Below are positions 1 to 64,000 of a stretch of 64,000 nt of DNA, in pieces. Source of the stretch: Candidatus Poribacteria bacterium (GTDB taxonomy: Bacteria; Poribacteria; WGA-4E; WGA-3G). Position 1 is the stretch's first letter. Each line of letters starts with the position of its first letter. Made by a program: the position numbers and the translations under genes. Where the stretch lies: positions 64,001 through 128,000 of the forward strand of contig CBDBFU010000009.1 in assembly GCA_965205025.1 (NCBI GenBank), in the 5' to 3' direction. The notes beneath the pieces were generated by a model. It was given only the letters and a program-made list of their open reading frames with translations. It made no database searches and was not told the DNA's origin.

Positions 1-1719
1 TTTGGGACTGTCCGATTGTTTTTGTTGGAAGATAATATGTTCATTATTATCGGTAGTATTCCATAATCGCACTGTATTATCTAATCTTCCACTGGCGAGG
101 CGCGTGCCATCAGGTGAAAATGCCAAGGATACGACGGGGTTCCGCTTGCGGTTTAAATAATATGGATCCTGAATCTTCTTTTGAGGTCCTGTAAGTGTAG
201 ACACCTTTTTGCCAGTCTTTGAATTCCACAATTCAAGTATTCCGTTGTCTTCTCCTATCGCAACTTTATTGTGCGTGAGTGCATAGACTGCACTGGGAAG
301 TGGCTCCAGATCCGGACGGTTTTCAATCTTCTTGACATCACTCATACCGGTTTCGATATCTATCCAACAGATAGTGTCTCCTGATTTATTCAGAACAACA
401 AGTGTTTTGCTGTCTTTAGAGAACCAAAACACAGATGCAGCAGGTAGAGCATCGTGTAATGCCACTTCTTGACCTGTAGCTATCTCCCACAACTGGAGTC
501 CTGTTTCGTAGCGGGTGCCGCCAGCCCTACTATTGGGATCACCTCCACCATTTACGAGGAAACGTCCATCTGGTGAGATTGCAAGTGATTCACATCTTCC
601 CGGTAATAGCGAAGTTTCTTTGCCAGTCTCCGCATCATACAACCACACTCCTATATCACTCCCAACAGCGAGATGATTACCATCTGGAGAAAATTGCATA
701 GCGCGAATACTCCCTTTTCCTAAACGTGTTTTCGCCTTTTCAGGTAATGCCCATTGTCTATAATCTTCTGCTATTTCATCTGTTTGCGTCTCTGCAATTA
801 CTGCAGCGACATCAGGTTGCTTTTCAGGATTATTGTCTTTATTCTGGGCATTGACACTCCTAATTTGAAGTCGCACATTTGGCTTAGATTCTAAGTTTGC
901 GATTATTGGAGCATCAACAATCTCAATAGACATCTCTGCATTTGCATCTAAACTATAAGGTTTCTGAAAACGCGCCAAGTATTGATGGTTTCCAAAACCA
1001 AGTATAAGTAATACAACTGCTAACGTAGAGGCTGCAACTGTCCATGGAAATAAAGGTTTACTACTGGTGGGTGTTGAAACTTTAGTACGCGAAATCTCAC
1101 CCATGATAGTTTCTGTTAGATTCGGGGATATTTGGAAATTATCTAATGCCTCCCTTATGACCGGTTCTTCTTTCTGTAAACGCTGTTGCGCACGGTGAAG
1201 TCGACTTTTAACGGTATTGGCAGAAACACCTAAAAACGCACCAATCTCTTTACACGACATATCACCAAAATAGTGAAGTGTCATAACAGTCCGTTCACTT
1301 TCCTTGAGTTTCGCAAGCAGTTTTTGAACAACATCGCGTTTTGCTTGTCCAGACATACGCTCGTTTTCTTCAACAACGTATTCGGAGTACGCTGTTTTTT
1401 CTAACTGCTCCTTGTCTGCCTGGTCCAGATGATCCAATGATTGTGTCTGCAAACGCTTTTTTCGCAGCCATGAACTACAGCTGTTCGCTGCAATTACATA
1501 GAGCCAACTCGCAAACTGTTGAGGCTCCTTTAGGGTTGTCAATCGCTTGTATGCCTTCAAGAATGTATCCTGCGTAATCTCCTCAGCGATATGAAAATCT
1601 CCGATTTTTCGCCACGCAAGCGCGTGAACCTGCTTCTGGTATTTTCTCACAAGCACGGAAAAAGCGTCATCATCGCCTGCAAGGACGCGTTGAATAAGCT
1701 TAACATCGTCGTTCTTCAT
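1..1719 (-). CDS. ECF sigma-70 factor fused to TM helix and WD40 repeats (3' end runs off window)
   Basis: Not in ORF track (open at the edge). ATG at 1719 with GAGGTG RBS; reads MKNDDVKLIQRVLAGDDDAF..., sigma4 GVSANTVKSRLHRAQQRL, WD40 LAFSPDGTRLASG..VRLW. Frame checked at both ends and mid-gene. Paralog of 2930..5929. Confidence 0.9.
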   Translation of the reverse strand, partial: MKNDDVKLIQRVLAGDDDAFSVLVRKYQKQVHALAWRKIGDFHIAEEITQDTFLKAYKRLTTLKEPQQFASWLYVIAANSCSSWLRKKRLQTQSLDHLDQADKEQLEKTAYSEYVVEENERMSGQAKRDVVQKLLAKLKESERTVMTLHYFGDMSCKEIGAFLGVSANTVKSRLHRAQQRLQKEEPVIREALDNFQISPNLTETIMGEISRTKVSTPTSSKPLFPWTVAASTLAVVLLILGFGNHQYLARFQKPYSLDANAEMSIEIVDAPIIANLESKPNVRLQIRSVNAQNKDNNPEKQPDVAAVIAETQTDEIAEDYRQWALPEKAKTRLGKGSIRAMQFSPDGNHLAVGSDIGVWLYDAETGKETSLLPGRCESLAISPDGRFLVNGGGDPNSRAGGTRYETGLQLWEIATGQEVALHDALPAASVFWFSKDSKTLVVLNKSGDTICWIDIETGMSDVKKIENRPDLEPLPSAVYALTHNKVAIGEDNGILELWNSKTGKKVSTLTGPQKKIQDPYYLNRKRNPVVSLAFSPDGTRLASGRLDNTVRLWNTTDNNEHIIFQQKQSDSPK

Positions 1720-1766
1720 TTAGACACCTCGAAAAAATGGTTGCATCACTCTGGTTTTATAAATTG

Positions 1767-1800
1767 TGACGCAACTTGGAAGTGCAACGGGTGCATAATT
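1767..1800 (-). promoter_or_regulatory. putative ECF-type promoter AATTATGCACCC-N17-CGTCA
   Basis: Same 12-mer and same 17-nt spacing to YGTCA occur upstream of the paralog (5971..6004). Confidence 0.6.
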
Positions 1801-2148
1801 CTGCAAAAATAAAAGTGTGTTTAGATAAGAAAATTAGAGAATTATTGGTAAACAGGAAATCTGAAGGAAATTATAACGGATTATATTTCTTCTGTTAGTA
1901 GAATTATACCATAAATTTGGTTTCTGGGAAGGATTTTGCAAAAGAATTAGATTGTGATGGGGTCTTATCTCAAGATTTACGTATAGTTTGGTTGCGCGTG
2001 AACCTTTGAAGTACATAGCGCGGAAGGGGCAGGACAAATTGTGCAAGTCTATCTTATCCTGGTAAAGTCTCCTTTTATTATCAATTAGTATTCGGTGTCC
2101 GTTAGCACCGTTTACGACTAACAGACACCTAAAGTACCCGTTCAAAGT

Positions 2149-2622
2149 TTATGATTTTCTTTCGGCACGCTTTTTCTCTTCAGGTTTGGAAGGCTCATCT
2201 GTATCAGAGTTACCTTCTAAAAACTTCATGATAGCTTCGCCCTTTTCGCGGCTTTCTGAAGGAATTACCTTTCTAGCTTTCATCGTCTTTATAATTCTCG
2301 CCCCAAACTTCTCCCGGAAAACGGCCAAACGTTTGTGCCTCTCTGTACGTTTTTCCTCTGTAGTTGCAGAATCGGGCAGTTTTGACCTCAGAATTTCGGG
2401 CAATTCTGCCATTATCTCCCTACCGAGTTGAAGCGCTACATCCTTTTCTTTTGGATCGTCAATGCATTCTATGAGGGTCGGATCGTCTTCACATTCTTTA
2501 AGAAGACGTTGTAATTTATCAAACTCTTGTTGAAATAATGCCTCGTGTGCTTCAGCTTCTGCTGTCTTTTCAGAATCATCAGAAACTGGTTCAGGGTTCA
2601 CAAGCAATTTCTTAGTTCCCAT
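2149..2622 (-). CDS. hypothetical charged helical protein
   Basis: ORF with AAAGGAGA RBS before ATG 2622; no family recognised. Confidence 0.7.
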   Translation of the reverse strand: MGTKKLLVNPEPVSDDSEKTAEAEAHEALFQQEFDKLQRLLKECEDDPTLIECIDDPKEKDVALQLGREIMAELPEILRSKLPDSATTEEKRTERHKRLAVFREKFGARIIKTMKARKVIPSESREKGEAIMKFLEGNSDTDEPSKPEEKKRAERKS

Positions 2623-2929
2623 TTTGGTTCTCCTTTCACCGCACATTCATGAAAAATGTCGGTTGAATTCTTTCCAGTTAAAACCGTTGTGGCCAACCGG
2701 AAATCGTTACCTGAGTAAGATTGAGTCTTTTGCCGATCTTACCGCAATTGTCCTTGAAACGTCAAATACACAAGCATCAACTTTTGATGGCTTACAGATA
2801 CCTTGACTGATAACCAGTACGTTCACAATTAAAACGTTATAATGTCTAATAAAAACTATTTACACAACGCCAGTAAATAGAGAGGCACCACTTTCTTTAT
2901 AATTCTAATCTTTTTCCGAACTCACGTAT

Positions 2930-5929
2930 CTACTTATTTTTCTCTCGGTTAGAACCTTTGAGAACTTCATCCCAATCCCACAGAAGAATTGCGCCATCTT
3001 GCCCTGTACTCATAAGTGTTTTGCCATCAGGTGAGAACACCAACGTCTTCACTGGCGCCGTGTGTCCATCAAGTATAGTCAGTTTGTCTCCTGTTTCCGT
3101 GTCCCATAGCTTAATTCCACCATAATTAAGTCCCGCAACAAGGATGCGATTATCTGGTGAAAATACAAACACTTCAACAATAAACGTTTTGGCACCATGG
3201 GACACTTCCTTAAAAGTGATCTGTTCCTTAATCTCAATCAAACGGATTTGTTTATGAGTTGCCACAACAAGCAAATTGCCATTTGGCGAGAATGCCAATG
3301 TTTTAATACTTTCCTTATAAAGGATGCCACTGTTATCAGTTTTGCCACTGAATACCGGTTCCTCTCCCGTAAAGAGAAGTGCTAACGGAATTCCAGTTTT
3401 CGCATCCCACATCTGCACTTTTCCGTCCTTGGTTCCACTAACAAGTTTTTTGCCGTCTGGCGAAAAAACTAAAGTGCTGATTGTAGACTTAAACTTGCGC
3501 TTGTGCTTGCGCTTGCGCTTAACGTTCTGATATGAGGGGGATATATCAGGGAGAGATATATCAGAAATCTCACCTGTCTCTGTATTCCATAGACGAATCT
3601 TACCAGAATTGCTGAATGCCACCGTTTTTCCATCAGGTGAAAAAGCCACGGGTGAAAAAAATCCTTTTTTCGCAGCCAAAGTCTGCAACTGGCGTCCCGT
3701 CCTAACATTACTCAGACGAACCAGCGGCTCATCCCACTTTATAGGGGCATCTGGGAAGGCTCTATTACCTTTTTCACGAAAACTGACGAGCTTTGTCCCA
3801 TCAGGTGAAAACGTTGAAAACGATGATAACCCATGTTGCCGTCTTTCTAGGTAGAAATCGGTTGTTTGCAATGCATTCGAACCTGTTTTTTGTGATGTTT
3901 TCACATCCCAAAGGCTAATTACCTGATCATAAGCGACACTCGCAAGCGTGGTGTTATCTTTAAAGAAAGTTACTGCTTCCACCTCCATTGTGTGTCCGGT
4001 GATGCGTGTGGGTAATAGATTCCCATTTTTGATATTCCAAAATCGGACTGTGCCCATTGTAGTTGCACCGGCTAGTATGCGATTATCTGGTGAAAACGTT
4101 AAAGCAATGATGCCGCCGGCATGACCTGTGAAAGTGGTGATAGGCTCACCAGTGGCGACATCCCACAATTGCACTGTTTGCTCTGTCTTACGTCTCCCTC
4201 CGCAGGCAAGCATTTTTCCATCCGATGAGAATGCTAACACGTCGACCTTCTTCGCGTGTTTGTCAAGGAGAATAGATTCGTTGCTGTTGGTATCCCATAA
4301 TTGTAATGTGAATGTTTCATCATTATTTTCACCTGCACTCGCGAGACGTGTGCCATCAGGTGAAAATTCCAAGGCTAAAAGAGATGTGTTTCCCTTGAGT
4401 GTAAACAGTATTTTGCCGGGTATTTCTCCGGTCGTTGTGTCCCGCAACTCAATCTCAGTTCCCATTCCAACTGCAAATTTATCATGTGTGAGCGCATAGT
4501 ATCTATGATCAACGATCGTCGGTGTCTGATCTTCCGTAATACGCTTCAACATTCTTTTACCGGTTTCAACATCCAGCCGGAGGAAAATGGTTCCCCACAC
4601 GTCATCCAAACCAAAAAGTGTTTTGCCATCTGCAGAGAACCGCAATACTGAGGCATGCGGAAAAAGACGAGGAGTGAGTTGCATTTTCTGACCGGTAGCT
4701 ACTTCCCACAACTGGAGTCCCACTGCAAACAACCGGTTTCCCTTTCTGTGAGAACCTCCAATACTGCCTGCAAGGAAGTGGCCGTCTGGAGAAAATGCGA
4801 TGGATTCGTACTTACCGGGGAACATGGATACTTCTTTACTCGTTTTCGCATCATAAAGCCACAAACCGATATCGCTGCCTACCGCGAGTAGCGTGCCATC
4901 TGGTGAGAATTGCATGACATTAATTCCACCCTTGCCTAAACGCGCCTTTGCCTTTTCAGGCAATTCCCATTTTGTCCAATCTTTCACAATTTCATCCCCT
5001 TGTGCCTCTGCAACTGCTGCAGAAGCATCATTCGGTTGCTGTTCAGGGTTATTGTGTTTATTCAATGCATTGACATTTTCTATTTGCATCCGCACATCAG
5101 GTTTGGATTCTAAGTTCGCAACAACAGGTGCGTCAATGATCTCAACTGCCATCTCCGAGGTAGCATCTAAACTATAGGGTTTCTGAAAACGTGCCAGGTA
5201 TCGGTGATTTCCAAAACCGAGCATGAGTAACACGACTACTAACGTGGAAGCAGCTACTGCCCATGGGACTAACGGTTTACTACCAGACGGTTTTACGGGT
5301 TTGGTCCGCGAAATCTCACGCATGATATTGTCAGTAAGATTCGGAGTGATTTTGAAATTGTCTAAAGCCTCTCTTATGACCGGTTCTTCTTTCTGTAAAC
5401 GCTGTTGCGCGCGGTGAAGTCGACTTTTAACGGTATTGGCAGAAACACCTAAAAACGTTCCAATCTCTTTACATGACATATCTCCAAAATAGTGAAGTGT
5501 CATGACAGTCCGTTCACTTTCCTTAAGTTTTGAAAGCAGTTTTTCGACAACAATACGCTGGGTTTCTACCGAGGAGCGTTTGTTTTCTGTAGCAACATAT
5601 TCCGAATAAGTTGATTCTTCAGGTTGTGTGCTATCAATCTTCTCTTGCAGTTGGGTTCGGATGTTTTTATTACGTAACCATGTATTGCAAAGATTTGAAG
5701 CAATTACATACAACCATCCAGCAAATAGATGTGGTTTCTTCAAAGTTCTGAGTTGCTGATATGCCCTCAGAAATGTATCCTGCGTAAGTTCTTCAGCAAA
5801 ATGAAAATCCCCAATTTTCTTCCACACAAGGGCATGAACCTGTTTTTGGTATTTTTCAACAAGCTCCGAGAATGCATTATCATCACCTTCGAGACTGCGG
5901 TGAATCAGGTGTGTATCATTGTTTATCAT
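2930..5929 (-). CDS. ECF sigma-70 factor-TM-WD40 repeat protein (999 aa)
   Basis: sigma2 (AEELTQDTFLRAY..FAGWLYVIA), sigma4, hydrophobic helix (WAVAASTLVVVLLMLGFG), many FSPDG..LWD WD40 repeats. Confidence 0.93.
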   Translation of the reverse strand: MINNDTHLIHRSLEGDDNAFSELVEKYQKQVHALVWKKIGDFHFAEELTQDTFLRAYQQLRTLKKPHLFAGWLYVIASNLCNTWLRNKNIRTQLQEKIDSTQPEESTYSEYVATENKRSSVETQRIVVEKLLSKLKESERTVMTLHYFGDMSCKEIGTFLGVSANTVKSRLHRAQQRLQKEEPVIREALDNFKITPNLTDNIMREISRTKPVKPSGSKPLVPWAVAASTLVVVLLMLGFGNHRYLARFQKPYSLDATSEMAVEIIDAPVVANLESKPDVRMQIENVNALNKHNNPEQQPNDASAAVAEAQGDEIVKDWTKWELPEKAKARLGKGGINVMQFSPDGTLLAVGSDIGLWLYDAKTSKEVSMFPGKYESIAFSPDGHFLAGSIGGSHRKGNRLFAVGLQLWEVATGQKMQLTPRLFPHASVLRFSADGKTLFGLDDVWGTIFLRLDVETGKRMLKRITEDQTPTIVDHRYYALTHDKFAVGMGTEIELRDTTTGEIPGKILFTLKGNTSLLALEFSPDGTRLASAGENNDETFTLQLWDTNSNESILLDKHAKKVDVLAFSSDGKMLACGGRRKTEQTVQLWDVATGEPITTFTGHAGGIIALTFSPDNRILAGATTMGTVRFWNIKNGNLLPTRITGHTMEVEAVTFFKDNTTLASVAYDQVISLWDVKTSQKTGSNALQTTDFYLERRQHGLSSFSTFSPDGTKLVSFREKGNRAFPDAPIKWDEPLVRLSNVRTGRQLQTLAAKKGFFSPVAFSPDGKTVAFSNSGKIRLWNTETGEISDISLPDISPSYQNVKRKRKHKRKFKSTISTLVFSPDGKKLVSGTKDGKVQMWDAKTGIPLALLFTGEEPVFSGKTDNSGILYKESIKTLAFSPNGNLLVVATHKQIRLIEIKEQITFKEVSHGAKTFIVEVFVFSPDNRILVAGLNYGGIKLWDTETGDKLTILDGHTAPVKTLVFSPDGKTLMSTGQDGAILLWDWDEVLKGSNREKNK

Positions 5930-5970
5930 AGATTCCCTCCGATTATATTTTTCACCTTTTATATTTATAA

Positions 5971-6004
5971 TGACAACGCAAAGGAATAAATGGGGTGCAT
6001 AATT
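5971..6004 (-). promoter_or_regulatory. putative ECF-type promoter AATTATGCACCC-N17-TGTCA
   Basis: Matches the element at 1767..1800 in sequence and spacing. Confidence 0.6.
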
Positions 6005-6056
6005 ATTAAATAAAATGAAATCTATGGTTCGACTTATACTCTACCACAGTCTAATA

Positions 6057-6827
6057 TTACGTATCCAAAGGCACTACATCAGCATATACATAAGTTGGTG
6101 CGGTGTTGGTGCTGGAATGTATCTTGTCATTTTTCTCTTTTGATGTCGTTTCAATATCTCTCTGGACTATTCTACCGGGTTTAGCAGCAACCGGTGAACT
6201 AAACATAGGACCATCAACAACACATGTATGGAATTCACCGTTTTCACCAAGTGGGTCCACACCATCCGGCAAATCTGCGAGAAGGTCTGCATCAAACCAT
6301 CGTCCAGCAAAGTCTGCGGGTACTTTCGTAGGGTTGAGGGCGGTAATAATAGCGCGTAAACCAGAGGATATCATCTTTTGTGCAAGTTCGGTTGTGTCTA
6401 ATCCCCAAACAGGAAAAATCGGTGTGAAACCTGTCCCCTTCAGTTTGTCCTCTCGGTAAGCACGGATCTCTTCCAAGAATAGATCACCAAATGCAAAATG
6501 TGTTGCTGTTAAATCTGCTGGTAATTCTTCTACATCTGAAAGGAATTCACGCATTGCATCTTCATATATTGCATTAGAGCAAGGATACGGAATGGGTATC
6601 TCGTATAAAGGCACACCGAGCTTTTCAGCTTGTTGTTTTAATACCCAAACTGGAGTTGAGTGAATAGATACACGGTCAAATGTCTTGGTTACGGTGGTAA
6701 AGATGCCACGTACATCGTATATATCGGGTTGCTGTCGTAATGTATGTAACCCCCATGCAGAATCTTTACCTGAAGACCAGGAGACCAATACAGGTGTTGG
6801 GTTTATTTTGTCAGTTTCTTTTTTCAT
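6057..6827 (-). CDS. PP-loop adenine nucleotide alpha-hydrolase, Dph6/MJ0570-like ATP-binding protein
   Basis: SWSSGKDS PP-loop, FGDLFL, DPLGENGEFHT motifs; start uncertain (ORF extends to 6893). Confidence 0.85.
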   Translation of the reverse strand: MKKETDKINPTPVLVSWSSGKDSAWGLHTLRQQPDIYDVRGIFTTVTKTFDRVSIHSTPVWVLKQQAEKLGVPLYEIPIPYPCSNAIYEDAMREFLSDVEELPADLTATHFAFGDLFLEEIRAYREDKLKGTGFTPIFPVWGLDTTELAQKMISSGLRAIITALNPTKVPADFAGRWFDADLLADLPDGVDPLGENGEFHTCVVDGPMFSSPVAAKPGRIVQRDIETTSKEKNDKIHSSTNTAPTYVYADVVPLDT

Positions 6828-6906
6828 ATTGATTATATAAAGTAATATCTTTGAACACCTTATGGTAGAGTTGTTAGAAAACCACTCTACCATAGGGTAG
6901 AAGTAA

Positions 6907-7470
6907 TTATAATGCCAAAAAGTTACCTAATAGACTCTTTCCGGCAGTTGTTAAAATGGATTCTGGATGAAACTGCACACCCCAAATGGGTAGTGTCTTA
7001 TGACGAATACCCATAATTTCATCCTGATCTGTCCATGCTGTAATCTCAAGACAATCTGGTAATGTCTCTTTTTTTACAATGAGAGAATGATAGCGCGTTG
7101 CTTCAAAGGGATTTTCCAATCCTTCAAACAGATCTGTGTCTTTGTGATAAATCATGGATGTTTTCCCGTGCATAAGACGATCGGCACGCACAACTTCACC
7201 CCCAAAGGTATCCCCGATGCATTGATGTCCAAGACAAACCCCTAAGATCGGAACTTTACCAGCGAAATGTCTTATAGCATCGTTTGATATACCTGCCTCT
7301 TTTGGTGTGCATGGACCGGGAGATATTACAATCCTTTCTGGTGCCAATGCGTCCAATTCCTTTATACCTATCTTTCGACTACGATGAACTTCTAATTCAG
7401 CCCCGAGTTCACCGAAATATTGTACTAAGTTATAGGTAAATGAGTCGTAGTTGTCAATCATTAAAACCAT
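6907..7470 (-). CDS. trpG: anthranilate synthase component II / glutamine amidotransferase
   Basis: [28 protein letters not shown]; adjacent to trpE. Confidence 0.9.
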
Positions 7471-7473
7471 CTT

Positions 7474-8985
7474 TTATCTCCTATGATGTAACAAGCCTTG
7501 TTGTGCCATTTCAATAGCAGTGAGCATTGCCCATGCTTTACTGACGGTTTCATAATACTCATTTTCAGGCATGGAATCCGAAACGACACCACCACCTGCT
7601 TGCACGTATGCAGTACCATCTTTAATAACCGCAGTTCGAATGGTTATTGCCGTATCCGCACTACCTGAAAAACTGAAATAACCGACTGTTCCACCATAGG
7701 GACCCCTTCGTGTCGGTTCCAATTCTTCTATGATTTCCATAGCACGTATTTTAGGGGCACCAGAGAGTGTACCGGCGGGTAGACACGCTCGAATAACATC
7801 AAAAGCAGTAAGATTTTCACGCAAGCGTCCGACAACATGAGAAACGATATGCATCACATGTGAGAATCTTTCAACTATCATCAGATCGGTGACCTCAACG
7901 GAGTGATACTCACACACGCGCCCGAGGTCGTTTCTACCTAAATCCACCAGCATCACATGTTCCGCACGTTCCTTTGGATCTGAAATGAGTTCTTTTTCCA
8001 ATTCACGATCCTCATCATCGGTTTTGCCACGCGGACGTGTTCCGGCAATCGGAACTGTCTGGACAAGTCCATTTTCCACCCGTACCATCATTTCGGGTGA
8101 TGCACCAACTATCTCAAAACTATCATACTTCAGATAATACATATAAGGAGATGGATTTACAACTCGTAATGCACGATAGATATCAAAAGAATCCACTGAA
8201 ACAGGACGACTGAATCGTTGTGAAGGCACAACTTGTATTATGTCACCTGCAGCGATGTATTCTTTTGCACGTCGTACAACCGCCTCGTAATCTGATTTTG
8301 TGAAATTTGATGGCGGATCAGGAATAGTATCAACATCACTATCTGATCTATCGTCTAAATTCCTTACTGAAAGCACCTTTGAAGCAGATGTAAGTTTTTC
8401 TACCAACGAATCGATTTTAGCAATCGCATCTGTATACGCTGTATCTACATTTCCATCAATATGTGCATTGGCAACAACTTTAATCTGATGGTTAACATGA
8501 TCGAATATAAGGATCGTATCGGCAATCATGAAAAAGCAATCCGGCACCTGCAGTTCATCTTCGTTTGTATCAGGTAATTCTTCCACGAAACGCACCATAT
8601 CATAGGTCATATAACCAACTGCCCCACCATGGAATTCTGGTAGCCCATCAACACTGACGGGTTGATATTGCTGCATCAATTCTTCAAGTGCACTCAGCGG
8701 ATCATCGTACTCTTTGACTACTTTTTCTCTTTTTCCAAAGTCCTCTATGGTAACCTCGTTTCCTTTGCTTTGGAAGAGAATAGAGGGTTGGCTGCCCAAA
8801 AAAGAATATCGAGCGACTTTCTCACCACCTTCAACACTTTCCAAAAGGAACGCGAATTCATCAGGCATTAATTTGTAAAAAGCAGATACTGGTGTCTCCA
8901 TATCTGCCAAGATAGGTCGATAAACAGGTATCGTGTTCCCCTGTTTTGCTTTTACCTGAAATTCTTGTAATGTAGGATAATACAT
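7474..8985 (-). CDS. trpE: anthranilate synthase component I
   Basis: LLES Trp-feedback motif, NPSPYM, PIAGTRPRG, EHVMLVDLGRND, GTLSGAPK. Confidence 0.95.
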   Translation of the reverse strand: MYYPTLQEFQVKAKQGNTIPVYRPILADMETPVSAFYKLMPDEFAFLLESVEGGEKVARYSFLGSQPSILFQSKGNEVTIEDFGKREKVVKEYDDPLSALEELMQQYQPVSVDGLPEFHGGAVGYMTYDMVRFVEELPDTNEDELQVPDCFFMIADTILIFDHVNHQIKVVANAHIDGNVDTAYTDAIAKIDSLVEKLTSASKVLSVRNLDDRSDSDVDTIPDPPSNFTKSDYEAVVRRAKEYIAAGDIIQVVPSQRFSRPVSVDSFDIYRALRVVNPSPYMYYLKYDSFEIVGASPEMMVRVENGLVQTVPIAGTRPRGKTDDEDRELEKELISDPKERAEHVMLVDLGRNDLGRVCEYHSVEVTDLMIVERFSHVMHIVSHVVGRLRENLTAFDVIRACLPAGTLSGAPKIRAMEIIEELEPTRRGPYGGTVGYFSFSGSADTAITIRTAVIKDGTAYVQAGGGVVSDSMPENEYYETVSKAWAMLTAIEMAQQGLLHHRR

Positions 8986-9124
8986 GAGTGATTCCTCTTC
9001 ATATCATAAGCATCTAAGTTATGTACTCTTAATAACTAATAGTTGTTATACAATTCTTTTCTATGGCCACCACTACTTATTCTATTGATCAGATGCTATG
9101 CTATGAGTTGGATAACATTCAATA

Positions 9125-9505
9125 CTAATAAACAGCATCTGCATCGAAAATCTTATCTCCAACAATAGTAGTTGACTCTCCATTGGGGGAGACTTCCCTA
9201 AAAAAGCAGGACCGATACCCTTGATGGCATGCTGCAACCTTCTGTTCAACCTTAAACAGCAGGGCATCACCATCACAATCAACTGCCATTGACTTGACAG
9301 TTTGGGTGTGTCCTGAAGTCTCCCCCTTTATCCACAACTTCTGGCGGGAACGACTCCAAAAACATACTCGACCTGTTGACAAAGTCTGTTTGATCGCTTC
9401 TTCATTCATATATCCAAGCATTAGTATTTCATTGTTTGTACTATCTTGGATAATAGCTGCGACCAAACCATCACTATCATATTTCAGTTCAGATAGAATC
9501 TTCAT
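9125..9505 (-). CDS. hisI: phosphoribosyl-AMP cyclohydrolase
   Basis: [32 protein letters not shown]. Confidence 0.95.
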
Positions 9506-9526
9506 AATTCCTCCTTCAAACAGTTT

Positions 9527-9571
9527 AAAAACAAAAAACCTTATGCCACCGAGGTAGTGTGTGCATAAGGT
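9527..9571 (-). terminator. attenuator terminator upstream of hisI
   Basis: Minus strand ACCTTATGC...GCATAAGGT hairpin followed by TTTTTGTTTTT, about 20 nt before the hisI start. Confidence 0.8.
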
Positions 9572-9609
9572 CTACAAAATCAATCAATATTAGAATATAT
9601 AAAAATCTG

Positions 9610-9705
9610 TTAACGCGCACACCCCTCCATACTGAAATTGGATCGCCACCAATGCCAATGATCCGTTATAGTATTTAGGTTGGTGTGTGAACTAACAAAT
9701 ATCAT
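9610..9705 (-). CDS. attenuator leader peptide MIFVSSHTNLNTITDHWHWWRSNFSMEGCAR
   Basis: 31-codon ORF with CAT TGG CAT TGG TGG CGA cluster, upstream of the terminator and hisI-trpE-trpG. Confidence 0.8.
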   Translation of the reverse strand: MIFVSSHTNLNTITDHWHWWRSNFSMEGCAR

Positions 9706-9963
9706 CTTTGCAAAAAATATAAGAAATTTATGTATTATTCCAAATTTATTTATATAATAACATATATGAAATGGGTTGTCAAATTAAATAATAAAGTAAA
9801 ATTTTCAAATACTTATTAGGGGATAGTAAGCATCAAGGATTCTTGACATACACAGGTTTTTGGAGTAAAATTGACACGGTAAACCCATAATATAAATGAC
9901 ATTGTAAGCATATAGAATTAATAACACGATATATTGAGATAACATTATTAGAAGAGGAAATGA

Positions 9964-11355
9964 ATGGAAACAAGAATTGAGAAGGATAGTTTAGGGGATG
10001 TAGAAGTTCCAGAGTCAGCATATTGGGGTCCACAGACACAACGTGCATTTCTTAATTTCGATATAGGTAATGAACAATTTCCACCAATATTCATCCAAGC
10101 ACTTGCAATAATTAAACATTCCGCGGCAACAGTAAATGCAGAACTCGGTGGTATCACTGAAGAAATAGCAGATTTTATCAGTCGAGCAGCAGATGAAGTT
10201 GCTGAAGGTGGTCTGGCAGACCAGTTCCCACTTCGAATTTGGCAAACAGGAAGTGGAACACAGACACACATGAATATAAATGAAGTGATCGCCAATAGAG
10301 CAAATGAATTGGCGGGGGGAAGCCGTGGAATGAAATCGCCTGTACATCCCAATGACCATGTGAATCGTTCTCAATCAACCAATGATGTATTTCCAACTGC
10401 AATTCACATTGCAGTGGTTACACAGATTCTTAAACGACTACTACCGGCTGTTCAATTGTTACAGGAAGCATTAGAGGAGAAATCACAGAAGTATTCAGAC
10501 ATAGTAAAGACAGGCAGGACACATCTGATGGATGCAACACCTCTAACATTAGGGCAAGTCTTCAGTGGATATGTTCAACAGGTGAAACATGCACAGGAAG
10601 CAATTAAGAGTACTTTATCCCATCTGTATGAACTGCCTATTGGTGGTACAGCAGTAGGAACTGGTTTAAATTCACATCCTGATTATGCTTCCTCTGTTGC
10701 TCAGCGTATTGCGGAACGTACAGGTCACCCGTTCATCACAGCACCAAATAAGTTTGAGGCATTGGGAAGTCGAGATGCTCTTGTATCTGCAAGTGGAGCA
10801 TTGAAACGTCTTGCATGTGCATTGTATAAAATTGCTAACGACATACGGTTGCTCGGAAGTGGTCCACGGTGTGGAATTGGTGAATTGATATTACCCGAGA
10901 ATGAACCGGGAAGTTCAATTATGCCGGGTAAAGTGAATCCAACTCAGTGTGAAGCTATGACAATGGTATGTGCACAGGTAATTGGAAATGATACTACAAT
11001 CTCGCTGGCTGGTAGTGCCGGTAATTTTGAATTGAATGTATTTATGCCTGTGATAGCCTTTAATAGTCTTCAATCTATTCGATTGTTATCGGATGCGTGT
11101 GATGCTTTCAGAGAACATTGTGTTGTCGGCATTGAGGCAAACGAACCAGTGATTGCTGGGTATCTTGAAGCATCTTTGATGTTGGTTACTGCGTTAACAC
11201 CACGTATAGGTTATGATGCCGCAGCTAAGTTGGCACAGAAGGCACATCGGGAAGGATCAACATTACGTGAAGTCGCTCTTGAGGACGGTGTATTGACAGG
11301 AGAGGAATTCGATTCATTGGTGATTCCAGGTGATATGGTAACACCCAATCTATAA
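9964..11355 (+). CDS. fumC: fumarate hydratase class II
   Basis: [34 protein letters not shown]. Confidence 0.97.
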
Positions 11356-11437
11356 TTGAATAGTTGTGAGTTGAGTAAACACTGAATATCGTCAAAGAAA
11401 TTGATAGTATACCAATTTCCTACGAATAATGTCTTAA

Positions 11438-11484
11438 TATAAAAATGCGTTCAATAGCAATTTACTATTGAACGCATTTTTATA
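11438..11484. terminator. bidirectional intrinsic terminator between convergent fumC and rpoC
   Basis: Perfect 20-bp inverted repeat TATAAAAATGCGTTCAATAG / CTATTGAACGCATTTTTATA with A/T tracts. Confidence 0.8.
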
Positions 11485-11505
11485 TAATATGTATGAAGTC
11501 AGAGA

Positions 11506-14500
11506 TTATTCTTCAAGTTGTATGATCTCTTCAGGTACCTGGATTTCATCAAGATCTGATTCTTCAATACCATCTTTGGAAACTTCCAGCTCCAGCCAAC
11601 TTGAGAATCCAGTACCTGCCGGAATTAATCGTCCAAGGATGACGTTTTCCTTCAGACCTGTAAGGTAATCGGTCTGTCCTTCAACAGCAGCATCTGTAAG
11701 AACTTTCGTTGACTGCTGGAAACTTGCAGCAGAAATGAAACTATCAGTACTTAAAGCTGCTTTACTAATACTCTGTAGGAGTGGTTCACCTGTTGCAGGT
11801 GTACCACCTTCATCTGCTACACGTCTATTTTCAGCATGGAACCTACGTCGACTAACCTCATCGTTAGCATAAAATCTGGTATCTCCAATCGTAAGAATAC
11901 GGATTTTCTGTAGCATTTGTCGGACAATTACTTCGACGTGTTTATCATTGATGATATTCTTACCGTAGACAGTCTGAACTTCATCAACAAGATATGTCCA
12001 TACTGCCTCTTCACCTTCAAGTGAAACTCCGTTGATATTTGCTCTACCGATACTAAGTATATCGTGTGGATTCAGATATCCATCCGTTAAGGGTTGTCCA
12101 GCTTCGACAATGTCACCAGCATCAACACGTCGTTTTTCATCGGGGATCGAGTAAAGGCGACTTTTGGCTGCATCATCAACAATCCGATACTGTGGAACAC
12201 CAGCTTTTTGACCCGTTAGCTGCAATTCCCCAGCAATCTCGGCGATTTCAGCTGCATCTTCACGTTTTGGACGTCGTGCTTCAAAAAGCTCAGTCACCCG
12301 TGGTATCCCTACGACAATGTCAAGGTTCGTAGTTTTCTCGTGTAATTCTGCTAACCCGTGTTGTGCATTCACCTTTTCCCCATCTTCAACAGAAACAGAA
12401 TATCCGGCTGGGATAAGGTGTGAAACGCGTCCTCCACCTTCAACGTCAATATCAATCCTGAAGGTTTCAATCAACTCATCAACATCAACACCACCATACT
12501 GTTCTATGGCTCTCTCAAATTCCCAATCGTTTAACTCTTGGCCAACAGTAAGTGTACAGTTTGGATGAATTACCTTTGTAATTTCATAGGTGTTTTTTGA
12601 GGTTAGTGCTGATTTAGCCTTGTAATCAGCATCACTTAAAATTTCATCTTTAGTAACCTCAGATCCAGAGTCGTTAACTGCCGTGACTTTATACACGCGA
12701 TCAGTATCAAAACCCTTATAAAGACGTTGTGCCTTCTTGTATTCATTCTCATCAATTTCCTGTTGTGGGACAAGTGCACAATCTTCATGATGAACAGCAA
12801 GGATCAAATAAAAACGTTGGATCTCAGGCAATGGTGTTTCTGTGTCTCTATGGTGTTTGACGAGAGCTTTGTGATCTGTCTCAGTCAATACTTCCTCTGT
12901 ATCAGCTCCTTCAGGGGTATACTTGTAAAGTTTCTCAAAATCAAAGCCTTTATAGCTTCTTCTGAATCGATTGGATTCAGACTGAGTAATAACCTCATCA
13001 ACAGCTACAGGAAAATCAGGATGATGAATAGCAGAAACTTTATAAAGCCGTTCAACCTCAAATGCTCCTTCGTTCTTAGTAATGTTAACTTCAAATCCAG
13101 GAAATTCCTTAAGAACAGCCTTTTTCTCATTCTCGGTGAGGAGCGTATCGGTTTCTAACTTACAATTTGGATGATACACAGAGGTTATACGATATTTAAG
13201 ACGTTCAGCAGAGAATCCACCGAATTTATCTTTGAGGGAATCATAGTTGTCTTGTTCAATCAATTCACCAGGTTTGAGCGGACATTCACTATGTGATATT
13301 TCTGATACACGATACAGTTCATTACTTAAAAGCGATACTTCAAACGCCTTTTCATTTAGGAATCTATCTCTATATTCCGACTCAGATAATTGTTGTCCGA
13401 CAGTCAGATCAACCCCATCAGATACTTCTGTAACTGTGCGTACTGGATCCCCGAGTTCAAGATGATATTGACTTTCCTCTTCAGGGGTTAACAAGTGTCC
13501 TTCCTTAAATGGACAACTTGTATGGGTAATAGTCTGAATTTCATATCTCATCTCAGCGTTAAGGGTGTTCTGTTTCCGTAAGTATTCACTTTCGGTGAGG
13601 ATATCACCCGATGTGGTTCGATATACCCATTTTCCATCGAAAGGTCGAATCTCAGTTTTCCATTTTTCAGCTTCAGTCTCAGTCACTAATGTACCCTCCT
13701 TCAGAGAACTTTCAGGGTGCATTACCCGTATCACAGGATACTGAGGTTCGGAACAACGGAATAGAGCAAATCGATGTAAACAGGCATTATACTCTTGATC
13801 TGTAAGATACTGTCCTTCCTGTAAGGCAAATCCTTCCCCACTATTAGCCTCAATTACATCTGGACGATTTACGGCTTCAATTACCCGTGTAATGGGTACC
13901 ACCTCAAAACCAGGATAACGCTCCTTGTTCTCCTCATGCTGCTTAATAGTAAGTAGTTCATTCGGTTGGAGTTTACAGTCAGGATGTTCAACTGTCTTCA
14001 CTTTATAGTTTGCTTGGTCAAGATGATCAGCAACTTTTTGAACAATCCAGAGTCCACCTTCTTCACGGACTGTCCTCCCAGGTATAAAATCACGAAAGCG
14101 AACAACACCAGATGCTTTAGCAGGGATCTTCCGGGCAAGACGTTCACTCACATCTTCAACCACACCACCCGTATGAAATGTTCGCATTGTTAACTGTGTT
14201 CCTGGTTCCCCGATTGATTGTGCAGCAATAATTCCGATTGCTTCACCAACATTAACCATTTGTCCTGATGTTAAATCAGAACCGTAACAATGAGCACAAG
14301 ATCCCTTTTCGGTCTCACAGGTAAGTATAGATCTAACACGAACACTGGAGACTTCAGCATCTTCTATTATTTGCGCCATTTGAGGTGTAATCATTGTATC
14401 ACTTTCGACAAGAACTTCATCAGTAGTAGGATGAACTACATCCTCAACTGCCACACGACCACTGATTTTAAATCCTATTGATCCGGCACTCGTAGTGAAT

Positions 14501-17109
14501 TTTTGGATACCATGAACCGTTCCGCAATTTTCCTCTGTTATCATTACATCTTGTGCCACATCAACGAGTTTACGGGTGAGATAACCAGATGCAGCGGTTT
14601 TCATTGCTGTATCAACTAACCCTTTACGGGAGCCGTAGGTAGAAGTAAAGTAATCCAGTACATCTAATCCTTCTCTATAAGAAGATTCAATCGGAGTTGA
14701 CAGGATTTCACCGCTCTGCTTGGATTTCAATCCAACAATAGCACTGATTTGAATAAATGGATTCTTACGTGCTCTGGCACCACTATCCGCCATAAGATGC
14801 ACTGGACTAAATCCTTCCACATCCTTACCTTGTTCAACCAGATAACTTTCCGTGGCAGGAAGTTGACCAAATAAATCCTCCTCAATCTTTATAGTAGCAT
14901 CGAACCAAATACGAATTTTTTCATTCTCTAATTCTTCTGGTTCGAGGTTCTCCTGTTTATAGAGTTTATCAATAGCATTCCGGGCATCAGTCAGTATCTC
15001 GGTCTTATGATCAGGTACAAGGTAATCCTTAATACCTGGTGAAATTCCGCTTCGAGTTGCATACTCAAAACTAAGTTTCTGTAACCGATCTAATAATGAA
15101 ACAGTTTCTGAAGTTCCAAGTTCGTTAAAACAACGTTGAACAAGATCCGATAACCTTCTACTCCGTGCTTCCTCATTAAAGAATGGTATTTCAAGTCCGG
15201 TGATTTCATCTTTCCATTTTAGTGATGCTGTACCATTCGTATGGGGGAGTACTTCGTTAAATATGACACGACCAACAGTTGTTAATATAGGTTCACTATT
15301 TCCTTCAAAGAAGAGAAGAATTGAATCGTGTAATTTTATCGTTCCACATCCATGTGCATGTGTCACCTCATCAACAGATGTAAACCGTCGTTTTGCCCAT
15401 TCCTCGTTTTCTAATGAGGAGAAGATTTTCTTTGATTCAGAACCATTAGTAAGTTCCGTATAAGCAGAATGTAGTAATTCTGCACGCTCAAGATGTTCTG
15501 GAAGTTGTTTGGTAAGAAAACTTGCCCCCAATATCATATCAAGTTCAGGTACTGTAATAGGTTCACCATGGGAAGGTTTCAGTATATTACTACTACTAAG
15601 TAACAACATCTTTGCTTCAGTTCGTGCTTCAATTGACAGTGGTACATGTACAGCCATCTGATCACCATCAAAATCAGCATTAAAAGCTTTACAAACAAGA
15701 GGAGGAATCCGGATAGATTTGCCTTCAACAAGAACAGGCATGAATGCCTGAATACCCAGACGATGGAGTGTTGGAGGACGGTTCAGTAACACAGGATGAT
15801 CCGCAATAACTTCTTCTAATGCTTCCCACACCGGGGAGTCGGGGGTGACGTGTTCAGTCATGTTCTTCCCACGTTTAATAGTTTGAACATGTCCGTCTGC
15901 TAAGAGTTTCTCAATAATGAAGGGTTTAAAGAGTTCTACTGCCATTAACTTTGGAATACCACATTGATGCAACTCTAATTCAGGTCCAACAACAATAACA
16001 CTTCTACCAGAATAGTCAACACGTTTCCCAAGTAAGTTCTGACGGAATCGACCAACTTTACCTTTAAGTATGTCCGATAGTGACTTGAGGGCACGCTTAC
16101 CAGGACCAGTGACGCGACGACCATGTCTCCCATTATCCAAAAACGCATCAACGGATTCTTGTAACATCCGTTTCTCATTCCGTAGAATAACCTCCGGTGA
16201 ACGTAAGTCAATCAGTTTTTGTAATCGGTTATTCCTATTAATCACACGACGATACAAGTCATTGAGATCACTTGTAGCGAATCTTCCACCTTCGAGTGAA
16301 ACTAATGGGCGTAGGTCAGGACTTATGACAGGTAGTACGTCAAGAATCATCCACTCAGGCTGCATCTCTGCTTTATCAAAACCTGCTACCATTTTTAATT
16401 GTTTTGAGAGTTTTACTTTCTTCTGATGGCTTGAGGTCTCTTCAATCTCTTGAGTAAATTTCTCTACATCCTCAGGTAAGTCAATCTTCTGAAGAAGTTC
16501 TTGAATTGCCTCTGCTCCTGTAGCTGCTTTGAATGTATCAGGATGTTTTTGCATTTTAGCATTCATCTCTTGTTCTGTGAGAATATCTTTATGTTCCAAT
16601 TCACAACTATCATCCATAACTTCTGTTACGATAAATGCTTCAAAGTATAAAACACGTTCAACTTGGCGAGAAGCAAGTTCAAGGAATGTCCCAAGTCGTG
16701 AAGGAATACCTTTGAAAAACCATATATGTGAAACTGGGGTGGCAAGTTTGATATAACCAAGCCGTTCTCGTCGAACTTGTGATTTAGTCACCTCAACCCC
16801 ACATTGATCACAAATTAGTCCTTTATGCTTAATTCGCTTGTATTTACCACAACTACACTCAAAATCTTTTTGTGGACCGAAGGTCGCTTCACAAAATAAA
16901 CCTTGGTGTTCTGGTCGGAAACTTCGATAATTAATTGTCTCTGCCTTCTTAATTTCACCACAATCACATGTACCTTTTTCAGGACAAGACCATGTTTCAC
17001 TTGCTGGATTCCGTCGTTTACAGGATGTGCGTTTTGCCCAATCTCTAATTGTTTCGGGTGATGCGATGCTTATAGAGATACGATTAAAACGGTTTTCTTT
17101 GTCTGCCAT
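11506..17109 (-). CDS. rpoC: RNA polymerase beta' subunit (1867 aa, large trigger-loop insertion)
   Basis: NADFDGD, Zn-finger CSCGKYK..CDQC, GEPGTQLTMRTFH, GLKENVILGRLIPAGTG. Confidence 0.98.
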   Translation of the reverse strand: MADKENRFNRISISIASPETIRDWAKRTSCKRRNPASETWSCPEKGTCDCGEIKKAETINYRSFRPEHQGLFCEATFGPQKDFECSCGKYKRIKHKGLICDQCGVEVTKSQVRRERLGYIKLATPVSHIWFFKGIPSRLGTFLELASRQVERVLYFEAFIVTEVMDDSCELEHKDILTEQEMNAKMQKHPDTFKAATGAEAIQELLQKIDLPEDVEKFTQEIEETSSHQKKVKLSKQLKMVAGFDKAEMQPEWMILDVLPVISPDLRPLVSLEGGRFATSDLNDLYRRVINRNNRLQKLIDLRSPEVILRNEKRMLQESVDAFLDNGRHGRRVTGPGKRALKSLSDILKGKVGRFRQNLLGKRVDYSGRSVIVVGPELELHQCGIPKLMAVELFKPFIIEKLLADGHVQTIKRGKNMTEHVTPDSPVWEALEEVIADHPVLLNRPPTLHRLGIQAFMPVLVEGKSIRIPPLVCKAFNADFDGDQMAVHVPLSIEARTEAKMLLLSSSNILKPSHGEPITVPELDMILGASFLTKQLPEHLERAELLHSAYTELTNGSESKKIFSSLENEEWAKRRFTSVDEVTHAHGCGTIKLHDSILLFFEGNSEPILTTVGRVIFNEVLPHTNGTASLKWKDEITGLEIPFFNEEARSRRLSDLVQRCFNELGTSETVSLLDRLQKLSFEYATRSGISPGIKDYLVPDHKTEILTDARNAIDKLYKQENLEPEELENEKIRIWFDATIKIEEDLFGQLPATESYLVEQGKDVEGFSPVHLMADSGARARKNPFIQISAIVGLKSKQSGEILSTPIESSYREGLDVLDYFTSTYGSRKGLVDTAMKTAASGYLTRKLVDVAQDVMITEENCGTVHGIQKFTTSAGSIGFKISGRVAVEDVVHPTTDEVLVESDTMITPQMAQIIEDAEVSSVRVRSILTCETEKGSCAHCYGSDLTSGQMVNVGEAIGIIAAQSIGEPGTQLTMRTFHTGGVVEDVSERLARKIPAKASGVVRFRDFIPGRTVREEGGLWIVQKVADHLDQANYKVKTVEHPDCKLQPNELLTIKQHEENKERYPGFEVVPITRVIEAVNRPDVIEANSGEGFALQEGQYLTDQEYNACLHRFALFRCSEPQYPVIRVMHPESSLKEGTLVTETEAEKWKTEIRPFDGKWVYRTTSGDILTESEYLRKQNTLNAEMRYEIQTITHTSCPFKEGHLLTPEEESQYHLELGDPVRTVTEVSDGVDLTVGQQLSESEYRDRFLNEKAFEVSLLSNELYRVSEISHSECPLKPGELIEQDNYDSLKDKFGGFSAERLKYRITSVYHPNCKLETDTLLTENEKKAVLKEFPGFEVNITKNEGAFEVERLYKVSAIHHPDFPVAVDEVITQSESNRFRRSYKGFDFEKLYKYTPEGADTEEVLTETDHKALVKHHRDTETPLPEIQRFYLILAVHHEDCALVPQQEIDENEYKKAQRLYKGFDTDRVYKVTAVNDSGSEVTKDEILSDADYKAKSALTSKNTYEITKVIHPNCTLTVGQELNDWEFERAIEQYGGVDVDELIETFRIDIDVEGGGRVSHLIPAGYSVSVEDGEKVNAQHGLAELHEKTTNLDIVVGIPRVTELFEARRPKREDAAEIAEIAGELQLTGQKAGVPQYRIVDDAAKSRLYSIPDEKRRVDAGDIVEAGQPLTDGYLNPHDILSIGRANINGVSLEGEEAVWTYLVDEVQTVYGKNIINDKHVEVIVRQMLQKIRILTIGDTRFYANDEVSRRRFHAENRRVADEGGTPATGEPLLQSISKAALSTDSFISAASFQQSTKVLTDAAVEGQTDYLTGLKENVILGRLIPAGTGFSSWLELEVSKDGIEESDLDEIQVPEEIIQLEE

Positions 17110-17209
17110 TCTTATGCTCCTTTAATGGTTGGGGGTGCAATGGTTATCGGTACTCAATATTATAGAATCAGTTTAAAAAGAAAAATTAACATCTACTGAT
17201 TACCGATAA

Positions 17210-20200
17210 CTATTCGGTATCGTCGGTATCCCAAGTAAGTTTAAGAGGGGGTTCATCATCAACAGGTTCCATCGTATCTACCGTATGTAAGATTGGTAGA
17301 CCCGACTCATGAAGAGCTGCTTGGATTGAATCAAGCTCTGACGGGTTACCTTCAGATAATTCAACATTTAATCCAAGACTTTGAAGTTCTCTAACTAACA
17401 CATTGAAGGACTCTGGTGTACCGGGTTTCAATGGGCTTTGACCTTTGACAATTGATTCGTAGATTTTAGTCCTACCCTTAACATCATCCGATTTGATGGT
17501 CAACATTTCTTGAAGGGTATGTGCAGCACCGTATGCTTCTAATGCCCATACTTCCATTTCACCAAGACGTTGTCCTCCGTGTTGTGCTTTCCCACCGAGG
17601 GGTTGTTGTGTTACTAAGGAGTATGGACCCGTCGAACGGGCATGCATCTTATCTGCAACAAGGTGGTTCAGTTTCAGGAAATAGACATAACCAACTGTTA
17701 CTTCCTGTCCAAACGCGTCACCTGTACGTCCATCGTATAGAACACTTTTACCAGTTTTCTTGACGCTCTCAAGTAATTCTGTATCTTCTAACATCTTAAA
17801 CACTTCTGCTTCTGTAGCCCCATCAAATACAGGAGACGCCACATAATAACCGAGTTCTTTACATGCTAATCCTAAATGAATTTCAAGGATTTGACCAACA
17901 TTCATGCGTGATGGAACTCCGAGAGGATTCAAGACAATATCAACAGGTGTGCCATCAGGAAGATATGGCATATCTTCTTCAGGTAGAATCTTGGCAACAA
18001 CACCTTTATTTCCGTATCGTCCAGCCATTTTATCACCGATGGATATTGGACGTCTGCTTGCAACATATACTTTTACGAGTTTCAAAACACCGGGTTTTAG
18101 TTCTTCACCGGAGGTAAGTTTTTCTAATGCCTCCTCTTTTTCATCCGTATATGCTTTTTCCCGTCCGACAGCGAGTTCTTGCAGACTTTTAATATAATCA
18201 ACAGTTTCAGTATCTGTAATCTGAAGCGTTTCAAGTTGCTTTTGTGATAACCCCTCAAGAAAATCACGTGTCAGTATATCTCCAGCCTCTAATTGCTGAG
18301 GTGAGTCAGATTTTTCGGTATCTTCAGGTTCATCATCATAAAGGATAGTTGTAGGATACGCCAACTCTTTGTTTAGCAAAGAGTCGCGCATCTCCTCTGT
18401 TAAACGATCTGAAATCTGTTGACGCTGTTCTTCCCAGGTCTGTTCAATTTGCTTACGGAGTGAATCTTGCCGTAGGGCAGTTCTGTCACTATTGGGTGTC
18501 GCTTGTCGTGAAAAGACTTTCACATCAATTACAACACCTTCGACACCCGGGCGTGTGTAGGCAGAAGCATCTTTTACTTCTTTTGATTTTTCACCAAATA
18601 TAGCACGTAGAAGTTTTTCTTCGGGTCCTGTCTCACTTTCACCTTTAGGAGAGATTTTACCTACCAGGATACTGCCCGTTCCTACAACACTACCTATCCT
18701 TATAATACCTTCGTCATCAAGCTGTGCCAGACTCCGTGCTGACATGTTAGGAATATCTCTGGTAATCTCTTCATCACCCATTTTTGTTTGCCTGGCCGCG
18801 ACTTCAAATTCTTCAATATGGATAGAGGTGAATGTATCCTGCTTTATAAGAGATTCACTGATAAGTATTGAATCCTCAAAGTTATGTCCACCCCACGGCA
18901 TATAAGCACATAAGATATTCCGTCCAAGTGCCAGTTCCCCACCTTCCGTTGCTGTGCCATCTGCAATGACATCTCCAGTTTCAACAACATCTCCAATATT
19001 CACACGTGGACGCTGATGAATACAAGTACCACTATTACTACGTTTGAAGTTTTTTAGTTTATAAACATCATAACCCATTTCACTGAAAGCATGTTCACCT
19101 TCTTCAACATGGAGTGCTTGTCCAGTTCGGATGAGTATTTCTTCTGCGTCAACGCTTGAAACAACACCACCCCGATGTGCGATAACCATTGCATTCGCAT
19201 CACGTGCAGCACGATGTTCCATTCCTGTACCCACCCATGGTGCTTCAGGGCTGATCAAGGGTACAGCTTGTCTTTGGTGGTTAGCACCCATCAATGCACG
19301 GTTAGCATCTTCGTGTTCAAGAAATGGAACAAGAGCAGCGGAAACACCAACGATCTGTTGCGGGGCAATACCTACATAATCTATCTCTTTCAGATCTCGT
19401 TCAAGCACCTCTTCACCCTTACGACTGCGAACAGGAACGTCTTTTTTACGGGCAGGGATAGCGTCAGCCGGTGCAATATGGAACTTGTCCTCAGCATCTG
19501 CTGTTAGATACTCAACATTTTGAGTAATTTTACCATTGCTAACTGTACGATACGGTGTTTCTAAAAAACCGTAAGGATTAACTCTGGCAAACGTTGCTAA
19601 TGAAACTATAAGGCCGATTGATGGACCTTCAGGGGTTTCTAATGGACACACGCGACCATAATGGGTACGATGTACATCTCGAACCGCCGCAGTAGCGCGA
19701 TCTCGATGTAGTCCTCCAGGACCAATAGCTGAAATTCTTCGTTTATGCGTGAGTTCATCTAATGGGTTTATCTGTTGCATAAACTGGGAAAGTTGATTTG
19801 ATCCGAAAAACTCACGAAGCGCACTCATGAGCGGCTTTGGGTTTACTAAGTTTTTGGGATTCTTTAACTGGGCATCGGCAGTTGTGCTCAGTTTCTCACG
19901 TGCTGCCCGACGCATTTGTAACATAGCAATACGAAATTGGTTTTCAAGAAGTTCTCCAATAACACGAACTCGACGATTTCCAAGATGATCTAAATCATCA
20001 ACTTCTTTATGTCCGTTTCGAATATGCATCAGGTGTTGTAATGTGGCAGCAATATCTTCTCGACGAAGAACCCGATTTTCTTCATCAGGCAACCCTTCGG
20101 ATTCTTCCTGATATACTTCTAAATCACCCAGTTGTGAGTTGAGTTTGTATCTACCAACCGTACCTAAATCGTAACGTGCACCATCAAAAAATAATCGTTC

Positions 20201-21232
20201 AATACATGCCGATGCGGCTTCTCGTGTCGGGGCATCACCTGGGCGTAGGGTGCGAAAAATTTCAAGTAATGCACCTTCTTGCAATGTACCTCCACCATAC
20301 GCTTTGACAGTGTCACGGGACAATGTATTTCGTAAATACCGTAGTTCTTGTTCGTCGACTTCTACCAATACTTCAACCTCTGAGATTTTAGCATCGATGA
20401 GACGATCATATTCAATCTCAGACAACTTAGTGTTAGCCTCAAGTAATACTTCACCCGAATTTGAATCAACGATGGGTTCAACGATTACACGGCCTATAAC
20501 ATCTGTAGTCAACTTAACATTTTCTGTATCACCAAATAGTTTGAGGATTTCTGCATCAGTTTCCCATCCAAGCGCTCTTAAAAGTACTGTGGCTAAGATT
20601 TTCTTTTTTCTATCTAAACGTACGTGAATACAATCTTTTGAATCAAATTCAAACTCTACCCAAGCACCACGATAAGGTATAATCTGCCCTGTTGGAAGTT
20701 TTTGTACACTGGGAGCAGATTTATCAAGAAATATAACACCTGGTGATCGATGTAATTGATTTACGATAACACGTTCGGATCCATTGATTATAAATGTACC
20801 GTTCTCAGTCATCAATGGAATATCCCCAAGATACACTTCTGATTCAGTAATATCTAAAACCCGTGTTTGACCAGTGTCTTCATCTTTTTCTCGTTCAACA
20901 CACATCAGCTTGGCTTGAAGCCTAACTTGATAATTTAATCCACGTGCTTGACAATCAGATAGATCATGCGTGGGTGGACTGAGTGCGTAACTAACGAACT
21001 CAAGACTCGTTGTATCTTTAAAATCATAAATTGGAAAAACTTCTTTGAAGAGTGCTTGCAACCCTTTTGTTTCACGTTCACTTTCTGCAACATCACGCTG
21101 CAAAAATGCAGCATAGGAGCGTTTTTGGGTTTCAATTAAATCAGGTAGGTCAAGAATTGATGGGGTTTTGGCAAAGGAGATGCGCTTACGGAGAGCAGCC
21201 GGACTTCCATTATTTTTAGTAGTAGCTGGCAT
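17210..21232 (-). CDS. rpoB: RNA polymerase beta subunit
   Basis: SQLSQFM, GDKMAGRYGNKG, GQRLGEMEVWALEAYGAA. Confidence 0.98.
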   Translation of the reverse strand: MPATTKNNGSPAALRKRISFAKTPSILDLPDLIETQKRSYAAFLQRDVAESERETKGLQALFKEVFPIYDFKDTTSLEFVSYALSPPTHDLSDCQARGLNYQVRLQAKLMCVEREKDEDTGQTRVLDITESEVYLGDIPLMTENGTFIINGSERVIVNQLHRSPGVIFLDKSAPSVQKLPTGQIIPYRGAWVEFEFDSKDCIHVRLDRKKKILATVLLRALGWETDAEILKLFGDTENVKLTTDVIGRVIVEPIVDSNSGEVLLEANTKLSEIEYDRLIDAKISEVEVLVEVDEQELRYLRNTLSRDTVKAYGGGTLQEGALLEIFRTLRPGDAPTREAASACIERLFFDGARYDLGTVGRYKLNSQLGDLEVYQEESEGLPDEENRVLRREDIAATLQHLMHIRNGHKEVDDLDHLGNRRVRVIGELLENQFRIAMLQMRRAAREKLSTTADAQLKNPKNLVNPKPLMSALREFFGSNQLSQFMQQINPLDELTHKRRISAIGPGGLHRDRATAAVRDVHRTHYGRVCPLETPEGPSIGLIVSLATFARVNPYGFLETPYRTVSNGKITQNVEYLTADAEDKFHIAPADAIPARKKDVPVRSRKGEEVLERDLKEIDYVGIAPQQIVGVSAALVPFLEHEDANRALMGANHQRQAVPLISPEAPWVGTGMEHRAARDANAMVIAHRGGVVSSVDAEEILIRTGQALHVEEGEHAFSEMGYDVYKLKNFKRSNSGTCIHQRPRVNIGDVVETGDVIADGTATEGGELALGRNILCAYMPWGGHNFEDSILISESLIKQDTFTSIHIEEFEVAARQTKMGDEEITRDIPNMSARSLAQLDDEGIIRIGSVVGTGSILVGKISPKGESETGPEEKLLRAIFGEKSKEVKDASAYTRPGVEGVVIDVKVFSRQATPNSDRTALRQDSLRKQIEQTWEEQRQQISDRLTEEMRDSLLNKELAYPTTILYDDEPEDTEKSDSPQQLEAGDILTRDFLEGLSQKQLETLQITDTETVDYIKSLQELAVGREKAYTDEKEEALEKLTSGEELKPGVLKLVKVYVASRRPISIGDKMAGRYGNKGVVAKILPEEDMPYLPDGTPVDIVLNPLGVPSRMNVGQILEIHLGLACKELGYYVASPVFDGATEAEVFKMLEDTELLESVKKTGKSVLYDGRTGDAFGQEVTVGYVYFLKLNHLVADKMHARSTGPYSLVTQQPLGGKAQHGGQRLGEMEVWALEAYGAAHTLQEMLTIKSDDVKGRTKIYESIVKGQSPLKPGTPESFNVLVRELQSLGLNVELSEGNPSELDSIQAALHESGLPILHTVDTMEPVDDEPPLKLTWDTDDTE

Positions 21233-21915
21233 AAAGTTCACCTTGTGCAGATTGCAGATGGGTTGAAGGTTTTACTATCGGACTTTCGTAACAACTAATT
21301 GACAGTATACCGATCGGATAACAATATTCACGACAACAGATACTGATTTCTACTGAATGCGTTTTATTCAATGCTGTTGTATGAGTTTCTAACATACTTT
21401 GATTTATAGGAATGGTGACTCGTTTTGAATTGTGAAATGGATGGCGTATTCGTTCTCACATCCAATAATTGTGACTCTACTTACCCTAAGATATTAAGGA
21501 TACGGATCACTATATACAGATGTCTATTGATAGGAAGACACGCTATTGACGGTAACATGTTCAAGGCGCGAAAAGACACTTGACTACACACCACTTTTAA
21601 ATAACATGCAAGTCAAGTACTGGATATTCTTTGACACTACCGCAATCAATTATAGACATCCCTTGTTTAGATACAAAAACAGTTGCCAATATATCAAAGA
21701 AGGTGTATACTTCACTAAACTAAAGCGACTCTAACTTCAAGGCTAATACTTATTTACCTTCTTAAGGCGTAACGTAACATTATACATTAATATCTATAGA
21801 AATGTCAAGGAAATTGTGGATAATTGTGTCTAATTTACATTACTTATATTTTAGATGTTCATTTTCAATAAAGGTTTAAAGCATTCAATTAAAATACCTT
21901 ACTGTAACTTACATT

Positions 21916-22452
21916 ATGGGAATCCTAATAGAGCATCATCCTGTCAAAACAATTATCGCAGTATTAACCTCTGAACCCTCCCTATTGCCCACCGTTTATC
22001 AACACCTGACAGACGAATTAGGAGAAATTGACTATACCAGTAAACTAATTCCATTTAATAGTACAACTTACTATGAAGTAGAGCTGGGGAAAGAAATACA
22101 GAGACAATTTATTAGTTTTGAGAAATTAATGGATGCTGGTGCATTAGCAGATAGAAAACTCTTTACAAACAGTATTGAACAGCTATTCGTTCGTGAAAAC
22201 ACACAACACCGTAGAGTAAATTTAGATATTGGTTATGTCTGTATGGCAAAGTTAATCCTTGCATCAACAAAAGATCACGCTCACCGTATTTATCTTCGTA
22301 ATGGAATTTTTGCAGAGATGACCCTTCGTTTTTACCAAAAGACATTTCAAGCATGGGAATGGACTTATCCTGATTACCGATCACAAACTTATATTGCTAT
22401 CTTTAATCATATTCGCAAAATCTATAGGAAGCAACTTGAGAATCAAACATAG
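21916..22452 (+). CDS. DUF4416-like protein
   Basis: TTYYEVELG, RRVNLDIGY, LASTKDHAHRIYL..GIFAE, WTYPDY pattern. Confidence 0.75.
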   Translation: MGILIEHHPVKTIIAVLTSEPSLLPTVYQHLTDELGEIDYTSKLIPFNSTTYYEVELGKEIQRQFISFEKLMDAGALADRKLFTNSIEQLFVRENTQHRRVNLDIGYVCMAKLILASTKDHAHRIYLRNGIFAEMTLRFYQKTFQAWEWTYPDYRSQTYIAIFNHIRKIYRKQLENQT

Positions 22453-22488
22453 AATTAATGCTAATTTAAAAGACTGAATATATTAGCT

Positions 22489-23637
22489 ATGATATATAAC
22501 CCACTGCGATATTACATTATATTGTATCTTACGATCTGTGTATTTTGTACTCAGTTCCTGAATATCTCTACTTCTCAGGATATAGATCCACCTCGTCTAC
22601 GAGCGCGTGAACTTGGAATCACTATCGGTTCACTCCCTACTGGTGAACACAATGCAATTACCGATATTCCAGGGGTAAAAGTGGGACATGTCACTTTAAA
22701 CAAAGGTGATTCAATTCGTACAGGGGTAACCGCTATTCTTCCGCATGATGATATATGGAAGGCACGTCTTTTTGGTGCAGCACATACTATTCATGGCAAT
22801 GGGGAAGCTACGGGTATTGCACGGATCAACCAAGCAGGATGGATTGAGTCCCCTATTTTACTGACGAATACTCTCAGTGTGGGTGCTGTCCACGATGGAG
22901 TTGTTCGATATATTGTAGAGCGATATCCCGATGATAACATAATCCTACCTATTGTTGCTGAATGTTATGATGGTGGATTGAACGATATTAGTGGACTTCA
23001 TGTAAAACCGGAACATGCAATTGAAGCTATACAAAAAGCAAAATCAGGACCTGTAGTAGAGGGATGCGTCGGAGGTGGTACAGGTATGCGATGCTATGGA
23101 TTCAAAGCCGGTATTGGTACCGCATCACGTGTACTGCCTCAGAACAGGGGAGGATGGAAAGTCGGTGTACTGGTAAACTCTAATGGTGGAAGGCGACATC
23201 AATTACGTATAGACGGTGTACCTGTGGGGACTGCGTTAGAAGATATGCAATTAAAACCGGGTAGAGATGGATCCTTTATAATTGTAATTGCCACAGATGC
23301 TCCTTTAACACACCGACAATTAAAACAGTTGTCTATTCGTGCGACACATGGTTTAGCTCGAACTGGAACACCGAGTACAGATGGTAGTGGGGAATTTGTA
23401 ATTGCATTTTCAACTGCTAATGTCTTTCCACGAAGTACTGATAACGGCACATTCAAAATTGATATGGTTGTCAATTGGCAGTTGAGTACACTTTTTCAGG
23501 CAGTTATTGAAGCAACAGAGGAAGCGGTTATTAATTCTATGACAATGGCAACCACAACAACAGGTCGTGGTGGTCGCACTATGCCTGCGATTCCATTGGA
23601 TCAATTGAAGCACGTGATGAAACAGTATGGTCGTTGA
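22489..23637 (+). CDS. P1/S58 family aminopeptidase (DmpA-like), N-terminal signal
   Basis: NAITDIPGVKVGH, LTNTLSVG, GGGTGM, ATDAP, GSGE autocleavage site. Confidence 0.9.
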   Translation: MIYNPLRYYIILYLTICVFCTQFLNISTSQDIDPPRLRARELGITIGSLPTGEHNAITDIPGVKVGHVTLNKGDSIRTGVTAILPHDDIWKARLFGAAHTIHGNGEATGIARINQAGWIESPILLTNTLSVGAVHDGVVRYIVERYPDDNIILPIVAECYDGGLNDISGLHVKPEHAIEAIQKAKSGPVVEGCVGGGTGMRCYGFKAGIGTASRVLPQNRGGWKVGVLVNSNGGRRHQLRIDGVPVGTALEDMQLKPGRDGSFIIVIATDAPLTHRQLKQLSIRATHGLARTGTPSTDGSGEFVIAFSTANVFPRSTDNGTFKIDMVVNWQLSTLFQAVIEATEEAVINSMTMATTTTGRGGRTMPAIPLDQLKHVMKQYGR

Positions 23638-23750
23638 GTTTTAATTGCATCGACTATTTCTCTCAGACTTATCCATATTAGATAAAATAACGTGAGTTTG
23701 GCAAATCAGATCACAAATAATACAACTTATCAAACTCAGGAGAACTCCTA

Positions 23751-25145
23751 ATGGAAAATCGTTATCTTTTTTTAGATCTGCATAACATCACACGGATTGA
23801 AGGTCTATATCGTAAAATGCATCAACCCCAACGGCATCCTGAAAATCCGATATTGCAAGGTGAAAACCCATGGGAAAGTGTCGCATCACTATATGGTACC
23901 ACACTATACGATCCACAAGATTCGTTATTTAAGATGTGGTATCTCACCGGACCTTATGTTGATGGTATGGTGCAGGTTCGGGAACGTCAGGCACTTGGGA
24001 ATATCACTCTCCTTGGATATGCGACATCAACGGATGGAATTCATTGGGAAAAACCTACACTTAATCAAGTTGATTTCAATGGAAGTACAGCAAACAATCT
24101 TATTGATGTTGGACGTACAAACTGTGAAGGTATGGCTGTTCTGTATGATGAAAATGAGACAGATCCTGACCGCCGCTATAAAGGTTTTTACTGGGAACAC
24201 GGTGGAGTTGATGTATTCATCAAACATACTGATGGACGTACGTTATGGGGACAAGGAGATGGGGATGGTATGTGGATGTCCTTTTCACCGGATGGTGTTC
24301 ATTGGACTGACTATGAAGACAATCCCGTCATTCCACTTGGGAGTGATTCTACACAATCCTTGGTATGGGATCCAAATATACAAAAGTATGTCGTGTTTGG
24401 TCGATTCGGAGCTGGCGGTCGAAAAACTGCACGGGCAGAAAGTAATGACTGTATTCACTTCAGTGAACCTAAACTTGTTCTGGAATGTGATGAATTCGAT
24501 GAAGGTGGAACTCAGATTTACGGTATGCCGATAAATATCTACGAAGGTGTTTATATCGGTATGATTTGGATTTATCGTGAAGGTGTTGATGGCACTATTG
24601 ACACATCATTGGCTACCAGTCGTGATGGAATTAAATGGCAGAGAGTCTTAGATCGCCAAACTTTCCTAACGCTTGGAGAGAAAGGTAGTTGGGAGGATGG
24701 AATGGCTCGTATCAGTCAAAATTTCATCGTCTACAACGACCAGATTTACCTCTATTACGGTGGTGTGAATGGTCCTCATACAGGAAGCAAATTCAAACAG
24801 GTTGAACGAAAGTTTAAATCGATGTTAGGTCTTGCGACTTTACGGCGTGATGGATTCGTCTCACTTGATGCTGGGGCAGAAGAGGGAATGATGCTGACGA
24901 AACCGTTGACATTAGCCGGAAAAGATTTACATCTGAATGTTGATGCCAGAAAAGGTTATGTTGTCGTTGCAGTCACGGATGATCTGGGAACACCACTGGA
25001 GAATTATTTCTCAAGACCGATTGTTGTTGATTCAGTAGACACCATAGTGGAATTTGGACATTCTCTCGAATCTTTAACAGGAAGGGAAGTCAGATTACAG
25101 TTCCAACTAAGAGATGCCAGTCTCTTTTCATATTGGTTTGAATAG
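23751..25145 (+). CDS. putative glycoside hydrolase-like beta-propeller protein
   Basis: Repeated S.DG.HW Asp-box-like motifs; C-terminal LRRDGFVSL and beta-sandwich-like tail. Confidence 0.65.
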   Translation: MENRYLFLDLHNITRIEGLYRKMHQPQRHPENPILQGENPWESVASLYGTTLYDPQDSLFKMWYLTGPYVDGMVQVRERQALGNITLLGYATSTDGIHWEKPTLNQVDFNGSTANNLIDVGRTNCEGMAVLYDENETDPDRRYKGFYWEHGGVDVFIKHTDGRTLWGQGDGDGMWMSFSPDGVHWTDYEDNPVIPLGSDSTQSLVWDPNIQKYVVFGRFGAGGRKTARAESNDCIHFSEPKLVLECDEFDEGGTQIYGMPINIYEGVYIGMIWIYREGVDGTIDTSLATSRDGIKWQRVLDRQTFLTLGEKGSWEDGMARISQNFIVYNDQIYLYYGGVNGPHTGSKFKQVERKFKSMLGLATLRRDGFVSLDAGAEEGMMLTKPLTLAGKDLHLNVDARKGYVVVAVTDDLGTPLENYFSRPIVVDSVDTIVEFGHSLESLTGREVRLQFQLRDASLFSYWFE

Positions 25146-25234
25146 GTGACCAAGGAATTGATTGACATCTGACACAATCTTGTGTTACCCTTCAAATTGA
25201 CAACAGCATCTCCATTCGTCCGTAAGGTTTAACC

Positions 25235-25675
25235 ATGAAAGATAAAATTTCCGATAATACTTCACACATAGACAGTTTGCCTGAAGATAATCAAGAACCA
25301 GAAGAAATAGGCAAAATTAAACTTCTGGATGTCGTTGCGCTTACAGAAGATATCCCTGAACATAATCTTAAGCGTGGAGAAGTCGGCACAGTCGTTGAAA
25401 TCCTTGCGAACGGTGAAGCATTCGAGGTTGAATTCAGCGATGAAAATGGACAAATGTATAAGTGTACCAGTTTTCTTGCATCTCAACTCACGTTATTACA
25501 AAACAGACCGAGAAAAAAGAATGCCGCTGCACAACGTCTCATCAAAGCGATGGCAAAACTGCCGCATCTCACCGATGAAGACATTGAAGCACTGAATCAG
25601 TCAATAAAAGAGGGAAAGATACCTGTAAGTTTTGATTCACTTTTCGACCTTGATGAAGACGAAGTCAATGAATAA
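25235..25675 (+). CDS. DUF4926-like domain protein with acidic helical C-terminal extension
   Basis: LLDVVALTEDIP..L.RGEVGTVVE..FEVEFSDENG. Confidence 0.75.
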   Translation: MKDKISDNTSHIDSLPEDNQEPEEIGKIKLLDVVALTEDIPEHNLKRGEVGTVVEILANGEAFEVEFSDENGQMYKCTSFLASQLTLLQNRPRKKNAAAQRLIKAMAKLPHLTDEDIEALNQSIKEGKIPVSFDSLFDLDEDEVNE

Positions 25676-25809
25676 ATCAGAAAAAACAGACTTAAGATTT
25701 GCGGTAGTTGGAGAAGCTGCAGCGCAAAACCGCCGTGAATTGGGTACTTCTGTACCCGAAGAAGGTGCGGTATTTCATACTTCAACCTAAAATGGAGAAT
25801 GAGAAATGA
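25668..25809 (+). pseudogene. possible stub of a sensor histidine kinase (C-terminal remnant, frameshifted)
   Basis: MNKSEKTDLRFAVVGEAAAQNRRELGTSVPEEGA then +1 frame YFILQPKMENEK*, whose TGA overlaps the receiver gene start (ATGA). Resembles an HATPase tail from recollection. Confidence 0.4.
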
Positions 25810-26483
25810 ATACGATGAAAATCTTGTTTGTCGAAGATGGAAAAGGTGAACAACAGAACTTTATAAATGTCGTGGATTTTTTCAATAAAAAATACAATAT
25901 GACCGTTGAACCTGATATAGCAGAGAGCACTTCGAGTGCATTGGATAAGATAGACAGTTCATACAATGGTGCAATTATTGACATGAAACCAGGCAATGAT
26001 TATGAAAGGGGAAATGAAATTGTTCGCCAATTAGTATATCGGGATATCAAAGTCCCAATTATCTTTGTCACAACCTACCCTGACTCTATTCAGGCGCATC
26101 CATTGATTATCAAGAAACGCTGCCGTGACACCGACACTTATGAATCGGATCTTCTATTGTTTCAGGAAAGATTCAACGCGGGGCGGAATCCAAAAGAGAT
26201 AACACAAACCTATACAGCGCTTATAAGGCAGAGCGAAGAGTGGTGGATTGGGTGGATATTGGAAGTCCGAGGTGTTACATGCCAAGAACGAACAAGAAGC
26301 GAATTGTTAGATACACTGCAAATCACACTTCGTGAGATGTTAGAATTTGACAAGATGGAAGTGTGTCGTCGAACTGAAAATGAAACGGCGGAGATAAAGG
26401 CTTCTGACATTTTGGAATTCGGTGTGCCGGGAGCATTAGACCAAACTGAAAGTGGGTTTGAGGAAGTAAGAATTGATGTATGA
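25806..26483 (+). CDS. response-regulator receiver domain fused to HicB-like antitoxin
   Basis: N-terminal ILFVED..AIIDMK..GNEIV..PIIFVT; C-terminal YTALIRQSEEWWIGWILEVRGVTCQERTRSELL. Confidence 0.75.
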   Translation: MNTMKILFVEDGKGEQQNFINVVDFFNKKYNMTVEPDIAESTSSALDKIDSSYNGAIIDMKPGNDYERGNEIVRQLVYRDIKVPIIFVTTYPDSIQAHPLIIKKRCRDTDTYESDLLLFQERFNAGRNPKEITQTYTALIRQSEEWWIGWILEVRGVTCQERTRSELLDTLQITLREMLEFDKMEVCRRTENETAEIKASDILEFGVPGALDQTESGFEEVRIDV

Positions 26484-26665
26484 AACGAAGGGTTTTGCTT
26501 AAGCATCTTAGAAATCACGGATGCGAATTTCTCCGAGAAGGTAGTAATCACACAATATGGTGGAATCCTGAACTGAACATCCGCGTATCAATACCGAGAC
26601 ACACCGAGATTAATAGAATTACCGCTCAGAAAATCTGCAAGGACTTGGAAATTCCGCGTCCATGA
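26480..26665 (+). CDS. hicA: HicA family toxin
   Basis: MKRR.LLKHL...GCEFLREGSNH..W...IPRH.EI....ICKDL; ATGA overlap with upstream gene. Confidence 0.9.
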   Translation: MKRRVLLKHLRNHGCEFLREGSNHTIWWNPELNIRVSIPRHTEINRITAQKICKDLEIPRP

Positions 26666-26734
26666 TCTCAACACATTCTATATTAATGTTCATTTGTGAT
26701 AAAATACACTTGCATACTTTTTCAACGGAACCTT

Positions 26735-27055
26735 ATGCCCACACTTGAATTCAAAGGAAAACAACACATCTACGCGCACCACCTCACCGTACCCTACCGA
26801 CCCCTAAAAACAGACAAATCCCGCTCCTGCAACCCAATTGAAGAAGATGACAACCTCATTATCCACGGCGACAACCTACACGCCCTCAAGGCATTACTCC
26901 CCCGCTACGCAAATCGAATCAAATGTATCTACATTGACCCGCCCTACAACACTGGCAACGAAGGATGGATTTACAACGACAACGGGAACTTACGGGGATG
27001 GGTATTATCTTCTGTCAACTCCCCGATGCTCTGCATGAAAGGTGATCCACTCTAA
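26735..27055 (+). pseudogene. mod: type III R-M methyltransferase (Mod), N-terminal fragment only
   Basis: MPTLEFKGK, NLIIHGDNLHALKALLP, IYIDPPYNTGNEGW; stops after 106 aa with no FxGSG motif. Confidence 0.85.
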
Positions 27056-27059
27056 TATC

Positions 27060-27977
27060 TTATAATGTTTGTAATGCATTTTGGATTCGACTCTCAAGCA
27101 AACTATTACCAACATCTTGTGTTTGTCTTAATGCTATATTTAAATCATCTTTAGCATTCTTCTTATCACCCAAATATCTTTTAATTATTGCACGAGCATA
27201 GTAGGCATCTGGATAATTGTTATCATTAAGAGAAATCGCCATGTTGAAGTCTCGGATAGCTTCATCATAATTTCTGAGTCTGTTTTTAACGAGCCCGCGT
27301 TCATAGTACATTTTAGCATCTTCTGAATCTAATTCTATAGCTTTGTCAAAATCCGAAAGTGCATCTTCAGGATGCCCTAATTTTTCCTTTGCTATTCCTC
27401 TATCAAAGTATGCTTCAGCCAGATTAGGCTTTATACTGATTGCTTTATCAAAATCATAAATTGCTTCAAAATATTTCTTTAATTCTTTCTTTACATTTCC
27501 CCTGAGAAAGTATGCTGAAGCATAGTTATTTTCTTTAGCAATTGCTTTATCAAAATCTTTAATCGCTTTTTGATGTTCTCCACGTTTGCGGTTAGCAACT
27601 GCTCGGTTATAGTAAGTTGATGCGTTGTTTGGATCTAATGCTATAGCTTTATCAAAGTCCTTAATAGCTTTTTTTGGATGATTTAGTTTACCTTTAGCAA
27701 TACCTCGGTAATAGTAACCGTCTGCCTTGTTAGGATCTATATTGAGTGCTTCATTAAAATCTGTAAGTGCTTCAAAATACCTTTGGCAAGCCTCCTTTGC
27801 TCTTCCTCTGAGTATATAGGCATCAACTAATTCCGCTGAAGTAGGGTTTTGTTCAATTGCTTTATCACATAACAAAATTGTATCTTCATATCTATCTTGA
27901 TGAAATACTGTTGAACCTTTATGAAGACATCCTGCAGCGGATTCTGGCACTTCAATCGGAGTGGTAACGTTTTCCAT
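27060..27977 (-). CDS. tetratricopeptide repeat protein
   Basis: About 8 TPRs (AY..RG.AK..L.....A..DFDKAI). Confidence 0.92.
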   Translation of the reverse strand: MENVTTPIEVPESAAGCLHKGSTVFHQDRYEDTILLCDKAIEQNPTSAELVDAYILRGRAKEACQRYFEALTDFNEALNIDPNKADGYYYRGIAKGKLNHPKKAIKDFDKAIALDPNNASTYYNRAVANRKRGEHQKAIKDFDKAIAKENNYASAYFLRGNVKKELKKYFEAIYDFDKAISIKPNLAEAYFDRGIAKEKLGHPEDALSDFDKAIELDSEDAKMYYERGLVKNRLRNYDEAIRDFNMAISLNDNNYPDAYYARAIIKRYLGDKKNAKDDLNIALRQTQDVGNSLLESRIQNALQTL

Positions 27978-28068
27978 TAAGAAGATCCTCCTTTAACCTG
28001 ATATTCGTACCTTATAGCGTTATTGTACCTAAAATATCGGTATAGTGTCAAATCTGAAATCAAGATAT

Positions 28069-28097
28069 TTGACAGTTGACTTTTTCTATGCTATAAC
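28069..28097 (+). promoter_or_regulatory. sigma70-type promoter of hicB-hicA-res
   Basis: TTGACA-N17-TATAAC with extended TG. Confidence 0.65.
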
Positions 28098-28158
28098 ATA
28101 ATCAGAGAGGATAAACACTTCTGGAATCTAAGTTAAATATCCACAACGGAGACATCAG

Positions 28159-28482
28159 ATGAAAACGCAAGAAACCCATGATTTCAGTCATGGAGGAATC
28201 AGGAATTTAGTAGTAACAGAAGAAATATGGAAAGAAGGGAATATGTACACCGCCTATTGCCCGGAACTGGACATTGCAAGTTGTGGAAACGACATTGAAG
28301 AAGCACGCAAAAACCTGCTTGAAGTTATTGAAATTCAGTTAGAAGAAACAGCACAACTCGGAACCCTTAGAACCTTTTTAGAAGATGCGGGATATGATTT
28401 GGATACTTCACAACTCACCCTTCAACTTGACAAACAAGTCGTCTCCTTCAATCAACTTACTGTGACACTTGGAGACATATAA
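28159..28482 (+). CDS. hicB: HicB family antitoxin
   Basis: WKEGNMYTAYCPELDIASCG..IEEARKNL.E.IE. Confidence 0.85.
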   Translation: MKTQETHDFSHGGIRNLVVTEEIWKEGNMYTAYCPELDIASCGNDIEEARKNLLEVIEIQLEETAQLGTLRTFLEDAGYDLDTSQLTLQLDKQVVSFNQLTVTLGDI

Positions 28483-28711
28483 TGCCTAAAATTTCGCCGA
28501 CAGACTGGCGAACACAAGTTAGGGTATTTGACCATTTTGGGTGTCAATTCGTTAGACAAAGGGATCACATCTCATCTATCACCATCCTGATGTCACATGT
28601 GCTGTAGTTATTCTGCGCTATGAAGAGGTCCCAGTCACCATCATCAAGAATAATATGCGAACTGTTAACCTGAGCAGAGAGGAATTTTTTGGGCTGCTCA
28701 TAGAAGTCTAA
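28482..28711 (+). pseudogene. hicA: HicA family toxin with 1-nt frameshift (real or sequencing error)
   Basis: MPKISPTDWRTQVRVFDHFGCQFVRQ / GSHLIYHHPDVTCAVVILRYEEVPVTIIKNNMRTVNLSREEF; one base missing near 28560. Confidence 0.75.
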
Positions 28712-28733
28712 ACTTGCCTATACACATATATCC

Positions 28734-31292
28734 ATGTTGGAATTAAAAGTATATCAACGCAACGCACTTGACGCTTTTAGCCGTTGGTTAGAAACACTTG
28801 AAGACACACAATATGAATTGGAAACGATGGTTGAGATGCTTAGCCAGTCATCAACAGATATTCCAATTCCCGATGAATTACGCAATTATCCGAAAGCAGC
28901 GTGGAAAAAGTTAAAAGAAAACGATGACGTTGCAGCATCTGCAGGCGAATACGTTGACCGTACAGATGACGCAAATCGACCAATTCCGCATATCTGCTTT
29001 AAAGTGCCGACAGGTGGTGGTAAAACCCTACTTGCTGCCGCTGCGTTAGAACATATCCCTTGGCAACGTGGTTTGGTATTGTGGATTGTACCGACCAAGG
29101 CTATTTACGCGCAAACAAAAGCTGCCTTGTGGAATAAGGAACATCCTTACCGAAAAATGTTGCAACGGGCAGCTGCAGGAAGAGTCAAAATGCTGGAAAA
29201 AGAGGATACCTTTAGCAGAGATGATATAGCAAACTATTTGTGCGTCATGCTACTGATGTTACCAGCAGCAAATCGTCAAAGAGGCAGGGAATTTCTACGA
29301 ATGTTTAAGGATAGTGGACGCTATCCCAGTTTTTTCCCCGATAGTGATGACATCTTTGGCGATACCTCCTTGCGAAACGAATATCCTGATCTGGAAACTG
29401 AAAATGAAGGTGGACACGTCAAACAGAGTCTATTTAACGTGTTCAAGATGTTGCGTCCTATCGTTGTTTTAGACGAGGCACATAAGGCGTATGGTGCAAG
29501 GAGGCAAGAAGCGAATGTAGAATTTGCGCGATCTATCAGCCGTCTCGACCCGCGTATGGTGATTGAACTTTCCGCGACACCGAACCGTGGCATTAGTAAT
29601 CTGCTTGTTGATATTGAAGGTCCTGACCTGAAAAAAGAGGAGATGATAAAGTTACCGGTGCAGGTAACTTCATTTCCAAACGCAGAGTGGGAATTAACGC
29701 TTGGGCAAGCAGCAGATGAACTTGAAAGGCTTAACACAGAGGCAAGGGCATTTGAGAGCAATACAGGTCGATATATCCGTCCGATTGCCGTTGTCCGTGT
29801 TGAGCGTACAGGGAAAGATCAGCGCGATAGTGATCACATTCATGCGGAAGATGTGCGGGAATATCTCACCCAAAATCTGCACGTACCATCCGATGCGGTT
29901 CGCGTCAAATCTGCCGAAAACGATGAACTTGGACGAGAAGATCTGCTTTCGGAATTTTCTAAGGTGCGTTGGATCATCACAAAATCCGCACTTATGGAAG
30001 GTTGGGATTGTCCGTTTGCATATCTACTGGTAATGCTGGATAATACGCAAGCACAAAGGGCAATTACGCAACTGGTAGGACGTGTGATGCGTCAACCACA
30101 CGCACAGCTAACTGGTAGAGAATCACTGGATCAATGCTATGTCTATTGCAACAACACCGATGTGGCTACTGTTGTTCAGCAAGTTAAACACGGGTTGGAA
30201 TCGGAAGGACTCACTGGCTTGGGTGATGAAGTCATGGGTGCGTCAGGGGCACAGCAGCAAGACGATATACAACCCAAAAAAGTGAAACGACGTCAAGAAT
30301 TTCGGAGTCAAGATATCTATCTGCCAGTTGTGCTACATAAAAATAGTGATGATTGGATCCACCTCAATTATCAGACGCATATCTTACCAAATATAGATTG
30401 GGCAGCTATTGAACCACCGGATCCAAATGCATCCACTCCTCAGAATGTAAGACGACAATCTGCTACGGTTGACGTGGGTGAAGAATTACCTGTTTTTCAT
30501 ACCGAACAAGAACCGTACGTTGAAAAGAGGGTTAGCATTGCCGACTTTGCACATCGCTTGTCGGATATTGTACCGAACCTGTGGCAAGCAGCACGCATTG
30601 CACATGAGATGAGTAAACGACTCATAGCAGAAGGTGAAACCGAGGCGGATATTTACGATAGACGTTCTTACCTTGCACATGTGTTGCGGGAACACGTAAA
30701 AAGCGAAGTTGAAAATCAAGCAGAGCAGGTCTTTCGCAGAAAACTTGAACACGGTGAAATCCGTTTTGACTTGGAAACAAAAGAACTCAATTATCGAATG
30801 GTAGATAAATATGAAATACAGGTCAGTCCTGATAATGATAACCCGCTTTTGAACAATTTTGAGCCAGTACAATTAAGCCTATTTGAACCTGTATTTGAGA
30901 AACAGTTTGATAGTGAATTGGAAAAGCAATTTGCTTACTATCTTGATGAAGAACGGGCATTGCGATGGTGGTATCGAGTAGCAGCACGCCAACGTGGCGA
31001 GTATTATTTGCAAGGATGGAAACGGGGTCGTATTTATCCTGATTTCGTAGCGATGACAAACGAAATCGCAGGCGTGACACGTGTGTTAATTTTTGATACA
31101 AAGGGTCAGCATCTCGGTGGTAACCTTGACACTGAATATAAACGTAAAGTGTTGGAAACACTTGAGGGAGCATTTAATGCTGCGGGGACTATGATTGTGC
31201 GGGATGGTTCCAGATGGAAAGGTATTTTTCAACTGGTATTCAATGATCAAGAGTTTTTGGAAATAACGGCACGTCTGAATGATGGTGGATAA
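28734..31292 (+). CDS. res: type III restriction endonuclease Res subunit (SF2 helicase + PD-(D/E)xK)
   Basis: KVPTGGGKT, VLDEAH, ELSATP, LMEGWDCP, QLVGRVMR, YPDF..FDTKG. Confidence 0.9.
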   Translation: MLELKVYQRNALDAFSRWLETLEDTQYELETMVEMLSQSSTDIPIPDELRNYPKAAWKKLKENDDVAASAGEYVDRTDDANRPIPHICFKVPTGGGKTLLAAAALEHIPWQRGLVLWIVPTKAIYAQTKAALWNKEHPYRKMLQRAAAGRVKMLEKEDTFSRDDIANYLCVMLLMLPAANRQRGREFLRMFKDSGRYPSFFPDSDDIFGDTSLRNEYPDLETENEGGHVKQSLFNVFKMLRPIVVLDEAHKAYGARRQEANVEFARSISRLDPRMVIELSATPNRGISNLLVDIEGPDLKKEEMIKLPVQVTSFPNAEWELTLGQAADELERLNTEARAFESNTGRYIRPIAVVRVERTGKDQRDSDHIHAEDVREYLTQNLHVPSDAVRVKSAENDELGREDLLSEFSKVRWIITKSALMEGWDCPFAYLLVMLDNTQAQRAITQLVGRVMRQPHAQLTGRESLDQCYVYCNNTDVATVVQQVKHGLESEGLTGLGDEVMGASGAQQQDDIQPKKVKRRQEFRSQDIYLPVVLHKNSDDWIHLNYQTHILPNIDWAAIEPPDPNASTPQNVRRQSATVDVGEELPVFHTEQEPYVEKRVSIADFAHRLSDIVPNLWQAARIAHEMSKRLIAEGETEADIYDRRSYLAHVLREHVKSEVENQAEQVFRRKLEHGEIRFDLETKELNYRMVDKYEIQVSPDNDNPLLNNFEPVQLSLFEPVFEKQFDSELEKQFAYYLDEERALRWWYRVAARQRGEYYLQGWKRGRIYPDFVAMTNEIAGVTRVLIFDTKGQHLGGNLDTEYKRKVLETLEGAFNAAGTMIVRDGSRWKGIFQLVFNDQEFLEITARLNDGG

Positions 31293-31317
31293 CCTACAAA
31301 AATTAGTATTGTAACGT
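31140..31317 (+). repeat. 178-bp direct repeat copy 1 (3' end of res plus flank)
   Basis: Aligns without gaps to 33293..33470. Confidence 0.95.
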
Positions 31318-31672
31318 ATACACATAGGAAGAGGATTAGAAAAATGATACACCAACGAATTTTTAAAGTATTCCAAGGCTGAAGCGCGGGGTAATGATCG
31401 TCCGTCCTTCAATCAATCCCAAAGAAACCATCAGACTATAAAAAAATGAAGAAAACACCCATCAATAACAACTAACATACATATATCACAAAAACAGAAA
31501 ATAATATTAACAATGCTTGTCAAACTGAAATAAAATTGTGCCATATTATAAAGTTCATTTTAATTACAAACTCACATCAATATAAACATATTACGAAAAT
31601 CATATTTTAACTTGACTCATATAATATATTATGTTACTATATTTATCACAATAAAAGCATGTTCTGAAAAGT

Positions 31673-31702
31673 TGTTATGAAACTTTCATAACAGTTATGA
31701 AA
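31673..31702. repeat. TGTTATGAAA inverted/direct repeat cluster
   Basis: TGTTATGAAA-C-TTTCATAACA followed by GTTATGAAA; another copy at 31881. Confidence 0.7.
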
Positions 31703-32052
31703 AGGAAAATCAAAATCTAACACCCTACAAACCTATACCACAACAGGGTTTAGAACACTTAAAACAAAATGAAGTATGAAAATCTAAAAAATATAAAAAA
31801 ATGACGGTTTTTCAGGTATATCTATAAACCCTTTCTGGGACTGATTTTAGACCAGATTTAATTTTGGAATTAAAAAAATGTGTTATGAAAATAAAAACAC
31901 AAGAGTTTACGCAATTTGTAATACGAAGGAAATAAAATGTATATTTGTTGTAAGGGGTCTAATTGTTTTCTATTACCGCAAACATCTTATACAATTTACA
32001 TATATAACCAAACAACAAACATTCCTAAGAATACGTCTAAATTCACCTATAT

Positions 32053-32213
32053 GAAATGTCATATTGAAAAAGGACAACGAAATGAAAAAGGATAAATTTA
32101 GAATTTTTTAATTTTCTAATTTAAAACGCTATGAAGTCAGTCTATGACAGGGGTTACAGGGGAAATTCATGCCAATTTCAATGTTACACCATGTAACGAA
32201 AAGTGTAACTTTT
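32053..32213 (+). repeat. about 160-bp imperfect direct repeat copy 1
   Basis: Core CAGTCTATGACAGGGGTTACAGGGG identical in copy 2; shared AAATGTCA..AAAGGACAA and AAAAGTGTAACTTTT. Confidence 0.85.
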
Positions 32214-32247
32214 GCACTTTGAGCGGATTCATTATAGTGAATTAAGA

Positions 32248-32275
32248 TGAGTACGTTAATGTGAGTACGTTAATG
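32248..32275 (+). repeat. 14-bp tandem duplication TGAGTACGTTAATG x2
   Basis: Read directly from the sequence. Confidence 0.9.
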
Positions 32276-32458
32276 GCATTTTATATTTAGGACTTACACT
32301 ACCCAATGGACAGTCCAACCTATAATGTATTCTTGGATTAACGATAAGGTTAGAACACAAACTAAAAACCAATAACCAAAAACAAATGACTATCCATAAA
32401 AACGATCCTAATTACAAAGTTTCAGATACGTCAAAAAAGCATAGCTTTTTAACCGTTA

Positions 32459-32621
32459 GAAATGTCAAAATCAGAAAGGACAAAAAGAACACAAAATCAC
32501 ACATTTTAGAAATTCTTATAAAGTCAATTCAAAGTGGAGTAAAGCCAGTCTATGACAGGGGTTACAGGGGTAATTTACACCAATCTCAATGTCACACCGT
32601 GTGACAAAAAGTGTAACTTTT
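32459..32621 (+). repeat. about 160-bp imperfect direct repeat copy 2
   Basis: See 32053..32213. Confidence 0.85.
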
Positions 32622-32783
32622 TTCATTTTTTCGAGGCATAGACTCATGCAACGACAACACGATCTACTGTCTGAGATTTAGGATTAAATGTCTGTTTTTA
32701 CACCTTATTTTTTGTCTGTATATTAGGATCAACAATTCCAATTCAGAGGGAAACTGAGTATCTAATGATTAGTCTATTTTTTA

Positions 32784-32845
32784 TTGAGTTTTCTATATCA
32801 AAAATACCGTACTCCAGCGGAGTACTATGTCTATAGAAAACTCAA
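32784..32845. repeat. REP-like nested hairpin
   Basis: 14-bp IR TTGAGTTTTCTATA/TATAGAAAACTCAA enclosing GTACTCC-AGC-GGAGTAC. Confidence 0.65.
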
Positions 32846-33021
32846 CACACAATTAAGTTATAGTATAATTAACGGATGTGATTCACGGAAAATTGGTATA
32901 ATTAAAATTATAAACCCTTATGGAATAAGGGCTCGTAGAATTGCTCCGTGAAGGTTTCCGTGAAAGTGCTATCATCTCAGAAAGCTACATATTAACACTT
33001 TTTCCATTTTCATTAGCCATT

Positions 33022-33126
33022 TATAGTAAAACTTAAAAATAAATACACACTTTCGCCCTCCCACGGTAGGCACGGTTTCTAACCGTGCTGGTGCAAAGTG
33101 TCTCATTAATACTAAGATCCACTATA
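33022..33126. mobile_element. putative 105-bp MITE with internal GTAG-type REP
   Basis: Ends TATAGT...ACTATA; internal GTAG-GCACGGTT-TCT-AACCGTGC hairpin with ACACTTT/AAAGTGT arms. Confidence 0.55.
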
Positions 33127-33240
33127 ATCTCACTTTAAAAGTATAAGTAACATTGTTTGTTAATATGACTCTTGAGATTAATATTGATATCCAGATACAA
33201 TAGCAGCATAATGTTTAGTGACAAAAACTTTACACACCTA

Positions 33241-33470
33241 CAAGATATACTGTATTTGACAATTGACTTATTCTATGCTATTACATAATCAGAAACGTAA
33301 AGTGTTGGAAACGCTTGAGGGAGCATTTAATGCTGCGGGTACTATGATTGTACGGGATGGTTCCAGATGGAAAGGTATTTTTCAACTGGTATTCAACGAT
33401 CAAGAGTTTTTGGAAATAACCGATCGACTAAATGATGATGCGTAATCTACAGAAATTAGCATAGCAACGT
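33241..33470 (+). pseudogene. relic: copy of hicB promoter fused to copy of res 3' end
   Basis: 33241..33293 matches 28061..28106; 33293..33470 matches 31140..31317. Confidence 0.85.
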
Positions 33471-33507
33471 CCAGTCAACCCTTAAATTAACCGAAAAAGG
33501 AAAGACT

Positions 33508-33915
33508 ATGAAATATGTCTATCACAAAGAGGATGCAGAGGTTGTTCGGATTGAAGGTGATGCACCTCGTACACTCTACACACTCATTGAACCTAAAACC
33601 AGAAATACTGAACATTTTGCTATGGGATTAGAGGAAATTGATCCGAATAGTGAAATACCTATGCACGCACATAGCGAAGCAGAAGAGATAATCTTTGTCT
33701 ACGGCGGGGAAGGGAAGGCTTATGTTGATGGTGAAGAAGCGGATTTAAGACCCGGTACCGTCATTTATCTTCCACCGAATGTTGAACATCGGTTTGTTAA
33801 CACAGGGGATGAGCCACTCTGGATTACATGGACACTTTCACCACCGGGATTTGAAAAGCAGATACGAAAAATCGCTGATGGTTCGGCAGGGATGGAGGTA
33901 TTCAGCGAATCCTAA
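33508..33915 (+). CDS. cupin domain protein
   Basis: HAHSEAEEIIFV..GEG, PGTVIYLPPNVEHRF. Confidence 0.9.
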   Translation: MKYVYHKEDAEVVRIEGDAPRTLYTLIEPKTRNTEHFAMGLEEIDPNSEIPMHAHSEAEEIIFVYGGEGKAYVDGEEADLRPGTVIYLPPNVEHRFVNTGDEPLWITWTLSPPGFEKQIRKIADGSAGMEVFSES

Positions 33916-36033
33916 TTAGCTCCTTTCTGATGCACTAATAGATGATGGTGCTACATCGTAATGTGAGAATTCTAACGTAAAAGCGCCACGTCCTTGAGTC
34001 ATAGAACGGAGACGGGTGGTATACTGGAAAGTTTCTGCGAGTGGGATAATAGCATTGATAATGTTATTTGCGTCTTCAGATGTAGTCTCATTAATCTGTG
34101 CTCTACGAGAATTCAGATCCCCGATAACTTTTCCTACATGTTCATCTGGTACAGTAATGTGGATTTGCATTATCGGTTCGAGTAGCAGCGGTTTTGCCTT
34201 CCGAATAGCATTTTCAAATGCAGATACAGCCGCCCCTTCATACGCCACCTCCGAACCATCGGTCGGATGTGTGGAACCACCAGTGAGTGTCACTTTGATA
34301 TCCTGCAGAGCATAACCCATAAGTGCTCCAGTTCCCATTGCGCCTTCAATTGCACCTTCAACAGATGGGAGAAACTGTCGTGGAATTTGCGTTTCATCAG
34401 TTCTATCCTCAAGTTGAAATCCTTCATCGCGTTTCAAAGGTTCCACAGTCAGCACAACATCTCCGTAAATACCTTCTTCCTCAGTTTTATGGATATGTGT
34501 ACCGCGTCCTTCGGCTTTACCACTGATTGTTTCTCGATATGCAACCTGTAATTTACTTACGCGTGCATTCACCCCAAATTCTCGAATCATACGGTCAGTG
34601 AGGATTTCTAAATGCAGTTCTCCCATACCTGAGATAATCCGTTGTCCTGTTTCATTATCAATACCGACTGTGAATGTCGGATCTTCGTCCATGAGTTTTT
34701 CGAGTGTTTCCTCCAACGCATCCGTATCACTTGCACGTTCGGGTTCAATGGCAACAGATATTACCGGTGGTGGGAATTCAATTGACTCTAACAGCAGTGG
34801 ATGTTGAACATCAGATAAAGTATGTCCAGTCTTTGTAGTTCGCATGCCAACAAGTGCAACAATGTCCCCCGCATACGCAGCATCACAACTTGCCTCCTTA
34901 TTTGCGTGCATCTGTAGGATACGATTAACTCGTTCCTGTTTTTCTGTAGCCACATTATAGACAACTTCCCCACGTTTGAGTGTACCAGAATACACCCTAC
35001 AGTAGACCAGTTTATCTACAGTATCATGACTCGCCACCTTGAAGGCTAACGCAGAAAAGGGTTCAGCATCGTCGGCATGGCGTTGTATTATTTCGGAACT
35101 ATCAGAATTATCAGTTGATTTTTTTCGTTTTGAGGATTTTGATTTTGATACTTTCGGTTTTTCACCTTCAATCGGTGGCACATCAACAGGAGAGGGAAGA
35201 AAATTAATAACTGCATCAAGTAGAGGTTGGACACCTTGATTCTTTAGTGAACTTCCACATAGGATCGGAATGATACTCCCATGCAAAGTAGCACTTCGGA
35301 TTCCGGTAACAATTTCTTTATCTGAAATCTCGCTCCCATCAAGATACTTTTCCAATAGGTTATCATTTTCAGATGCAACATTTTCAACAAGAGATTCACG
35401 GGCAGCGTTAGCATCCTCTTCATATTCAGAGGGTATCTCGACTTCTTCAAAAGTCTTACCTTGATCGGTTTCATTCCATTGGATAGCTTTCATAGATATT
35501 AGGTCAACCACACCAGCGAAGTCACGTCCCTCTCCAAGGGGTATCTGCAAAGGTACAGGATTTGTTTCAAACCGATCCTCCATCATCTCAAGGACACGTG
35601 TAAAATTTGCACCTACTCTATCCATTTTATTAACGAATGCAATACGCGGAATCTGGTAACGTTCTGCTTGATTCCACACTGTCTCTGATTGTGGTTCAAC
35701 ACCACCGACAGCACAAAACAAGGCGATAACACCATCTAAAACACGAAGTGACCTTTCTACCTCAACGGTGAAATCAACATGTCCAGGCGTATCAATCAGG
35801 TGAATTGCGTGGTCTTGCCAGAAACAAGTTGTTGCAGCGGCAGTGATTGTAACACCCCGTTCCCGTTCCTGTACCATCCAGTCCATTTCTGCAGTACCCT
35901 CATCAACTGTACCAAGCTTGTGTTTTTTGCCTGTGTAGAAGAGGATGCGTTCAGTTGTCGTTGTTTTACCAGCATCAATATGTGCTGCAATACCTATGTT
36001 ACGTACGTTTTCAATTGGATATTCGCGTGCCAT
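33916..36033 (-). CDS. fusA: elongation factor G paralog
   Basis: [40 protein letters not shown]; likely start MAREYP at 36033. Confidence 0.92.
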
Positions 36034-36061
36034 CTTTTCGTTAAACCTTAGTATTTTATTA

Positions 36062-37063
36062 TCACATCCCATTGTTCCACTGAAGAACCACTCCAAGTAA
36101 TCCAGGATTCCATTCCATAAGCAGTTGATATGCCTTTGGTGCATCCTGTCCAGAAAAACGGTGACTAATCAAGGGGGTCACATTGAAACGTTTTTGACTG
36201 ATAAGGGATATCATCAACCGACAATCATCTTCACTTGTCCAAAAATTCGGTGATGATTCTTGGCGTGGACGAATGGAGTTATGTGCACCATATAGAATAA
36301 GACCTTTTTTATGAACATCCCGATAAAAATTGACATTCGGTGTCTCACCGCGTGTACTTGCCAAGAGCACAAGTCTCGCACCCCAACCCGCTGCATGTAA
36401 TGCGGTTGTAATAGCATCTGGATGTCCAGTTGCCTCAATTACAACCGTAGGACCTTTTTTCATGGTGGCAGCGGCTAACTGATCTGAGAAGTCATTATCT
36501 TCAGGATTGAAGGTATAATCTGCACCGATTTCTTTAGATAATTCAAGCCTACTATCGGTTAAATCGGCAGCAATCACTGGCACTGCCCCACTCAGTTTAG
36601 AAAGCTGCAAGGCAAGTAAACCAATCAATCCTTGTCCAATAACTAATGTAGATTCACCTAATTCAATCCGTGCTTTTCGAACACCTTGCAAGGCTATAGC
36701 ACTAAGATTGTAAAAGACAACTTCTTCTGCAGATACATCAGTTGATTCTACCTTGAGTAAACGTCCCGGATTGGCAGTAAAATGACTCGTATGTCCATGG
36801 GTTGAGGCAAAACGTTTACCCAACAAATCTTGGTTCACATTTTTCCCAACCTCTATGACCTTACCAATATTACTATAGCCGGGACGGGAAGGATATGCAC
36901 CCCGTGCGTTTGGTAGTCCTAATAAGAATGCACGTTCTGTCCCAGGACTAATAAGTGTACATTCACTTGCCACCAAGACTTCATCATCTGGAATTGTTTG
37001 CAGTTCAAATTCTTCAATGTCAACATTGGCACGACTCGGCCAAATAACCCGTTGCCCTTTCAT
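36062..37063 (-). CDS. MDR-family (zinc-binding type) dehydrogenase
   Basis: LISPGTE, PGYS..G, GQGLIG Rossmann motif, IEATG. Confidence 0.85.
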
Positions 37064-37221
37064 CAAACATAACCTCTTAAAAGATGAAGGATAGCATTTT
37101 TTGAAGTATATCACAAAAAACGCTATCCCTCAAGTTTTATAATTATTGCAAGCCGAGAATGTTAGACCTAATCTAAACACTAAATTGTCGGTGTCAATGA
37201 TATGTGAAGGATTTCACTGTA

Positions 37222-38838
37222 TTAACGATTATCTTCATTCAAATCAGAATTAATCTTCAGTGTCAGATAATTCACACGACCACTTGGATCTTTAACGTAT
37301 ACCAGTGCCAAATCTTCACCTTTTTCTTCTAATTCTTTGACAACTTTCTTGTAGTCTCTCAGATTCTCAATAGTAACATAATCTATTTCTTTTATGAGAT
37401 GTCCTACTTGAATACCATTATCTGCTGCTGGACTATCTGGCTCAACGTCTACGACAATAACACCTTTTTCGTTATTATAAGCATATCGTCTTGCCAATTC
37501 AGGTGTTAATTCCTGTGTCTGCATTCCAGCAAATTCTTCAGATTCTGGTAGCTCTTCAGGTTCAATCATTTCAGGTTCAGATTCATTAGGACTTAGACTT
37601 GCCATGGCTTCTTCAGTTCGTTGTATCAATTTAGCGGTGAGTTGCTTCACTTTTCCGTTTCGTAGGACTTTAATCTTAACGGATGTACCGACAGGGGTCT
37701 CCGCAATAGTAAACATCAAGTCAGATGACCCTATAACAGGTTTGCCATTAAATTCAACGATGACATCCCCGTGTCTAATTCCGCCTTTTTCTGCTGGACT
37801 ATCCCGTCCAACTGCCTTTACAAATACACCTTGTGTGGAGTCCAATTCCAGTTTATCTGCTAATGCATGAGAAACCGTTTCCATGCGGATTCCAAGCCAA
37901 CCGCGTACAATTTCTCCATTTTCAATTAGTTGTGGAAGAAGAGCATTTGCTGTATTGCTTGGTATAGCGAAACCGATCCCGATATTGCCAGTGTTAAGTC
38001 CAGCAGTAGCAATCAATGTATTTATACCGACCAACTCACCCCGAATATTAATCAGTGCACCACCACTGTTACCACGATTAATTGGCGTATCGGTTTGTAT
38101 GAAATTTCCATACTGAATACTTCTAAACCGTTGACTTCTATTCTTGGCACTAACAATACCACGAGTCACAGATTGGGAGAAGTTTAAAGGGGTTCCAATA
38201 GCAATCACCCACTCTCCTACCTCAAGAGCATCAGAATCACCAAATGGAAGAGCTGGGAGTCCTTCAGCATCAATTTTGAGTACCGCTAAATCGGTACCAC
38301 TTACTTCTGTGTTCCCAGGGTCTTGTCCGATTAATTCTGCAACATACACTTTTCCATTTGGTAAAGTCACTTTGATTTCATTTGCATTATCAATAACGTG
38401 GTTATTTGTTAATATATAACCATCTTCACTGACAATTACGCCTGAACCCACTCCTTGGCTTCGTCTATAAGGTGGTACTTCTTCAGGTGCTGGTATTTCA
38501 TCTGGAAAACGAAACCCGAACCATTCTTCAAGTAATCGTCTACGTGCTAATTCTCTTTCCAATCTGGAATTTGCATCTCTTCTTATCCTGACTCTTGTAT
38601 TGATCTGAACAATAGAGTTCCTTGTTCTCGATACTAAATCTATAAACGCACGATTGGCACGTTCTAAATATTGAAAATCCTGAGATTCTGTGTATTCTGT
38701 ATTGGTTTCACCAATGGCTGTTAGTACTACAAACTCATCTGTACCATTACTTATCACAAGACCTGCCACAACGAAAAGTCCAGCTAATATTAGAAAAATT
38801 GCTGTGCGTTTGTATAGTTTGTTGCTTATATTTAACAT
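37222..38838 (-). CDS. HtrA/DegP (Do) serine protease with two PDZ domains
   Basis: GSGVIVS, TNNHV, DLAVLKI, GNSGGAL, RGWLGI. Confidence 0.93.
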   Translation of the reverse strand: MLNISNKLYKRTAIFLILAGLFVVAGLVISNGTDEFVVLTAIGETNTEYTESQDFQYLERANRAFIDLVSRTRNSIVQINTRVRIRRDANSRLERELARRRLLEEWFGFRFPDEIPAPEEVPPYRRSQGVGSGVIVSEDGYILTNNHVIDNANEIKVTLPNGKVYVAELIGQDPGNTEVSGTDLAVLKIDAEGLPALPFGDSDALEVGEWVIAIGTPLNFSQSVTRGIVSAKNRSQRFRSIQYGNFIQTDTPINRGNSGGALINIRGELVGINTLIATAGLNTGNIGIGFAIPSNTANALLPQLIENGEIVRGWLGIRMETVSHALADKLELDSTQGVFVKAVGRDSPAEKGGIRHGDVIVEFNGKPVIGSSDLMFTIAETPVGTSVKIKVLRNGKVKQLTAKLIQRTEEAMASLSPNESEPEMIEPEELPESEEFAGMQTQELTPELARRYAYNNEKGVIVVDVEPDSPAADNGIQVGHLIKEIDYVTIENLRDYKKVVKELEEKGEDLALVYVKDPSGRVNYLTLKINSDLNEDNR

Positions 38839-38951
38839 GGTATTCTATCTCCTGACTAATTTGGTTATCCGTTATTTTCTATAATATTCATGGTATTAAA
38901 CAAAAAACACACCTATTAAGAAATAAAGTTCCAGAAAAAGTTCGAAATAGG

Positions 38952-39302
38952 TTATCCTCCTTGCGAGATTCTTTCAACGTGTTCACGAACAATATGTTCT
39001 GGACATAATTTAATAAATAACCATGATCCTGGGACAAGAATCAAGAAAGCACCAATAACAAGATCATCAATTCGTCCAATGATTGGTAAAAAATCACCAT
39101 CAAATGGATATATAAGGTAGATAATCGCAAAAACACCTGCAAGTATTTCCGCAATTACTAATATCGCTTTCCTATAAATAGGTACACGTTCGTCACGGAA
39201 TAACCGAAATGTCAATCTTATGAAATTTGGGAAATGGACTAAGTATCGTATAAGACGAAATATACCTCGTCCTTTACCACCGAAGAAAAAAGGATTTATC
39301 AT
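38952..39302 (-). CDS. DUF1232/YkvA-like membrane protein
   Basis: RLFRDERVP..K, YLIYPFD.DFLPIIGRIDDL. Confidence 0.75.
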   Translation of the reverse strand: MINPFFFGGKGRGIFRLIRYLVHFPNFIRLTFRLFRDERVPIYRKAILVIAEILAGVFAIIYLIYPFDGDFLPIIGRIDDLVIGAFLILVPGSWLFIKLCPEHIVREHVERISQGG

Positions 39303-39500
39303 ACAGTAATTGTATCAAAAAAAGGACGTATTGTCCAAATCATTTCGGAGTTAATTGCTATCTGACTGAATTAATATTATTCTTTAGAATTTGGAAATTC
39401 CGAGAAAATCACATCTATATCATATAATCCTTGACACCCACTATATCCTTTATATAAACTATCCTACGAACAGTATTTTGATCTTATTTAAGGAGAAAAT

Positions 39501-40265
39501 ATGGCAACACAACTTGCTGCACAACTTTATACGGTACGAGAATTCACAAAAACCGAGGATGATATTGCTGAAACCATGAACAAAGTCCGACAACTCGGTT
39601 ATGAGGCTGTTCAGTGTTCGGCACTTGGACCTATAGAACCAGAAGCATTAAAGAAAATAATTGACAATGAAGGTATAACAATCTGTGCAACACACACAAG
39701 TTATGCCCGGATGCGGGATGAACCACAAGCTGTCATTGATGAACATCAATTATGGGGATGTAAACACGCAGCGATTGGTGGACTTCCTGGTGAATATCGT
39801 ACCACAGAAGGTTACGCTAAATTTGCAAAAGAAGCATCAGAGGTTGGGGCTCGATTAGCTGAAGGAGGGTTGACATTCTCCTACCATAATCACAGTTTTG
39901 AATTAGAACAGTATGAAGGTCGTACTGGACTTCAAATATTATATGAAGAAAGCGATCCTAAGTATTTTAACAGTGAAATTGACACATATTGGATTCAACA
40001 TGGTGGGGGTGATCCTGCTGAGTGGATACGAAAATTGAAAGGGCGTGCACATATTGTTCATCTCAAGGACATGGTGGTCAAAGAGAATTCTCAACGATAT
40101 GCAGAGGTGGGTGAAGGCAACCTAAATTGGACAGCTATCTTAGATGCTTGTGAATATGCTGGGGTGGAATGGTATATTGTGGAACAGGATTCGTGTTATG
40201 AGCGAGATCCTTTTGAAAGTTTAGGTATCAGTTTTAGGAATTTAAAGGAAATGGGGCTTTCTTAG
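39501..40265 (+). CDS. sugar-phosphate isomerase/epimerase (xylose isomerase-like TIM barrel)
   Basis: QLYTVR, YHNHSFE, EIDTYW, HLKD, EVGEG, IVEQD. Confidence 0.9.
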   Translation: MATQLAAQLYTVREFTKTEDDIAETMNKVRQLGYEAVQCSALGPIEPEALKKIIDNEGITICATHTSYARMRDEPQAVIDEHQLWGCKHAAIGGLPGEYRTTEGYAKFAKEASEVGARLAEGGLTFSYHNHSFELEQYEGRTGLQILYEESDPKYFNSEIDTYWIQHGGGDPAEWIRKLKGRAHIVHLKDMVVKENSQRYAEVGEGNLNWTAILDACEYAGVEWYIVEQDSCYERDPFESLGISFRNLKEMGLS

Positions 40266-40287
40266 TCATAACACCTGAAAACAGAAT

Positions 40288-40331
40288 AAACTTGGCAGAA
40301 CATTCACCTAATGATGTTCTGTCAAGTTTTA
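40288..40331 (+). terminator. intrinsic terminator
   Basis: AAACTTGGCAGAACAT...ATGTTCTGTCAAGTTTT hairpin after the stop codon. Confidence 0.65.
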
Positions 40332-40382
40332 TAAAGAGTATGACAATTGCTTTATATAGCCAACCGAAGTTCATGATTATTC

Positions 40383-40411
40383 TTGACTTTTAGACATAAT
40401 TGTGATACTAT
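40383..40411 (+). promoter_or_regulatory. sigma70 promoter of tRNA-Pro/hom
   Basis: TTGACT-N17-TACTAT with extended TG, 24 nt before the tRNA. Confidence 0.65.
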
Positions 40412-40435
40412 ATTTTGGTAATTCGATAAATTATA

Positions 40436-40509
40436 CGGGGCGTGGCGCAGCCCGGAAGCGCGCTTGAATGGGGTTCAAGAGGTCGCTGGTTCGAATCCAG
40501 TCGCCCCGA
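40436..40509 (+). tRNA. tRNA-Pro(GGG), CCA not encoded
   Basis: Acceptor CGGGGCG/CGCCCCG, anticodon arm CTTGA-ATGGGGT-TCAAG, T-loop GGTTCGAATCC. Confidence 0.95.
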
Positions 40510-40591
40510 TTCACGGGTATTTTGGTACATTGATCTGTTACCACTTACCCGGTTTAATTTGTGATAACGCAAAAATAAGGCAGCAACAGAC

Positions 40592-41914
40592 GTGGATAAA
40601 TCGTGTATCAATGTTGGTATATTAGGTTGGGGAACAGTTGGCACTGGTGTCTCAAAGATTCTGATTAATCAGAATGCTCTTATCTCCAAGAACAGTGGTG
40701 TAGAACTATCCTTAGAAAAAGTGGTAAAAAGGTCACTCCCGGCAACCAGAGAAGGGATCGAACTTCCCCCTGACTGTCTAACTACAGATCCTTCTGAAGT
40801 TGTTGATAATCCAGATATTGATATTGTCGTTGAATTGATCGGTGGTGTATCTGAAGCACATTCCCTTATTACTCGTGCAATAGAAAATGGCAAGCATGTT
40901 GTTACAGCCAACAAGGCACTATTAGCTGAACATGGGGGTGAGTTATTCCAATTAGCACAGAAACATCAGGTAAGTCTTAATTTTGAGGCAAGTACTGCTG
41001 GTGGTATCCCTATCATAAAAACCCTGCAAGAGAGTTTCACTGCGAATCAGATTGAATCTCTCTATGGAATAGTCAACGGCACCTGTAACTATATTCTGAC
41101 AGAAATGAATGAGCATGGTGTGGACTTTTCTGATGTACTCGCTGAAGCTCAAGAAAAAGGATATGCGGAAGCTGATCCTACGCTTGATGTTGAAGGAATT
41201 GATGCTGCACAGAAACTCTCACTTCTCATTGCTCTTGCTTATGGTGTAAATCTGTCAATTGACCAATTCCATGTTGAAGGAATAACAGACATATCCCAAA
41301 AAGAGATACAGTATGCTCGTGAACTTGGGTATGTTGTCAAACTAATCGCTATTGCGAAGTTAACAGACGATAATCGCGTGGAAGCACGGGTACATCCTAC
41401 GCTTGTCCCTGAACGGAGTTTATTGGCAAATGTCGGTGGTGCCTACAACGCTGTATGTGTTATCGGTTCGGCAGTTGGCCCTACACTTTTTTATGGACAG
41501 GGTGCAGGGGAAATGCCTACCGCCAGTGCTGTAGTGGCGGATATTATTGATGCTGCAAAGTCTGTGAAGAATGGGATCTACCCAGTTATTTCTCATGCGT
41601 GGTTTCCTGATGTTCCTGCTGAAGTTACAGTCTGCCCGATTGACGATATTCATACACGCTACTATCTACGTTTTGTAGTGATTGATCAACCAGGAGTGTT
41701 AGCGAAAATTGGTAATATATTAGGAGATAATGACATCAGTATTGCCTCTGTGATACAAAAAGAACCTCATGATACCGAAACAGTATCCCTTATGATGTTG
41801 ACACATAAAGCTCTTGAGAAAAACATGACGGCAGCACTTGATGAAATATTAAAGTTGGAAGTTGTCAAGGGTGGTGCGAAACTTATTAGAATTGAAGAAG
41901 AAGTTGACTTCTAA
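40592..41914 (+). CDS. hom: homoserine dehydrogenase with ACT domain
   Basis: G.GTVG, VVTANK, FEAS.AGGIP, GYAEADPT.DVEG, DQPGVL. Confidence 0.95.
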   Translation: MDKSCINVGILGWGTVGTGVSKILINQNALISKNSGVELSLEKVVKRSLPATREGIELPPDCLTTDPSEVVDNPDIDIVVELIGGVSEAHSLITRAIENGKHVVTANKALLAEHGGELFQLAQKHQVSLNFEASTAGGIPIIKTLQESFTANQIESLYGIVNGTCNYILTEMNEHGVDFSDVLAEAQEKGYAEADPTLDVEGIDAAQKLSLLIALAYGVNLSIDQFHVEGITDISQKEIQYARELGYVVKLIAIAKLTDDNRVEARVHPTLVPERSLLANVGGAYNAVCVIGSAVGPTLFYGQGAGEMPTASAVVADIIDAAKSVKNGIYPVISHAWFPDVPAEVTVCPIDDIHTRYYLRFVVIDQPGVLAKIGNILGDNDISIASVIQKEPHDTETVSLMMLTHKALEKNMTAALDEILKLEVVKGGAKLIRIEEEVDF

Positions 41915-41931
41915 ATTCAACCAGAAAAACG

Positions 41932-42555
41932 ATGAAAGATACATTGGTTTTTGACGTCAGGACTATTAAGAATGAAGATTTCAATGAATATGAAGTGGAA
42001 GTTCAACCATCACTACTTGAACTGGAGTTTGATGATGTGAACTTTAATAGTAGTGTCTGTGGAAAAGTCCAATTGCTTCACCATGGTGAGGATAATATAT
42101 ATGTCAAAGCTGAAGTATCTACAGATATTGAAATACAATGCGGTAAATGTCTTGATACGTATAAAGAGGATCTTGAAGCAACCTTTGAAATTCAATTTAC
42201 CCCTTCTACAAACTCTGAAGAAATAGATTCTGGAAATGTTGATGATGAAGAACGCTTCTATGATGGAGAGACATTTAACATCTCCGAAGATGCAAGACAA
42301 GCATTAGTAATTCAGATCCCAGTTTGGCCCCTCTGCTCGCAAGTATGTGAAGGCTTATGTTCCGGTTGTGGAATAAACCTAAATGAAGAAAATTGTACTT
42401 GTCCTGAGACAGAAGTAATTCAAACGGATACACCGGACACCCATTCACCCTTTGCCGATTTAAAACAACTCTTAGATGCAGCAAAAGTAGAAACTGAAAA
42501 TAAGCCAAAGAATCGTAAGGAGATTACTCTAAAAAATGGCACATCCAAAACGTAG
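41932..42555 (+). CDS. yceD: YceD/DUF177 protein
   Basis: CGKCL and [19 protein letters not shown]; sits before rpmF. Confidence 0.88.
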
Positions 42556-42724
42556 AACTTCACGATCTAAAAAAAGAATGCGGAGAAGTCATCATGCACT
42601 CCGGAATCAAGTTATTACTGATTGTTCCTATTGTGGTGAAATGATGGTTTCTCATCGTGTCTGTACACATTGTGGACACTATAAGGGTAGATCAATTCTA
42701 AAGACTACTGAGGAAGAAGGTTAG
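42536..42724 (+). CDS. rpmF: 50S ribosomal protein L32
   Basis: [19 protein letters not shown], CxxC..HRVC..CG.Y. Confidence 0.96.
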
Positions 42725-42807
42725 CATTCACGTCTCATTTCTTGCCGATACTATATATCTATAATCTTGTGTAGATATTCATTATCGACTTATAAGGGTT
42801 CTTAAAT

Positions 42808-43797
42808 ATGAAGCGATATGCCGCAATCGCAGGGACGGGTGCTTATCTACCTGAAACCATTTTAACTAATTTCGATCTTGAGAAAATGGTGGATACCAGC
42901 GACGAATGGATTCGACAACGAACGGGAATTGTAGAGCGAAGAATAGCCGATGATGATGTTGCTACATCAGATCTTAGTGTGCATGCATCTCGACTTGCAA
43001 TTAAGGATGCACATATAGATCCGATTGATATTGAGATGATTCTCGTTGCTACTGTCACCCCCGATACTGCATTCCCATCAACAGCATGTTATGTACAGCA
43101 GGGTATAGGTGCAAAAAACGCATCTGCCATGGATATATCAGCCGCGTGTGCTGGTTTCTTGTATGGTCTTGATTTAGCTAATGGACTAATAATTTCTGGA
43201 CAGTATAATACTATTCTTGTAGTCGGTGGGGAAGTATTTAATAATATCGTAGACTGGAAGGATAGAAATACTTGTGTGCTTTTTGGAGATGGTGCTGGTG
43301 CTGCAATCGTTCAAGCAACAGAAGAACCAAAAGGAATTATCGCCTCGTATATCGGATCAGATGGAGATTATGCCGATATTAACCTACTCGGTATTCCTGC
43401 AGGTGGTTCAAGAATGCCTGTCACCTCAGATGCAATTGATAATAATCTCAATAAAATCCAGATGAATGGTAGGGAAGTCTTCAAGCTTGGTGTTCGACTG
43501 ATGCCCGAAGCTGCACAACGTGTATTACGTAAAGCGGAAATTAGTGTAGATGATATTGACCTATTGATTCCACACCAAGCGAACTTACGAATTATTGAAG
43601 CAGTTGGCGACAGACTTGGAGTGCCAAGAGAGAAAGTGTATGTAAACGTCGATAAATATGGCAATACTTCAGCTGCAACTGTTATCATTGCATTGGATGA
43701 AGCTATTCGACAAGGACGCGCAAAGCCTGGTGATCTTGTTCTACTGGTAACTTTTGGCGCAGGATTAACATGGGGAAGCACACTCTTACGTCTATAA
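42808..43797 (+). CDS. fabH: 3-oxoacyl-ACP synthase III
   Basis: AACAGF, PHQANLRII, GNTSAA, FGAGLTWG. Confidence 0.96.
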   Translation: MKRYAAIAGTGAYLPETILTNFDLEKMVDTSDEWIRQRTGIVERRIADDDVATSDLSVHASRLAIKDAHIDPIDIEMILVATVTPDTAFPSTACYVQQGIGAKNASAMDISAACAGFLYGLDLANGLIISGQYNTILVVGGEVFNNIVDWKDRNTCVLFGDGAGAAIVQATEEPKGIIASYIGSDGDYADINLLGIPAGGSRMPVTSDAIDNNLNKIQMNGREVFKLGVRLMPEAAQRVLRKAEISVDDIDLLIPHQANLRIIEAVGDRLGVPREKVYVNVDKYGNTSAATVIIALDEAIRQGRAKPGDLVLLVTFGAGLTWGSTLLRL

Positions 43798-43969
43798 CTA
43801 AACATATTTATTAAAATAAGTGCGTTCGGTATAAGCAATATATAGGAATCAGTGCTTGAAGCCACACACCATCCAAGGTTGAGAGTTTACATTTTGCGAT
43901 ATAATAGTTGATTTTCTCTTACTTCGAGTTCACGTTATTAATAGTATCATTTCCAAATTACACCGTAAA

Positions 43970-44908
43970 ATGTCGCAATTCGCCTATATATTTCCAGGAC
44001 AGGGTTCACAGAAAGTTGGCATGGGTTCCGAGTTAGTTGATAACTATCCAATTGCCCGTGAAGTCTTTGACAATGCTGATAGTTCTTTGGGAATATCTAT
44101 TAGCCAACTCTGTTTTGAAGGGCCAGAAGAGGAATTAAGACAGACAGAAAATACACAACTTGCTATATTAACATATAGTGTCGCCATCTTAAAAGTCCTA
44201 ACTCACTCAGGTATTAATCCAGAGATTGTTGCCGGACATAGTTTGGGTGAGTATTCCGCTCTTGTTGCCTCCGGTGTCATTAGTTTATCGGATGCCTTAC
44301 GATTGGTAAGTGCTCGTGCACAATTTATGGCAGAAGCAGGTGAAGAGCAAGTTGGAACAATGGCCGCTATCCTTGGTATGGAGACAGATAAACTACAGCA
44401 ATACTGTGATAGTGTTGATGGAATTGTAAAAATTGCGAATTATAATTGTCCTGGACAATTAGTGATTTCAGGAGAAGTTGAAGCAGTAAATCAGGTTGTT
44501 GATCTTGCTTCTGAGGAAATTGGTTCGAGACGGTGTCGTTTATTACCTGTGAGTGGTGCTTTTCATTCACCATTAATGGAATCGGCACAAGCTAAGTTTC
44601 AAGTTGTCTTGAATACTATAACGTTAAACCATCCCAAAATTGATATTGTGATGAATGTTACTGGTGTATTGGCAAAGGAACCTGAGGATATTAGAAGTTT
44701 ACTGTTTCAACAGATTACTGAACCTGTTCAATGGGAAAAGACATTACATACTATTGCGACTTCGGGTATTGGTAACTATATAGAGGTAGGTCCAGGAAAG
44801 GTTTTGTCTGGTTTGGTAAAAAGGACATATCCGGACAATATTTGTATGAATGTAGAAGATCTTAACACATTAGCTTTCGTATTAGACAAATATGGAAAAG
44901 GTCAGTAA
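43970..44908 (+). CDS. fabD: malonyl-CoA:ACP transacylase
   Basis: FPGQGSQ, GHSLGEYSA, VSGAFHS. Confidence 0.96.
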   Translation: MSQFAYIFPGQGSQKVGMGSELVDNYPIAREVFDNADSSLGISISQLCFEGPEEELRQTENTQLAILTYSVAILKVLTHSGINPEIVAGHSLGEYSALVASGVISLSDALRLVSARAQFMAEAGEEQVGTMAAILGMETDKLQQYCDSVDGIVKIANYNCPGQLVISGEVEAVNQVVDLASEEIGSRRCRLLPVSGAFHSPLMESAQAKFQVVLNTITLNHPKIDIVMNVTGVLAKEPEDIRSLLFQQITEPVQWEKTLHTIATSGIGNYIEVGPGKVLSGLVKRTYPDNICMNVEDLNTLAFVLDKYGKGQ

Positions 44909-44909
44909 G

Positions 44910-45686
44910 ATGGATACAGCAACGGGACAGTGCATTTTTAAATCGGACATGCTAAATGGGAAAACAGCAATCGTTACAGGAGCATCTCGAGGGATTGGTG
45001 CAGCAATTGCCCGGAGATTGTGTGAAACAGGGGCACAGGTTGTTGTTTGTTCTCGTTCATTACAAGCAGTTACACAAACAGCGGAAATTCTACAAGGTGA
45101 AGGTTATACTACCCATGCTATTGCTGCCGATATTGCCCAAAAAGCAGATGTTGAGACATTAATTCAAGAAACACTTACGAAGTTCTCTCAGATCGACATT
45201 CTTGTAAACAACGCTGGAATTACACGAGATACGCTGTTGATGCGCCTTAAAGATGAAGACTGGGATGCAGTGTTGCAAACTAATCTCAGCGGTACAATGT
45301 ACTGTACACGCGAAGTTCTTCGTCCAATGATACGACAAAAAAGTGGACGTATAATTAACATCTCCTCAGTCATAGGATTGATGGGAAATGTTGGACAAGC
45401 ACCCTATGCAGCCGCAAAAGCCGGTATTATAGGTCTTACAAAAACAACCGCAAAAGAGGTAGGCACACGAGGTATAACTGTAAACGCTATCGCACCTGGG
45501 TTCATTACGACAGACATGACAGCAGAAATACCCGAAGAGTTTCAAAACAAAATTCTTGAACTGATTCCATTACAGAACTTTGGCACACCAGAAGATGTTG
45601 CAGACACGGTCTGTTTTCTGGCATCTGATGCAGCACGATATATCACTGGACAAACCTTTCAGGTAGACGGTGGTATGGTGATGTAA
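44910..45686 (+). CDS. fabG: 3-oxoacyl-ACP reductase
   Basis: TGASRGIG, NNAGITRD, YAAAK; start uncertain. Confidence 0.95.
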   Translation: MDTATGQCIFKSDMLNGKTAIVTGASRGIGAAIARRLCETGAQVVVCSRSLQAVTQTAEILQGEGYTTHAIAADIAQKADVETLIQETLTKFSQIDILVNNAGITRDTLLMRLKDEDWDAVLQTNLSGTMYCTREVLRPMIRQKSGRIINISSVIGLMGNVGQAPYAAAKAGIIGLTKTTAKEVGTRGITVNAIAPGFITTDMTAEIPEEFQNKILELIPLQNFGTPEDVADTVCFLASDAARYITGQTFQVDGGMVM

Positions 45687-45859
45687 CTCACAACCCTATT
45701 CTGCTAACTACAGCAGAACTATTGACTATTAGTATTGGGAAACCATAGAAATACCATAATGGTAATGATTAGTTAAATTAACATTTATTATATTGCTGGA
45801 GTGGTAGAAACTGTAGAATATAGTTTTTCCACCCATTTGATAGGAGATTAATAACATAA

Positions 45860-46093
45860 ATGGCAACAAATGAAGAACGTCTTATTGAAATCATCGCACA
45901 TCAACTTGGTATTGAGTCTGACAATGTCACTCCTGATGCTTCTTTTATGGAAGACTTAGGAGCAGATTCTCTTGATACCGTCGAATTGGTCATGGCACTT
46001 GAAGAGGAATTTGATCTTGAAATTCCTGACAGTGATGCCGAAAAGATTCAAACCGTACAAGATGCCCTTGATTATTTGGATGAGCATATATAG
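45860..46093 (+). CDS. acpP: acyl carrier protein
   Basis: [20 protein letters not shown]. Confidence 0.97.
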
Positions 46094-46118
46094 TCACTCA
46101 TAATTGATAATTAACTTT

Positions 46119-46152
46119 GAGGGCATGTAGTCGTAATCTACAAGCCCTCTTT
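46119..46152 (+). terminator. hairpin after acpP (partial terminator or mRNA stabiliser)
   Basis: GAGGGCATGTAG..CTACAAGCCCTC-TTT. Confidence 0.5.
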
Positions 46153-46178
46153 ACCTACTTAAGAAAAGGATCGGTCTC

Positions 46179-47417
46179 GTGGAGCGTGTAGTTATTACAG
46201 GAATCGGTGTTGTTAATGCGATTGGCAACACGAAAGAAGAATATTGGGATGCGCTTGGAGAGGGTAAAAACGGAATCGGACCTTTAACTTCTTTTGATGC
46301 AACCGATTATCGTACCCAGATTGCTGCAGAGGTAAAAGATTTTCAGGCAGAATTGTATTTGGATAAGAAGACTGTATCGCGTTTTCCTGCTTTTATTAAG
46401 TATGCGCTTGCAGCTTCAATGATGGCACATAAAGATTCAGGTTTGGACCTGTCCACAATTGATCCATATCGTGCCGGTGTCCAAATTGGTTCTGGTGTTG
46501 GTGGTATCGGTTTTCTTGAAGAAAATGCAGAAATTCTTTTTGAAAAAGGACCAAAGCGCGTAAGTCCGTTTCTTGTGCCGTTTATGATCATTAATATGGC
46601 AGCAGGACAGGTATCTATCCATTTTAACCTAAAGGGTCCCAATTCCTCATCTGTTACAGCCTGTGCCACTTCAAACCATTCAATTGGCGAATCGTTACGT
46701 TTAATTCAACACGGATATGCAGATGTCATGTTCACTGGTGGTACAGAATCAGCAATGACACCTTTGGCATTTGCAGGATTTTGTCAGATGCGTGCGATGT
46801 CTGAGCGTAATGATGAACCCGAACGAGCTTCTCGTCCATTCAATAAAGACAGAGATGGTTTCGTTATGGGTGAGGGTGGAGGCATTCTAATTCTTGAATC
46901 CCTTACACATGCCAAAAAACGTGGAGCAAATATTTACGCGGAAATCGTCGGATTCGGCATGACCTCTGACGCTCATGATATGGTGAGTCCGCCTGATAAT
47001 GGTGAAGGGGCAGCGAAAGCAATGGAATTTGCACTTAATGATGCTAAACTTCCAACAGATTCAGTTGATTATATCAATACACACGGAACTTCAACACCTA
47101 TAGGGGATATTGCTGAGACAAATGCGATTAAATCCCTCTTTGGTGCTAAAGCCTATCAAATACCCGTGAGTTCAACAAAGTCTATGATTGGACATCTACT
47201 CGGAGCCGCAGGTGCGGTGGAACTCATTGGGTGTATAGGGGGTATGGAAAAAGGATTTATACCTCCAACGATCAATTATGAAGTACCAGATGAAGAATGT
47301 GATCTGGATTATGTACCAAACGAAAGTCGTGATGTACAAATAGAAGTCGTACTTTCTAACGCATTCGGATTCGGTGGACATAATACCTCTATCGCTATCC
47401 GAAAGTTCACTGGCTAA
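46179..47417 (+). CDS. fabF: 3-oxoacyl-ACP synthase II
   Basis: [29 protein letters not shown]. Confidence 0.96.
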
Positions 47418-47467
47418 TTGTTAAACTTCACACATCCCTATCTATATAATTCTTATACAATAAACTT

Positions 47468-47983
47468 GTGCACTTAGCGTATATTGGCTTTGGAAGCAAC
47501 ATTGGTGAAAGGTTAACTTATATTCAAAATTCCCTCTACTCCTTATCGGTAGTGGAGGGAATTACCTTAAAGACCATTTCATCTATTTATAAGACTGAAC
47601 CAGTGGGAAATGTAGCACAAGATGATTTTTTAAACGGTGTGGTTTCAGTTGAAACTTCACTTTCCCCCCATAGCTTACTTCACACATTAAAAGATATTGA
47701 AATTTCCATTGGTAGAAAACACCGAACCCGTTGGGGTCCAAGAGAGATCGATATGGATATTCTTATCTATGATGATCTGTGCCTTCAAACTCCAGATTTG
47801 ACCATTCCACACCCAGAAATGCACCTCCGCAGGTTCGTACTTACTCCGTTAGCAGAAATCTCCTCAGACTTACCCCATCCTGTCCTTAATAAAAGTATCC
47901 TTTCGCTACTTCATAGTCTAAAAGATGACAAATCAGTGGTGAAGGATATAAGTTATTCTGTAAACATTACATCCTGTCAATAA
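47468..47983 (+). CDS. folK: 2-amino-4-hydroxy-6-hydroxymethyldihydropteridine diphosphokinase
   Basis: [33 protein letters not shown]. Confidence 0.95.
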
Positions 47984-48092
47984 ATTGTGAAGATACCATC
48001 TGTTAATGAATCATTTCTAACTTGAATGTCTTTAGTATGGATTCCTCAATTGATATTTGATATAATTTATTAGATATTTATAGGAGAGTAAA

Positions 48093-48747
48093 GTGATGCG
48101 ATGGTTTGAAACACGTGGTCCGGTATATCCTGAAGATAACTACGTTGTAGTGCGAACAGGAGAACTTGCAGATTTTGTAAGTCGAATGGAAAAAGGAAGG
48201 TATATCGTGTTATTCGCACCTCGCCAAACAGGTAAAACTACGTTGTTTCGAAACGCACTTGACATACTTGAAGCCAAGCAACAAGGTTATATACCAATAC
48301 AGATGAATTTTGAGATTTATGTTGATAGTGATGCAACTGTATTCTACAAGTCATTTTCCGATGAAATATGTCAGAAAATTAAAGATGTATTTCAAGGTCG
48401 CGGTGAGAAACTTTCAGATGAACTCACAAAATTCTTAACAGAAGTAGAAATTTCGGATCCTATTTCACTCACAACATTTTTTCAATCACTTGGTAATTTA
48501 CTAAAGAAGCAACGAATTGTTATTGTCATTGATGAATTTGATGCAATACCAAGAGATGCTCTTAGGGGTTTTTTACATTCACTTCGCCAAATATATCTTT
48601 CTGAGAAAGAACGATGTCCCTATAGTGTTGGTATTGTTTAGGAAAAACCCGGAACCACGAATTGAATCTGAAATTATAGATGAATTGCCTATTCAAAGTT
48701 ATGTGATTCCTGTGATACAGGAACTCCCTTCATCGGTTAAAACATAA
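48093..48747 (+). pseudogene. AAA-like P-loop ATPase, truncated or internally deleted
   Basis: F.T.GPV, APRQTGKTT Walker A, IVIDEFD Walker B; stops at 48641 soon after Walker B; a protein-like tail (RKNPEPRIESE..SYVIPVIQE) follows in another frame. Confidence 0.65.
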
Positions 48748-48894
48748 GCGGTGTTTAAATTCCCAATTTTAAATCTACATCAGATTCAACTCTCTTATCC
48801 GGTCAATTCTCTCAGATTTATCATATCAGAAGTTATAGCAATAGAGTGATACACTGATTTCGTACTAACAGAAACAAGAAACAATTGCAATAAA

Positions 48895-49803
48895 TTACCA
48901 ATTTGGATCATATTCCCAATTTGTACGTTGTATCCCGTAGCGAATTCCTTCTATCTCTGTCTGATGGCAGACAAGACACCTGTTGTAATCGTTAACTCCA
49001 TGCAATTGATGTGCAGTAATTATCTCAGGTGTATTATGTTCATGACAAGTAATACATGTATAACTTTGATACGGATGATCAGCATATAGTGCGAATTGAT
49101 TTGTTTGTCTTCTTATGTGATATTCCCGGTCATTTTCATTGTCTGATATTTTCCATTCAATACCCATTTTCTTTATCAATATTTTCGCTGTTTGAGAAAT
49201 ATCCACCTGTTGTTGTGTAGACCACCAATGTATTTCCTCGGGTAGTTTTTCTGATGTATCTAATTCTTGTTGTAGTGTTGAAGATTCTATTTTGAAGAGG
49301 AATGGATCGGCTGTATGGCATTTTGCACAAGGTACATCATGCACACTTGTTAATGGAAAAAATTCATCGTGGTCAAGTTTTGCCTGTCCATGAAAAACAA
49401 TACCAATAAACAGAATTGGGGCAAGGATAAGGTGACATCTAAGCAGTATTTGTCGTGTCTTACGAGTTGTAAGACTAACAGCGACGCCTGTCCCAAGATT
49501 TGACAGTGCAAGTATAAAGGTTAACCAAGAGTGCCATGCTAACGGTTGGAAGGCAGAGTGTAGAAGTACCAGAGAAAGACCTAATGATGCTAACCGTTGA
49601 TGATATTTTAACCATACTTGACGAGAACCCCATTTAATCCATCTGCTACGTAGTACATACAAACCTGCGATGAGAATAGCAATAGCTCCAATGATACTAA
49701 TAGTGTGTCTGGCTTCCCCATAACTGCCTGCCTGCCAGACACATACCAATGAAATAATAGTAGCACCAACAATGCCATGTCCGATATGTATGAAAACCCG
49801 CAT
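48895..49803 (-). CDS. membrane protein with His-containing TM helices and three CxxCH heme motifs
   Basis: About 5 TM segments (WLKYH, LLH, RCH, FH); CAKCH, CITCH, CLVCH. Confidence 0.8.
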   Translation of the reverse strand: MRVFIHIGHGIVGATIISLVCVWQAGSYGEARHTISIIGAIAILIAGLYVLRSRWIKWGSRQVWLKYHQRLASLGLSLVLLHSAFQPLAWHSWLTFILALSNLGTGVAVSLTTRKTRQILLRCHLILAPILFIGIVFHGQAKLDHDEFFPLTSVHDVPCAKCHTADPFLFKIESSTLQQELDTSEKLPEEIHWWSTQQQVDISQTAKILIKKMGIEWKISDNENDREYHIRRQTNQFALYADHPYQSYTCITCHEHNTPEIITAHQLHGVNDYNRCLVCHQTEIEGIRYGIQRTNWEYDPNW

Positions 49804-49919
49804 AGTGTAAGTTTAACATGTCTGCTTATCAGTGACAAGTGAAAAGGAATAGTCTGGAAAGAGTAAAAATGATATGTTATAATAACCGTAAGTTATGGTT
49901 ATATTCATAAGGAGATAGA

Positions 49920-50495
49920 GTGATGAATCAAAAAATCGTTTTTATATTACTTCTTTTTATTCCATTGACACTCATTGGATGTTATACAATAAATGGCCAT
50001 TATGAACTAGTAAATACAAGCATAAATAAACAAAAACATGTAGAAAAAACGGAAGAGAATGTAAACCAAATGTCTGATTCTGAAGTTAAAACTACAAAAG
50101 ACGAGTCTGACAGTTACTATGGTCGACGAAAACGTGCCTATAGTATATCAAATTCTTACTCAAGTGATTCCTACTGGATACCTTACACACGATATTATTC
50201 CTATTATCCTTTACCATATTATTATTCAAATCCCTGGTATTATGGTTATAGAAATTATGCACCTTATTATGGTTATGGCTATTATCCATATAGTAGTTAT
50301 TATCCGTATAGAGGCTACTATTATGGAAGGTATCGTGGGAGCCCGTATCCAGCATCTTCGCGTAGCACCTATAAGCGAGATAAAATCAGCAGAGATTACC
50401 GATCAGAAAATCGTCGTTCACGAGTATCACGTAGTGTAATATCCTCTAATCCTCAATCGGATCGTCTACGTCGCAAATCTAATAACCAAGATTAG
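49920..50495 (+). CDS. Tyr-rich, Arg/Ser-tailed putative lipoprotein
   Basis: Signal ending LIG-C; low-complexity Y/P/G core. Confidence 0.75.
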   Translation: MMNQKIVFILLLFIPLTLIGCYTINGHYELVNTSINKQKHVEKTEENVNQMSDSEVKTTKDESDSYYGRRKRAYSISNSYSSDSYWIPYTRYYSYYPLPYYYSNPWYYGYRNYAPYYGYGYYPYSSYYPYRGYYYGRYRGSPYPASSRSTYKRDKISRDYRSENRRSRVSRSVISSNPQSDRLRRKSNNQD

Positions 50496-50558
50496 GATTA
50501 GTCTTCCAGATATCAGGAAAGTTCTGAGAACAGAGATTTTAATGAAGGAGAAATTGAA

Positions 50559-51839
50559 ATGAAACAAACAATTTATGGGGTATTTGTCTGTTTATTTGCT
50601 ATAGGATGTTTTGTAGTCACATCCACTGCCCAGATTGAAGAAATGGCAATCGGTAACACATTCGGTGTTGGTGCGCGGACAATGGGAATGGGTGGTGCTA
50701 CTCTTGGTATTTCCGATGACTTTACAGCCTTATATTGGAATCCTGCTGGAATAGCACAGATACAGAAGTTTGAATTATTCACGAGCTTTTCACATAATAC
50801 AGCAAATACAGATAGTTTTTTCTCAGGTGATGAAGTAACTGGTACGAGTCGTACGCAACTCCGTCCGAATGCGATTGGGTTTGTATACCCGTTTTACACG
50901 CAACAGGGTGGTTTTGCAGTAGCATTTGGGTATAATCGTCCCCAGAACTTCGACTATCAAACAGTTATCCAAGGGATTGATCCAAGTTCTGGAAATATAC
51001 ATAGTGGATTGTTAGTAGATGAGGTTAATAGAAACTCTGGCGGAATTGGAATTTGGAGTTTTGGTGGTAGTATTTATATAACTGAGAGTATCCTAATTGG
51101 TGGGGCAGTTGATTTCTGGAATGGAAATAGTATAAACGAATTGGATATATCTGCTACAGATGCGTTTAACATTGATAATGATATATCCCGTTTCAGATTT
51201 GATGATGAAATAGATCGAGTTTATTCGGGAGTTGGTGGGAAACTCGGTGTTTTGGTTAATTTTACAGATTCAGTTAGTGTTGGTTTAACATTGGTGTCAC
51301 CTACAGAATTGGCAGTTGAAGAATTATGGTATGAGTACACTCATGTATCATACGATGATGGGGAAGAAGAAACAGACCCGAATGAGGGCTTAATATCATA
51401 CGATATTGAAAGACCATTTGAAGTTGGGACAGGGATCGCTGTGAAATTGTTGAACCAGCAATTGATTTTAGCGGGAGACATTCAACTAACTGATTGGCGT
51501 CAAGCCCGTTATGATCCCGCACCAGCGCAAGATATTTCCGACGATTTCTTTGAAGAGACCTATTCGCTGACATTGCAGTCAAGATTGGGAGTTGAATTTC
51601 GTATACCGGGTATTGACACCCACATTCGTGCAGGTTATTTTCGTGATACGATTCCTTTTACAGAAACCGAGGTTGAGAATGAACGTGATTACCTGACATT
51701 AGGTGTCGGTAAAATCTTTGAGGATACCTTGAAGTTTGACCTTGCTTATATGTACGGGAATTGGCGAGAGTATAGTAATGAGTTGACAAGGAAACAAAAT
51801 AACCATAGAATTTTTGTTTCAGGAGCGTACCGATTCTAA
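50559..51839 (+). CDS. FadL/OmpP1-like outer-membrane beta-barrel
   Basis: GARTMGMGGA..DFTALYWNPAG; C-terminal YRF. Confidence 0.8.
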   Translation: MKQTIYGVFVCLFAIGCFVVTSTAQIEEMAIGNTFGVGARTMGMGGATLGISDDFTALYWNPAGIAQIQKFELFTSFSHNTANTDSFFSGDEVTGTSRTQLRPNAIGFVYPFYTQQGGFAVAFGYNRPQNFDYQTVIQGIDPSSGNIHSGLLVDEVNRNSGGIGIWSFGGSIYITESILIGGAVDFWNGNSINELDISATDAFNIDNDISRFRFDDEIDRVYSGVGGKLGVLVNFTDSVSVGLTLVSPTELAVEELWYEYTHVSYDDGEEETDPNEGLISYDIERPFEVGTGIAVKLLNQQLILAGDIQLTDWRQARYDPAPAQDISDDFFEETYSLTLQSRLGVEFRIPGIDTHIRAGYFRDTIPFTETEVENERDYLTLGVGKIFEDTLKFDLAYMYGNWREYSNELTRKQNNHRIFVSGAYRF

Positions 51840-51855
51840 TCATTAATTAGGAAAT

Positions 51856-51896
51856 AAAAATATAGGGTGGAGTTTTAACTCCACCCTATATTTTTT
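51856..51896. terminator. bidirectional terminator
   Basis: AAAAATATAGGGTGGAGTT-TT-AACTCCACCCTATATTTTTT between convergent genes. Confidence 0.85.
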
Positions 51897-51973
51897 AAGA
51901 ATGTTAGCAATTAGTCTATCCTAAACAAGATCAGTAAATATGGTTTAGATTAACAGGTGTTTACCCAAATTCA

Positions 51974-52376
51974 TCACACGAGTTGTATATAAGCCATCTG
52001 TGCCCCGTCCCCGCGTCTTAATTCTCCTCGGATAATCCGTGTGTATCCTCCGTTGCGATCTTGGTACCGTGGAGCGATATCTTCAAAAAGTTTCTGTAGG
52101 ATAGCGTGTTTATCTAATACCCCGGATTCGCCTCTTCTTGGTTTATGATGAAGGTTTCTACCATACAAGGCTCGTGCAGCACGTCTGCGTGAATGAACAG
52201 TATCCTTTTTTGCTAAGGTTATCAGTTTTTCTGCGACCCTTCGAAGTTCCTTACATTTATGCAATGTTGTTCGAATTTGTTCATGTTCAAAAAGAGCGGT
52301 GGCTTGATTTCGGAAGAGTGCATTTTCGATGACTCGTAGTCCGTCCTAATTTCCTGCCGCGTTTTCTGTGTCTCAT
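51974..52376 (-). CDS. rplQ: 50S ribosomal protein L17 (apparent +1 frameshift near 52324)
   Basis: MRHRKRGRKLGRTTSHR / ALFRNQATALFEHEQIRTT..AEKLIT..GGYTRI. Confidence 0.92.
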
Positions 52377-53371
52377 TCTGTTTCCTCCTCCTCCTCCGTG
52401 AGAATGTATTCGTCGTCTTCCAAATCCATACCAAGAGTCAATCCCATGTTGGCAAGTTGGTCTTTGATTTCATTCAAAGATGTGCGTCCAAAGTTCTTAT
52501 ATTCCAACATTTCCTTCTCATTCTTTACGACGAGTTCACGGATAGTTTTAATATTTGCTGTCTCAAGACAATTTCCAGCGCGTACTGATAATTCAAGGTC
52601 AGCAACAGGTTTTGAAAGGTATCTATTTCTCAAGATTTTTGCTTCATCAATTTCAGGTTCTGGTTCAACATAAGTTTCATCGAATTCAGTAAATATTTCA
52701 AGTTGGTTTCGAAGAATTTCAGAAGCCTGTGTGATAGCGTCTTTGGGTGTTATACTTCCATCTGTCCAGATTTCGAGATTCAGTTGATCAAAATTCGTCA
52801 TGTCTTCAACACGAGTTTCACTTACGGAAAAGTTAACTTTCTCAACAGGAGAAAATTTTGCGTCAATAGGAATCCATCCAATAGGTTGTTTTGCGTCGCG
52901 ATGTTCTTCAGCCAGCGAATAACCGCGTCCCGTTTGAACTTGAATCTCCATTTCAATCCCTTGACACTTATCAAGAGTTGCAATATGTTGGTCTGGATTG
53001 ATGATTTCTACGAGTGAATTGGGTCGAACATCTGCAGCAGTGAGTTCCCCAGAACCATCAGCTTTTAAGTCGAGTATCATAGGTTCGTCCTGTAAAAGTC
53101 GGAACCGAATTGCCTTGAGGTTAAGTATTATTTGTACCACATCTTCTAAAATACCTGGAATAGTAGAATATTCATGTTTAACCTGATCAATTTGAATTGC
53201 AGTTATAGCAGCACCTTTAATTGAAGAAAGAAGTACTCGACGAAGCGAGTTGCCCAAAGTAGTGCCGTATCCGCGTTCAAGTGGTTCTGCGGTGTATTTG
53301 GCATAATTTGGTTGTAGTGATTCTGTATCTGCCACCAAACGCTTGGGCATTCTTAGATCCAAACTATTCAT
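52373..53371 (-). CDS. rpoA: RNA polymerase alpha subunit
   Basis: EPLERGYGTTLGNSLRRVLLSS, LELSVRA.NCL, NFGRTSL.EI. Confidence 0.97.
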   Translation of the reverse strand: MNSLDLRMPKRLVADTESLQPNYAKYTAEPLERGYGTTLGNSLRRVLLSSIKGAAITAIQIDQVKHEYSTIPGILEDVVQIILNLKAIRFRLLQDEPMILDLKADGSGELTAADVRPNSLVEIINPDQHIATLDKCQGIEMEIQVQTGRGYSLAEEHRDAKQPIGWIPIDAKFSPVEKVNFSVSETRVEDMTNFDQLNLEIWTDGSITPKDAITQASEILRNQLEIFTEFDETYVEPEPEIDEAKILRNRYLSKPVADLELSVRAGNCLETANIKTIRELVVKNEKEMLEYKNFGRTSLNEIKDQLANMGLTLGMDLEDDEYILTEEEEETE

Positions 53372-53731
53372 CGATATCCTCCTATCGGCTTATGTTCTAT
53401 AAACAGAGTCAAACAGGTAAGTTATTGTTATTTTCCAGAGTTAATTACACCATACAACTACCTGTATTGCACCTAATCTGTTTATTTGTATGTAAATATC
53501 GGTAACATAATCCTATATACCAAATCTGAGATGTGTTATACCAATATTGGTATAGTAGGATTATAGATAAAACTCTATTACTGTATTGGGTTGATAACTT
53601 AGGTTGATTTGGCATTATAATGAAAAATCATAATGCTTACCCATTTCTTATGGACTTTCTTCCATATTTGAAACTATAAATAATATGAAGTATCAAATTG
53701 GAGAAACAATCAAGCGGTAGTTGTTTATGTG

Positions 53732-54364
53732 TTACCTTGAATACAATTCAATAATTAACTGTGTGTCTAACTCTGCTGCAATTTGTTCAACAATTGGTGT
53801 GCCTTGAACTCGTCCTTCCGGTTTATCTGCATCAATTTCGAGCCATTGAGGTGATCCTCTCTGTTGTGAAAATTCTAAGGCTTCTTGTATTGCGATGTTT
53901 TCTCTGCTTTTTTCACGAGGAGAAATAACATCACCTACTTCAACGAGATAGGACGGTATATTAACGCGTTTTCCATTTACAGTAAAGTGGTTGTGTTTCA
54001 CAAGTTGTCTTGCTTGTTTTCGTGATGTAGCAAAACCGAGTCGATAAACGACATTGTCTAAACGACGCTCAAGTAGGGCAATTAGATTCTCACCTGTAAT
54101 CCCTGTTTGTCGCGCTGCTTTAAAGTAGTAATTTCGAAATTGTTTTTCAAAAATACCGTATATGCGTTTTGCTTTTTGCTTAGTCCGTAATTGTCGTCTA
54201 TATTCTCCGCGTGCTCGTGTCAGTGGTTTTTGACCATGGTCACCAGGTGGATAACTTCTTCTTTCAAATGAACATTTGGGTCCGATGCATCTGCGCCCCT
54301 TAAGAAAAAGTTTCTCACCTTCTCGACGACATAATTTACAGACAGAATCTAAATACCTACTCAT
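53732..54364 (-). CDS. rpsD: 30S ribosomal protein S4
   Basis: [30 protein letters not shown]. Confidence 0.97.
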
Positions 54365-54378
54365 GTGTCTCCCTTGGT

Positions 54379-54750
54379 TTACACCCGTCTTCTTTTTGGT
54401 GGACGACATCCATTGTGTGGAATGGGTGTCATGTCCTTCATCAATGTAATTTCGAGTCCAGCAGCAGCAAGAGCGCGAATAGAGGATTCCCGTCCTGATC
54501 CTGGACCTTTGACCCTCACCTCAACTCGCTTCATCCCATGTTCTATAGCTTTTCTTGCGCATGCTTCAGCGGTCTGTTGAGCGGCAAATGGTGTTGACTT
54601 CCGCGAACCTGGGAACGTCATTCCTGCGCTTGCCCATGCAACAGTATTGCCAATGGGATCAGTGATAGTCACAATGGTGTTATTAAATGTAGCTTGGATA
54701 TGTGCAATGCCCTCTGGGACATTTTTTCGTTCCCGTCTTCGTGAACGCAA
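54379..54750 (-). CDS. rpsK: 30S ribosomal protein S11
   Basis: [33 protein letters not shown]. Confidence 0.97.
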
Positions 54751-54978
54751 ACTATATCTCCTTTACGAATTGTAAAAGTATAATAATTGTGCATAGATGG
54801 GTTGCATCTAATATATACGGAGAATCTCCTACTATAATTAAATTATACTTATATGATTAACTATTATGTTGTCTTGACGTATTGACTTTGCAGCAATATC
54901 AGGTGAAATCCAATTTATGCGTAAATTGAATCTTATAGAGTGTATATTCTGCAATGTATCTATGAGACTTTGGTGGAA

Positions 54979-55375
54979 TCAACCACCTTTACGTGCTGCC
55001 TCTTTCAGTTTCCTACCAACAGAGATAGTGCGTGCTTTACCCTTTCGAGTTCGGGCATTCGTATTGGTTCGCTGACCTCTTACAGGCAATTGTCGTCTGT
55101 GTCGAAGTCCACGATAACTGTTGATATCCATGAGTCGTTTTATATTCTGATCAACTTCGCGTCGTAGATCACCTTCAACCTTAAACTCTTCAGTGAATCT
55201 TATCTCGAAGTTTACTTACCTCGTTTTCATCCAATGCATCAACCTTTTTGCTTGGATCAATGTTGAGATCAGTAACGATTTGCGAAGCAGTGAAACGACC
55301 TATGCCGTAGATTGCTGTTAATGCTATATCTATCCTTTTTGTACGAGGTAGATCTACACCTGCGATACGTGCCAT
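54979..55375 (-). CDS. rpsM: 30S ribosomal protein S13 (apparent +1 frameshift near 55197)
   Basis: [15 protein letters not shown] / [27 protein letters not shown]; span 397 nt = 3n+1. Confidence 0.93.
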
Positions 55376-55402
55376 AATATCCTCCTTTAGGATATGACAG
55401 TA

Positions 55403-55519
55403 TTATCCCTGTCGTTGTTTGTGCTTAGGATTTGAAGAACAAATAACGCGAATAATACCCTTTCTCTTGATAATTTTGCAGCGAATACACATTTTCTTAA
55501 CAGATGGTCGGACTTTCAT
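55403..55519 (-). CDS. rpmJ: 50S ribosomal protein L36
   Basis: [38 protein letters not shown] (below ORF-track cutoff). Confidence 0.96.
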
Positions 55520-55595
55520 AATTTCCTCTAATATTGATGTTAGTCGTGATATACCACAAGGTATTGTGTTGTATCAATCTTACAATTGGTGTTAA

Positions 55596-56939
55596 CTATC
55601 TACCGCGTCGTCCTTTTAGTCGTCTATCTTTCAAGAATCCATCGTAATGACGCATAGTTAAGTAGGACTCAATTTGTGATACAGTATCTAACACAACTCC
55701 GACAACAATCAGAACAGATGCCCCTTCAACCATACCGCCTACTCCAAGTCTGCTTGTAATTATGATAGGAATTACCGCTATCCCTGCAAGAAACAAAGCA
55801 CCGGGAAGTGTGATACGCGTAAGAGTTGTATTAATGTAATCAGCAGTTTGTTTACCCGGACGAAGCCCTGGAATGAAACCGCCATATTTCTGTAAATTCT
55901 CAGCCATGTCTACTGGATTAACTTGAACAGCGGTATAAAAATATGTAAATCCTATAATCAACAGAGCATATACACTAAGATATAATAGGGATGGATCTGA
56001 TGCATCCATTAGAGCTGCTAATCCGGCGACCCACTCCCAATCCTTTGGTAACAAACCTATCAGGACACCGGGGAAAGTCATCAAGGTAACAGCAAAGATA
56101 ATTGGAATCATCCCTGCAGTATTAACTCTTAAAGGTATAGACATAGCTCTTCCGCCGAATACTTTGTTTCCTCTAATTTGTTTTCCATATTGTACTGGAA
56201 TTTTACGAACGGAAAGATGTATAAAGATTGTCCCGCTAACTGCTACAACAATGAGAAGGAATAACATAGCGAGTTGTGCCAGTCCAAAGTTTGTATTACC
56301 TAACAAGTTCGAGTAGACAGTATTAACTCCTGCGGGAAATCCTGCCATAATGCCGACAGTAATGATTATTGATATACCTTGTCCGATTCCTCGCTCAGTA
56401 ATTTGTTCCCCAAGCCACATTACAAAGGCTGTACCCGCTGTTAATGTGAGAACAGCTAAAGCGTGCCACCATATTGTAGGATTATTGACTATAGCACCAG
56501 TTCCAGTCCCGAAAGCTTCACCCGGATTACGTAATAGAATAGTAATGGTAATACCTTGGACGATACTAAGTAATACGGTCCCATAGCGTGTGTATTGTGT
56601 AATCTTCTTTTTCCCATCTGGTTCTTTGGATAATTTCTCTAAGGATGGAACGATAACTGCGAGAAGCTGCATTATAATTGATGCACTAATATATGGCTGT
56701 ATTCCAAGAGCGAATATAGTCATTTGACCAAACGCCCCACCTGAAAATACATCAATCAATGCTAAGACATTCCCCGTTCGCTCTACAAGTTGTTTAAAGA
56801 ACTCTTCAAGTGCTTGGTCATCAATACCTGGTAAAGTGATATGTGCACCGAGTCGGTAAACTATAAGGAGTAGAACAGTAAAAATTATGCGTTTGCGTAA
56901 TTCTGGTATTTTAAAAGCGTTTTGTATTGCCTTAATCAC
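55596..56939 (-). CDS. secY: preprotein translocase SecY
   Basis: IFALGIQPYISASIIMQLL, WLGEQITERGIG, GGFIPGLRPG. Confidence 0.97.
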   Translation of the reverse strand: MIKAIQNAFKIPELRKRIIFTVLLLIVYRLGAHITLPGIDDQALEEFFKQLVERTGNVLALIDVFSGGAFGQMTIFALGIQPYISASIIMQLLAVIVPSLEKLSKEPDGKKKITQYTRYGTVLLSIVQGITITILLRNPGEAFGTGTGAIVNNPTIWWHALAVLTLTAGTAFVMWLGEQITERGIGQGISIIITVGIMAGFPAGVNTVYSNLLGNTNFGLAQLAMLFLLIVVAVSGTIFIHLSVRKIPVQYGKQIRGNKVFGGRAMSIPLRVNTAGMIPIIFAVTLMTFPGVLIGLLPKDWEWVAGLAALMDASDPSLLYLSVYALLIIGFTYFYTAVQVNPVDMAENLQKYGGFIPGLRPGKQTADYINTTLTRITLPGALFLAGIAVIPIIITSRLGVGGMVEGASVLIVVGVVLDTVSQIESYLTMRHYDGFLKDRRLKGRRGR

Positions 56940-57386
56940 TTATATCACCTCGGCAGTGCCACCCTTCGCTTGTATTTTTTCAATTGCAGATTTTGAAAAG
57001 CGGTGTGCGCGCACGTTAAGCCGTTTATCAAGTTCACCATCACCAAGTATTTTAATGAGAGCGTTTTTTCGTTTGATGATACCGTATTCTCGTAGAAGTT
57101 CTGGATTAACTTCCATTTCCTCCTCAAATAGGTTGAGAGTCTTAATATTGACGACATCATACTCGATCCGTTTATGTGCAATCCTGCGGGGACCTCTTTT
57201 TGGCACTCGTCTGACCAAAGGCATTTGTCCACCTTCAAACCATGCGGGTATTGTGCCTCCAGATCGAGATTTTTGTCCTTTATGTCCACGTCCGCTTGTT
57301 CCACCGTATCCGGAGCCCCTACCTCTTCCTAAGCGTTTCCGTTTCCGATGTGCCCCTGGGGGAGGTTTGAGTTCGTTGAGTTTCAT
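56940..57386 (-). CDS. rplO: 50S ribosomal protein L15
   Basis: [26 protein letters not shown]. Confidence 0.97.
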
Positions 57387-57422
57387 TGAATTTTCTGTTC
57401 CTTAGATATAAACTGAGAAAAC

Positions 57423-57953
57423 TCAGTCATTAGAATTGTTAGTGTTTTTATGTAATAGTTCTTCAACCGTTTTGCCTCTAATTCGAGCAACCTCATTGAC
57501 GTCCTTAAGACTTTTTAGTCCAATCATTGTTGCCTCAGCAATATTCTTAACATTTCGTGAAGAAAGGCATTTGGTGAGTGCATCCCGTACACCTGCAAAT
57601 TCCAATATGGCGCGTGTGGCATGACCAGCAATAATTCCTGTGCCAGGTCTCGCTGGTTTTAGCAGCACCTTTGCCGATTTAAATTCACACATTATCTCAT
57701 GGGGGAGTGTACCGCCAGAAAGGGGAACACGGATAAGATTTTTGCGTGCGTCAGCAAAACTCTTACGGAGAGCACCAGCAATTTCACTTGCACTACCAAA
57801 ACCGATACCTACTATACCTTCACGATTTCCGACCACCGAAAGAGTATTGAAACTGGGTGTTCTTCTACCTTTACCTACACGCATGACCCGATTGATAGAA
57901 ATGGGACGTTCTTCAAATTCATAATCTTCAGGATTAATTTTCTCTTTTTGCAA
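57423..57953 (-). CDS. rpsE: 30S ribosomal protein S5
   Basis: INRV..V.KG.R, VLLKPA.PGTGIIAG. Confidence 0.95.
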   Translation of the reverse strand: MQKEKINPEDYEFEERPISINRVMRVGKGRRTPSFNTLSVVGNREGIVGIGFGSASEIAGALRKSFADARKNLIRVPLSGGTLPHEIMCEFKSAKVLLKPARPGTGIIAGHATRAILEFAGVRDALTKCLSSRNVKNIAEATMIGLKSLKDVNEVARIRGKTVEELLHKNTNNSND

Positions 57954-57985
57954 ATAAGTCTCCTCTCCAGGACCAACCTGGACAT

Positions 57986-58354
57986 TTAGAACTTCAGACC
58001 TTCTTCCCTTGCAGCATCAGCGAGGGCTTTGATCCGACCATGATATAGATAACCACTCCTGTCGAATATGACTCCTTCAATCTGATTTTCCTTTGCCTTC
58101 TGTGCAATAAGCTGACCGACGTTTTGTGCGATCTGTATTTTTCCAGCCTCTGTGGCATCGGCTTTTACTTCTGGAGACAAACTGGATGCATGTGCAAGTG
58201 TATTTCCGGTCTCATCATCAATAATTTGAGCATAAATATGTTTTAAGCTTCTACTAACGGAAAGCCGAGGTCTTTGCAAACTGCCACTGACCTTCTTACG
58301 AACTCTTTTCTTTCGTCGAAAATGACTCAACTGTTTTTTCTTAGTCTTATCCAA
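57986..58354 (-). CDS. rplR: 50S ribosomal protein L18
   Basis: [29 protein letters not shown]. Confidence 0.96.
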
Positions 58355-58418
58355 GGGATCTCCTCCCACATTAAAACACGACCGTTAAGTTTATACGAGA
58401 TAAATTGGGTTATGTTTA

Positions 58419-58985
58419 TTAGCCAGCAACTTTTCCTTCTTTATCGCGTACCCGTTCACCCTCATACCGAATCCCTTTACTCGGTTTATAGGTTTCAGGT
58501 TTTTTGATTTGTCGAATAGAAGCGGCAACTTGTCCTACGACTTGTTTATCAATGCCACCAATGATAATAGGTGTATGTGCTTGACCATCAATATTCTCTG
58601 ATGGTTCAACCGTTATGGTAACCCCTTCAGGTGGAGTGAATGTCACGGTATGTGAATATCCTACATCAAGTGTCAAGACATTCTGACGACTCACTTCTGC
58701 GCGGTATCCTGTTCCTACAACGCGTAACCGTTTCTCAAAACCTTCAGTTACACCGGTAATCATATTTGCAATTAGGCTTCGAGTTAATCCGTGAAGAGCT
58801 TTCTGTTGTTTTTCATCAGTTTTCCGTTCTATGTTAATAACATCTTCTTCAACATTTGCACCAATCCCATTAGGTATAACCCAATTCAATTTACCCTTTG
58901 GACCTTCAACTTGTATTTCATTGTCGTTGAATTCAACTTTTACTGAATTTGGAATAGGAATTGGAATTTGTCCAATACGAGACAT
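58419..58985 (-). CDS. rplF: 50S ribosomal protein L6
   Basis: MSRIG..PI, HGLTRSLIANM..GV, KGIRY.GE. Confidence 0.96.
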   Translation of the reverse strand: MSRIGQIPIPIPNSVKVEFNDNEIQVEGPKGKLNWVIPNGIGANVEEDVINIERKTDEKQQKALHGLTRSLIANMITGVTEGFEKRLRVVGTGYRAEVSRQNVLTLDVGYSHTVTFTPPEGVTITVEPSENIDGQAHTPIIIGGIDKQVVGQVAASIRQIKKPETYKPSKGIRYEGERVRDKEGKVAG

Positions 58986-59043
58986 TCTATTTCTCCAATA
59001 ATTTAGAACTTGCAGGAATTCTACCGTAGCAGTGAGTGGAGTA

Positions 59044-59445
59044 TTACCAGATATAGCAGAGCACCTCGCCACCAATTTTGGCGCGCCTACACTCTATTGA
59101 TGTTCTTACTCCCTGCGATGTTGACAATATTGCGATACCCAGGTCTCCATATACCCTTGGTAACTTATCAGATTTTGCATAAACTCGTCTACCGGGTTTG
59201 CTAATTCTTTTTAGGTTAGTAATAGCTTTTTCCTTACTATTGTCTCCATATTTTAGGTAAATTCGTATAATACCTTGTTTCCCATCCTCAATTAGACGAT
59301 AGTTACGGACGAATCCTTCTTCAGAGAGGATTCGTGCAATCTCTGCTTTTAGATTTGATGCTGATATCTCAACGCGCTCATGCCCAGCCATATTTGCATT
59401 TCGTATCCGCGTTAACATATCTGCGATTGGATCAGTCATTGACAT
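59044..59445 (-). CDS. rpsH: 30S ribosomal protein S8
   Basis: [34 protein letters not shown]. Confidence 0.97.
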
Positions 59446-59459
59446 GAATATTCTCCTTC

Positions 59460-59645
59460 TTACCAACTCGCCTTTCTAACACCAGGTATTTTCCCTGCTC
59501 GTGCTAAGAGGCGAAAGCAGATACGACATAATTCAAACTTACGCAGATACCCCCGTGCGCGACCACAAGTCTTACATCGGCTATACTTTCGTGAACTGAA
59601 CCGAGGGGTTTTCTTATTTCTGGCAATCCATGATTTACTTGCCAA
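59460..59645 (-). CDS. rpsN: 30S ribosomal protein S14 (Zn-binding type)
   Basis: [26 protein letters not shown]. Confidence 0.95.
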
Positions 59646-59691
59646 CTTAATACTCCTTTGAACGTATACTTAGTATGTTAACTCTCAAACA

Positions 59692-60263
59692 TTACGTATT
59701 ATTGCGAAACGGCATTCCAAATTCCCTTAGTAATGCCCGTGCTTCTTCATCGGAAGGAGCAGACGTTACAATAGAAACATTCATGCCTCTAACATCGCTA
59801 ACATCGTCATAGTCAATCTCTGGAAAGAATCAGTTGTTCCGTTAGACCTAACGAATAGTTCCCTCGTCCATCAAAAGCATCCGGTGAGACACCTCGAAAA
59901 TCTCTGATTTGAGGTAGAACAACATTAATTAATCGATTAAAGAATTCATACATCCGTATCTGTCGTAGGGTGACTTTACACCCTATTGCCATACCGGGTG
60001 TACGATTCATTTTCGATGGTCCTCTAATTTTAAATGCCGAAATGGATTTTCTGGCCCCGTGTAATAACAGCACGCTGTCCTGCGATAAGAGTTAACTCTT
60101 CAACAGCATCTTCAAGTGCTTTTGGATTATCAACTGCCTCACCAACACCAATATTTAAGGTTATTTTTTCTAATTTTGGGATCTGCATTACGTTTTTATA
60201 GTTAAATTCCTTTTGTAATGCAGAAGCAACTTCTGTTTGGTAAAATGCTTTAAATTGGCTCAT
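59692..60263 (-). CDS. rplE: 50S ribosomal protein L5 (two apparent +1 frameshifts near 60056 and 59829)
   Basis: [18 protein letters not shown] / [29 protein letters not shown] / FPEIDYD..RGMNV; span 572 nt = 570+2. Confidence 0.93.
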
Positions 60264-60354
60264 TAGCCTTGTACCTACTTACATGACAGTAATTTCTATT
60301 TCTTTCCAAATGTTAATTGATTTGCATTCAACTATTTTCAGTTCAGGTTAGTTC

Positions 60355-60588
60355 CTATCTTTCAACTTTCTTCAAGTTAGAGATATGAATAGTGCCTTCC
60401 CGCTCAACAATACCACCTTGACCAGTTTGATTTGGTCTTAGATGGCGTTTTATGAAATGCACACCTTCAACAATAGCTCTGCTTTTCTTTGGATAGATTT
60501 CCAACACGACGCCTTGTTTGCCTCTGTCTTGACCACTCAAGACAACGACTAAATCATCTTTTTTAATATGCAGCTTTTTCTTAGACAT
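60355..60588 (-). CDS. rplX: 50S ribosomal protein L24 (short form, 77 aa)
   Basis: IKKDD.V.VLSGQDRGK.G, GGIVERE..IHISN. Confidence 0.93.
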   Translation of the reverse strand: MSKKKLHIKKDDLVVVLSGQDRGKQGVVLEIYPKKSRAIVEGVHFIKRHLRPNQTGQGGIVEREGTIHISNLKKVER

Positions 60589-60597
60589 ATTCGTCTC

Positions 60598-60967
60598 CTA
60601 AATCACCTCTGGTGCCAAAGAAACGATTCTGGTGAACGATTTTTCACGAAGTTCGCGTGCGACCGGTCCAAAAATGCGTGTTCCCCGAGGTTCATTCTCT
60701 GGAGTAAGAAGAACTGCTGCATTCTGATTCAAACTTGATATAAGAACCGTCTGGACGACGAAATTCCTTAGCAGTTCGTACAACAACAGCACGGACAACT
60801 TCACCAGATTTAACCTGTGTGTTTGGTGCTGCTTCTTTTATACTTGCAACAATAACATCGCCAACACGGGCATAACGTCTTCGTGTTCCACCGAGGACAC
60901 TGATACACATTAGATCTCTGGCTCCAGTATTATCAGCGCAGGTTAATCGAGTATAATTCTGAACCAT
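60598..60967 (-). CDS. rplN: 50S ribosomal protein L14 (apparent +1 frameshift near 60728)
   Basis: [17 protein letters not shown] / [19 protein letters not shown]; span 370 nt = 3n+1. Confidence 0.94.
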
Positions 60968-60987
60968 TGCGGTACCTTCCTTTTGAA

Positions 60988-61257
60988 TTAATCATCTGCA
61001 GTTTGTGCTGCTGATATGATCGATTGGACTCGCCATCGTTTATGTCGACTAATCGGGCGGGTTTCAACGATCTGTACTACATCCCCGACGTTACATGTAT
61101 TTTGTTCGTCATGCGCATGAACCTTTTTTGTCGAACGCACAACCTTTTTGTAAAGTGGATGTTGATAACTCCGTACTATAGCTACTGTCACAGTCTTTGC
61201 CATACGATTACTCATGACAGTACCTGTGCGGATTTTTCTGTGTCTTCTATTTTCCAC
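60988..61257 (-). CDS. rpsQ: 30S ribosomal protein S17
   Basis: [32 protein letters not shown]; GTG start after GAGGA. Confidence 0.95.
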
Positions 61258-61381
61258 GTTGTATTTATCCTCTATTAGGAACATTCCTATGAATATTGTG
61301 CATAAGATTCTAAGATCTGTCACAAAACGTCCCAAAGTTGCTGGTAACGTCAAAATGTAGTGAATAGTCCTATTATAATTA

Positions 61382-61582
61382 TTAATCCTGGGATTCCAAT
61401 TCCCGTGCACGTTGAATGGTTTTGACCCGTGCAATATCTTTTCGAATTTTTCCGAGAAGAGTTGTGTCTTCTAACTGTCCCAGAATTCCTCTTGCTTTTT
61501 GGTTAAATAGATTCTCTTTTAGAGTCTCTAATTCATTCTCCAATTCTTCATTAGACATATTTCGTACCTCATGAGCTTTCAT
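61382..61582 (-). CDS. rpmC: 50S ribosomal protein L29
   Basis: MKA.EVR.MS.EEL..LFN..GQLE...IRKDIARVKT. Confidence 0.94.
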   Translation of the reverse strand: MKAHEVRNMSNEELENELETLKENLFNQKARGILGQLEDTTLLGKIRKDIARVKTIQRARELESQD

Positions 61583-61584
61583 TT

Positions 61585-61998
61585 CTATATCTCACCTCTT
61601 GCAACGAATTTGGTCTTAATTGGGAATTTATGAGCAGCCCGTTCCATAGCATCTTTTGCGATATCTCGTGGAACACCACTTAATTCGTATATAATCCGTC
61701 CAGGTTTAACTACAGCAACCCAGAATTCGGGAGCACCTTTTCCACCCCCCATCCGAGTTTCCGCTGGTTTTTTGCTGATAGGTTTATGTGGAAATATTTT
61801 AATCCACATTTTTCCACCACGACGTACAGCACGAGTGATAGCCACCCTACCAGATTCAATCTGGTTGCTTGTGATCCATCCGGCTTCCATAGCTTGTAAC
61901 CCATATTCGCCAAAGTTTATCTGAGATCCACTTTGGGGTTTACCCCGACGTTTACCACGGTGGACCTTTCGGTGCATCACCCGTTTCGGCATTAACAT
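61585..61998 (-). CDS. rplP: 50S ribosomal protein L16
   Basis: [24 protein letters not shown]. Confidence 0.97.
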
Positions 61999-62050
61999 TT
62001 TATAACTCCTTAATCAGTAGCAATCTTGAGAACATAAACTCTAAAATAAG

Positions 62051-62848
62051 TTAATTTTGGGGTTCTCGGTCATTCTGTTCTCGTTGTCTCCGCCGATTTC
62101 CTTGCCTTGGATTGGAAGATCGATTGTCTTGTCGTCGATTCTGATTACGTGTGTTACCAGAAGATCTGCGTCTTCCACTCTGTGGGCGTCGAGGTTCAGG
62201 TTCACCCCCCAAGGCTTCTGGCACACCCAAGATCTCCCCTTTGAAGATCCAAGTTTTCACACCGATGATCCCGTATGTTGTATTTGCTTCTGTAAAACCG
62301 TAGTCGACATTTGCACGAAGTGTATGTAACGGAACTCGTCCTTCAAGGCTGGACTCTGATCTTGCGATTTCTTTTCCATCAAGTCGACCACTGACCATTA
62401 CCTTCACACCTTGTGCGCCTGCTTGCATTGAAACAGCAATATTTCGCCGCATTGCCTGTTTAAAACTGGTACGACGTTCAATTTGCGTTGCCACAGCTTC
62501 AGCGAGAAGTTGTGCATCAAGTTCTGGAACTTTTATTTCTTTAACTTCAATACTAACCGAACGACCAATCAGTTTTTCGATTTCAGCTGTTAGTTTTTCA
62601 GAATCTACACCACGTCGTCCAATTACAATTCCAGGTCTTGCGGTATGTATGTAGATTCTACATTTTTCAGCGACCCGTTCAATTTCAATTCTTGAGATAC
62701 CAGCCCGCATTAATTCCTGTTTAATGTAATTTTGTATCTGAAAATCTTCATGTAGCCATTGGGCATAATCTCGGTCACTATACCATTTTGAATCCCAGGT
62801 TTCAATTATTCCTAATCGCAACCCACGCGGGTGAGTTTTTTGTCCCAC
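62051..62848 (-). CDS. rpsC: 30S ribosomal protein S3 with Arg/Gln-rich tail
   Basis: GQKTHP.GLRLG, ARPGIVIG, GRVPLHTLRA. Confidence 0.97.
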   Translation of the reverse strand: MGQKTHPRGLRLGIIETWDSKWYSDRDYAQWLHEDFQIQNYIKQELMRAGISRIEIERVAEKCRIYIHTARPGIVIGRRGVDSEKLTAEIEKLIGRSVSIEVKEIKVPELDAQLLAEAVATQIERRTSFKQAMRRNIAVSMQAGAQGVKVMVSGRLDGKEIARSESSLEGRVPLHTLRANVDYGFTEANTTYGIIGVKTWIFKGEILGVPEALGGEPEPRRPQSGRRRSSGNTRNQNRRQDNRSSNPRQGNRRRQREQNDREPQN

Positions 62849-62907
62849 ACAAACCTCCTGTTGGATTTTACCCTTTTGTGACAATAGAGGAATAGCAGTG
62901 GTATTGT

Positions 62908-63261
62908 TTACTCAACATCATCGTCGGTCTCCTCATCAACAACAACTGTGATATGACTTCGTCGTCTTAGTATGCGATTTGCCATACCTCGTGCACGGGG
63001 TCGAATCCATTTTCGTGTAATTCCTTCATCAACACGAATCTCTTTAACGTATAAATCAGCGACTTCAATACCGGGTTCCTGGTATTGAACATTCGCTACA
63101 GCGGATTGAATCAGCTTATGTATAACTGGTGCTGCCGCTTTATGTGTAAAGAGCAGTTGATTCATCGCATCGTCAACATATTGATTCCTAACTAAGTCGG
63201 CAACAAGACGGGCTTTCCGTGGTGATACCGATACGTTCCGAATCTTTGCTCTTCCTTCCAT
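62908..63261 (-). CDS. rplV: 50S ribosomal protein L22
   Basis: SPRKARLVADLVR, PRARG.A..I..R.SHITV. Confidence 0.97.
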   Translation of the reverse strand: MEGRAKIRNVSVSPRKARLVADLVRNQYVDDAMNQLLFTHKAAAPVIHKLIQSAVANVQYQEPGIEVADLYVKEIRVDEGITRKWIRPRARGMANRILRRRSHITVVVDEETDDDVE

Positions 63262-63395
63262 TAGTATCTCCTAACAAGATCTTATACATATCATGTTTAA
63301 TGTCTTGTTTCAAATGACTTTTATCAATTTATCGAAATATACTCAGCATAAAGTAAAATAGAATACCGCATTCCGATATAACTCATGAATACTAT

Positions 63396-63677
63396 CTATC
63401 TGGCTGCAACACCGCCGCCACCACTTGCATGCGAACGGAATGTTCGAGTTGGTGCAAATTCTCCGAGTTTGTGTCCAACCATGTTTTCTGTAATATAGAC
63501 AGGGAAAAATTTCTTACCGTTATGTATAGCAACTGTATGTCCAACAAATTCTGGTGTAATAGTGGAACTTCTTGCCCACGTTCGAATAACCCGTTTGCTA
63601 CCAGATTGTTCCATCTCTGCTATATGTTTGGCAAGTTTTGCGTCTACATAGGGACCTTTTTTAATTGAACGTGGCAT
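63396..63677 (-). CDS. rpsS: 30S ribosomal protein S19
   Basis: [25 protein letters not shown]. Confidence 0.97.
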
Positions 63678-63697
63678 AAGATGCCTCCTTAATATAA

Positions 63698-64000
63698 CTA
63701 TTTACGTTTTGCCATAATATATCGACCAGATTTCTTTTTAGGATTACGAGTTTTATATCCTTTTGTTGGAACACCCCAAGGTGTAACTGGATGTCTTCCT
63801 CCAGAACTCTTACCTTCACCACCGCCGTGAGGATGATCAACAGGATTCATAGCTACACCTCTAACCTTCGGACGTTTGCCTAACCATCTTGAACGTCCTG
63901 CCTTACCGATTGAGATAGTGGTAGCATTTCCAACTTGTCCAATAGTTGCCATTGCTTTCACTGGAATCAATCGAACTTCCCCAGAGGGTAGTCGTATCCT
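63698..64000 (-). CDS. rplB: 50S ribosomal protein L2 (C-terminal part)
   Basis: [38 protein letters not shown]. Confidence 0.97.

What the first reader, a model, noticed from the sequence alone, without database searches (positions are those of the whole stretch)
9527..9705. Possible dual His/Trp-sensing attenuator controlling a hybrid hisI-trpE-trpG operon
Seen: unannotated leader MIFVSSHTNLNTITD-H-W-H-W-W-R-SNFSMEGCAR* (9705->9610) and a terminator ACCTTATGC..GCATAAGGT with U-tract just before hisI. The leader 3' segment GAGGGGTGTGCGC is largely complementary to GCACACACTACCTC in the terminator, giving an antiterminator. Known: trpL leaders use tandem Trp (WWR in E. coli) and hisL leaders use His runs, each normally for its own operon. 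Inference: interleaved His and Trp codons ahead of a His gene plus Trp genes could let one attenuator respond to either amino acid, coupling two PRPP-consuming pathways.
Basis: partly seen in the sequence, partly recalled or inferred. Interest (0 to 1): 0.8.

Follow-up and report, generated by a model that had tools for sequence, protein, structure and literature searches.

The report
Trp/His leader-peptide attenuator of hisI-trpEG
A tiny reading frame rich in tryptophan and histidine codons, followed by a terminator, sits in front of a mixed histidine/tryptophan operon in a sponge-associated Poribacteria genome and most likely turns the operon on when either amino acid runs short.

Summary
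On the minus strand lie a strong promoter (9782-9754), a 31-codon leader ORF (9705-9610), an intrinsic terminator with U-tract (9571-9527), then hisI-trpE-trpG.

The leader's 3' segment can pair either with an upstream segment or with the terminator's 5' arm. This is the classic 1:2 / 2:3 / 3:4 attenuator layout.

A covariance model built from 44 relatives finds the element in 136 of 151 Poribacteria genomes, and once in this genome. Rfam has no match for it.

In 62 distinct order-level leaders the central His codon of W-H-W-W is kept in 61. The three Trp codons are kept in 60, 61 and 61. Deeper lineages that keep hisI first in the operon mostly keep His next to Trp. Two outgroup leaders without hisI read W-R-W-W-W and W-C-W-W-W. 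Exceptions exist in both directions.

hisI is the only PRA-CH gene found in the assembly and lies wholly behind this terminator, so a histidine response makes functional sense.

Verdict: certainly a leader-peptide attenuator. Dual Trp/His sensing is plausible (about 0.55) but untested. The PRPP-coupling idea has no support.

This is a new variant of a known kind. Earlier notes of this scan describe the same element in another Poribacteria genome.

The parts
9754..9782 (-). Promoter: TTGACA (9782-9777), 17-nt spacer, TG-extended TATTAT (9759-9754). The transcript start is inferred near 9747.
   Evidence: 11 of 12 consensus matches, TG before the -10; sequence. The promoter scan found no more sites than in shuffles, so this is a consensus match only.
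9610..9705 (-). Leader ORF, 31 codons plus stop (MIFVSSHTNLNTITDHWHWWRSNFSMEGCAR*). The Shine-Dalgarno is weak (GCAAAG before the ATG).
   Evidence: Homologous ORFs are present in 30 of 30 relatives' loci.
9677..9690 (-). Segment 1 (UCACACACCAACCU, codons 6-10), the anti-antiterminator strand that pairs with segment 2.
   Evidence: Minimum-free-energy fold; leader-alone fold -29.9 kcal/mol.
9646..9660 (-). Regulatory codon block H-W-H-W-W (CAT TGG CAT TGG TGG).
   Evidence: Conservation in 62 distinct leaders: W 60, H 61, W 61, W 61.
9614..9628 (-). Segment 2 (GGAGGGGUGUGCGCG, codons 26-30, ending just before the stop codon). It pairs with segment 1 or with segment 3.
   Evidence: The nucleotides are conserved while the reading frame of the peptide tail differs between genera.
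9551..9564 (-). Segment 3 (GCACACACUACCUC): upper 5' arm and loop of the terminator, and the antiterminator partner of segment 2.
   Evidence: L001 truncated fold, -18.8 kcal/mol.
9527..9571 (-). Intrinsic terminator: hairpin 9571-9538 (segments 3:4) and U-tract 9538-9527.
   Evidence: -17.2 kcal/mol; 99% of cells paired, two UA-to-GC compensatory pairs.
9125..9505 (-). hisI (phosphoribosyl-AMP cyclohydrolase, 126 aa), first structural gene, with a strong Shine-Dalgarno (GAAGGAGG).
   Evidence: NF000768, 172.6 bits against a cut-off of 126. It is the only PRA-CH in the genome.
7474..8985 (-). trpE (anthranilate synthase component I, 503 aa).
   Evidence: TIGR00564, 589 bits against a cut-off of 517.7. 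It is the only copy found by tblastn.
6907..7470 (-). trpG (glutamine amidotransferase component II, 187 aa).
   Evidence: TIGR00566, 276.9 bits.
6057..6893 (-). Dph6-like ATP pyrophosphatase gene (PF01902), 13 nt after trpG. Probably co-transcribed; role unknown.

Best explanation
This is a ribosome-mediated (leader-peptide) transcription attenuator that controls hisI-trpE-trpG and probably the next gene. Transcription starts near 9747 and the 31-codon leader is translated.

- If the ribosome runs to the stop codon (9612-9610), it covers segment 2. Segments 3 and 4 then form the terminator and RNA polymerase stops at about 9530.
- If nobody translates, segment 1 pairs with segment 2, and the terminator also forms.
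- If the ribosome stalls in the H-W-H-W-W block (9660-9646), segment 1 lies behind it and segment 2 lies just in front of it, 18 nt past the last Trp codon. Segment 2 therefore pairs with segment 3 as soon as that is made. The upper terminator stem is lost and transcription reads into hisI.

Trp codons are the main sensor. The conserved His codons sit in the same stalling window. An earlier one, codon 7, sits inside segment 1. These most likely make the switch bivalent, so that it reads through when either Trp-tRNA or His-tRNA is poorly charged. That suits an operon whose first gene is the genome's only hisI.

Shown here: the anatomy, the conservation, terminator covariation, and the link between gene content and codons. 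Inferred: translation of the leader, stalling, and the response to either amino acid.
For: **Anatomy and spacing**

**Conservation**
- hisI is followed by trpE in 30 of 30 relatives' loci, and a W-H-W-W leader is present in 30 of 30.
- Covariance model R1 matches in 136 of 151 genomes of the phylum sample, and once in this genome at window 9532-9719.

**Structure**
- The terminator is 99.0% paired against 90.5% in shuffles, with 2 pairs changed on both sides in 10 sequences each.
- In 44 of 44 leaders the fold without segment 4 pairs segment 2 with segment 3, and is more stable than with a shuffled segment 2. The z-scores run from -0.08 to -3.18, so each is modest.
- Duplex energy between cognate segments 2 and 3 is -15.1 / -15.3 kcal/mol, against -12.5 / -12.7 for cross-family swaps.

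**Codons**
- In 62 distinct leaders the central His is kept in 61 (CAT 60, CAC 1), while the Trp codons are kept in 60, 61 and 61. Flanking positions take 6 to 8 different residues. Every leader has 1 to 4 His codons in the 8-codon window.
- Genome-wide usage is His 2.2% and Trp 1.5%.
- Deeper lineages with hisI first in the operon read HHHWCWWH, HWHWGW, WRHWHWR (2 genomes), RWWWHWRGHR and HRHWRR (2 genomes).
- Outgroup leaders without hisI read FWRWWWR and NWCWWWR.
- Second-site copies of the same RNA scaffold, in front of unrelated genes, have lost the WHWW block. The block is therefore not needed for the fold.

**Function**
- Only one PRA-CH gene is found in the 95.5%-complete assembly. Only 22 nt separate the U-tract from the hisI start.
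- The same genome uses a His-codon leader (HHH-x-x-H) before hisZ-hisG-hisS, kept in 17 of 19 loci of the genus.

**Theory**
Against: - No expression or termination data. The RNA-library runs are contigs from relatives and cannot show ends or levels.
- The leader's Shine-Dalgarno in this genome is weak.
- Counter-examples to the link between His codons and hisI:
  - Of 5 leaders without hisI, 2 still carry a His two codons after a Trp (RRWCHISW, SRWRHID).
  - With hisI present, one family reads DHICWWPWW, with His three codons before the first Trp (2 sequences).
  - One genus reads CERWDS, with no His and a single Trp.
  - One leader has the central His changed to Arg (HWRWWH).
  - Two genomes of one genus have no leader at all.
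- The no-hisI set amounts to only about 2 or 3 independent lineages, and relatives share ancestry, so the contrast is weak statistically.
- CAT is used in 60 of 61 central His codons against 70% genome-wide. This could point to a nucleotide-level or codon-speed constraint rather than to histidine sensing.
- In this family part of the CAU can pair in a small local hairpin (AUUGG with CCAAU).
Confidence: 0.55

Rival explanations
1. An ordinary tryptophan-only attenuator. The Trp codons do the sensing. The His codons are inherited passengers, and hisI relies on basal read-through.
For: - Trp codons are the deepest shared feature. They are present in all 5 leaders without hisI and in nearly all with it.
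- Some hisI-containing operons have leaders with no His near the Trp codons: CERWDS, and DHICWWPWW in 2 sequences.
- Some no-hisI leaders keep a His (2 of 5).
Against: - The central His is kept as strictly as each Trp codon (61 of 62), while its neighbours vary. It persists across orders with a change of codon, CAT or CAC.
- The two outgroup leaders without hisI have Arg or Cys at the matching place (the alignment is by eye).
- hisI is the sole copy and lies fully behind the terminator.
Confidence: 0.3
2. The His codons are selected to tune Trp sensing, not to sense histidine. Possible ways are slow wobble-decoded CAU codons, a W-H-W-W nascent-peptide effect that slows the ribosome in the control region, or a local RNA hairpin.
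For: - CAT is used far more than genome usage predicts: 60 of 61 at the centre and 46 of 46 at position -1, against 70% genome-wide.
- Part of the CAU can pair in a small hairpin (AUUGG with CCAAU) in this family.
- The choice among synonymous codons affects sensitivity (PMC1183508, abstract).
Against: - The local hairpin partner is absent in the sister families that keep the same 12 nucleotides.
- CAC replaces CAT in some lineages.
- This reading does not explain why leaders without hisI in the outgroup lack His.
Confidence: 0.1
3. Not ribosome-mediated. The conserved leader RNA would be bound by a protein, a tRNA or a metabolite (TRAP-like, T-box-like or a riboswitch), and the ORF would be incidental.
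For: - The weak Shine-Dalgarno before the leader ATG in this genome.
- Nucleotide-level conservation of much of the leader.
Against: - No Rfam family matches at E up to 10, including T-box, Trp_leader and His_leader.
- No TRAP protein family match in the genome.
- The ORF with in-frame Trp and His codons and a stop placed next to segment 2 is kept across families, even where the nucleotide sequence of its N-terminal half is not alignable.
Confidence: 0.05

Closest known systems
E. coli / Salmonella trp operon attenuator (trpL; Rfam RF00513 Trp_leader)
   Same: A short leader ORF with clustered Trp codons followed by Arg. Three alternative hairpins (1:2, 2:3, 3:4), with an intrinsic terminator just before the first structural gene. 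A stop codon placed so that a terminating ribosome blocks segment 2.
   Different: - No match to the Rfam model.
- The Trp codons lie in the loop between segments 1 and 2, not inside segment 1.
- The leader is 31 codons long.
- The first gene is hisI, not trpE.
- His codons are interleaved with the Trp codons.
- The organism belongs to the uncultured phylum Poribacteria (relatives' record titles).
his operon attenuator (hisL; Rfam RF00514 His_leader)
   Same: His codons in a leader ORF upstream of a histidine-biosynthesis gene, with a terminator/antiterminator switch.
   Different: - No match to the Rfam model.
- There are 2 to 4 scattered His codons rather than a run. That enterobacterial hisL has seven in a row is recalled, not tested.
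- This genome has a separate His-run leader (HHH-x-x-H) before hisZ-hisG-hisS.
Multivalent attenuators of enterobacteria (thrL with Thr and Ile codons; ilvL / ivbL with Ile, Leu and Val codons). Recalled textbook knowledge, not from a call.
   Same: One leader carries regulatory codons for more than one amino acid, so starvation for any of them relieves termination.
   Different: In those cases the amino acids share a pathway or enzymes. Here the two pathways are unrelated and are joined only by gene order (hisI placed before trpEG).
Sinorhizobium meliloti trpE(G) attenuator trpL / rnTrpL (PMC6614838, abstract seen in the search listing)
   Same: Only the anthranilate-synthase operon carries the attenuator, and the other trp operons do not. 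Here no WW leader was seen within 700 nt upstream of trpD-trpC or trpA.
   Different: No hisI and no His codons are reported there. A trans-acting role of the released leader RNA is known there and is untested here.
Earlier notes of this scan: e1-3085119 (another Poribacteria genome) and e1-365611 (Verrucomicrobia hisF-hisI-x-trpE-trpG)
   Same: Both describe a Trp/His-codon leader in front of a mixed his/trp operon. The first is evidently the same element in a relative.
   Different: These are AI notes, not publications. The Verrucomicrobia case could not be confirmed with the loci held here.

Membership tests
Ribosome-mediated (leader-peptide) transcription attenuators of amino-acid operons | A short translatable ORF in the 5' leader between the promoter and the first structural gene | tested here: met
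   31-codon ORF at 9705-9610 downstream of the promoter at 9782-9754. Homologous ORFs in 30 of 30 relatives. The Shine-Dalgarno is weak in this genome.
Ribosome-mediated (leader-peptide) transcription attenuators of amino-acid operons | Clustered codons for the amino acid(s) made by the operon | tested here: met
   H-W-H-W-W at 9660-9646. Kept in 60 to 61 of 62 distinct leaders at each position. The operon encodes hisI, trpE and trpG.
Ribosome-mediated (leader-peptide) transcription attenuators of amino-acid operons | An intrinsic terminator directly upstream of the first structural gene | tested here: met
   Hairpin 9571-9538 (-17.2 kcal/mol) plus U-tract to 9527, 22 nt before hisI. 99% paired with 2 compensatory pairs.
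Ribosome-mediated (leader-peptide) transcription attenuators of amino-acid operons | Mutually exclusive antiterminator and anti-antiterminator, spaced to match ribosome positions | tested here: met
   Segment 2 (9628-9614) pairs with segment 1 (9690-9677) or with segment 3 (9564-9551). Segment 2 starts 18 nt after the last Trp codon and ends 1 nt before the stop codon. Segment 2:3 pairing is seen in 44 of 44 relatives' truncated folds.
Ribosome-mediated (leader-peptide) transcription attenuators of amino-acid operons | Read-through rises on starvation for the cognate amino acid and depends on leader translation | not testable with these tools
   Only contigs of RNA libraries were available.
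Rfam Trp_leader (RF00513) / His_leader (RF00514) | A match to the family covariance model | tested here: not met
   cmscan of window 9000-10200 at E up to 10 gave three unrelated weak hits only.
T-box leader | A match to the T-box model (specifier loop and T-box sequence) | tested here: not met
   No T-box hit.
TRAP-regulated trp leader (Bacillus type) | TRAP protein (Pfam PF02081) encoded in the genome | tested here: not met
   0 matches in the own genome; the control rang in Bacillus subtilis. The genome is 95.5% complete.
Multivalent attenuators (more than one amino acid sensed) | Regulatory codons for two or more amino acids inside the window where stalling favours the antiterminator | tested here: met
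   His and Trp codons alternate within 15 nt. There are 1 to 4 His codons in the 8-codon window in 62 of 62 leaders.
Multivalent attenuators (more than one amino acid sensed) | Derepression shown separately for each amino acid | not testable with these tools
   Needs reporter or in vitro assays.

The most novel reading that the evidence does not exclude
A cross-pathway bivalent attenuator. One leader peptide acts as an OR gate for two biosynthetically unrelated amino acids, Trp and His, because the genome's only hisI gene has been captured at the head of the trpEG operon. The His codons would be maintained by selection for as long as hisI stays there. In sister genera the same promoter-leader-terminator scaffold has been copied in front of ABC exporters and other genes with rewritten sensor codons, so the scaffold would be a reusable, re-programmable switch.
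Probability: 0.45. Interest if true: 0.7.

Novelty: new variant of a known kind. Interest (0 to 1): 0.55.

Why it matters
Leader-peptide attenuation is textbook biology, but it is documented mainly in Proteobacteria, Actinobacteria and some Firmicutes.

Three things would be added here.

- **A new phylum.** A well-conserved attenuator family with no Rfam match would be placed in an uncultured candidate phylum of sponge symbionts.
- **A natural experiment.** The sensor codons seem to track the gene content of the operon: His codons occur where hisI is the first gene, and mostly not where it is absent. If confirmed, this shows that a single attenuator can integrate two unrelated amino-acid signals. 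It also shows how regulatory codons evolve after a gene is captured.
- **Better annotation.** Covariance model R1 would let hisI-trpEG regulation be annotated in more than 130 genomes.

Two full-text searches returned no paper describing this element. One asked for 'leader peptide', 'attenuat', 'hisI' and 'trpE' together (0 papers). The other asked for at least two of 'Poribacteria', 'attenuat' and 'leader peptide' (none of the 10 listed papers was relevant). Most subscription-journal papers are not in that library.

Tried and rejected
- **Rfam scan** at a permissive threshold: no T-box, Trp_leader or His_leader. Those memberships are rejected.
- **TRAP**: absent.
- **Terminator consensus scan**: 0 sites. 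It missed the bulged hairpin, so the result is uninformative.
- **Folding with a masked 'ribosome footprint'**: the program kept segment 1:2 pairs spanning the ribosome, which is physically implausible. I discarded this and folded the 3' part alone.
- **RNAalifold on all 44 sequences**: it recovered the terminator and only a 5-bp antiterminator core. The two family groups are aligned 2 nt out of register in segment 2, so covariation of 2:3 was judged by duplex swaps instead. The difference there is modest.
- **Automatic leader caller**: it missed many known leaders, including this window's own, because of T-runs in the spacer.
- **RNA evidence**: the two RNA-library runs hold only 0.06-0.07 of the sampled words, as contigs 85-95% alike, that is, from relatives. 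One 599-nt contig (X1, record 8) covers 9092-9576 and runs on, bridging hisI and the terminator. DNA carry-over cannot be excluded, and no ends or levels can be read.
- **Other trp or his leaders in this genome.** No WW leader was seen within 700 nt upstream of trpD-trpC or trpA. No other convincing WW leader turned up genome-wide. A second TGGCATTGGTGG at C9:223137 looks coding from its flanking sequence as read by eye; it was not tested.
- **hisI-trpE adjacency outside Poribacteria.** It occurs in 5 of 63 other-phylum loci (L050, L058, L061, L076, L097). No W-H-W-type leader was seen there by a regex scan.
Inconclusive.
- **Literature.**
  - PMC1262725 (Actinobacteria attenuators): 0 occurrences of trpE, hisI or the codon terms.
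  - A search for 'arginine starvation' with trp attenuation found no paper holding that term.
  - The old report that Arg starvation partly relieves E. coli trp attenuation is therefore recalled only.

Full report
**What is there**

All features lie on the minus strand.
- A near-consensus promoter: TTGACA, 17 nt, TG-extended TATTAT, at 9782-9754.
- A 31-codon ORF from ATG 9705 to TAA 9612-9610, encoding MIFVSSHTNLNTITDHWHWWRSNFSMEGCAR.
- A hairpin ACCUUAUGC...GCAUAAGGU at 9571-9538, followed by UUUUUUGUUUUU down to 9527.
- The hisI start at 9505, with a strong Shine-Dalgarno.

The genes that follow are:
- hisI (PRA-CH; NF000768 above its cut-off);
- trpE (TIGR00564 above its cut-off);
- trpG;
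- after a 13-nt gap, a Dph6-like ATP pyrophosphatase gene.

**Which organism**

The window is contig 9 of a 5.66-Mb, 38% G+C, 95.5%-complete assembly. The nearest public relatives of its hisI are all titled Candidatus Poribacteria, uncultured sponge-associated bacteria.

**Alternative structures**

- In the free fold, the leader's 3' segment GGAGGGGUGUGCGCG (9628-9614, segment 2) pairs with UCACACACCAACCU (9690-9677, codons 6-10, segment 1).
- With the 3' arm of the terminator left out, segment 2 instead pairs with GC.CACACU.CCUC (9564-9551, segment 3). Segment 3 is the upper 5' arm and loop of the terminator. The pairing has 12 pairs and the truncated fold is -18.8 kcal/mol.
- The terminator hairpin alone is -17.2 kcal/mol, and the leader alone (1:2) is -29.9 kcal/mol.

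Spacing fits the classical model.
- Segment 2 begins 18 nt after the last Trp codon, just outside a ribosome stalled on the H-W-H-W-W block.
- It ends 1 nt before the stop codon, so a terminating ribosome covers it.

**Is it real?**

- hisI is followed by trpE in 30 of 30 loci from the genus and three sister families.
- A leader ORF with W-H-W-W was found in 28 of 30 by an ATG scan. The other two were found by inspection: one lay beyond my 450-nt limit because of an insertion, and one starts with GTG.
- I aligned 44 attenuators. The 9-bp terminator stem is paired in 99.0% of cells, against 90.5% in shuffles. Two pairs change on both sides (UA to GC) in 10 sequences each. This is probably one event, shared by two families.
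- Segment 2 changes with segment 3 between the family groups: GUGUGCGCG with GCACAC, against GUGUGCCU with AGGCAUAC. Cognate duplexes are about 2.5 kcal/mol better than swapped ones. This is a modest signal.
- A covariance model of the alignment matches 136 of 151 genomes sampled across the phylum:

| Family | Genomes with a match |
|---|---|
| f1 | 97 of 99 |
| f2 | 10 of 10 |
| f3 | 26 of 26 |
| f4 | 1 of 4 |
| f5 to f7 | 0 of 8 |
| f8 | 1 of 2 |
| f9 | 0 of 1 |

- It matches this genome exactly once, at window 9532-9719.
- Rfam has nothing for it, and the genome has no TRAP protein.

I take the leader-peptide attenuator as established as far as sequence analysis can go (about 0.9).

**The histidine question, within the order**

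I examined 66 non-duplicate loci. Four lack the block:
- one has it split by an insertion;
- one genus has a single Trp and no His;
- two genomes of another genus have no leader at all.

The other 62 are distinct sequences. Conservation by position is as follows.

| Position | Residues |
|---|---|
| W1 | Trp in 60, CGG in 2 |
| Central His | His in 61 (CAT 60, CAC 1), CGT in 1 |
| W2 | Trp in 61 |
| W3 | Trp in 61 |
| One before W1 | His in 46, eight different residues in all |
| One after W3 | Arg 32, His 17, Trp 7, others 6 |

So the central His is conserved exactly as well as each Trp codon while its neighbours drift. Every leader has 1 to 4 His codons in this 8-codon window. Genome-wide, His is 2.2% and Trp 1.5% of codons.

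**The histidine question, deeper in the phylum**

Where hisI is still the first gene, the leaders read:
- HHHWCWWH (family f7);
- HWHWGW, WRHWHWR (two genomes), RWWWHWRGHR with CAC codons, and HRHWRR (two genomes) (f5);
- FHHWC*, FHYWC* and QHFWRM (f4, one genus);
- DHICWWPWW (f6, two sequences).

No leader was found in one further genus.

Where trpE has no hisI in front (6 genomes), the picture is:
- FWRWWWR and NWCWWWR in the other class (f8, f9);
- KRWWYTSW, RRWCHISW and SRWRHID in one genus of f4;
- one genome has no leader, and there trpE directly follows an ORF that I read by eye as tryptophanyl-tRNA synthetase, without testing it.

Counting a His within two codons of a Trp, 10 of 12 deep leaders with hisI have one, against 2 of 5 without. 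The trend fits selection for His codons when hisI is in the operon. However, the no-hisI set is only two or three independent lineages, and exceptions occur in both directions.

**Is the block an RNA requirement?**

Many genomes of a sister genus carry a second copy of the same scaffold at another locus: promoter region, segments 1 and 2, spacer and terminator. I fetched eleven of these copies. The seven downstream ORFs that I scanned encode ABC exporters (3), DUF5916 proteins (2), an LD-carboxypeptidase and a sigma-54 activator. In these copies the W-H-W-W block is replaced, for example by FKRWHNKRP or FKPCPCGWF. The fold therefore does not need those 12 nucleotides. At the hisI-trpE locus they are kept for what they encode.

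**Functional logic**

- PRA-CH occurs once in this genome, both by tblastn and by the Pfam model.
- Only 22 nt lie between the U-tract and its start codon, which leaves no room for a separate promoter.
- If the switch answered to Trp alone, Trp-replete cells would choke histidine synthesis. His codons in the stalling window remove that conflict.
- The organism does use His-codon leaders. About 290 nt upstream of hisZ-hisG-hisS on contig 20 lies MKIILYIHHHSVHS* followed by a G+C stem and a U-run. An M...HHH-x-x-H leader is present in 17 of 19 loci of the genus.
[quoted passage not shown] With two or three codons each, both responses would be of the low-sensitivity kind seen in the E. coli trp attenuator.
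- A His-starved ribosome would also stall at His7 inside segment 1. By the same logic this should also free segment 2 for segment 3 (inference).

**Caveats**

- The leader's Shine-Dalgarno is weak in this genome. Relatives often have AGGA- or GGAA-like purine runs.
- CAT is strongly preferred over CAC, which might reflect codon speed or local pairing rather than His sensing.
- A weak promoter-like site lies in the 139-nt hisI-trpE spacer (9032-9003), and there is no terminator there. It could give trpEG some independent expression, but it does not change the dependence of hisI on the attenuator.
- RNA data were contigs from relatives only.

**Comparison with what is known, and novelty**

The element works like the enterobacterial trp attenuator and, if bivalent, like the multivalent thr and ilv attenuators (recalled textbook cases). 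It is not a member of any Rfam leader family.

As in Sinorhizobium meliloti, only the anthranilate-synthase operon carries the attenuator (PMC6614838, abstract as listed; for this genome).

Full-text searches found no paper on a hisI-trpE leader or on attenuation in Poribacteria. Most subscription-journal papers are not in that library.

Earlier notes of this scan already describe the same element in another Poribacteria genome (e1-3085119) and a similar Trp/His leader in Verrucomicrobia (e1-365611). I confirmed the first kind independently here and could not test the second.

**Verdict**

It is an attenuator (about 0.9). Dual Trp/His sensing is the best-supported reading (about 0.55) but remains an inference. 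PRPP coupling is unsupported. This is a new variant of a known kind, of moderate interest.

Noticed in passing
Outside the window: G000 contig 20, about 75,830-75,540 (locus L181/L182), upstream of hisZ-hisG-hisS: A classical His leader, MKIILYIHHHSVHS*, followed by a G+C stem and a U-run, precedes an operon of a HisZ-like regulatory subunit, short-form HisG and histidyl-tRNA synthetase. An M...HHH-x-x-H leader is present in 17 of 19 loci of the genus.
   Followed up: partly
Loci L201-L211 (sister-genus genomes and G013), second covariance-model hits: The whole promoter-leader-terminator scaffold is duplicated at other loci, with the W-H-W-W block rewritten. The seven downstream ORFs scanned encode ABC exporters, DUF5916 proteins, an LD-carboxypeptidase and a sigma-54 activator. 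The upstream flanks share a repeat, so the cassette may have been mobilised.
   Followed up: partly
L212 (G131:C1:4526500-4527700): A tandem duplication of the attenuator. The second leader starts with the first five codons of hisI fused to the leader's middle part, ending FQVASHYWHWWRF....
   Followed up: no
window 6057-6893 (-): A Dph6/MJ0570-like ATP pyrophosphatase gene (PF01902, 83 bits) lies 13 nt after trpG and is probably in the same transcript. Its link to Trp or His metabolism is unknown.
   Followed up: no
window 8986-9124 (-): The hisI-trpE spacer is 139 nt long. It has no terminator-like hairpin and one weak promoter-like site at 9032-9003. The spacer length varies from 24 to about 170 nt in relatives.
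   Followed up: partly
L004, L008, L009, L011, L029, L042 and others: In several relatives, 150-300 nt inserts sit between the terminator and hisI. The one read in full, in L004, carries an inverted GGCGAGGTT...AACCTCGCC-type repeat.
   Followed up: no
L164, L165 (G089, G117, genus g12): hisI-trpE is kept but there is no leader or attenuator. hisI directly follows another gene and a block of G+C-rich repeats.
   Followed up: no
L050, L058, L061, L076, L097: hisI is immediately followed by trpE in single loci titled Sumerlaeales, Actinomycetes, Planctomycetia, Tessaracoccus and Thermoanaerobaculaceae. The adjacency therefore recurs outside Poribacteria.
   Followed up: no
window 2930-5929 (-) and 11506-21241 (-): A 999-aa WD40-repeat protein lies downstream of the operon. 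Two giant ORFs (1867 and 1343 aa) lie beyond the divergent fumC gene (9964-11355, +).
   Followed up: no

What the first reader, a model, noticed from the sequence alone, without database searches (positions are those of the whole stretch)
12325..14160. Giant beta' trigger-loop insertion built from about 13 repeats resembling the RNAP's own clamp segment
Seen: about 610 aa lie between MRTFHTGG and DIVVGIPRV. Between the two halves of a sandwich-barrel-hybrid-like motif (IPAKASGVVRF.. / HLIPAGYSVSVEDGEKV) are about 13 units of roughly 26-50 aa (12490..14007), consensus Y-x-[VI]-x-x-[VI]-x-H-P-x-C-x-L-x-x-G-x-x-L-T-E-x-E-Y-(x6-7)-[YF]-x-G-F, e.g. YRITSVYHPNCKLETDTLLTENEKKAVLKEFPGF. They resemble the single N-terminal segment FIVTEVMDDSCELEHKDILTEQEMNAKMQKHPDTF (about 16525-16636). 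Known: E. coli SI3 at this site is 188 aa of SBHM domains and modulates pausing and Gre access. Inference: a module copied within the gene and amplified into a large mobile appendage on the catalytic trigger loop; the recurring H-x-x-C may bind metal.
Basis: partly seen in the sequence, partly recalled or inferred. Interest (0 to 1): 0.8.

Follow-up and report, generated by a model that had tools for sequence, protein, structure and literature searches.

The report
RNA polymerase trigger-loop arm of clamp-module repeats
The only RNA polymerase beta' gene of this sponge-associated bacterium (Poribacteria) carries a 614-residue insertion in its catalytic trigger loop that is built mostly from 13 diverged copies of a small module normally present once in the enzyme's clamp, a building plan not described for this site.

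Summary
rpoC (window 11506-17109, minus strand, 1867 aa) has 614 aa between MRTFHTGG and DIVVGIPRV.

**Architecture.** The predicted structure (pLDDT 80.8) shows one sandwich-barrel hybrid motif (SBHM). It matches E. coli SI3 at Z 12.8. The SBHM is split by 13 strand-strand-helix units of about 27-43 aa.

**What the units are.**
- A profile trained only on the units finds the clamp segment (aa 159-190) in 60 of 60 relatives and nothing else in beta'.
- It scores higher still (12-35 bits) on that segment in 5 of 5 sister-family beta' that lack the array.
- Profile-to-profile probability is 96%.
- One unit superimposes at about 1.4 Å on the conserved beta' module called sLC in a 2024 paper.

**Distribution and constraint.** The array is under purifying selection (dN/dS about 0.1). 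It was found in one family (97 of 99 genomes) and in 0 of 51 genomes of the phylum's other families.

**Function and novelty.** Function is inferred: an acidic SI3-like appendage that moves with the trigger loop. Metal binding by H-x-x-C is untested. I class it as a new variant of a known kind. This scan had already flagged a relative on other DNA (e1-749041).

The parts
11506..17109 (-). rpoC, RNA polymerase beta' subunit, 1867 aa; the only copy found in the genome
   Evidence: ORF list, translation, Pfam Rpb1 domains 1-5, single match in own genome
14164..14187 (-). MRTFHTGG, end of the N-terminal trigger-loop arm (aa 975-982)
12322..14163 (-). whole trigger-loop insertion, 614 aa (aa 983-1596), at the SI3 / beta'i6 position
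   Evidence: conserved at 617-639 aa motif-to-motif in 69 of 69 closer homologues P0001-P0069
14026..14142 (-). N-terminal half of the single SBHM (aa about 990-1028)
   Evidence: strands at model residues 30-59; VIA-align to E. coli SI3, Z 12.8 / 12.5, spanning model 28..626
12475..14025 (-). array of 13 sLC-like units (aa 1029-1545, 517 aa), net charge -37, pI 4.9
13894..14013 (-). unit U1 (aa 1033-1072), HPDC
13759..13887 (-). unit U2 (aa 1075-1117), no H-x-x-C
13627..13746 (-). unit U3 (aa 1122-1161), HPES
13552..13632 (-). unit U4 (aa 1160-1186), short and degenerate
   Evidence: strand and helix in the model; hhalign 89% to U12, 75% to U10
13444..13551 (-). unit U5 (aa 1187-1222), HTSC
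13330..13443 (-). unit U6 (aa 1223-1260), no H-x-x-C
13204..13320 (-). unit U7 (aa 1264-1302), HSEC
13081..13200 (-). unit U8 (aa 1304-1343), HPNC; the unit closest to the clamp segment (hhalign 93%)
12934..13053 (-). unit U9 (aa 1353-1392), HPDF; the unit that superimposes on beta' bD7 of solved polymerases
12820..12933 (-). unit U10 (aa 1393-1430), degenerate
12700..12816 (-). unit U11 (aa 1432-1470), HEDC
12601..12699 (-). unit U12 (aa 1471-1503), no H-x-x-C
12475..12594 (-). unit U13 (aa 1506-1545), HPNC
12322..12474 (-). C-terminal half of the SBHM (aa 1546-1596); aligns to the second SBHM of sister families
   Evidence: model strands 586-625; VIA-align; BLASTP to the sister-family trigger-loop insert, E 2e-9; weak Pfam RPOC_hybrid at 1563-1622, E 0.07
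12295..12321 (-). DIVVGIPRV, start of the C-terminal trigger-loop arm (aa 1597-1605)
16522..16641 (-). clamp segment, beta'-bD2 (aa 157-196), the single-copy module that the units resemble and the likely source of the array
   Evidence: domain name and residue ranges from PMC11515920, Table 2

Best explanation
This is the housekeeping beta' subunit of a Poribacteria-family bacterium. Its SI3-type trigger-loop insertion has been rebuilt. One SBHM remains as the anchor, matching the second SBHM of E. coli-type SI3. Nested inside that SBHM are 13 diverged tandem copies of the roughly 40-aa 'sLC' module, which every bacterial beta' carries once in the clamp (bD2) and once near the C-terminus (bD7).

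Shown here:
- the position of the insert, the split SBHM, the 13 units and their sLC-type predicted fold;
- sequence homology of the units to bD2 in particular;
- purifying selection, and restriction to one family.

Inferred origin. The units arose by duplication of the lineage's own bD2 segment into a loop of the SBHM, followed by tandem amplification in the ancestor of the family. The first SBHM was lost along the way.

Inferred mechanism. Both ends of the 614-aa insert are tied to the two trigger-loop arms. The whole acidic appendage therefore has to move each time the loop folds into the trigger helices, as E. coli SI3 and cyanobacterial Si3 do. It would thereby tune trigger-loop folding (catalysis and pausing). 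By its size it would also reach, or cover, other surfaces of the enzyme such as the secondary-channel rim, jaw and lobe. What it contacts is unknown.
For: Position and size.

Split SBHM: the whole-insert model has pLDDT 80.8 and pTM 0.51. VIA-align over 48,161 chains puts E. coli SI3 on top: 4iqz_A (Z 12.8, rmsd 1.8 Å, 80 aa) and 2auk_A (Z 12.5, chain 82..189), with model range 28..626. The cyanobacterial SI3-tail 8h02_A follows at Z 10.2.

Units:
- 13 strand-helix repeats in the model.
- 11 of the 13 unit profiles are mutually related, mostly above 90% hhalign probability.

Fold of a unit. In the 175-aa model (pLDDT 73.2) the three best of 48,161 chains are beta' chains: M. tuberculosis 6edt_D 1163..1209 (Z 5.3, rmsd 1.4 Å, 42 aa), cyanobacterial 8syi_Z (Z 5.1) and tobacco 8w9z_c (Z 5.0). 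Fourth is the M. tuberculosis clamp-insert crystal 5uh7_B (Z 4.1). The next, unrelated, chain scores 3.6. In the second look, all 50 rows shown are RNA polymerase chains hit at one site: E. coli 1260-1308, T. thermophilus 1376-1423, B. subtilis 1074-1122.

Homology to bD2:
- 60 of 60 hits to the clamp segment, none elsewhere; shuffles reached at most 3.4 bits.
- hhalign 96.2%, E 2.1e-9.
- 5 of 5 sister-family clamp segments hit at 12.3-35.0 bits.
- 13 of 43 weak PDB hits are beta' from several phyla, all at residues 141-175.

Constraint:
- dN/dS of the array is 0.08 and 0.10, against 0.10 and 0.06 for the flanking beta'.
- Motif-to-motif length is 617-620 aa in 63 of 69 closer homologues.

Distribution:
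- family f1 97 of 99 genomes, other families 0 of 51;
- sister beta' of 1411-1445 aa carry about 200-aa two-SBHM-like inserts;
- only 17 of 1.84 billion representative proteins match at E <= 0.001.

Other: net charge -37; single rpoC. Behaviour of SI3 and Si3 comes from the abstract of 10.1101/2021.01.27.428476 in the listing and from passages of PMC10802570.
Against: - Both structures are predictions. The tool returns no coordinates, so the overall shape, unit packing and contacts of the array are unknown. pTM is only 0.51 for the whole insert and 0.33 for the four-unit piece.
- The fold matches are weak in absolute terms (Z 4.9-5.8, none at Z 8 or more). That is expected for a 45-aa domain, but it lies in the range the tool warns may be a common arrangement. 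Foldseek gave no match at E <= 0.001 for either model.
- The structural best match is bD7, whereas the sequence match is to bD2. The putative bD7 of this protein shows 0-2% hhalign probability to any unit.
- The clamp segment of the array-bearing family itself scores low (0.7-16.6 bits; only 16 of 60 at conditional E < 0.001).
- The same unit profile scores 22-42 bits on arrays in the beta subunit of two relatives, so the direction of copying among RNAP sites is not settled.
- Nothing here tests function.
- The absence of Gre does not track the array: the Gre N-domain was found in 0 of 151 genomes of the phylum, including 0 of 51 in families without the array.
Confidence: 0.8

Rival explanations
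1. The units are BBM2/BEAN-type modules that came from the beta subunit (the beta-i4 site), or from a shared pool of mobile RNAP modules, and not from the beta' clamp segment. The likeness to bD2 would then reflect only distant common ancestry of all such modules.
For: - The trigger-loop-only profile hits five to six tandem units at aa 234-470 of two beta subunits of relatives (P0076, P0077) at 22-42 bits for the best ones, above the 11-16 bits typical of the family's own clamp segment.
- The extra beta units sit at the start of the beta-i4 region.
- Beta-i4 is said to hold one to six BBM2 repeats in various lineages (PMC2939025, passages).
- The unit also occurs at a third beta' site in some congeners and in a TPR protein.
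Against: - The window's own rpoB has no unit: best -2.0 bits.
- The canonical beta-i4 stretch of P0076 scores only 10.7 bits.
- The clamp segments of sister families, which have neither array, score 26.6-35.0 bits in 4 of 5 and share the D-P-x-C-P-L...L-L-T-E-E-E-Y pattern.
- The beta arrays were seen in only two proteins of relatives, whereas the trigger-loop array is in 97 of 99 genomes of the family. The beta arrays therefore look secondary.
- No BEAN structure appeared among the rows shown by the fold searches. This is inconclusive.
Confidence: 0.1
2. The array is tolerated ballast. The trigger-loop SBHM loop would be a permissive site that accumulates selfish or neutral insertions, as the nuclease domains in relatives suggest, and the repeats would have no function of their own.
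For: - In more distant members of the family the trigger-loop insert varies from 631 to 1349 aa and carries a restriction-endonuclease-like domain (PF18741) in P0074 and P0080.
- Some congeners have further 350-560-aa insertions at two other beta' sites.
Against: - dN/dS of the array is 0.08-0.10, no higher than the flanking conserved beta' in one of two comparisons.
- Length is fixed at 617-620 aa in 63 of 69 homologues down to about 60% identity.
- Each unit keeps its own invariant residues across 58 sequences.
- The window's insert has no nuclease or other foreign Pfam domain.
- The model is confident along the array: block pLDDT is mostly 80-90.
Confidence: 0.07
3. The array is a metal-binding (Zn, or redox-sensitive) module. 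The H-x-x-C pairs of six units would combine pairwise into His2Cys2 sites that rigidify or regulate the arm.
For: - Six units carry H-x-x-C and two more keep the His.
- These His and Cys are kept in 49-58 of 58 homologues, well above the array's mean identity of about 65-70%.
- Further conserved His residues lie at aa 1029, 1362, 1420 and 1440.
- In the clamp segment the His position is Asp, so His is a derived feature of the array.
Against: - A single unit offers only two ligands.
- Five units have neither residue.
- The Cys is already present in the clamp segment of sister families, next to Asp, which suits a structural core or turn role.
- No Pfam zinc-binding family matches.
- No geometry could be checked, and AlphaFold2 folds the units confidently without metal.
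Confidence: 0.1

Closest known systems
E. coli SI3 (beta'i6; beta' G/G' insert; PDB 2AUK, 4IQZ)
   Same: [quoted passage not shown] The anchoring SBHM superimposes at Z 12.5-12.8. Both are acidic: net charge -37 here; E. coli beta'i6 is described as highly acidic in PMC2939025 (passages).
   Different: E. coli has 188 aa made of two tandem SBHMs (PMC2939025). Here there are 614 aa with one SBHM, and 517 aa (84%) consist of 13 non-SBHM units nested inside it. E. coli SI3 interplays with Gre and DksA; no such factor was found in this genome.
Cyanobacterial / plastid Si3 (645 aa; PDB 8EMB, 8SYI)
   Same: A giant trigger-loop insertion of similar size, built by nesting domains within domains, in a lineage without Gre/DksA (PMC10802570, passages). 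The SI3-tail 8h02_A matches the SBHM here at Z 10.2.
   Different: Cyanobacterial Si3 is built from 8 SBHMs, this one from sLC-like units. No sequence relationship was detected: 17 hits in 1.84 billion representatives. I classified six of them by Pfam or unit scans: five are RNA polymerase subunits or fragments (two beta', one beta, two beta' pieces) and one is a TPR protein. The rest are short unclassified fragments and no organism names are given. Beta' is not split here. Relatives of this window reach 1349 aa (P0074), about twice the insertion that paper calls the largest known.
sLC ('small left claw') domains beta'-bD2 and beta'-bD7, CATH 3.30.60.280 (Alvarez-Carreno et al. 2024, PMC11515920)
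   Same: The units share the fold (rmsd 1.2-1.6 Å over 40-44 aa on bD7 of E. coli, Thermus, Mycobacterium and Bacillus). They share sequence pattern with bD2. That paper reports sLC, BEAN and HABAS domains as lineage-specific inserts in beta' (section 2.4).
   Different: The paper lists such inserts within bD2, bD4, bD5 and bD7, and describes the trigger-loop (uD5) insertions as HABAS/SBHM only. A 13-copy sLC array in the trigger loop is not in its main text, which does not mention Poribacteria. Its Table S4 could not be read because supplements are closed.
BBM2 (beta-beta' module 2; Iyer, Koonin and Aravind 2004) / BEAN domain of beta-i4 and beta-i5
   Same: A small alpha/beta module that recurs as tandem repeats in lineage-specific RNAP inserts: one to six repeats in beta-i4 (PMC2939025). 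The unit profile matches arrays at the beta-i4 site of two relatives.
   Different: BEAN is defined as a pair of antiparallel brackets of about 90-100 aa with a TGD/E motif in beta (PMC11515920, section 2.3). Here I could test only single units, which matched sLC rather than any beta-i4 structure in the rows shown. The 2004 paper was not available to me; its content is known only through citing papers.

Membership tests
SI3 / beta'i6 trigger-loop insertion | [quoted passage not shown] | tested here: met
   614 aa lie between MRTFHTGG (aa 975-982) and DIVVGIPRV (aa 1597-1605). Pfam Rpb1 domain 5 spans aa 814-1745 across the insert.
SI3 / beta'i6 trigger-loop insertion | Contains SBHM (HABAS) domain(s) | tested here: met
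   The model aligns to E. coli SI3: 4iqz_A (Z 12.8, rmsd 1.8 Å, 80 aa) and 2auk_A (Z 12.5, rmsd 2.8 Å, 88 aa), best of 48,161 chains.
SI3 / beta'i6 trigger-loop insertion | Composed of SBHM repeats only (2-5, or 8 in cyanobacteria, as described in the papers seen) | tested here: not met
   Only one SBHM, about 97 of the 614 aa. The remaining 517 aa are 13 strand-strand-helix units that match sLC, not SBHM. Descriptions: the abstract of 10.1101/2021.01.27.428476 in the listing, and PMC10802570.
sLC domain (CATH 3.30.60.280; beta'-bD2/bD7) | Small fold of about 40-45 aa superimposable on bD2/bD7 of solved RNA polymerases | tested here: met
   Unit U9 superimposes on beta' of M. tuberculosis 1161-1209, E. 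coli 1260-1308, T. thermophilus 1376-1423 and B. subtilis 1074-1122: Z 4.9-5.8, rmsd mostly 1.2-1.8 Å, 40-44 aa. All 50 rows shown are RNAP chains. In the unbiased search the top 4 are beta'. Z is low in absolute terms, and only U9 and, more weakly, U8 were matched.
sLC domain (CATH 3.30.60.280; beta'-bD2/bD7) | Sequence-profile relationship to a recognised member (bD2) | tested here: met
   hhalign 96.2%, E 2.1e-9. 60 of 60 hits to the clamp segment and none elsewhere. 5 of 5 sister-family bD2 segments at 12.3-35.0 bits. There is no sequence relation to the putative bD7 (0-2%).
BBM2 / BEAN (CATH 3.90.105.10) | Two antiparallel bracket elements forming one domain of about 90-100 aa; structural match to beta-i4 / beta-i5 | tested here: inconclusive
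   No beta-i4 or beta-i5 structure is among the rows shown for the four-unit model. Without coordinates I could not see how units pair. Units with and without H-x-x-C largely alternate, which could mean a two-unit super-repeat.
BBM2 / BEAN (CATH 3.90.105.10) | Sequence relationship to beta-subunit BBM2 repeats | tested here: inconclusive
   Strong hits to the extra arrays in beta of two relatives (22-42 bits). The canonical beta-i4 stretch of P0076 scores only 10.7 bits, and the window's rpoB -2.0 bits.
Zinc-binding module | Four suitably placed Cys/His ligands per site; bound metal | not testable with these tools
   There are only two conserved ligands per unit.

The most novel reading that the evidence does not exclude
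The arm is a 13-fold reiteration of the surface that the clamp presents once (bD2), with a derived, invariant His-x-x-Cys in alternate units. It could act as a regulated device rather than a passive spacer, in one of two ways. It could be a metal- or redox-sensitive rod whose stiffness gates trigger-loop folding. Or it could be a multivalent decoy or landing platform for whatever binds the clamp's bD2, tying the catalytic cycle to a signal in a lineage that has no Gre or DksA. In addition, this family's trigger loop would be a hotspot where RNA polymerase copies its own modules and takes in nuclease domains, giving inserts up to about twice the size of the one called the largest known.
Probability: 0.12. 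Interest if true: 0.85.

Novelty: new variant of a known kind. Interest (0 to 1): 0.62.

Why it matters
In the papers I could read, trigger-loop insertions are described as SBHM repeats only. This one shows that the catalytic loop can carry a different building block: the enzyme's own clamp module, copied 13 times and nested in an SBHM, at a size (614 aa) close to the cyanobacterial record of 645 aa. Relatives reach 1349 aa.

It is a natural experiment on how much mass the trigger loop can drag through every nucleotide-addition cycle, in the only rpoC found in the genome. It is also a datable example of intragenic domain copying, present in one family and not found in its sister families. It extends the catalogue of lineage-specific RNAP inserts to an uncultured sponge-associated lineage. 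It gives RNAP structural biologists a defined target.

Tried and rejected
- Self-BLAST of beta' gave only the identity hit. I replaced it with unit HMMs.
- phmmer of the insert against PDB sequences found 0 hits at E <= 10.
- Foldseek against the PDB found no match at E <= 0.001 for the 651-aa model or the 175-aa model. The elongated multi-domain model is unsuited to it. VIA-align found the SBHM and the sLC matches instead.
- The profile of 12 units against PDB sequences gave nothing individually significant (best E 0.11). I use only the fact that 13 of 43 hits are beta' at one site.
- ESM Atlas gave no usable hit.
- A first iterative HMM was allowed to recruit the clamp segment and was therefore circular. 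I rejected it and rebuilt the profile from trigger-loop units only.
- Recent tandem duplication at DNA level is rejected.
- Assembly artefact is rejected: the same architecture is in 97 of 99 genomes of the family.
- Intein or nuclease cargo in this window's insert is rejected: no such Pfam domain.
- Loss of Gre is not an explanation specific to the array. The Gre N-domain was found in none of 151 genomes of the phylum, array or not.
- Literature. Lane and Darst 2010 (both parts) are not held, and Iyer et al. 2004 was not available. 'Poribacteria' plus 'trigger loop' returned 0 papers. 'Poribacteria' plus 'rpoC' returned 3 papers: I read the rpoC and RNA-polymerase passages of one (PMC3444138), which say nothing on this insert, and saw the other two only as titles and abstract openings. 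'Poribacteria' plus 'RNA polymerase' plus 'insertion' returned 9 papers, 7 listed, none on this by title or abstract. Supplementary Table S4 of PMC11515920, which lists rare beta' architectures, could not be read and might bear on novelty.
- Complex prediction, the look-up of sequencing runs and read laying were not used. No binding claim is made, and expression of the only rpoC found is not in doubt.
Full report
**What is there**

The window carries rpoB (17210..21241, minus strand, 1343 aa) followed by rpoC (11506..17109, minus strand, 1867 aa). Pfam finds the five Rpb1 domains in rpoC and the six Rpb2 domains in rpoB. In rpoC, MRTFHTGG starts at aa 975 and DIVVGIPRV at aa 1597, so 614 aa (window 12322..14163) lie inside the trigger loop. 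Pfam sees nothing in those 614 aa except a sub-threshold RPOC_hybrid match at aa 1563-1622 (E 0.07). phmmer against all PDB sequences finds nothing. rpoC is the only beta' gene found in the 95.5%-complete genome. The flanking genes are unrelated housekeeping genes: DUF4416, peptidase S58, fumarase and anthranilate synthase.

**The repeats are real**

- Eight units with H-x-x-[C/S/F] are obvious in the sequence.
- An HMM seeded on them, then iterated only on hits lying inside the trigger-loop insert of 74 homologous beta' proteins (473 unique units), recognises 10-11 units per protein at conditional E < 0.01.
- AlphaFold2 on aa 965-1615, with an alignment of 33 sequences, gives mean pLDDT 80.8 and pTM 0.51. 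Between two groups of beta-strands it shows 13 successive strand-(short strand)-helix units, and the last strand of a unit often runs on into the first strand of the next.
- I placed the 13 units at aa 1033-1545.
- In an all-against-all hhalign of the 13 unit profiles (58 sequences each), 11 units are mutually related, mostly above 90% probability. The two short units U4 and U10 relate to each other (75%) and to U12 (89% and 78%).
- Units are 21-38% identical to U8.
- There is no repeat at DNA level. The array is therefore old.

**The frame is one split SBHM**

VIA-align of the whole model against 48,161 PDB chains puts the two E. coli SI3 crystal structures first: 4iqz_A (Z 12.8, rmsd 1.8 Å, 80 aa) and 2auk_A (Z 12.5, rmsd 2.8 Å, 88 aa, chain residues 82..189). 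The cyanobacterial SI3-tail 8h02_A follows at Z 10.2. The aligned model range runs from residue 28 to 626, so it spans both ends of the insert.

Sister families of the same order have beta' of 1411-1445 aa, and one of 1691 aa. Their trigger-loop inserts measure 197-216 aa, with one of 373 aa, and read like two SBHMs.

The C-terminal half of the window's SBHM aligns to the end of the sister insert (E 2e-9). Its N-terminal strand aligns both to the start of the sister's second SBHM (E 0.006) and to the start of the first (E 5e-4, an alignment that includes the conserved MRTFHTGG). I read this as one SBHM retained and about 100 aa of the first SBHM lost. The exact history of the N-terminal strand is open.

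**What the units are**

Four tests support it.

1. A profile trained only on trigger-loop units hits aa about 161-190 in 60 of 60 standard-length homologues (0.7-16.6 bits). 58 of these are at conditional E < 0.1, 32 below 0.01 and 16 below 0.001. There is no hit anywhere else in beta' at E < 0.1. The best score in 300 shuffled non-insert sequences is 3.4 bits.
2. hhalign of the unit profile against a profile of the clamp segment gives 96.2% probability and E 2.1e-9 over 33 columns.
3. This is the independent test. The same profile scores 35.0, 32.8, 27.9, 26.6 and 12.3 bits on the clamp segment of 5 of 5 beta' proteins from sister families. These have no array and contributed nothing to the profile. 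They read, for example, VLEVSDPNCPLKVKQLLTEEEYNEHLSQFP.
4. A profile of the window's 12 clearest units, searched against PDB sequences, gives no individually significant hit (best E 0.11). However, 13 of the 43 sequences listed are beta' subunits from several phyla, all matched at residues 141-175.

Structure agrees. A separate model of units U6-U9 (pLDDT 73.2) was searched against 48,161 chains. The best three are beta' chains: M. tuberculosis 6edt_D 1163..1209 (Z 5.3, rmsd 1.4 Å, 42 aa), cyanobacterial 8syi_Z (Z 5.1) and tobacco plastid 8w9z_c (Z 5.0). Fourth is the M. tuberculosis clamp-insert crystal 5uh7_B (Z 4.1). The next, unrelated, row is at Z 3.6.

In the second look at Foldseek's candidates, all 50 rows shown are RNA polymerase chains matched at one site: E. 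coli 1260-1308, T. thermophilus 1376-1423, M. tuberculosis 1161-1209 and B. subtilis 1074-1122, at Z 4.9-5.8.

By the residue ranges in Table 2 of Alvarez-Carreno et al. 2024, that site is beta'-bD7 and the clamp segment is beta'-bD2. The paper states that the two are homologous, assigns them to CATH 3.30.60.280 and names them sLC, 'small left claw' (PMC11515920, sections 2.1-2.6 read).

So the units are sLC modules. Their fold matches bD7 and bD2, and their sequence matches bD2 only: the putative bD7 of this protein gives 0-2% hhalign probability. The Z-scores are low in absolute terms, as expected for 45 residues. I rely on the consistency of the hits, not on their height.

**Where it occurs and how it evolves**

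- The named close homologues are 'Candidatus Poribacteria bacterium'.
- In 151 genomes sampled from the phylum, the insert is found in 98 (G000 included). That is 97 of 99 genomes of the window's family and 0 of 51 genomes of eight other families.
- In 1.84 billion representative proteins only 17 match at E <= 0.001. Of these I classified six: two full-length beta' (P0078, P0080), one beta (P0076), two beta' fragments (P0081, by its unit pattern; P0089, by Pfam) and one TPR protein (P0088). P0093 has units but no Pfam family. The other ten are mostly short fragments that I did not classify.
- Among the 69 closer homologues, the motif-to-motif distance is 617-620 aa in 63 and 617-639 aa in all.
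- In more distant members of the family it is 631-1349 aa with 9-16 recognisable units. Two of these (P0074, P0080) carry a PF18741 nuclease-like domain inside the insert.
- Against two congeners, dN/dS of the array is 0.08 and 0.10. For the flanking beta' sequence in the same loci it is 0.10 and 0.06.
- The His and Cys of each H-x-x-C are kept in 49-58 of 58 sequences.
- The array is acidic: net charge -37, pI 4.9.

**How it most likely arose and works**

Shown: a single SBHM anchor at the SI3 position; 13 sLC units nested in it; homology of the units to bD2; purifying selection; confinement to one family.

Inferred origin: the bD2 segment of the lineage already carried the D-P-x-C-P-L...L-L-T-E-E-E-Y pattern seen in sister families. 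It was copied into a loop of the SBHM and amplified in the ancestor of the family. Further copies then went to other RNAP sites in some members, namely beta-i4 in P0076/P0077 and a beta' site near aa 895-901 in six congeners.

Inferred mechanism: the insert is tied at both ends to the trigger-loop arms, so it has to move as the loop folds and unfolds. That is what is described for E. coli SI3 (abstract of 10.1101/2021.01.27.428476, seen in the listing) and for cyanobacterial Si3, whose small loop-to-helix transition produces a large swing and whose base shields the Gre/DksA site (PMC10802570, passages). An acidic arm of 517 aa is unlikely to bind DNA. Tuning of trigger-loop folding, and steric or protein-protein roles on the enzyme surface, are the most likely functions. 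None of this was tested.

Secondary-channel factors: no Gre N-domain was found in any of 151 genomes of the phylum (the control found it in 9 of 14 well-known genomes). No Gre C-domain or DksA/TraR zinc finger was found in this genome. The parallel with cyanobacteria is notable. But the absence also holds for the 51 genomes of families without the array, so it cannot be a consequence of the array.

**Comparison with what is known, and novelty**

By position and by its SBHM anchor the insert belongs with SI3 / beta'i6. It fails the description 'made of SBHM repeats'.

- PMC11515920 lists sLC, BEAN and HABAS inserts within bD2, bD4, bD5 and bD7, and HABAS only in the trigger-loop domain. Poribacteria are not mentioned in its main text.
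[quoted passage not shown] The window's insert is slightly smaller, and a relative's is 1349 aa.
- Searches for Poribacteria with 'trigger loop', 'rpoC', or 'RNA polymerase' plus 'insertion' found no description.
- Lane and Darst 2010, Iyer et al. 2004 and Table S4 of PMC11515920 could not be read. A prior listing therefore cannot be excluded.
- This scan had already flagged a related insert in another genome (e1-749041). Its note of nuclease cargo agrees with what I saw in P0074 and P0080.

I class the finding as a new variant of a known kind.

Noticed in passing
window 16948-17025 (rpoC aa 29-54): Upstream of the usual beta' zinc ribbon there is an extra Cys-rich stretch, SCKRRNPASETWSCPEKGTCDCGEIKK. 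Its four Cys are 90% or more conserved in the alignment of 33 sequences. It may be an additional metal site. The earlier scan note e1-749041 mentions a similar micro-insertion.
   Followed up: no
homologues P0016, P0019, P0025, P0030, P0031, P0033 (not in the window); the site corresponds to rpoC aa 895-901, window about 14407-14427: Six congeners have an extra insertion of about 380-560 aa here. It holds 2-6 further copies of the same unit (61-aa period, KITEVNNLECSLKVG...). In four of the six (P0016, P0019, P0031, P0033) the precomputed Pfam hits include PF18741, and in two of those also PF04480. Whether it is an intein or a domain insertion was not examined.
   Followed up: partly
homologues P0013, P0028, P0067; the site corresponds to rpoC aa 710-731, window about 14917-14982: Three congeners have a different extra insertion of about 360-460 aa at this site, with no Pfam family on record.
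   Followed up: no
proteins P0076 and P0077 (beta subunits of relatives), aa 234-470: Five to six tandem copies of the same unit sit at the start of the beta-i4 region of rpoB in two relatives. The window's own rpoB (17210-21241) has none.
   Followed up: partly
proteins P0074 and P0080 (distant family members): Their trigger-loop inserts measure 1349 and 970 aa and carry a PF18741 (REase_MTES_1575) domain in frame. At 1349 aa the insert is about twice the cyanobacterial Si3 that a 2024 paper calls the largest known.
   Followed up: partly
whole genome G000 and 150 genomes of the phylum: No Gre N-terminal domain (PF03449) was found in any of 151 genomes. No GreA/GreB C-domain (PF01272) or DksA/TraR zinc finger (PF01258) was found in the own genome, which is 95.5% complete. 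The controls found these families in 9, 9 and 6 of 14 known genomes. This lineage apparently lacks secondary-channel factors, as cyanobacteria do.
   Followed up: partly
protein P0088 (938 aa, source unknown): A TPR-repeat protein carries two to three copies of the unit at aa 403-515 (36 and 31 bits). The module therefore also occurs outside RNA polymerase.
   Followed up: no
sister-family genomes G015, G010, G003 (not the window): Each has a second ORF of 1042-1096 aa with a weak match (E 1e-14 to 3e-17) to beta' aa 361-534, the double-psi beta-barrel region. This may be an RNAP-like paralogue.
   Followed up: no
window 17210-21241 and 21242-21915: rpoB-rpoC is not preceded by the usual rplJ-rplL genes. 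The next ORFs upstream are on the other strand: DUF4416 and peptidase S58.
   Followed up: no
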